Made by a program: the position numbers and the translations under genes. A stretch of 37,610 bases of DNA, taken from Macrostomum lignano (Eukaryota). Of the stretch, positions 1 through 37,610 are shown in pieces; position 1 is the first letter of the stretch; every line of letters starts with the position of its first letter. Below the pieces are notes generated by a model, which saw only the letters and a list, made by a program, of their open reading frames with translations, had not been told where the DNA came from and made no database searches. The stretch lies in contig NIVC01003447.1 of NCBI GenBank assembly GCA_002269645.1, forward strand, positions 1 through 37,610, in the 5' to 3' direction.

Positions 1-7
1 ATGCGTT

Positions 8-660
8 ACAAATATGGAAATACCGATTCTAAATATGAAAATACCGATTCTAAATATGGAAATACCGATTCTAAATATGGAAATATCGATTCTAAATATG
101 GAAGAATCGATTCCAAATATGGAAATATGGGTTACAAATATGGAAATGTCGATTCCAAATATAGAAATATCGATTTAAAATAAGGAACTATCCAATCCGA
201 ATAGGGAAATATCGAATCCGAATAGGGAAATATCGATTCCACATATGGAAAATCGATTTTAAATAAGATCAATATCGATTCCAAATAAAATATCGATTAA
301 AAATATGAAAATATCGATTCCAAATACGGTAATTTCGACTTTAAATACGTGAATATCGATTCTAATTTCTAATTAATTCTCTATTTTTCAATATAGAGAT
401 ATCGATTTCTTAGTATGCAAATATCGATTCTAAATAAGTAATATCGATTCCAAACACGAATCGATTTCCATATTTGGAATCGATATTCCCATATTTGGAA
501 TCGATATTCCCATATTTGGAATCGATATTCCCATATTTGGAATCGATATTCCCATATTTGGAATCGATATTCCCATATTTGGAATCGATATTCCCATATT
601 TGGAATCGATATTCCCGTGTTAGGAATCGATATTACCAAATATAAAAATATCGACTCCAA
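8..660. repeat. 21-bp minisatellite as two oppositely oriented arrays in a calpain intron
   Basis: Left array (~8-430) unit ~AAATATGGAAATATCGATTCC. Right array (~466-660) unit GGAATCGATATTCCCATATTT, which is the reverse complement apart from one base. Confidence 0.88.
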
Positions 661-708
661 ATATAGAAACACCTATCACAAATACTCGTAAAAGATCATT
701 AGTCTCAC

Positions 709-3700
709 CACGCAGATCAGGCCAGCCCAGCCGGTAGTAAGATAGTAGCTATCCACGCCGGGCCTCAGCTGGCACCTGGGCGCGCATTTCTCGGCCAGTT
801 TGCAGACCAGCTCGGCAAGCCAGTGCTGAGATCCGCACTGCATTTGCTCCAACAGCACCGGCTGTTGTGAGCTGTGCACAGCCAGGTTCAGCTTCACTGG
901 CTTGTCCAGAGTCCACTTATTGAATGACAGACAGGCCACGGTGTACACGCCGGGATCCAGCACGGCTGACAGCATAATGAAGTTGCGCACATATCGCTGG
1001 GTCTGGTGGATAATCCGGCCGGGTCTCAGGTCATTGTCGCCCTGACAGACAACCAGACAGAGGTCGCCAAGCACGATGGAATCGCTGTACCGGTTACACG
1101 GCTGCGGGCATGCGGCGCGTGCGATTGAGTGGTGGAGACGGAATGGAATCTAATGGAAAACATTTTATCTAGATAGATATATAATTGTATATGGATAGAT
1201 CTATAATTTCATCTAGATAGATCTATAATTGCATCCAGACAGATCTAATTTGAATCTAGATGGATCTAATTTGAATCTAGATAGATCTATAATTGTCTCT
1301 ATATGGATCTAATTTGAATCCAGACAGATCTAATTTGAATCTAGATGGATCTAATTTGAATCTAGATAGATCTATAATTGTCTCTATATGGATCTAATTT
1401 GAATCCAGACAGATCTAATTTGCATCTAGATAGATCTAATTCGCATCTAAATAGATCTAATTCGCATCTAGATAGATCTAATTTGCATCTAGATAGATCT
1501 AATTAGAATCTAGATACATCTAAGTTGCATCTAGACAGATCTAATTAGAATCTAGATACATCTAAGTTGCATCTATATAGATCTAATTTGCATCTAGATA
1601 GATCTAATTTGCATCTAGATAGATCTAATTTGCATCTAGATAGATCTAATTTGCATCTAGATAGATCTAATTCGCATCTAGATAGATCTAATTTGCATCT
1701 AGATAGATCTAATTCGCATCTAGATAGATCTAATTTGCATCTAGATAGATCTAATTCGCATCTAGATAGATCTAATTTGCATCTAGATAGATCTAATTAG
1801 AATCTAGATACATCTAAGTTGCATCTAGATAGATCTAATTTGCATCGCACAATCAGTGCAAGCAGCAGCACCCACCTGGTACAGCACCAGATCCAGAGCA
1901 GTCCGCTCCAGCACAGTCATAGCGAACACCTCCAGTGGCTCCTTCGGTTTCAGCAGGCAGGACAGTCGAACTTCGTGAACCTCTGACTCGTTCAGCGGGC
2001 AGTGCGCAATGTCTACCGAGTCGAAATAGGCCAACAGATCATCAAATCCGATCCAGAACAGGCCGCTATCCTGTTGATGGTCGCCGCTGCTCAGCACATC
2101 CGTGAGCTCCTGCCGGTACTGAGGCTCCAGCTCTGCCCAGCTGGCACGGTGGCCCGGGCTGAACCGGCCGCGCCATTCGCCACGGCCCCACGGGTTGCGG
2201 AGCAGCAGCAGCTGGTGGGGCCGGCAGACCGCACCTGTTGGGAGGGTAAGACGCACATCTTAAGGCTAATCCTTATCACAAGGCACATTAGTGAATAAAA
2301 GCGTCCACTAGGAAATCTCAAAGGTATTTAAAGAGTAAAAGTGCACAATGGGGAATAAGAAGTAAAAAAGTGCACAGTGGGGAATCCCAAGAGTAAAAGT
2401 GCACAGTGGGGAATCCTAAGAGTAAAAGTGCACACTGCGGAATCCTAAGAGTAAAAGTTCAGTGGGGAATCCCATGAGTAGAAGTGCACACTGGGGAATC
2501 CCAAGTGTAAATGTGCACATTGGGAATTCTCAAGAGTAAAAGTGCACAGTGGGGAATCCCAAGAGTAAAAGTGCTCAGTGGGGAATCCCAAGAGTAAAAG
2601 TGCACACTGGGGAATCACAAGAGTAAAAGTTCAGTGGGGAATCCCGAGAGTAAAAGTGCATACTGTGGAATCCCGAGAGTAAAAGTGCATACTGGGGAAT
2701 CCCGAGAGTAAAAGTGCATACTGGGGAATCCCGAGAGTAAAAGTGCATACACGAACCTGCAGCACGGAGTAGGCATGCCTCGGATACAATCCCAGGGCTT
2801 GATAAGCTTCATCTGGCAGAGTCATCCGACCGGCGCCGCAACTCGCGCCAATGAGGCAGCCGCGCTCGGCGCCGCTGAGCAGTTTGGCCCAGATCAGCTC
2901 GCGCTCCTCCTGGTTGGACTGCACGGCGTCAGACTGCAGCTCGTAGGACTCGCAGGGGGCGCCAGTGAGAATTGCCAGGCCTTCCAGGCTGCGGCCGGAG
3001 GTCAGGGCGGCGTAGGAGCCGAACTCCTTCGCCAGGGCCTGGGGGTTAGCGAGATATAGGGGAATATTTTGGAATCTCCTTGAATTTTGGGATCAACAGG
3101 AAAGAATTCCTAGATTAAGATGCTTAGAATTTAAAACGAGATTGGCAAGACATTTTGGAAACAATAGGAATTTAGGGAATCAAAGTCGGAATCAGAGTTG
3201 GAATTGGGAATCAGAGAATGGGTATTGGATATCACAGAATGAGTATTTGGGGATCACAGAATGGGTATTTGGGGATCACAGAATGGGTAGTTGGGGATCA
3301 CAGAATGGGTATTTGGGGATCACAGAATGGGTAGTTGGGGATCACAGAATGGGTAGTTGGGGATCACAGAATGGGTATTTGGGGATCACAGAATGGGTAT
3401 TTGGGGATCACAGAATGGGTATTTGGGGATCACAGAATGGGTATTTGGGGATCACAGAATGGGTATTTGGGGATCACAGAATGGGTATTTGGGGATCACA
3501 GAATGGGTATTTGGGGATCACAGAATGGGTAGTATAAAATCGCAATCACAAGTGCCAATTAATTACCTTTTCCACCAAGGCCACCCAGAGCTGCGCGCCT
3601 CTGCAATGCGAGTACACCAAAGTGCGGGTGTCTGCCCGGCAGGGGAAGAAGCCATCAATGTACACAGTTTTCCAGAGCCCGGCAACGCACAGCTGTACAG

Positions 3701-5747
3701 CGTACACGCCCTCTGGATTTACCTAGCAGAATGCAAATTTAAATGAAATTTCAGCATCCTGTTTTTGCCAGTGATTATATTTGATATTGCACGAAAAGGA
3801 TGTGTCTTATCTTATTTAACTGTTTTGCGTGTGCTAAGATACCAAGACAATATTCATAACTTCATACCACAGCAATAATAATGTAGCTATAAGTAAACTT
3901 TTAATCTTTACAGATTTCAATTCGCTTTCATCCATCTCTTTTATTCTCAATAGATTCTCTTTAATGTACCTCTCTCCCCAAACCCACTTATCTCCCCAAA
4001 CCTGCTTCTCTCCAAACCTACTTCTCTCCCCAAACCTACTTCTCTCCCCAAACCTACTTCTCTCCCCAAACCTACTTCTCTCCCCAAACCTACTTCTCTC
4101 CCTGAACCTACTTCTCTCCCCAAACCTACTTCTCTCCCCAAACCTACTTCTCTCCCCAAACCTGCTTCTCTCCAAACCTACTTCTCTCCCCAAACCTACT
4201 TCTCTCCCTAAACCTACTTCTCTTTCCAAACCTACTTCTCTCCCCAAACCTACTTCTCTCCCCAAACCTGCTTCTCTCCAAACCTGCTTCTCTCCAAACC
4301 TACTTCTCTCCCCAAACCTACTTCTCTCCCCAAACCTACTTCTCTCCCTGAACCTACTTCTCTTTCCAAACCTACTTCTCTCCCCAAACCTACTTCTCTC
4401 CCCAAACCTACTTCTCTCCCCAAACCTACTTCTCTTCCCGAACCTACTTCTCTTTCTAAACCTACTTCTCTCATCAACCTACATGTCCGCTGAAATCTGC
4501 CTCCAAAACCTAGCCTCACAACCTTTTTAACCCCTAACATTGACTACCTCTTCTACCCCGATCTCGCCCCCTCCCTGAACCCAGTCGCAAACCTCTCTAG
4601 TCAGGAGGATCCTCCTCAGCATGGAGCGCCTCTCGGCCACCACAGCCAGAGCGGACAGCAGCCAGCAGTCGCCCAGATACCCCTGCCTGATGTCTGCAGC
4701 GGACGCCGTCGCTCGTTCGTCAACAACGATCCAACCGGTCCCGTGAGTGACCGGGCCCGCCTCCGGTCTGTCCGCCTCTTGACTCATCGCCGCTCCGTTG
4801 GTCCTGCCGGTGAAGAAGTTCATCATCTCGTCGACTAAGTTGAGCTTAGCTGGCGAGCGGAGCTGGGGGAACTGGCAGGGCTGGGAGCGCCAGGCTGGCA
4901 GATCCTCGTGCTGTATCTCCTCCAGGCGGCACCAGCGAATGCCGCAAGGCAACTGCCTGCGGGCGGTTGTGTGCGATGACTGGGGAGTTAATGAGGGCGG
5001 CCCAGCAACTGAGGATCTGGGAGGCTGGCCTAGCAACTGAGGATCTGGGAGGCTGGCCCAGCAACTGAGGATCTGGGAGGCTGGCCCAGCAACTGAGGAT
5101 GTGGGAGGCTGACCCAGCTACTGAGGATCTGGGAGGCTGGTGGCCCAGCAACTGGGGATCTGGGAGGCTGACCCAGCAACTGGGGTTCTGGAAGGCTGCC
5201 CCAGCAAATGAGGATCTGGGAGGCTGGCCCAGCAACTTAGGATCTGGGTGGCCCAGCAACTGAGGATCTGGGTGGCCCAGCAACTGAGGATCTGGGTGGC
5301 CCAGCAACTGAGGATCTGGGTGGCCCAGCAACTGAGGATCTGGGAGGCTGGCCCAGCAACTGAGGACCTGGCTGGATCGCAGGCCACGCAGTCAGGAGAC
5401 CTACCCGCCATCCGGCTGGTCCTCCTCCGCAACCCTCCGCCGATGCCGACCGCCCAGTCCGTACAGCGCCCTGTCGCCAGGCGGGAACTCATCGTCAACA
5501 AAGACCTCACCGGCGCTGCGACAAAGAGCGCGCAATTCATCGACGCGTTCCCTGGCGCGCAGCTCCGCTTCACGCTGCACATCGGCCGAGGCGAGGCTGG
5601 CCTGCCGGCCGGGATGAGCGACAGCCGATGTTGCTGAGCCGAGGACTTGGGAGCATCACAGGCGGAGCAGACGGCATTTTCAGTCTGGTTGATGAGGGTG
5701 CATGCCGGGCAGGTCCAGGCAGAGGCTTTAGTCTTTGTTGATTCAGA
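709..5747 (-). CDS. CAPN15: Calpain-15 / small optic lobes (SOL) family cysteine protease, multi-exon, 3' end beyond the window's left edge
   Basis: Minus-strand exons read by hand: ~5747-5405 (RanBP2 zinc finger [21 protein letters not shown], then VFVDDEFPP), ~4956-4593 ([18 protein letters not shown], catalytic Cys), 3722-3567 ([23 protein letters not shown]...LWVALVEK), 3038-2757 ([15 protein letters not shown]...HAYSVL, catalytic His), 2234-1876 (LLRNPWG, catalytic Asn; GLFWIGFDD), 1149-709 (SOL-homology C-terminal domain). All junctions are GT-AG. Two 1-nt deletions (~5640, ~2218) must be repaired. The 5405/4956 junction and the start codon are uncertain. Confidence 0.93.
1165..1845. 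repeat. 21-bp minisatellite (ATCTAGATAGATCTAATTTGC) filling a calpain intron
   Basis: Tandem units visible directly. They explain the HLDRSNL ORF at 1567-1800. Confidence 0.95.
2330..2750. repeat. ~29-30-bp minisatellite (GAGTAAAAGTGCACACTGGGGAATCCCAA) in a calpain intron
   Basis: Tandem units between the exons ending at 2757 and starting at 2234. Confidence 0.93.
3200..3532. repeat. 22-bp minisatellite (GAATGGGTATTTGGGGATCACA) in a calpain intron
   Basis: Tandem units visible directly. They account for the repetitive ORFs at 3142-3746. Confidence 0.95.
3968..4470. repeat. 18-bp minisatellite (AAACCTACTTCTCTCCCC) in a calpain intron
   Basis: Tandem units giving spurious SPNLLL and GREVGL ORFs. 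Confidence 0.95.
5000..5368. repeat. 28/24-bp minisatellite (CCAGCAACTGAGGATCTGGGAGGCTGGC) in a calpain intron
   Basis: Long 28-bp units and shorter 24-bp units are seen in tandem. Confidence 0.93.
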
Positions 5748-5894
5748 CTAAAATTGCGTTTTTTATATAACTATTATCAGCTTGAGCACTCGGTGCACTT
5801 TGGCAGATTAAACTGTAAGTAGATAAATTAGTGCAATCTGATGGTAGATTGCGCAATAAGATCAGTTTCGTTTTGTAGCTAAGATGTAAAGGCT

Positions 5895-6460
5895 TGGGGA
5901 AGAAATTTTGAGATGTCAAGTCTTGGGGGAATTGCTGAGATGTCAATTCTTGTGGGAATTGCTGATATGTCAATTCTGGGGGGAATTGCTGAGATGTCAA
6001 TTCTTGAGGGGAATTGCTGAGATGTCAAGTCTGGGGGGAATTTCTGAGATTTCAATTCTTGAGGGGAATTGCTGAGATGTCAAGTCTGGGGGAATTTCTG
6101 AGATTTCAATTCTTGAGGGGAATGGCTGAGATGTCAATTCTTGAGGGGAATTACTGAGATGTCAATTCCCTCTTATACTCTCTCAGTCTCTCCTTCTCTT
6201 GTCTCCTTTCTTCTCTCTCCACTCTCCTCTCTCCTCCTTTATCTGTTATCTCTCATTTCTAATCACTCCTTACACCTCTTTCATCTCTAAAACCTTATCT
6301 CTTCTCTCTTCCCTTTACTCTCTTATCTCTCTTTTCACCTCTTTCCTCTCTCCTGTCTCTTCTCTCCTCTCATCTGCAGCTCTCTGCTCTCTTATCTCTA
6401 CTCTCTTCTCTCTCTTCTCTACTTTCTCCTCTCTACTTGCTCTTCTCTACTGTCTCTACT
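5895..6460. repeat. ~26-27-bp minisatellite (GGGGAATTGCTGAGATGTCAATTCT, ~5895-6168) followed by a CT-rich low-complexity tract (~6170-6460)
   Basis: Read directly from the sequence, upstream of the calpain zinc-finger exon acceptor at 5748. Confidence 0.9.
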
Positions 6461-6483
6461 AATGTACGGTTGAGCAACATTAC

Positions 6484-7230
6484 AATGAATTTAAGCATGG
6501 TAGGATAAGCCTTGAAGATGACCCCCATAGTGGATAGCCTACAACTTACAACTAGCACCAACCAAGAGAAAGTTGAGGTAGTTGCTAAACTCCTTGATGA
6601 GGACTGCTAGATTTGAGTTGCTATAAATGTATACACTATAGAATTTTAGCTAGGTCAGTGAATGAGATCCTATATTAAATCCTAGTGTACCACAAGTCAG
6701 TCCTATAAAGGTAGGTGCCTAGAATGCTTTCATAGGACCATAAGCAGAACTGGCTCATTCTTATCTCTACAATGAGAACCTTGGTGGATTTGAGTGACAA
6801 ATGATAATTGGAGATGAGTACTGAATTTACCACTATGACTTCAAGTCTTAATGAGATTCCATAGAGTGTGGTACCCTGAAAAAGGGTAGAGATAGGACAA
6901 AATAAAATTTTTAACATTTTCAATCTTAAATATTTGACAATTGATTCAAATACCGAATAATACCAAATATGAATATTTCAATGAATAATATCCCTTTAGC
7001 AGCACTTGACCAATAAGCTAGCATCTTTACTTCTTGTTCAATGAAATGTGCCCAAACCAAATGCAAACCCTAACCTTCCAAGTTTATGGGAATCAGTATT
7101 TTCCAGCTTTTTCATATTTTATAAACTTAGTTCTAAAATACTCTACCACAAAAGTTTCAAGTCTAAGTACTAAGACTGCTTAATCATCCCTGCCTTCTCT
7201 CAAGATGTGCCACATGTTGTCCTATTCTCA
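6484..7230 (+). mobile_element. Degraded Tc1/mariner (mariner-type) transposase remnant
   Basis: Hand translation across stops and frameshifts gives EFKHGRISLEDDPHSG*PT (cf. mariner FKxGRxSLEDDPRSGRP), EKVEVVAKLLDEDC*I, *VPRML at 6712-6729 (WVPRxL motif), IIGDEY*IYHYD at ~6804-6839 (first catalytic Asp) and a weak HP..FSQDV..C..LF at ~7184-7230 (cf. YSPDLAP). No TIRs identified. Confidence 0.85.
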
Positions 7231-10200
7231 ATTCCCTCCCCACATGTATGAGTCACAAGCTGCCCACAACCTGTAACACTCTTGGCTATCTAGTATATAC
7301 TGGTATATTTTATAAATTTACACTTAAAATTAAATAGACTTAAATTTAGACTTACTTAGCCCTTAGGCACTTAAATATATATTTATTTAAAAATATGTAG
7401 TCTTTAATTAAAAGATTTCCGTTTATGAGTGTAAGTAATAAGTAAAAATCATTATTAAGAATACAAGCCTATATAAGCTTATTGCTAAGCCTATAATGCT
7501 TTTTGTTAAAGAATCAGCAAATTTTCCAATGCTATTAGGCCTAATGTTAGATTTGACAAAAGTGTAAACAATCTAGACAGTTAGGCCCTACTGTATCAGG
7601 CTGAACTCTGACATTATAATAATAATAAACAACAACTGCTCGTAAATATTTAAACTCGATTGCTGCGTCGAAAAAGTATGGAATATCCTACGATTCATGA
7701 GTAATACATACTCGTGTTATTCATATGATTCATGGTTGACAACTTGACATAAGATGAGTACGAAATGCGTACGTATTAAGTACTCGTACGTACGCGCATC
7801 GAGAGGTCGAACCAGAAATGGTCGAGAGTACACACCTCATCCTCAGCCCACGCCTCCGCGTTACTAAAACAATCAAAAACATATTTTAAAGCATATGTTT
7901 ATTTTTTTTTTAAACTTTGACGGTAACATAAAAAACTATGTATGCAACGCAAAAATACGAATCGCAAAACTTTGTTGTTGTGATTGAACGCGATAATACT
8001 TGGCAGGTCCGGGATTTTAAGTTCAATACTATACTGCTCTAAAATAATAGGATAATTGAGTAATGAAGCGGCTTGCGAGTGGAAGCTTGAGAAGCAGCAA
8101 GCGAGCAAAAGATCTTGGGTATATTTGTTTAAGCATAGTCTTTATACTTGAGAGAATAATAGGGAGGTGTGACTCAGAGCGAACTGGCTGGCTGGGCAAA
8201 ACTCCCCAGCAGCCAGGCGTACAGGGGCCTGTGCACAGGCGGGCCCCGCTCTCGACCGTGCACCAGTCTGGCCACCACAGTAAGTAAAATTGAATGTCTT
8301 GAAATGGATTCGGCTGTCTTAAATAATTATCCGCCCTTGGTCGGGGGCTTTTAATTTAGGCCTCAGAGTGCAGAAATTAACCCCTTAGCAATCAGCTGGC
8401 TCCCATTTTTGTCAGTTGATTAAGCCCCAAGATAGCTCGAAAAGATGTGGCAAGCTGCAGCTAGCTGAGACAAACACAGTGAGAGACAATTGCAGGGATT
8501 ATAGTTCTAAAGGTAGATGCATTACGTACGAAAATGATTAGATTAAGCTAACCCACCGCCGCTAAAACAACTGGATTTATTTAGCTGGCAAATACGGACT
8601 CACTTACATGTAACATGTACATTAGGAGGTGATGTGCCTATGTGTCTGCAAACTATACTATAGCTGTCAATCTCGAAGTCATAGCTAATAAAAGAGGACA
8701 CTTCTAGGATTGGATTGCGGTTCACATAAATGATGTAGACCATTGCAGGCCAACAGTTACGATTTCTGCAGGGAGTTTTTACGCTGGCGAGCCCGATCTT
8801 ATATTATGACATTATTGTGCTTCAGAAATTAAAGTAGATGTACATGTACTGCAGCATGTACGAAGACGCACGCGCAAGTACATGTAGCTAAACATAATTA
8901 TTAAGCTTTAATTGCGACTGAAACAATAGGAAAAGGAGTGGTCATGACTCAAGCAAACACTATACGCTCGTATATCGCTAGTGCGTGCATGCCGAACCAT
9001 TCAATGCTTTGACAATGCATATGAAATCACCTCGCAGCCAACGTTGGACGACTGCGCAAAATTGCCTGCATGTCAATATACGAGGTTATTTGACTGAGTA
9101 ACAATTGTCTGTATTTCTAATCCGACTCATTGTACCACAGCCAAAGCCTGCACCAGTGCACTACTACTTTAAGACTGTTTTCCCGGGTGCACTTGTGGGA
9201 GCAACCTCAAAGACGACTAATCCAGGGCTTAGGGGATAGGGTTGGTTAGGCCGGTTAGAGTTAGGGAATGAAATTCACTCACGAATGCCCTTTAGCTATA
9301 GTATGAAAAAATTTAAATTCTATTTCGCGTATCGTTATTTTTTCTGGTTTTATAGTATCATCTCAACTGTGTACATTTATGTATAGTTAATGTAGTAATA
9401 CTACAATTTTTTATCGCATAGTGCGTCTAATATTTGGTGAAAATTAAACTAAATCATCTATATTATCTTGCAACGCATGTTACTCGTGTGTTAATGACTA
9501 GTATTACTCGTAAATTAATAAGTTTTTGGAGGCTTCGTACAATAAGCTTCGAAAGCCTATTTTAAATGTTGAATTGGCAAGTATACTTAGTAAGAGACTG
9601 AGTATGAGTCGATCGAGAGTTTTCTAGTTGAGAGAGTAAGGCGCCTAGAGAGTTTTAGTGGCCAATGTCGCACCAACGTGTACCAATTGTGACTTAGGGA
9701 TTAGCTATTGACTTTGCATGTAGCTCGTAATGCCTGCAGTTTCGAATCAAATGAGCATTTTACCTCACCGACCAACCCTTCACTGGTTCCAAGTCCGATT
9801 CAATAGTCCATTTTACCCCCTCCGCATAGCCACTCGCCTACCGCCTTGGCTCTATAGCATATTTCATATTTCAATACTCCGCCTTACCAACGCATGTGAC
9901 TGATGGTGGCTGGCAAGCGCCACATGAATTTGGGGATCGATAAGTGCAAGGGGTGGTTGGTGCTCTGCAAGCAGCTGCAATGGCGCCCCTATTTCTCAGA
10001 CATTTTCTTATTGCTGATCTGAAAGGCATGGCTACCGGGGGTTTTTGCATCATAGAAAAGTGAATCGAACTTCTTAATGGTCACAAAAAAGTGCCGGGGG
10101 GAGTATTGAGTAGCAACTGCAACTCGCTCAGTATTGGAATGACCGGAATGGGTATGTAGTCGATTGACGATTGTAGGAGATCCTCATGAGACTCCCTATT

Positions 10201-10455
10201 GGGAGGGGGGTTAGGAATTGAGTATTTGGTACTAAAGAAAAAGATAGTAGCGATGAATCCAGAATGCTGCCCACGGGATTGGCATAGCTACTCTATTGTA
10301 GACAGCAGCAGGTGGTTTTTCTTTTCCTTGGGATTAAAAGACAAGTCAGAAGAAAAGACCCATACTCCCTTCCAATTTTCAATATTCTAGCTCATACTCT
10401 GCTCATCATACAGTGCTATTGCTAATAGACAGAAGTTGTATTGAATTAGATAAAA

Positions 10456-13400
10456 ATGACAAGGAGACTGCTTGTCACTGCTGCAGTGCTTGCTGTTTTG
10501 CTAAACCTGTGCTCCGCTGGTGTGCCTCCCATTGGACCGCTTCAAAAAGCTGTAAGTGCCTCTTCCACTACTGCTGCGAAAGGCAAAATGTCCGGCAGCA
10601 CGGGAAAAAAGGCTACCGGCTCATCCGGCGGGTCAGACCCTAGCAAGTACCAGGGGGCTTTCGACACGATAGGCTCTGCCATCAGCAGTTCGAATGATCG
10701 AACAAAGCAACTGCTCGGCGGGCTCATGGACGCAGTGAAGAATGACCCTGGCCAACTCATCACGAGGAATATGCTTGACAAGCTGGCGCAGCAGAATTCT
10801 TTTCTGCCTCAGAAAGCGGGAACCCGTTCCGTCAGTTTGCAGTCCGAACAAGGATTCAATGGATTCTCGAACTATCAGCCATCCGGATGGGTCATGACCG
10901 AGACTATGAGCGGACCTGCTGAAAAAATGCCACAAACAACGGACGAAAGTGTTCCTGTCTACACCTATCCGCAAGGACTTGGTCCTGTGTTAATCAACGG
11001 TTGCACAGCAAATAGCTACTCTGAAACCAGCCCCTGCTTTTCCAGCAAACACCTCGGCAGAGGTAAGGGAATCTGTCCAAATCTCATGGACGCAGCTGCC
11101 TACGTGGGTGTGGGATTCGACGGCCGAGGCTATTACAAAATCGAGAGCCGGAGAGCCAGTTTGGTACAGCGAGCGTGCTTCAATATGGCCAGCTTCTTAG
11201 GCAAGGATGTTCCCGACACGATGAACGTGTTCGGAATCTTCGAGACCACAGCTGAAACAAGGTCTTTTCAGTCAGCCGATGAGTATCTTCGCTTCATCAG
11301 AGAGAAGGCTGGTTTATCTGAACAAAGGAATCTTTTCCTAAGTGAGGCTACTAAACATTCCAAGTCTAGCGGGTTCGGCATGAACCTCGGTGCGATCGGA
11401 TCCATTGCTGGGGGTGCGATTGGGGCTGCCGTCGGAGGTCCTGCGGGTGCCCAGGTGGGAGCTTCTCTCGGAAGCGCTGTTGGAGGAGGCATCGAGGGAG
11501 GAACGGCGAGCGGCTCCGGAAGTTCCTCATCCACAAACAAAGGTACGTCTAGATCTAGTGTGACTCAAACCGATAAGTCAAATGGTCAACAGAGTGCTTC
11601 TAACAACTTCTTTGCCATTATGTACGTCAATATCATCCTGTTCGAGATCACACTAGACGAGGTGAAGCCCAAAGACATAAACCTTGCAGCCTTGAAAGAC
11701 TACATGAGCCTGCCAGAGTCTTACTTTTCAATCGGAGCTGATGTGAGTTACCAGAATTTCCTGCTTCGTTGGGGAACGCACTTCATTCGATCTGGAAAAT
11801 TCGGTGGGCAATTAAAGATTACAAAGACCGCTAAGACAGACAAGCTCAAGTCGGCCCAGGAGTTTGCTAGCATCGCAGAGACCGAGTTTCAGTCGATGTT
11901 CTCAACGCTGCAGTCGAAATATTCTCAAGAGAGCAGCAGCTGGAATGTTTTAGGATTTGGTGGAGAAAAGAATTCTGCGTCGCAGAATTCGAATGGAAAA
12001 TCTACGTCTCAGTACAGGAGCACTTTGGATCAACGGAGAAAGCTATCCCAAAGCTTCCGTCAATCAGAGTTTACGCATACCACCGTTGAGGCTCAAGGAG
12101 GAACGCCTGAGATCGCCGAAGCTCTTGTGGACTTCTACACTCCCGCATTTAGACAACTGTACAACAGGTGGATCGACTCCATCAAGGACTACGTGAAACC
12201 GTTCGAGTTCCAGTTGAAGTCTATCGACCAACTATTTAACATGAACATGGATGACCTGTTTCCATCCGGAAATCTTGACTTTGGGTGCATGGGAGGAGCT
12301 GGCGGTAAAGTAAAATTTCTAGTGGAACCTGGAACAAAGCGTCGCTATTATTTAGACGTGGAAACGTCATTTGAAAACAATAAAACAACTACCACTATGG
12401 TAAAAACATACTGCAAGTACAATAGTCTTAAAGAGTTCAAAATTGATTTGGTTAGGCGTAGAATTTCATTAGAGAAGGCAGTGGCGGTGTACATGGCGGA
12501 GGGACCATTTCCTACTTCATCATTTGAATTGAATGCTGGACAACCTGGATGCGACCAAGAGACTCTGGCTGAGCTGAACCTTTTCAGTAAGGGGACTAGA
12601 CCTTTGAAATTCGCCGAATTAAGCAAGGCTCCCTTTTTAATAGCCTTTGATTTGCCAGCGGATATTCCTAACATGCTCAAATCGAGTGCCAAGTATGTCA
12701 TGCTTCATCGAGCCGACCGATGGTTTGCCACGGAGCCAGGACAAATGCACATACATCTGTATGATGGCTGTCAGCTGGTGGGTTACAAGCCTGCGGAGAC
12801 GAAGATCTGCTTTAAGAACATCATTCTCACCTACGAGGAATCTTCAGGCTTCTTTCATATCGATCCTAAAGACTTTGCTGCATCGAAGCGTCGCAACCCG
12901 ATCCTTCCAGACTGGCTCCGAGGCTCAACTGTAGCGAGGGCTTCAAAGATAGACTTATCAAACGGCACCTTTGCGAACTCAGCTTCCGTGCCATGCAATG
13001 TGAAGTGGATGAATTCGCACAGACTCGATCCAGGAAAAGATGAAAACTGCATTCACTTCACGGCAGCGAGTTCAGGTGACATTTTCGTTAACTTTGCATC
13101 CATTCCCAAAGATCACACTACTTGGTACTACCTGCAGATCAACATGGATGGCGTCGCATTCTATAAGGCGATGCATCTGCAGAAACGAGACTACAAGAAG
13201 GGAATGGGAACGCTTGGAGACAGGAACCTCTATCAGTCCTATTTTGTGTGCGTGAACCAGGCCGATGGCGAGGTGCTGATGCAGTTCGGCAAGGCTGATT
13301 CAAACAGCGACGTCGGCACCGTCTACTCTGGTTACAAATTCGCTCAGGACAGTCAGTACAGCCGATTGACTTTTTACTCATTCGGCTCCGGCTCCAAGTC

Positions 13401-13644
13401 CGTGTCATTGATGGACATCCGACTCACGAGACAGATGCCAAAAGTGGAATGCCTAAATAACGACTACATTTTGAAGAACGGTCATTGCGTTCTCAACTGC
13501 CATAAAGAGTGCATCGACTGCAATCTGGCTAAAGACGACAAGTCTTGCTTTAAGTGCCGAAATGTGCGGATTGAAATAGCAGGCACTGGAAGTAAACTGA
13601 GTAACAAAGTAATTCAGTGCTTGCCAGAGTGTCCGAAAGGCTAC
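10456..13644 (+). CDS. Secreted MACPF/perforin-like protein, N-terminal part (signal peptide, MACPF domain, beta-rich domain, start of furin-like Cys repeat)
   Basis: Hydrophobic leader MTRRLLVTAAVLAVLLNLCSAG. MACPF signature YQNFLLRWGTHFIRSGKFGG at 11749-11808. Ser/Gly/Thr-rich TMH segments flank it, then VEAQGG and WIDSIKDYVKPFEFQLKSI. C-terminal CHKECIDC...C..C...CLPECPKGY is a furin-like repeat. Continues into the next frame through a 1-nt deletion at ~13645. Confidence 0.9.
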
Positions 13645-15282
13645 GACTGAGTAACAAGGATAAGAAGCTGTGCCAACCTTGCAGTCCTGGTAAATTCAAG
13701 GATTCAGTTGGTAATCAAAAGTGCAACACCTGTTTTCCCGGAAGCTTTAGCGCGTCGGGTGCTTCAAATTGCAGCATATGCAGTCCAGGAACATTCAGCG
13801 CAAAGCCGGGATCCGCAGAGTGTGAGAAGTGTCCCGCAGGATCCGCGGCCAAGTCAAAGGGATCAAGAACGTGCAGTAAATGCAGTGCAGGAACATTTTC
13901 TAAAATTGGACAGGTGGAATGCACGCCATGTCCAGTTGGTCATTTTATTGGAAAAACAGGTCAATCCAAGTGTCAGTTGTGCCAGGCAGGTTTTTATGCT
14001 GCGAATCAGGGCATGCAAGCCTGCACAAAGTGTCCTGCCGGAACATCGAGCACCGAGGGTTCAGTGAGTTGCGATAACAACTGCAAGAGAGGCGAGTTCA
14101 GTCCGAAAAAGGGAGTCGCATGCAAGAAGTGTCAGGCAGGAACATTCACTCCAAGCTCAGGATCGAGCAGCTGCACACGTTGCCCGACAGGCTCCTTCCA
14201 GGCGCAGGAGGGTCAGGGGTCGTGCAGAACGGCCCCAGCAGGATCGTACGCTGCAGGTCCGGGTGCCAAACGCAGCACACCATGTCCAGCGGGGACCTAT
14301 AACCCCAAGACAGGAAAGTCCAGCTCATCAAGTTGTGTGCCATGCTCTGCAGGAAGCTATTCAAAGTCGGCTGGCTCTACTGTCTGCACCCGTTGTCCCA
14401 AAGGCAGTTACCAACCGCTGAAGAACCAGAAGGAGTGTAAGAGCGCCAGTCCTGGACGGTTTGTCGAATTAGAAGGTCAGTCGGTGCAGAAGTTGTGTCC
14501 ACCTGGAAAAATCTCAGGCGCCGCGGCCTCTACGTGCACACCATGCAGTGCCGGTAGTTTTGCAAACCAAATTGGCTCGACCTCATGCAGCCGCTGTTCC
14601 GCCGGGAGCTGGAGCGCCGCTGGTGCGAGCTTTTGCAAGCCATGCAACGCTGGAACGATTTCGGGAGCCGGCGCGACGACCTGCACTCAGTGTACTGCTG
14701 GTCGCTTTGCCGATAAAGCGGGCTCGAGCGTTTGCAAAGACTGCGCTCCTGGAACCTGGAGTAGCGCTGGAGCTACCAGCTGCATTAACTGCCCACTTGG
14801 CACTTACTCGGCCGCGAAAGCTTCTGTCTGCACGCGGTGTCCTCCCGGAAAGTACGCCGATGCTCCCAAGTCAGTAACCTGCAAACCGTGCCGTGCAGGC
14901 AGCGTTAGTAAAACTTCAGGCTCGAGGGCGTGCACGTTTTGTCCGGCGGGCTATATGTCCTCTGCAGGTGCGACCAGCTGCAGTGCGTGTCCTGTCGGTC
15001 ATTACTCTAAAATTGGTTCGTCGAAGTGCACTCCTTGTGCAGCCGGAAAGTACGTGAACAAAAAGGGCGCAGCGAGCTGTGCTCAATGCCTTGCGGGTCA
15101 GTACTCAAATGCAGGCAGCGCCCACTGCACGGCATGCCCACCGGGAAAATACTCAAATACTGTCGGATCCAGCACTTGTAAGCAGTGCGATCTAAACTTT
15201 GCTTTGGCGGTTCATTCTGGTAGGGTTAACTGCGACCTCTGTCCAAATCTACGGGCCACACGCGATGCAAGAAGCTGCCTCA
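13645..15282 (+). CDS. Same gene, middle part: ~30 tandem 16-17-aa Cys-rich units (CxxCxxG[F/Y/W]), Ephrin_rec_like/GCC2-GCC3/TNFR-like stalk
   Basis: About 30-32 CxxCxxG units counted by eye in ORF 13617-15290. The ORF has no proper start of its own and completes the furin-like motif (CPKGY-RLSNKDKKLCQPC). It ends at a canonical donor A|GTGAGT (15283). Confidence 0.88.
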
Positions 15283-15984
15283 GTGAGTAATAAATTAATG
15301 AACTGATTCTATATTTTCCTGAGTACATATATCATTATCCAGTTAGCTGAATGGGCTGTATTCTGGATGCAGTAACCCCGTGCAGCTAAGCCAGTTATGT
15401 CTGTTTTAAAGTCACAAACAATTATTTCCTGAACACCGCTATCATTTCCATTCTTATCTACTAAATATATGAGTCATCGAAAGGTCTAATATTGGTATAG
15501 TTTGTTTAAATTCAGAGCTGTTGTACTCGCACGAGTGTGTTCAGGGATTCGTGTTCTAAAGTTATAGCGTCTCTGTGTTGGCAACCTAAAATTCCCTGTT
15601 TAATTCGTAAGCAAAGAGATTTGGCTAAACCGTTTTGTATATAGCATTATCGCATTCAATAAGGAGTCCTGAATTCTTTTTAATGAATAACGTCGTGTTT
15701 AAAAAATTTTTTGCTTTATTAAAATTTAATGTGGTACAAATAATAGTGAAGTAGTTTATAAAACTCGGGTACCCTAACGAACTTTTTATTTATATAAATC
15801 CATTGAAAAATTAAACCACAAGGTAACAGTTGAATTCGCAAAATTCAAACTAAGAATTAGTGACAGAATCGTGCAAAATCATCTTTTACGGATCAGTCAT
15901 CCGCCGGTTTTGATTTTGATTTCTTTTGGTAGAAAGTTGATTCCTATGTAACTGATGCCGACTGATGCCTTTTTTACGCTTTAG

Positions 15985-16343
15985 ACAGAGCAAAACCCGC
16001 TGCGTGCCAGCCGATGGATACCTGTCTAAGCGCATCTGACAACGACCAATGGAGCTATGCTGAAGTACCTAGAGCCCAGTCATTATTCTTTACGTTTTCT
16101 CATCCAATAAATGTGAGAAAAATCGTGATTTACACCAGAGCCGACTGCTGCAAAGAACGCGCAAGAAACTTGCAAATTGGATTGGCATCTCCAAAGCATG
16201 GCAACAAATATTGCAACACCGATAACACTGCGTTTAGTTACCGACGCGTTATTTCTTGCCACCACGACTACGTTACGCTGATCGTAGTGAAACAGCGCAT
16301 TGCGAGTCATCTGTCGTTGTCCATCCATTTTATGACTGAATGA
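15985..16343 (+). CDS. Same gene, last exon: F-type lectin (fucolectin/FTP, discoidin-fold)-like domain
   Basis: Acceptor TTTTTACGCTTTAG| at 15984 joins the phase-1 donor at 15283 in frame (..SCL-N-RAKPAACQPMDT..). VRKIVIYTRADCCKERARNLQIG resembles the F-type lectin pattern V.I.NR.DCC.ERL..F.I.VG. The family's N-terminal His motif is not obvious and the C-terminus looks divergent. Confidence 0.72.
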
Positions 16344-17091
16344 GTTGCCATCGGAGCATCCTCGGAGGCTGGGGACAGTTTTAACAAATTTCCTTTGATT
16401 TTTTTTTCTTCCAAGTTCAAACGGTTGGGAATTTTGGCGATGGTTTGCTGTTTTTCGTAACTGACGTATAAATATTCCCGTGGATGGGTCTTAAAACTTC
16501 TAGCTTTTTTGTTAGTTTGGGTTAATGGTAATTTTGGTTATTTTTTTCCTACGATATATTATTCCATTTTAAAACCTATTAAATGCTTGAGATTGCAGTT
16601 TTTTTTCAATTTTTATTTAAATCCCTATTTTACGCTGATAGCTATCAGATAACATAAGATACTCAATTCCTAAGATAATATCTGCAGCTATAAATTTGAA
16701 TTTAAAGTAAAAATATCAACACATAGAGCCAAAAGTCATATAGTCACGGACGACTTTATAGATTGAAGTCTTAATTGAGGGCTGAAATCAGTAGAGCTAG
16801 TTAACACCTAAAAAGTTAAGGACCAATGTGCTTAGCTTTTTCGCTTCAGTATGACATACATGTAGCATAAAATATAACGGAACTGGAGCTTATGAAGGCT
16901 TTACTAATTTCCTCTTATAAAACTGTATTCCGCGTTTTGCATTAGCACTTTTTTAGCTCAACACGATCGCCTGATCAATTTAACAGTAATGGTACGAACG
17001 AGAGCCTGTGAAAGTGACTGACTTAAAATCTAGTATTTTTCGACGATATCAAATTTCAAGCTTGCGAAGGTATGAAGCTAGTCTAGCCAAT

Positions 17092-17349
17092 ATCACTGCT
17101 GAAAGAATATAATGGATTGCTAATCTAACCAACATCAGTGCTATAATAATATAATGGATTGCTAATCAAACCAAATCACTGCTAAAATAATATAATGGAT
17201 TGCTAATCTAACCAAATCACTGCTGAAAGAATATAATGGATTGCTAATCTAACCAACATCAGTGCTATAATAATATAATGGATTGCTAATCAAACCAAAT
17301 CACTGCTAAAATAATATAATGGATTGCTAATCTAACCAACATCACTGCT
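17092..17349. repeat. ~41-42-bp tandem repeat, six units arranged as a duplicated trimer
   Basis: Units ATCAC/GTGCT-N5-ATATAATGGATTGCTAATC[T/A]AACCAA. The variants gaaag, ataat, aaaat recur in the same order twice. Confidence 0.92.
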
Positions 17350-18056
17350 GGAGTAATACTAAAGGGCACACATGCACCAATAAAAGGTGAGTCACTGTGT
17401 TGGGAGGGATGATCAGAGTAACTGTACCCATGATTATAGTTCTGCAGTGCAAAGGCTACTCAAGGACTACTAAAGTAGACGTTACTATCTATGTTACTAT
17501 CTATGTTACTTTAGTCGTCCTTGAAGCTACTCTGGCTGGCACAGACAAAACTTGGATAATAAAATGCTTCCTTTGATATGCCAACTGATATGCAGGATGG
17601 AGTTGTATAATTGTACTGCAAAGTAGAGAAAGCGGGCTGTCCAGACTCAGTTCGCACACTGTCATTCAATTTGTGTGCCCAAAAACGGCCTGGTACGAGC
17701 GGTTAGCGCTCATTTAATGAAATGAAATTGGGGACGGAAATTATTCTAATACAATCCTTGTCATTTTTTCAACTTCGTTACTGTGATGAGCTGGCTTTCA
17801 CAGCCAAGACCCTCTCACCCCATATACTTAGTGAGTCAAAAATGCCTTCCGTACAAAATTTCTCTCAACCTACTACACTGCAGTTGACAATGAAAAGAGA
17901 GAGCATAGGCTATTGCACACTGTTTTGCTACAGTCTTGTACGCTCGTAGAAGAAAATGACATCATGAAGTGCATAAAAAGCATTTTTATGCTACCTGCTC
18001 TCAAAAAATTCAGTTAGCTTTTTTAGAAGAAAAATTACTTGGACCAACCAACTGCC

Positions 18057-20483
18057 ATGGAGCCAGAATTAAGAGCTGCACTAGAGGCAAAAGACGATGA
18101 AAAACTGCAGCAACTCTGCCCGCTTATCGACTCCAATATGGAGTTGACGGTCGGTGGCTACAAGTATTTCTTCAACGAAGAGCGAACTCAGCCCGTGACG
18201 CATCACGTCGTCTGCAAGACGCGAAGTTCGCAGTGCCTGAAACTTCTGATTGACAAGTTCGGACCCGAGTTCGTGACCTGCAGAAACGACAGGGATGAGA
18301 CCGTTGTGCATCTTATAGCTCAGCATCAGGACGACTCCTGGATGGAACTGATTCCAGAACCTATTGTCCAGCAAAGCCTTAAAGTGACAGCATGGAAGGG
18401 CAGAACAGTGACTCACTATGCTGCTATGAACGATGTAAGCGACTCAGTATTAAAACTACTTGTAGACAAGTGCGGAGTCGACTGTCTCAAAAGCTTGGAC
18501 AATGACGGCAACACGGCCCTCCATCTTGCTGCGCAGTATCAGGGTAGCGATTCGATGAAGCTAGCTAAAACAGTACTGGGTACTGACTGCTTCCAAAGTA
18601 GAGGTTTCTCGAATCGGACTGTGATTCACTATGCAGCTTCCAACACCAGTAGTCACACTTCACTAAAATGGCTTGTCGTACTGTGCGGAACCGACTGTCT
18701 TAAAGCTTCTGATAAAGACGGATACACTGCCGTCCATCTCGCTGCACAGTACCAGGGCATTAAGTCAATGGAGCTGATGAAGGACGCGCTTGGAACTGCC
18801 TGTTTCTATCCAAGCAAAAGCTCCCAAGAGAAAACGGTGTTTCATTGTGCAGCTTCAAACAGATCCAGCAATGCATCATTGAAAGTGGCTTGTTCAAGAA
18901 TTCGGATCTGACTGTCTAACCAAATTTTCCGACAAATTCGGAAACATGCCCCTCCATTTTGTTGCAGAGTGGCAGGGTGCAGATTCGATGGAGCTGATGA
19001 AGAAGGAGCTTGGAAGCAGCTGTTTTCAACTCCAAGGCAAGTCACATAAAACATCGATACACTATGCCGCTGCTAACCGAGAAAGCAACGAATCGCTAAA
19101 ATGGCTTCTCAATGAGTACGGACCCGAAAGTCTCAAAGTTCCGGACAAAGATGGAAACACGGCGGTCCATCTTGCTGCCCAAAATCAGGGCGTCGACTCA
19201 ATGGAACTGATGAAGACAAAGCTCGGAGACGCCTGTTTCGAAATAAAAGGCAAACTACGCTGGACTCCTGTTCACTTTGCAGCTACCAACCTTAGTAGCA
19301 ATGCGTCACTAAAGTGGCTCGTCAAAGAATTGGGATCAGACTGTCTTGAATTGCCTGACAAGGACGGAAACACTGCCATACATCTCGCAGCTCGGTACCA
19401 GGGCATCGATTCGATGAAACTGATGAAGGAAGCGCTCGGAAAGGACTGCTTTCTGTTGAAAGGCTGCTTGAACAGAACTGCAATTCACTGTGCAGCTACC
19501 AATGAAAGCAGCAACCAATCGCTAAAGTGGCTCGTAAGAGAATGCGGAGCTGAAAGTCTCACAGTTCCCGATCAAAATGGACACACGGCTGTCCATCTTG
19601 CCTCACAGTATCAAGGCACAGACTCCATAGAACTGATAAAGCAAGAGCTCGGTACGGAGTGCTTTTTACTAGAAGAAAGTTTGTTTGCTAGAACGCCAGT
19701 TCATTGTGCTGCTTTAAACAGAGTCAGTAACGCATCCTTAAAATGGCTAGTCAAAGAGTTCGGATGTGGGTGTCTTAAAACTCCCGATAAAGACGGAGAC
19801 ACGCCTATCCATCTTGCCACACAGTGTCAAAGCATTGATTCACTGGAACTGATGAAAATAGAGCTCGGAATCAACTGTTTTCAGCTGAAAGGCTACTCAA
19901 ATAGAATGCCAATTCATATTGCCGCTTCAAGCAGCGAGAAATTAGCATTGTTTAATTGGCTGATAAAAGAGTGTGGACCCGATTGTCTGAAGGTTCCTGA
20001 GAAAAACGGAAACACGGCTGTGCATCTTGCAGCTCAGTATCAGGGCATCGAGTCGATGAAACTGATAAAGAAAGAGCTAGGAACTGGTTGCTTCCATTTG
20101 AAGGGCAGATTGATGCGGACCCCCGTTCATTGCGCCGCTTGTAACAAATTTGGCTACTCAGTGCTCAAGTGGCTTGTCCTGAAGTGCGGTCCCGACTGTG
20201 TGGCTGCTGTCGACAAAGACGGAAACACGATCGTTCATCTCGCTGCAGAGCACCAGTCAGCTGACTTGTTGCAGTTTCTAATTGATCAAATTGGACCTCA
20301 AGTACTCTCTCTGAAGAACAACAAAGGAGAAACACTAGTAGAATGTGTGGAGAAGGACTCGGATAATGATCGTAAAGCAAGAAAGCGAAACTGGATCGAA
20401 CTTACAAAGGATTTTGAGTCTTTTTATCTCGAGGAGGGAGCTGTTTCTGTGAATGCAGAAGCTACGGATGATTTGTTAAACCA
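18057..20483 (+). CDS. Ankyrin-repeat/kinase gene, exon 1: ~20 ankyrin repeats in alternating A/B pairs of ~71 aa
   Basis: ORFs 18039-18911 and 18946-20487 join by removing one base at 18882-18885 (TTG AAA G TGG gives SLKWLVQEFGSDC). Repeated DKDGNTAVHLAAQ and RTPVHCAA motifs. Ends at donor CA|GTAAGT (20484). Confidence 0.9.
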
Positions 20484-20836
20484 GTAAGTTTCAGGCTCTT
20501 TACAATTTGAGTTGCGGTTTAAATTACCTGCTGCGTATGTAGCTCGTACTGAAGTATTTTAATTTGATGTTTAAGAAAAGCTTTAAAAATGTCTGTGACT
20601 GTGAAGAGCTTGTACTCGTAATTATATAATTCCAATGCTCCAACGAATATAGCCTACCCTATAAAATATAAAAACCATAATTTTTAATGAATGCAATGAA
20701 TGGTAAAAGTCAAGGGATGAAGCAATTTAATTTGATGCTTATCTGCTAATAGCTTATTTTTGTAGTTATCTGTAAAAAATGTGTGTACCAAAGTGTTGCA
20801 ATATAAAGTATACAAACAAACTGATTCAATTTTCAG

Positions 20837-22078
20837 ACTGCGTACAGCTTTGGAAGCCCGTGACGATGCGCTTCTGCGGCGACTCTGCCTGCTTCTTAAC
20901 TCTAACGTTGAACTAACGGTCAATGATTGTCTCAACAAGGAACGAACTCAGTCTGTGACTCATCACGTCGTCTGTAAGTCGCGAAGTTTGCAGTGCCTGA
21001 AGCTTCTGATATCCAAATTCGGACCCGACTGTCTGTTAAACAGAAACAATCGAGGTGAAACCGCGGTGCATTTGACTGCTATGCACCAGGAAAACCTGTG
21101 GATGAAACTAATTCTAGAAGCTCTTGGCCGTGACTGCTTCAAGGACACAGCATCTAACGGTCGAATGGTGACTCACTATGCTGCTACGAATGAGACAAGT
21201 AACTCATCGCTAAAGTGGCTTGTTGCCGAGTTTGGACGCGACTGTCTCTTAGTACCCGATAAAGAAGGAAGCACAGTCGTTCATCTTGCCGCAGAGTATC
21301 AAGGTGTCGACTCCATGGAACTGATGAACAGAGAGCTCGAAACCGACTGCTTCAAAGAGTTAAAAGGATCCCAGAATCGAACGGTAGTTCACTATGCCGC
21401 CGGAAACAATATTAGCGATGCACCGCTTCGTTGGCTGGTGAAAAAGTTTGGACCAAGCTGTATCAAATTTCCAGATAAACATGGTGTCACGCCTATCCAT
21501 CTAGTTACATTAAACTCCAGAAGCACGAGTAGTATGACGCTTAATTGGCTAGTTTCTGTCGGCGGCCCGGACTGTCTCACTATTCCTGACAATGAGGGAA
21601 ACACACCTGTCCATCTCGCTGCAGAGTTTCACAACATCGAATCCATGAAATTCATAAAGAAAATACTCGGACCAGAATGCTTTAGAAGAATTGGTTTTTG
21701 GCAAAGAACACCCATTCACTGCGCTGCCGCAAACAGTAACTGCAGTGCCCTGCTTGGATGGCTCATAAAAGAATGCGGACACGACTGTCTGATGTGTCAG
21801 GACAAAGACGGAAACACGCCTGTCCATCGCGCTGCATGCTTTCAGCCAGTTAAATCATTGAAGTTGCTGGCTGACCAAATCGGGCCCGAAATTTTCTCGC
21901 TTAAGAACGCTTCTGGAAAAACAATAGCCGATTTTGTAAACCAGGACTTAGATGAAGACCGAAAACTACAAAAGCAGAGTTGGATCTCGAGCCAACTGAC
22001 GCCAGAGAGACAACTAAACCTGAGGCATCCGGAAGTCAGAATGACGGCATCGGTAGAATCCTTGGGTGGCTCAAGTGG
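20837..22078 (+). CDS. Ankyrin-repeat/kinase gene, exon 2: ~9 ankyrin repeats, paralogous to exon 1
   Basis: Acceptor AATTTTCAG| at 20836 is phase 2 and in frame with exon 1 (LLN-Q-LRTALEARDD). The N-terminal cap matches exon 1 (LRAALEAKDD...ERTQPVTHHVVCK). Ends at donor GG|GTAAGC (22079). Confidence 0.88.
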
Positions 22079-22372
22079 GTAAGCAACTGCAGCATATTTG
22101 TAGCATATTAGAAATCTATTACCGATCATCTTTGGGGAGCAGCTCGCGGTAAACGTGTCTGAGTCTTGGGGTTGTCCAACAATTCATTCCCATATAGTCC
22201 GACCCCTTTGAGGCACAGAGAGTGTACGTGCCTGACCATTCGAGATGGTACATCCTGTGTGATGTTTGTTATGTTTTGTTATGACTTGCATGTACTGCAT
22301 CCTGTGACTAGCCATCAAGTTCCCCACTGCATTTAAAACTGTGTCCATTCATTTCACTCTGGAAACAAGCAG

Positions 22373-37610: not shown

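Follow-up and report, generated by a model that had tools for sequence, protein, structure and literature searches.

A Macrostomum lignano gene for a putatively targeted MACPF protein that bears a divergent F-type-lectin-like head on a long cysteine-rich stalk

Results

One two-exon gene combines three open reading frames

The window analyzed here is the whole 37,610 nt stretch of contig NIVC01003447.1 of Macrostomum lignano (GenBank assembly GCA_002269645.1). Three open reading frames on its forward strand, 10456-13650, 13617-15290 and 16014-16343, fuse into a single protein of 1,728 aa, which contains no internal stops once one base is restored and one intron is removed. A previous sequence-only reading of this DNA had rebuilt the same frames into one protein of ~1,730 aa, and the domain order that it proposed is the one we find: signal peptide, MACPF domain, beta-rich region, furin-like module, ~30 CxxCxxG repeats and F-type-lectin-like domain (Table 1). 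As the product runs collinear with P0001, P0002 and P0097, which are single-chain paralogues (56-61% identity over ~1,340-1,390 aa), the three frames belong to one gene. P0002 is encoded by one uninterrupted ORF on a 4.9-kb Logan contig, which points to an mRNA that carries core, stalk and head together. The reading frames, the repair, the intron and the domains do not form a chance pattern. On balance, we favor the view that the locus is one two-exon gene, probably intact, for a secreted MACPF protein composed of core, stalk and divergent head, which we infer to be a targeted pore-former. The gene possibly has an additional 5′ non-coding exon.

No entry of the protein collections searched exceeded 70% identity to the core or stalk encoded here, and the GenBank copy has no annotated gene at the locus. 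The only model touching it, P0021, skips the big exon with MACPF domain and stalk, so that expression of the window copy in the proposed form is a prediction. The origin from M. lignano is borne out by a neighboring gene in the window, whose product is 100% identical to the M. lignano entry P0220, and by the product of the last exon (see below).

Table 1. Features of the MACPF locus, in positions of the window
Feature	Position	Strand	Description
Upstream exon, uncertain status	8163..8279	+	Flanks ...AATAG and GTAAGT
Signal peptide	10456..10518	+	Residues 1-21, MTRRLLVTAAVLAVLLNLCSA then G; cleavage site judged by eye
MACPF domain	11068..12255	+	About residues 205-600; Pfam, AF2 model, Foldseek
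Post-MACPF region	12256..13449	+	Residues ~601-998; mixed alpha/beta, then all-beta sandwich (~845-995)
Furin-like cysteine-rich module	13450..13647	+	Residues 999-1064; terminates at the frameshift; Cys pattern CLNNDYILKNGHCVLNCHKECIDC...
Missing-base site	13645..13647	+	Window GA-C, second copy GAA C; codon 1064 = Glu
Stalk	13671..15176	+	Residues 1073-1574; ~30 units of 16-17 residues, CxxCxxG(S/T)(F/Y)...
Linker	15177..15282	+	6 Cys (CKQCDLNFAL...CDLCP...SCL) and first base of codon 1610
Intron	15283..15984	+	Phase-1 GT-AG, 702 nt, GTGAGT...TTTAG
Last exon, F-type-lectin-like head and stop codon	15985..16343	+	Residues 1610-1728

A MACPF core is followed by a cysteine-rich stalk

The N-terminal signal peptide is the only strongly hydrophobic 19-residue stretch in the protein, and the paralogues begin with a similar N-terminus. 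Because a signal-peptide-like N-terminus is present and other hydrophobic segments are not, the product looks secreted.

The MACPF signature motif is (Y/W)-G-(T/S)-H-(F/Y)-x6-G-G. The window protein carries it as WGTHFIRSGKFGG at 11770-11808 (residues 439-451), which is invariant in an alignment of 21 family sequences, and PF01823 in Pfam matches residues 383-597 (E=3e-13) at 50.9 bits, well above its curated threshold of 21.5. In an AF2 model of medium quality (overall pLDDT 56.6), the core adopts a MACPF fold with a bent central beta-sheet (strands 256-271, 383-400, 442-461 and 541-547) between two helical clusters; these are long helical or disordered regions of low confidence at the positions of TMH1 and TMH2 (residues ~272-381 and ~465-537). 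The top Foldseek matches are all MACPF structures (E 4e-11 to 1e-5), namely GNIP1Aa (3.9e-11), perforin (3.3e-10), Mpf2Ba1, Plu-MACPF, C9 and MPEG-1. The Pfam score, the signature and the structural matches bear out the MACPF domain of the sequence-only reading.

The post-MACPF region is conserved among flatworm, amphioxus and coral homologues and was modeled by AF2 with a pLDDT of about 75-88 over residues 720-1000; the Pfam search returned no family for it. Its all-beta sandwich resembles galectin/ConA-like folds, with Foldseek matches to GRIFIN (TMt 0.65), the adenovirus fibre galectin domain and LNS/LamG. At the position equivalent to the furin-like module, the coral homologue P0011 matches Pfam Furin-like. 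In the stalk, Ephrin_rec_like (PF07699) reaches 241 bits over 17 stretches, where 23.1 is the cut-off, and matches to TNFR_ELAPOR1_6th and NCD3G overlap it. The pattern C..[CA]..G fits 27 units, between which 3 degenerate ones are embedded; both the long Cys-rich repeat between core and tip and its estimated ~30 CxxCxxG units, half-repeats of the Ephrin_rec_like (GCC2-GCC3) type, are thus confirmed. The paralogues continue with a collinear linker (CDLNFAL..CDLCP).

Many MACPF proteins of animals are non-lytic. The window protein could likewise be a secreted adhesion, matrix or signaling molecule, like astrotactins, BRINPs or Torso-like; its MACPF fold would then mediate binding or oligomerisation, with adhesion to matrix or cell surface left to the stalk and head. 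The Ephrin_rec_like, furin-like and kringle-like modules of the family are typical of extracellular adhesion and receptor proteins, the regions at TMH1 and TMH2 are unusually long, of low complexity and modeled with low confidence, and the sequence search found no haemolytic relative. Geometry also speaks against a pore-former: where a rigid stalk keeps head and MACPF domain tens of nanometres apart, attack on the membrane to which the head is bound is awkward. However, the MACPF signature is intact, the nearest structural matches are true pore-formers (GNIP1Aa, perforin, Mpf2Ba1, C9 and MPEG-1), and expansion within one lineage, with lectin-type heads being swapped, is seen more typically in immune or toxin effectors, so that we regard a non-lytic role as rather unlikely.

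The head is homologous to F-type lectins but diverges at the fucose site

A phmmer search with the head against 1.8 billion representatives gave 76 matches at E<=1e-3, with 1.4e-15 for the best non-self match, and the nine matches that were scanned with Pfam are all tandem F-type lectins (PF22633/PF00754). The F-type-lectin-like C-terminal domain read earlier is therefore supported at the level of homology, although the head itself matches Pfam F5_F8_type_C only weakly. Only its C-terminal two thirds align to the F-type-lectin profile, at profile positions 53-128 of 140, and its N-terminal third is poorly conserved. AF2 predicts a beta-sandwich (pLDDT 72.6) from an alignment that itself consists mostly of F-type lectins. 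The best TMq values belong to F-type lectins (0.55-0.63; 2j22 0.63, lectinolysin 4gwj 0.60, 1k12 0.59), while the Foldseek ranking by E-value places cupin/GOLD sandwiches first (~1e-4) and F-type lectins next (5e-4 to 1.5e-3).

F-type lectins bind fucose through the motif HX24RXDX4(R/K) and calcium through the motif h2DGx (PMC5712786). In the head, RADCCKER (16137-16160) fits RXDX4R, but the full motif fails at the His: Glu, Ala and Tyr occupy the positions -25 to -27, and the loop that bears the canonical His is ~7-10 residues shorter. In the region of the calcium motif, the window has ASDND (16032-16046) and the paralogues have TIDND, AMDNS and AVDGS, so that Gly is replaced by Asn in the window in a part where the alignment is uncertain.

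The head might nevertheless be a working fucose-binding lectin, in which case the protein would be a fucose-targeted pore-former that L-fucose could block. The homology, the retention of both Arg, the Asp and the vicinal Cys-Cys of RADCCKER in both genomic copies, and the precedent of lectinolysin, in which an F-type lectin directs a pore-former of the MACPF/CDC superfamily (PMC5712786), speak for it. Against it stand the broken His position, the partial profile alignment and the paralogues, among which P0002 is devoid of the second basic residue and P0001 and P0005 of the entire CC motif. Moreover, the head holds 10 of the 20 amino-acid differences between two ~98% identical copies, with a pN/pS of ~0.9, and is the least constrained part of the protein. 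With the His of the triad absent, two thirds of the domain alignable and the head changing fast, the fucose targeting proposed in the sequence-only reading is unsupported, and we consider it unlikely.

The frameshift is most likely an assembly error

The first frame ends with ...GGC TAC GAC TGA, and the second reads CTG AGT AAC from 13647. A second genomic copy, L005, which is ~98% identical and lies in the same GenBank assembly, has TAC GAA CTG where the window has TAC GA CTG; it carries AGGCTACGAACTGAGTA at the site of AGGCTACG-ACTGAGTA in the window. The paralogues are also uninterrupted at this point (CP.GYQLSD / CPRGFQLSD). Because L005 and the paralogues are intact here, a GAA codon at 13645-13647 lacks exactly one A in the window, in agreement with the single base restored earlier at ~13645. 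L005 in turn is without the T opposite window position 12905, a 1-nt deletion of its own. An adjacent ankyrin gene shows reciprocal 1-nt indels that break it in one copy or the other, and an ELO gene copy within the window has a 1-nt frameshift too. As L005 has GAA at the site and a deletion elsewhere, and as the indels of the ankyrin gene are reciprocal, the stop at 13648-13650 most likely goes back to an error in the assembly consensus, where one A was lost, and the real gene is probably intact.

Alternatively, the window copy and its ~98% twin could be young pseudogenes with real deletions, in which the big exon is untranslated and a residual transcript joins the upstream exon to 16011 and contains a 109-aa ORF from the ATG at 16014. 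Each of the two known copies does have a frame-breaking 1-nt deletion, the core and stalk are absent from the collections and unannotated in GenBank, the sole model P0021 omits the big exon, and the pN/pS of the head is high. However, the two lesions differ and each is intact in the other copy, the indels in the ankyrin and ELO genes point to assembly error, and the remaining 5.2 kb of coding sequence is free of stops. The first frame of the window keeps 106 of 109 highly conserved family positions, as many as the annotated paralogues, and pN/pS between the two copies is ~0.27-0.29 in core and stalk. Decay of the gene is thus improbable.

A conserved phase-1 intron joins the stalk to the head

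Among the in-frame donor/acceptor pairs compared, 15283/15985 uses a GTGAGT donor. The junction 15282^15985 leaves 8 residues between the flanking Cys, as in P0002, compared with 7 in P0001 and P0005. Homologous phase-1 introns are annotated in P0001 (94 nt), P0097 and P0003 (3,026 nt), where they fall in the codon two residues past the same Cys; the phase-1 intron deduced earlier at 15283-15984 is thereby substantiated.

The existing M. lignano model P0021 (UniRef A0A1I8HJ22) splices 8163-8279 straight to 16011. By tblastn, its residues 1-39 are 100% identical to 8163-8279, and the last-exon product of the window is 100% identical to P0021. Its acceptor at 16011 differs from 15985 and is unable to join the stalk in frame. 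The upstream exon may belong to the 5′ UTR of the MACPF gene or to an aberrant or alternative model. That the last exon is instead a separate small gene spanning the MACPF gene as an intron is very improbable: P0021 does link 8163-8279 to 16011-16343 through canonical GT-AG sites, but upstream of 16014 it lacks a start Met, and the 39 residues at its N-terminus look non-coding, while homologous heads stand behind homologous phase-1 introns in three paralogues, P0001 and P0097 among them, the 8-residue Cys spacing is that of P0002, and the single ORF of the P0002 contig holds core, stalk and head.

Members of the family carry different heads

Four relatives in M. lignano, BOX15_Mlig017717g9 (P0001), BOX15_Mlig027274g1 (P0097), Mlig021963g3 (P0005) and the Logan transcript P0002, share the layout of the window gene (signal peptide, MACPF core, furin-like module, Ephrin_rec_like stalk and F5/8-C / F-type-lectin-like C-terminus); they are 56-61% identical to it and have the same phase-1 intron ahead of the head. 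They differ in their shorter stalks (1,523-1,538 aa in total) and in the partial or complete loss of RxDCCxxR, which the window head keeps, and are annotated as hypothetical proteins only. BOX15_Mlig022132g2 (P0003) and A0A1I8J970 (P0004) have core, stalk and intron position in common with the window gene, but in place of a lectin-like domain their head contains two kringle-like modules of ~90 aa, and each module has a phase-1 exon to itself. Because the exons of P0003 behind the same intron encode kringle-like modules, the heads are swappable exons. Sequence comparison delineates a family that has expanded in this lineage. In its members, a constant 'core + stalk' mega-exon is followed, across a conserved phase-1 intron, by exchangeable head exons, either F-type-lectin-like or kringle-like.

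Outside flatworms, amphioxus (P0007-P0009) and the coral Oculina (P0010-P0017) share the ~850-1,000-aa core of MACPF domain and beta-sandwich with 30-37% identity. In these homologues, all of which are uncharacterized, the core is followed by Cys-rich modules and then by a binding-type head, which is unlike that of the window protein: C-type lectin with Ephrin_rec_like in amphioxus, and discoidin F5/8-C, LamG/pentraxin, EGF or fn2 in Oculina. The sequence-only reading did not recognize the architecture from a named protein. The literature searched indeed contains no description of a single-chain animal MACPF protein that combines a very long repeat stalk with exchangeable heads, but the same layout recurs in at least three M. 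lignano paralogues (P0001, P0002 and P0097).

Discussion

A similar design is that of lectinolysin from Streptococcus mitis, which was not named in the sequence-only reading and makes a single-chain fusion of F-type lectin and pore-former already known. Lectinolysin combines an F-type lectin domain and a cholesterol-dependent cytolysin in one chain, and binding of fucosylated host glycans by the lectin raises its pore-forming activity (PMC5712786). Likewise, the window protein unites in a single chain a domain homologous to F-type lectins, possibly with their fold, and a putative pore-forming domain of the MACPF/CDC superfamily, and the lectinolysin lectin is among the best structural matches of the window head (4gwj). 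In contrast, lectinolysin is bacterial and stalkless, with an N-terminal lectin adjoining the cytolysin; it belongs to the CDC sequence family and has the complete fucose-binding triad, whereas the window protein belongs to the MACPF family and its triad is incomplete. Pfam gave MACPF only for the window protein, and the PDB sequence search returned no CDC chain. The likeness is therefore one of design, not of family membership.

In animals, apple-snail perivitellin-2 (PV2) combines MACPF with a targeting lectin (PMC3667788; bioRxiv 10.1101/2019.12.23.880021). PV2 consists of two disulfide-linked chains, has a tachylectin-type lectin and lacks a Cys-rich stalk, whereas the repaired window product is a single ORF in which Pfam found no tachylectin domain. 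The label 'AB-type toxin' given earlier is overstated for one chain that carries a targeting module and has no A/B pair. Perforin and MPEG-1 (perforin-2) resemble the window core in that the MACPF fold is followed by an ancillary beta-sandwich for membrane engagement, and MPEG-1 is a tethered pore-former too. However, they bind membranes by C2 or by P2/transmembrane domains, have neither repeat stalk nor lectin head, and their similarity to the window protein is detectable at the fold level only.

The gene structure, domain identities, homology and conservation pattern are observed at the locus, and from them we infer how secretion, ligand binding, oligomerisation, pore formation and a biological role might be connected. 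The secreted protein would capture a surface ligand on its target, a microbe, prey or a foreign cell, by the head and possibly also the stalk; this ligand would probably be a glycan, though not demonstrably fucose. Capture would concentrate the protein on the target, where the MACPF domains would oligomerise and the two helical clusters would unfurl into a beta-barrel pore, with the beta-sandwich of the core acting as the membrane-proximal domain, like C2 in perforin. Pore formation and glycan binding by the window protein are thus predictions from sequence and structural models.

Probably only single-base errors, which break both assembled copies, keep the gene out of protein databases, and further large single-exon genes of M. 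lignano may be missed likewise. Lectin-guided pore-formers have so far come from bacteria (lectinolysin) and one snail toxin (PV2). If the window protein forms pores, it would offer a natural system for how a distant targeting module controls the site of a pore and would show how invertebrates diversify perforin-like effectors. Tentatively, the flatworm, amphioxus and coral proteins might even constitute an undescribed class of 'stalked perforins', possible rather than probable in our judgment, in which a killing core of MACPF domain and beta-sandwich sits on a long Cys-rich rod and phase-1 exon shuffling exchanges the heads (F-type-lectin-like, kringle-like, C-type lectin, discoidin or LamG), which then diverge rapidly. 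If so, the germline would encode a repertoire of pore-formers with different targets, serving immunity or prey capture.

Gene structure and product of the repaired frame

The window is M. lignano DNA; UniRef A0A1I8HJ22 (P0021) matches the last exon and an upstream exon without a difference, and the neighboring ankyrin ORF shows 100% identity to BOX15_Mlig014711g4. The three ORFs that the sequence-only reading had joined into a single protein were all present where it had placed them. ORF1 ends in ...GGC TAC GAC TGA, and the frame of ORF2 runs on as CTG AGT AAC from 13647. The proposed one-base repair at ~13645 held, as adding a base in codon 1064 and removing the last intron yielded a product of 1,728 aa without internal stops, and the locus has another genomic copy (L005), which contains an extra A. 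The signal peptide is the only hydrophobic segment, and the product is a predicted secreted-type protein.

Features annotated in the window (forward-strand numbering)
Feature	Position	Strand	Remarks
ORF1	10456-13650		1,064 aa
ORF2	13617-15290		557 aa
Third ORF	16014-16343		109 aa
Intron	15283-15984		702 nt, phase 1; GTGAGT at 5′ end, TTTAG at 3′ end
Ankyrin-repeat gene or genes (Pfam Ank_2)	18039-23364	+	ORF broken at ~18885
Protein-kinase domain (Pfam Pkinase)	22341-23364	+	in ankyrin-repeat region
ELO (fatty-acid elongase, PF01151) first exon, two copies	27719-28279, 36290-36811	+	
Calpain (Peptidase_C2) exons	676-5036	-	several minisatellites in between
Minisatellites, first set	9-638, 1167-1846, 2331-2747, 3204-3531, 3967-4472, 4999-5375, 5909-6168		
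Minisatellites, second set	17077-17350, 23786-24477, 24928-25989, 26430-27017, 30739-31426, 31686-33298, 35315-35671		

Minisatellites with periods of 15-44 nt are very abundant in the window and are a source of long spurious ORFs on both strands, and the GenBank contig of L005 stops within a 16-nt-period array (window ~24.9-26.0 kb). In the second ELO copy, a 1-nt frameshift past HVFHH turns PPAWWWGVKFVPG into PPSPGGESSSFQ.

The frameshift is most likely an assembly error

L005 (GenBank assembly GCA_002269645.1, contig NIVC01000894.1) came up on a neighboring-gene look-up and is ~98% identical to the window across 8455-24392, with weaker matches on into tandem repeats to 26076. Only two indels separate the copies over the 5.2 kb of coding sequence: an A is missing from the window (TAC GA- CTG versus TAC GAA CTG in L005) and a T from L005, opposite window position 12905. 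Each is the loss of one base from a two-base run, at which the other copy is intact. Reciprocal indels are also found in the adjoining ankyrin gene, with one G too many at 18885 of the window and one T missing from L005 opposite 20244, and one of the two ELO copies of the window carries a 1-nt frameshift in a conserved stretch past the HxxHH box. The frameshift point is crossed without a break (CP.GYQLSD..LC.PC) in four lectin-like-headed paralogues, P0001 (BOX15_Mlig017717g9), P0002 (a Logan transcript), P0097 (BOX15_Mlig027274g1) and P0005 (Mlig021963g3). Of the 109 positions at which the rest of the family is ≥90% conserved, ORF1 retains 106, equal to the annotated paralogues, and pN/pS between the two copies is ~0.27-0.29 in the core and stalk. 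As the lesions are reciprocal, the neighbors are affected alike, the conserved positions are kept and pN/pS is low, the most likely source of the frameshift is a consensus error in the long-read assembly, with the gene itself intact. Two real and very young pseudogenes would also fit a break in each copy, and these same four observations argue against them. A mini-intron at 13617-13650 in place of the frameshift was rejected, since there is no GT..AG pair of fitting length and phase and L005 shows a simple 1-nt difference from the window.

The protein collections searched contained nothing above 70% identity to the core or the stalk, the GenBank copy carries no gene annotation over the locus, and exact look-ups of the 1,064-aa ORF and P0021 in the contig collection gave nothing. 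The frame breaks plausibly explain the missing >70% protein entries and the missing GenBank annotation.

The divergence between window 10310-16490 and L005 2200-8400 is strongly graded: the first 3 kb of the coding sequence show two differences and 146 nt of 5′ flank show none, whereas the stalk, intron, head and 3′ flank diverge by 2-5%. This gradient hints at gene conversion or recombination within the 5′ portion. The copies differ by 20 amino acids, 10 of them in the 118-residue head and one in the first 1,140 residues. A test for positive selection on the head gave pN/pS of 0.89 on tiny counts (11.5 versus 3.5), and nonsynonymous versus synonymous changes did not differ significantly between head and core (Fisher test, p=0.49). 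Because silent divergence also climbs from 5′ to 3′, the excess of differences in the head is no proof of selection, and regional divergence or gene conversion may lie behind its pN/pS.

MACPF core and stalk

Pfam searches with the parts of the repaired gene gave MACPF in ORF1 (50.9 bits; cut-off 21.5), Ephrin_rec_like in 17 stretches of ORF2 (241 bits), and F5/8-type-C as weak matches only in the third ORF. The MACPF signature WGTHFIRSGKFGG is intact. A PDB sequence search with ORF1 returned marginal MACPF matches only. AF2 gave a medium-quality model of ORF1 (pLDDT 56.6; cores at 70-88), and its best Foldseek matches are the MACPF pore-formers GNIP1Aa (3.9e-11), perforin (3.3e-10), Mpf2Ba1, Plu-MACPF, C9 and MPEG-1. 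Further matches of the model to GRIFIN and to further sandwiches of galectin, LNS/LamG and legume-lectin-like type indicate that the core holds a ConA/galectin-like β-sandwich, most likely at residues ~845-995, which are all-β and confident in the model and are covered by no Pfam family. At the position of TMH1, the first membrane-inserting cluster of MACPF proteins, lies a Gly/Ala-rich, glycine-zipper-like stretch (window 11371-11502, residues 306-349; GFGMNLGAIGSIAGGAIGAAVGGPAGAQVGASLGSAVGGGIEGG), which is kept in P0002-P0004 and replaced by a Ser-rich sequence in P0001.

The stalk consists of ~30 units of 16-17 residues each. TNFR or furin-like modules of ~40 residues are ~2.5-3 nm long, and thus the stalk, if extended, would span tens of nanometers by a rough estimate.

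The head is F-type-lectin-like

A phmmer search of the head against 1.8 billion representatives gave 76 matches at E≤1e-3 (best non-self 1.4e-15). The nine of these that were scanned all proved to be tandem F-type lectins (PF22633/PF00754) and show the classical CTHT...NRxDCCxxR...LTLCEVEVYG pattern, and the MACPF core is missing from every one of the head's 75 best relatives. The head retains R-A-D-C-C-K-E-R, that is, RXDX4R with vicinal cysteines. A PDB sequence search with it found nothing. Its AF2 model is a β-sandwich (pLDDT 72.6) whose best query-normalized TM-scores are to F-type lectins (SpX-3 2j22, 0.63; lectinolysin 4gwj, 0.60; eel agglutinin 1k12, 0.59), but the lowest E-values belong to generic cupin and GOLD sandwiches. 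Homology, motif and TM-scores together support the earlier assignment of the last exon as F-type-lectin-like.

The fucose binding assumed with that assignment found no such support. Fucose-binding F-type lectins carry the motif HX24RXDX4(R/K) (PMC5712786). A true fucose lectin would account for the retained RXDX4R; however, the head has no His at the required position, the His-bearing loop is ~7-10 residues shorter, and only positions 53-128 of the 140 in the F-type-lectin profile align. Among the paralogue heads, P0002 lacks the second Arg, and P0001 and P0005 lack the whole CC motif. Fucose binding is therefore unsupported. The end of exon 1, tried as the first strand of the lectin fold, had no score against the profile.

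Head exons are exchangeable cassettes

Macrostomum lignano, a free-living flatworm, itself supplies the nearest proteins, MACPF proteins labeled 'hypothetical' (56-61% identity over ~1,340-1,390 aa). P0001, P0002, P0097 and the N-terminally truncated P0005 are single chains with the same order of parts as the window gene, and P0002 lies as one unbroken ORF with short flanks on a 4.9-kb Logan contig, which is what an mRNA would give. The phase-1 intron predicted before the head is backed by phase-1 introns at the same place in three paralogues. In P0001 a 94-nt intron splits a codon two residues past a conserved Cys (..GLCF/RRLTFAC..), P0097 has the same arrangement (..DKCY/RKIRMRC..), and the junction of the window reads ..RSCL/NRAKPAAC... 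In P0003 (BOX15_Mlig022132g2) the intron is 3,026 nt long and is followed by two kringle-like modules with a phase-1 intron between them. Since the homologous intron precedes either lectin-like or kringle-like heads, the family is built of a constant core-and-stalk mega-exon and exchangeable head exons bordered by phase-1 introns, and the head is a cassette. Head exons flanked by phase-1 introns are a classical signature of exon shuffling.

P0021 ('F5/8 type C domain-containing protein', 149 aa, start Met absent) conflicts with this structure and would make the head exon part of another gene. It joins exon 8163-8279, flanked by AG and GTAAGT, straight to 16011 and leaves out the exon for MACPF and stalk. 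This acceptor is cryptic, 26 nt into the head exon, and the 39 residues upstream appear non-coding. An enumeration of other splice pairs for the last intron showed that acceptor 16011 cannot join the stalk frame. The broken ORF may have given rise to this model, which could otherwise be an annotation artefact or represent a genuine exon-skipping transcript; exon 8163-8279 may be a 5′ UTR exon of the MACPF gene.

More distant relatives have only the ~1,000-aa core in common (30-37% identity) and carry other C-terminal modules: C-type lectin and Ephrin_rec_like in amphioxus, and discoidin F5/8-C, LamG/pentraxin, EGF or fn2 in the coral Oculina. PF26010 (DUF8003) and PF27023 (6BHPP) appear in the precomputed annotations of relatives and are absent from Pfam scans of those proteins.

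Possible function and precedents

The analysis yields a secreted-type protein with an intact MACPF core, a conserved adjoining β-sandwich, a long stalk of repeats and a variable head derived from lectins. That head, perhaps together with the stalk, would bind a surface ligand and enrich the protein at its target, the β-sandwich of the core would engage the membrane, and the MACPF domains would oligomerize and insert a β-barrel. A non-lytic MACPF adhesion or signaling protein is the rival to such pore formation, against which stand the intact MACPF signature and the Foldseek matches to pore-formers.

The nearest functional precedent is lectinolysin, in which an F-type lectin domain binding fucosylated glycans raises the activity of a CDC pore-former ~ten-fold (PMC5712786). 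Apple-snail PV2 also targets a pore-former by a lectin (PMC3667788), but with two chains rather than one. The design principle of a lectin joined to a MACPF/CDC pore-former is already known. As for the architecture, which the sequence-only reading could not match to a named protein, no description of a stalked MACPF family was found in the literature searched, including MACPF and Macrostomum/flatworm papers, although such proteins are already in public sets as hypothetical proteins. It is conceivable, if rather unlikely, that flatworms, amphioxus and corals share a repertoire of 'stalked perforins' whose heads were exchanged by exon shuffling.

Follow-up and report, generated by a model that had tools for sequence, protein, structure and literature searches.

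A conserved glycine-zipper insert at the TMH1 tip of a Macrostomum lignano MACPF protein family, a candidate alpha-helical membrane hairpin

The MACPF/CDC superfamily is the textbook example of helix-to-beta-hairpin refolding, and established MACPF pores use beta-hairpins. The locus described here raises the question of what a segment with the glycine spacing of a helical membrane hairpin is doing at the tip of the TMH1 region of a MACPF protein, and whether it would enter a target membrane as helix or as beta-hairpin. The window, that is, the whole stretch of M. lignano DNA that was analysed (contig NIVC01003447.1, 37,610 nucleotides), contains the following features of the gene.

10456..13650, + strand: ORF of the predicted secreted MACPF protein, 1064 aa, frame 1
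Residues 1-23: hydrophobic, signal-peptide-like N-terminus (Kyte-Doolittle hydropathy)
11221..11268, + strand: core strand beta1, residues 256-271 (AF2, pLDDT 85-91 in the domain model)
11269..11601, + strand: TMH1 / CH1 region, residues 272-382, 111 aa (AF2; the TMH1 of C8alpha aligns there)
11389..11490, + strand: glycine-zipper insert, residues 312-345, GAIGSIAGGAIGAAVGGPAGAQVGASLGSAVGGG
11386..11436, + strand: zipper arm 1, LGAIGSIAGGAIGAAVG, residues 311-327
11434..11442, + strand: zipper turn G327-G328-P329, at the exact midpoint of TMH1 (residue 327)
11443..11493, + strand: zipper arm 2, AGAQVGASLGSAVGGGI, residues 330-346
11602..11655, + strand: core strand beta2, residues 383-400, where the Pfam MACPF match begins (AF2)
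11770..11808, + strand: MACPF signature W-G-T-H-F-x6-G-G, WGTHFIRSGKFGG, residues 439-451, at the start of strand beta3
Residues 442-461: core strand beta3 (AF2)
11839..12075, + strand: TMH2 / CH2 region, residues 462-540, 79 aa (AF2)
11932..11976, + strand: TMH2 tip, SSSWNVLGFGGEKNS, residues 493-507, at the midpoint of TMH2
12076..12096, + strand: core strand beta4, residues 541-547 (AF2)
12253..13485, + strand: conserved, family-specific C-terminal region, residues ~600-1010, including a galectin/LamG-like jelly roll
13641..13650, + strand: frame break, where the homology to paralogues moves from frame 1 to frame 3 without a gap
13617..15290, + strand: frame-3 continuation of the MACPF gene, with 14 Ephrin_rec_like Cys-rich repeats plus NCD3G and TNFR-like modules

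That the host is a MACPF protein, as the original prediction had held, was borne out. The Pfam MACPF profile (PF01823) matches residues 383-597 at 50.9 bits relative to a gathering cutoff of 21.5 (E=3e-13), and the query protein has the signature pattern that was looked for, (Y/W)-G-(T/S)-H-(F/Y)-x6-G-G, with W439, G440, T441, H442, G450 and G451 invariant in an alignment of 21 relatives. The AF2 model of the MACPF domain (74-sequence alignment; core pLDDT 85-93, pTM 0.60) fits the MACPF fold, with a bent four-stranded sheet and helical clusters between beta1 and beta2 and between beta3 and beta4. When this model was compared with the PDB using Foldseek, all of the hits listed were MACPFs at a probability of 1.0, including GNIP1Aa, Mpf2Ba1, perforin, C9 and MPEG1, and the TM-score was about 0.5 even though one third of the chain is disordered. 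Homologues of the family were found in Macrostomum, Branchiostoma, Lingula and corals. The gene encodes a MACPF protein, predicted to be secreted, in which a signal peptide and the MACPF domain are followed by a jelly roll of lectin-like type and by Cys repeats of the Ephrin-receptor-like kind. Pore formation by this family is likewise predicted.

The frame break at 13641-13650, seen relative to all paralogues, could mean that this copy of the gene is degenerating as a pseudogene, with a zipper that is meaningless. This is highly improbable, because the signal peptide, the MACPF domain and the jelly roll all lie within an intact ORF of 1064 codons, a further 557 codons are open past the break and match the paralogues, and about 14 other sequences have kept the zipper. 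The break has the pattern of a single-base assembly error. Many of the zipper sequences lie on short single-ORF contigs that resemble transcripts.

The motif quoted in the original prediction was found at residues 312-345 with its flanks exact. Because the AF2 topology, the Foldseek result and a family profile alignment, in which the TMH1 of C8alpha, SFGVTIGIGPAGSPLLVGVGVS, aligns with the family TMH1, agree in placing the segment midway between beta1 and beta2, the zipper is assigned to the TMH1 tip, as had been proposed. Helices at residues 274-285 and 292-305 form the base of TMH1, and AF2 confidence is low in its centre. The TMH arms are highly polar and Ser-rich, with hydrophobicity confined to the tips. 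The segment proposed earlier as the TMH2 tip was also correctly placed, and its motif, [WFY]x[FVIL][LF]G[FLI]G, is kept among zipper bearers.

Among 98 relatives, the lengths of TMH1 and TMH2 mostly fall into roughly matched classes, about 32 relatives having 36/43 residues and about 29 having 75/75, and the paralogue P0001, which has lost the zipper but retains an intact MACPF core, has 77/79. In contrast, the zipper bearers are a systematic exception at 108/79 (n=7), where TMH1 exceeds TMH2 by 29 residues, or 100/79. Therefore, the zipper represents about 30 residues of extra length, in accord with the original description of it as an insert. It was found in about 15 sequences from two sister clades that are 37% identical, the Macrostomum paralogues (three of the four close paralogues that cover TMH1) and a marine clade. 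The zipper alignment is gapless in 13 of the 14 bearers, and the single indel is of 8 residues, exactly two tetrads. G319, G323, G339 and G343 are invariant in the bearer alignment, G315, G327 and G335 are at least 90% conserved, and the turn is GGA in the sister clade as opposed to GGP in the query. As judged from these sequences, the zipper is a conserved insert of 31-34 residues that is confined to one small clade (two sister groups).

AlphaFold monomer models had been put forward as a check on the original prediction. The beta strands of the models place the zipper at the TMH1 tip, but the pLDDT over residues 304-380 is 25-35, and the two models disagree on the zipper, one making it helical and the other coil. 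The full-length model (21-sequence alignment; mean pLDDT 56) draws a helix-turn-helix with helices at 318-325 and 329-341 and a pLDDT of about 30, whereas the domain model draws coil at a pLDDT of 26-33. The AF2 confidence is therefore too low for these models to inform on the helical state of the zipper. A profile of 13 zipper segments, searched against PDB sequences, gave chance-level matches only (ARH3 and LolC segments, E of at least 0.06) and no relative of known structure.

Constraint on the zipper was evaluated as position-specific identity relative to a composition-shuffled expectation, a measure suited to paralogues with about 60% protein identity, at which synonymous sites would be saturated. 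The inter-clade identity of the zipper was 57.9% compared to 20.2% expected from composition (z=22.7), the highest among the TMH1/TMH2 segments measured, whereas that of the Ser-rich C-arm of TMH1 was 24.1% compared to 15.8% expected. On this measure, the zipper positions are under stronger constraint than the other TMH1/TMH2 segments measured.

These values bear on the idea that the zipper acts in the monomer or prepore, as a latch on the core sheet, an oligomerisation handle or a tolerated flexible spacer. AF2 yields no confident structure for residues 304-380, P0001 has an intact MACPF core without the insert, and there is a precedent in C9, the TMH1 of which is a steric block ('brake') on polymerisation according to Spicer et al. 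2018, as cited in PMC13134498. However, a spacer would not hold its length exactly and retain 58% position-specific identity across clades with an overall identity of 37%, while the neighbouring Ser-rich C-arm drifts to 24%. Furthermore, about 36 near-uncharged residues, 8 of them large aliphatic, would need burial, and no partner surface is evident. We regard this role in the soluble state as rather unlikely.

The glycine spacing itself is regular. The i+4 spacing continues without interruption through eight Gly residues (315, 319, 323, 327, 331, 335, 339 and 343), a chain length attained by only 319 of 200,000 shuffles of the 44-residue segment, and large hydrophobic residues are likewise found at every fourth position (G-1). 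All 14 bearers have their Gly-indicator peak at 90 degrees per residue, whereas the peak for the TMH1 of C8alpha, which is known to be beta, is at 165-170 degrees; in several bearers a strong harmonic at 180 degrees accompanies the period-4 pattern. The transmembrane glycine zipper, as defined by Kim et al. in 2005, is reportedly GxxxGxxxG together with variants containing G/A/S. With the sequence criterion set at three or more small, Gly-centred residues at i, i+4 and i+8 in a hydrophobic segment, the query segment qualifies as a glycine zipper, each arm holding a conserved G-x3-G-x3-G core (319/323/327 and 335/339/343). Tandem Repeats Finder detected no DNA repeat beneath the zipper in 11300-11650, and therefore the zipper is not a recent slippage or microsatellite-type expansion.

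The helix-turn-helix glycine-zipper pattern of the original prediction gained support from this 90-degree periodicity and from weak matches in Pfam. The most frequent of these matches were to Gly-zipper_Omp (10 of 13 bearers), Gly-zipper_YMGG (9 of 13), Glycine zipper 2TM (8 of 13) and Gly-zipper_OmpA (6 of 13), with best E-values across the 13 bearers of 2.5e-4 to 0.018. The query segment spans the glycine-zipper profiles nearly end to end, and its best scores among the matches listed are below the gathering cutoffs (PF13441, 17.1 vs 28.9; PF13488, 17.3 vs 25; PF05433, 13.9 vs 24.2; PF13436, 12.6 vs 27). Six zipper-less TMH1 controls, C8alpha included, gave no glycine-zipper Pfam match at E<=10, and there were no beta-hairpin families among the zipper Pfam matches. 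What the sequences indicate is a resemblance of pattern, not membership, and no homology is claimed.

In an amphioxus zipper-less relative, the zipper position is occupied by a Gly-rich tip, GGxFGxGW, and the zipper probably arose in place from a tip of this kind. Acquisition of a bacterial glycine-zipper domain is unlikely because the scores given above are sub-threshold and zipper-less relatives are already Gly-rich at the site. An excised antimicrobial peptide was also considered and rejected, as there are no dibasic or other processing sites beside the zipper.

The resemblance to C8alpha suggests a different membrane-inserted form, in which the zipper lengthens TMH1 as a beta-hairpin, the Gly-rich uncharged arms of 13-17 residues being the true membrane strands, as in C8alpha, and the remaining TMH1 together with the whole of TMH2 forming a tall extramembrane collar. 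Because the hydrophobic residues also recur every four positions, a long Gly-rich beta-hairpin is compatible with the sequence; in 3 of 14 bearers the hydrophobicity power at 180 degrees matches or exceeds the 90-degree value, and the query also has a high value at 180 degrees. The family TMH1 tip aligns with the C8alpha tip, FGVTIGIGPAGSPLLVGVGVS, and GGPAGA of the query resembles IGPAGS of C8alpha. In homologues there is a Lys at 325 and a Glu or Asp at 333, four residues either side of position 329, and such residues near the turn are usual for the tips of beta-hairpins that cross a bilayer. Hairpins of unequal reach are found in MAC components (PMC13134498, PMC5483522). However, in all 14 bearers the conserved Gly residues are spaced by four and not by two (C8alpha, ~165 degrees), and the Pfam matches lacked any beta-hairpin family. 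In addition, each TMH1 strand would extend about 15 residues (~45-50 A) beyond TMH2, and it follows from these lengths that just two of the four strands per subunit would be in the membrane, as isolated two-stranded ribbons that would be unable to close a barrel of the same radius. A lengthened beta-hairpin is possible but doubtful.

Some homologues have only 13-14 residues between polar positions in each arm, a length that would suit a transmembrane strand but is on the short side for a transmembrane helix. On a hypothetical beta strand, one face would carry I/V/L and small residues and the other Gly with A/Q/S, a possible lipid/lumen split, and C8alpha illustrates that a TMH1 tip can be Gly-rich and uncharged and still form beta structure.

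The hydropathy of the protein was also evaluated. It was found that no stretch of the query protein outside residues 1-23 has a Kyte-Doolittle value of 1.6 or above, that the signal peptide is the sole scoring stretch in membrane-segment scoring, and that the frame-3 continuation contains no C-terminal membrane anchor. The zipper, with about 36 residues, almost no charge and 8 large aliphatic residues, has a mean hydropathy of about 1.2 in the query (usual threshold 1.6) and just reaches 1.61 in P0002. The summed insertion energies were estimated as +3.2 and +7.2 kcal/mol for the two arms. Conceivably, the hairpin could be a 2TM anchor in the membrane of the producing cell, the protein being membrane-bound rather than secreted, since the zipper is the sole hydrophobic stretch besides the signal peptide, attains 1.61 in P0002 and resembles 2TM glycine-zipper lipoprotein domains. 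The query hydropathy and the insertion energies argue against such an anchor, which, lying in the middle of TMH1, would also split the MACPF fold across the membrane, and we consider it very unlikely.

We lean, with somewhat less than even confidence, towards the interpretation that the zipper enters the target membrane as an alpha-helical hairpin, without extending the barrel. In the original prediction, such a hairpin belonged to a possible hybrid pore together with a beta-barrel. Assembly of a ring would be followed by the unfurling of TMH1 and TMH2 into a beta-barrel, which the zipper would most likely not extend; it would be an alpha-helical hairpin of marginal hydrophobicity, each arm about 17 residues (~25 A) long. 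This hairpin would reach beneath the barrel rim into the target bilayer, with the conserved aromatic TMH2 tip (WxVLGFG) at the interface, and its Gly faces would pack arm to arm and against the neighbouring hairpin. The low hydrophobicity would let the protein cross the ER in a soluble form and insert cooperatively only after oligomerisation. Two helices at a spacing of about 9.6 A would take up about 19 A of circumference per subunit, equal to that of four strands at 4.8 A, so that the hairpin ring could continue the barrel as a helical palisade (compare the rings of SlyB).

A stronger reading is a true hybrid pore, in which a MACPF beta-barrel collar is continued in the bilayer by a ring of glycine-zipper hairpins, two helices replacing four strands per subunit. 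Such a pore is unlikely; if present, it would mean that a Gly-rich beta-hairpin tip had evolved in place into an alpha-helical transmembrane segment, the first in the MACPF/CDC superfamily.

The original prediction left it to be seen whether close homologues carry the insert as a known feature. Close homologues do carry it, but the zipper in MACPF proteins is without description in the literature searched: no link was found between MACPF and 'glycine zipper' or 'GxxxG', and a search combining MACPF, glycine-rich and TMH1 gave C8alpha/CD59 work only. As for Macrostomum and MACPF, PMC6626399 is unrelated, and the other paper appears to be a survey of MPEG1 evolution. An older idea that the MAC crosses membranes by amphipathic helices has been discarded (PMC5483522). 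Here the TMH1 tip of one clade has gained a conserved motif that is otherwise seen in helical membrane hairpins and in helical toxins that form channels, which makes the clade a natural experiment on the contact between pore and lipid. The close paralogue that lost the zipper serves as an internal control, and there are zipper-less relatives in each of three length classes for comparison. Should the zipper prove helical in the membrane, one protomer could combine the alpha and beta principles of pore formation, and the zipper would be a compact module to anchor or tune engineered pores. If it is a beta-hairpin, the unusually long, asymmetric TMH1/TMH2 pair would challenge current barrel models.

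In comparison with known proteins, the M. lignano paralogues P0003 (BOX15_Mlig022132g2) and P0004 (UniRef A0A1I8J970) and the Logan transcript P0002 are 60-61% identical to the query over about 1000 residues and share its architecture of MACPF, jelly roll and Ephrin_rec_like repeats. As in the query, they have a 108-aa TMH1 with the zipper gaplessly aligned and a 79-aa TMH2, and they are labelled just 'hypothetical' or 'MACPF domain-containing'. P0001 is 64% identical to the query, with about 31 residues fewer at the zipper site. The structures of C8alpha, C9 and perforin (PDB 2qqh, 6cxo, 3nsj) have the common fold, the W/Y-G-T/S-H-F/Y-x6-GG signature and TMH1 and TMH2 clusters flanking the bent sheet, although the identity of the query to solved MACPFs is just 10-14%. 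The C8alpha TMH1 tip is Gly-rich and uncharged like the family tip, but its periodicity is of two residues (beta).

The bacterial PF05433, PF13488 and PF13441 domains (SlyB, YfgH, OsmB) likewise have two GxxxG arms and a short Gly turn within about 40 residues, and bacterial glycine-zipper domains are described as alpha-helical membrane hairpins. These domains follow a lipobox in outer-membrane proteins, whereas here the module sits inside a eukaryotic MACPF hairpin. SlyB, a 2TM glycine-zipper lipoprotein, assembles within membranes into oligomeric rings (bioRxiv 10.64898/2025.12.22.696046). The glycine zipper is a motif for helix packing in membranes, and VacA and Tde1 require it to permeabilise membranes (PMC10240207; for further glycine-zipper toxins, see PMC5380434, PMC12744356 and PMC10434224). 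The N-terminus of VacA, the T6SS proteins Tde1 and Tse4, the T7SS proteins TelE and EsxX, and CdzC/CdzD likewise are secreted, toxin-like proteins with tandem GxxxG motifs in a stretch of marginal hydrophobicity, without evident sequence homology to the zipper described here. In these toxins the zipper is the sole membrane-active element, whereas in this family it is grafted onto a predicted beta-pore-forming scaffold.

A single unbroken ORF of 1064 codons lies at window positions 10456-13650 (+), and MACPF was the only Pfam domain found in its product (score 50.9 bits, cutoff 21.5). The N terminus is hydrophobic and signal-peptide-like and is the sole stretch that scored as a membrane segment. 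No identical protein was found in the databases searched; the nearest proteins are uncharacterised Macrostomum lignano MACPF paralogues with 60-70% identity and automatic names only, and relatives with 25-40% identity come from amphioxus, Lingula, Owenia, a hemichordate, a rotifer and many cnidarians. These matches identify the window as metazoan DNA, most likely that of Macrostomum or a near relative. The N-terminal part, about 165 residues after the signal peptide (residues 1-187, window 10456-11016), is of low complexity, weakly conserved outside Macrostomum and modelled by AF2 with a pLDDT of about 24-31, except for one long helix at residues 63-90. A galectin/LamG-like jelly roll in the conserved C-terminal region (residues ~830-1000, window ~12950-13450) had Foldseek matches to GRIFIN, an adenovirus fibre galectin domain, neurexin LNS and laminin, and is plausibly a target-binding domain.

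At window 13641-13650 the reading departs by one base from the frame of every paralogue: frame 1 terminates as CPKGYD*, with the stop at 13650, and frame 3 carries on (...LSNKDKKLCQPCSPGKF...) over 557 codons with Ephrin_rec_like repeats. The paralogue homology runs gapless in frame 3 to 15290, through 14 Ephrin_rec_like repeats as well as NCD3G and TNFR-like modules. This break looks like an assembly indel and is less probably a real truncating mutation; that the gene is a dead pseudogene copy is highly improbable. The MACPF part is unaffected by the break. Other features of the window are as follows.

Other features of the window
9-638, 1167-1846, 2331-2747, 3204-3531, 3967-4472, 4999-5375, 5909-6456: minisatellite arrays
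17077-17350, 23786-24477, 24928-25989, 26430-27017, 30739-31426, 31686-33298, 35315-35671: minisatellite arrays
18039-18911, 18946-20487, 20781-22082 (+): three consecutive ankyrin-repeat ORFs
22341-22955 (+): protein-kinase domain fragment, 3' of the ankyrin ORFs

The minisatellite arrays are dense across the window (periods of 15-172 nt, up to 67 copies) and account for a strong GC/AT skew seen between 30 and 34 kb. The long "ORFs" at 3964-4530, 23735-24534, 24759-26003, 31624-33264 and 35121-35774 are merely such arrays. The ankyrin ORFs and kinase fragment (18039-22955) are probably one gene divided by introns or frame breaks.

Nucleotides 11389-11490 encode residues 312-345, GAIGSIAGGAIGAAVGGPAGAQVGASLGSAVGGG, in agreement with the translation on which the original prediction of a glycine zipper was based. 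Glycines 315, 319, 323, 327, 331, 335, 339 and 343 form a continuous i+4 chain of eight, which arose in 319 of 200,000 shuffles of the same 44 residues, and the large aliphatic residues also have a period of four, at G-1. No tandem repeat underlies the zipper in the DNA: its codons vary, and the periodicity is maintained in the protein.

The position of the zipper in the fold was evaluated with two AF2 models, one of the full-length protein (21-sequence alignment) and one of the MACPF domain (74-sequence alignment; core pLDDT 85-93, pTM 0.60), which gave identical strand topology.

Topology of the MACPF domain in the AF2 models
Residues 256-271: strand beta1
Residues 272-382: TMH1
Residues 383-400: strand beta2
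Residues 442-461: strand beta3, its start overlapping the signature WGTHFIRSGKFGG (439-451)
Residues 462-540: TMH2
Residues 541-547: strand beta4

Every Foldseek match listed for the domain model was a MACPF protein with a probability of 1.0, including GNIP1Aa, Mpf2Ba1, Plu-MACPF, perforin, C9, MPEG1, C6 and C8. In the MACPF/CDC topology, TMH1 and TMH2 are two helical clusters flanking a bent sheet (PMC5483522, PMC13134498). In the family profile, TMH1 aligns with C8alpha TMH1 (...SFGVTIGIGPAGSPLLVGVGVS...). The TMH1 midpoint of the query, residue 327, falls on G327-G328-P329; the TMH2 midpoint, residue 501, falls inside the tip WNVLGFGG. The predicted placement at the TMH1 tip is thus supported by the topology, Foldseek, the C8alpha alignment and the midpoint.

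TMH lengths were measured in 98 relatives, with conserved core positions as anchors. Most relatives fall into classes whose TMH1 and TMH2 have roughly matched lengths.

TMH1/TMH2 lengths among the relatives
36/43 aa: cnidarian type, about 32
75/75 aa: amphioxus and Lingula, about 29
76-80/79-87 aa: others, a few
77/79 aa: zipper-less Macrostomum paralogue P0001, one
108/79 aa: zipper bearers, seven
100/79 aa: zipper bearer P0192, one

Cnidarians dominate the short class, to which some amphioxus and hemichordate proteins also belong, and the long class contains amphioxus, Lingula, Owenia and a flatworm group. A minority of other pairs is present, at least one of which is a gene-model artefact (P0212, 106/75). 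The discrete matched classes (36/43, 75/75, 77-80/79-87) suggest that barrels come in two or three distinct heights, and only the zipper bearers depart from them repeatedly: without the zipper their TMH1 is 77 residues against 79 for TMH2, and the match is regained. The segment is therefore an insert, as had been claimed, in the sense of added TMH1 length.

A regex and alignment scan found the zipper in about 15 of 239 retrieved proteins, in a Macrostomum group (the query, P0002, P0003 and P0004) and a second group from ENA/MERC assemblies (P0006, P0057, P0191-P0195, P0049, P0119 and P0045). In the second group, P0191-P0195, P0049, P0057, P0119 and P0045 come from contigs of 1-5 kb; the one contig examined, L001 (ENA ERZ27293408 contig k119_1133587), has a single long ORF. 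On a neighbour-joining tree of the core, with both TMHs left out and without bootstrap values, the two groups are sisters and P0001 nests beside the query, the simplest history being one gain and then one loss. Expansion in place seems more likely than acquisition from elsewhere: a short, hydrophobic and Gly-rich tip is already present at this site in relatives that lack the zipper (GGAFGLGW in amphioxus, GSAFGFYAG in corals).

Alignment was gapless in 13 of 14 zipper segments, and the lone indel, of 8 residues, is exactly two tetrads. G308, G319, G323, G328, G339, A341 and G343 are invariant, and conservation of G312, G315, G327 and G335 is 90% or higher. Between the clades, whose overall identity is about 37%, zipper identity was 57.9% compared to 20.2% expected from within-segment shuffling (z=22.7), whereas it was 31% for the TMH1 N-arm, 24% for the Ser-rich C-arm (15.8% expected) and 34% for TMH2. 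By this measure the zipper is better conserved than any other TMH1/TMH2 segment that was measured, which argues against a floppy low-complexity spacer and so against that version of an unlikely alternative, that the zipper acts solely in the soluble or prepore state. Charged residues inside homologue zippers, Lys at 325 and Glu/Asp at 333, lie four residues either side of P329 and mark that point as a turn. The TMH2 tip (window 11932-11976) keeps the motif [WFY]x[FVIL][LF]G[FLI]G in zipper bearers, with 46.8% inter-clade identity (13.7% expected); the motif differs in P0001 and in amphioxus and may co-vary with the zipper.

Searched alone against Pfam, the segment most commonly gave sub-threshold matches to Gly-zipper_Omp, Gly-zipper_YMGG, 2TM domain and Gly-zipper_OmpA, with further weak matches to DUF6861 and a few small families such as Romo1, Transgly_assoc and microcin V. 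The matches of the query segment span the profiles almost end to end, and each glycine-zipper family was matched by 6-10 of 13 bearers (best E-values 2.5e-4 to 0.018), whereas six zipper-less TMH1 segments, C8alpha included, gave no glycine-zipper matches at E<=10. All zipper scores shown were under the gathering thresholds, and this is a likeness of pattern, not family membership.

This likeness points toward helical hairpin families, and with slightly less than even confidence we read the zipper as a helical membrane hairpin. The motif pattern, the Pfam likeness and a glycine periodicity of 90 degrees per residue in 14 of 14 bearers, compared to 165-170 degrees for the beta TMH1 of C8alpha, agree with the glycine-zipper hairpin originally predicted. 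AF2 drew the zipper as helices in one of its models and as coil in the second (pLDDT 25-35). It is rather unlikely that the zipper is instead a long beta-hairpin of extended TMH1 strands. The strong 180-degree harmonic of the four-residue hydrophobic pattern would also give a strand one hydrophobic/small and one Gly/small face, the Gly-rich, uncharged TMH1 tip of C8alpha is beta (PMC13134498), and the uncharged arms of just 13-14 residues in some homologues count against a helix. However, such strands would each reach about 15 residues past TMH2, leaving only two of the four strands per subunit in the bilayer, and these could not form a closed barrel of unchanged radius. With a spacing of about 9.6 Å, two helices would fill roughly 19 Å per subunit, like four strands at 4.8 Å, and a hybrid pore of beta-barrel and helical hairpin is attractive but unproven.

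The arms (residues 311-327 and 330-346) have a mean hydropathy of about 1.2 and insertion energies of +3.2 and +7.2 kcal/mol (position-independent sums), and no C-terminal anchor was found in the query gene or its paralogues. These values suggest that a helical hairpin should escape ER integration and enter the membrane only in a cooperative manner, a typical behaviour of pore-forming toxins, and a resident 2TM anchor is quite improbable.

MACPF in combination with "glycine zipper" or "GxxxG" was not found in the literature searched. New relative to that literature is a MACPF protein whose TMH1 tip bears a glycine-zipper module of helical type. VacA and Tde1 need GxxxG zippers to permeabilise membranes, and such zippers are present in other toxins too (PMC10240207; PMC5380434; PMC12744356).
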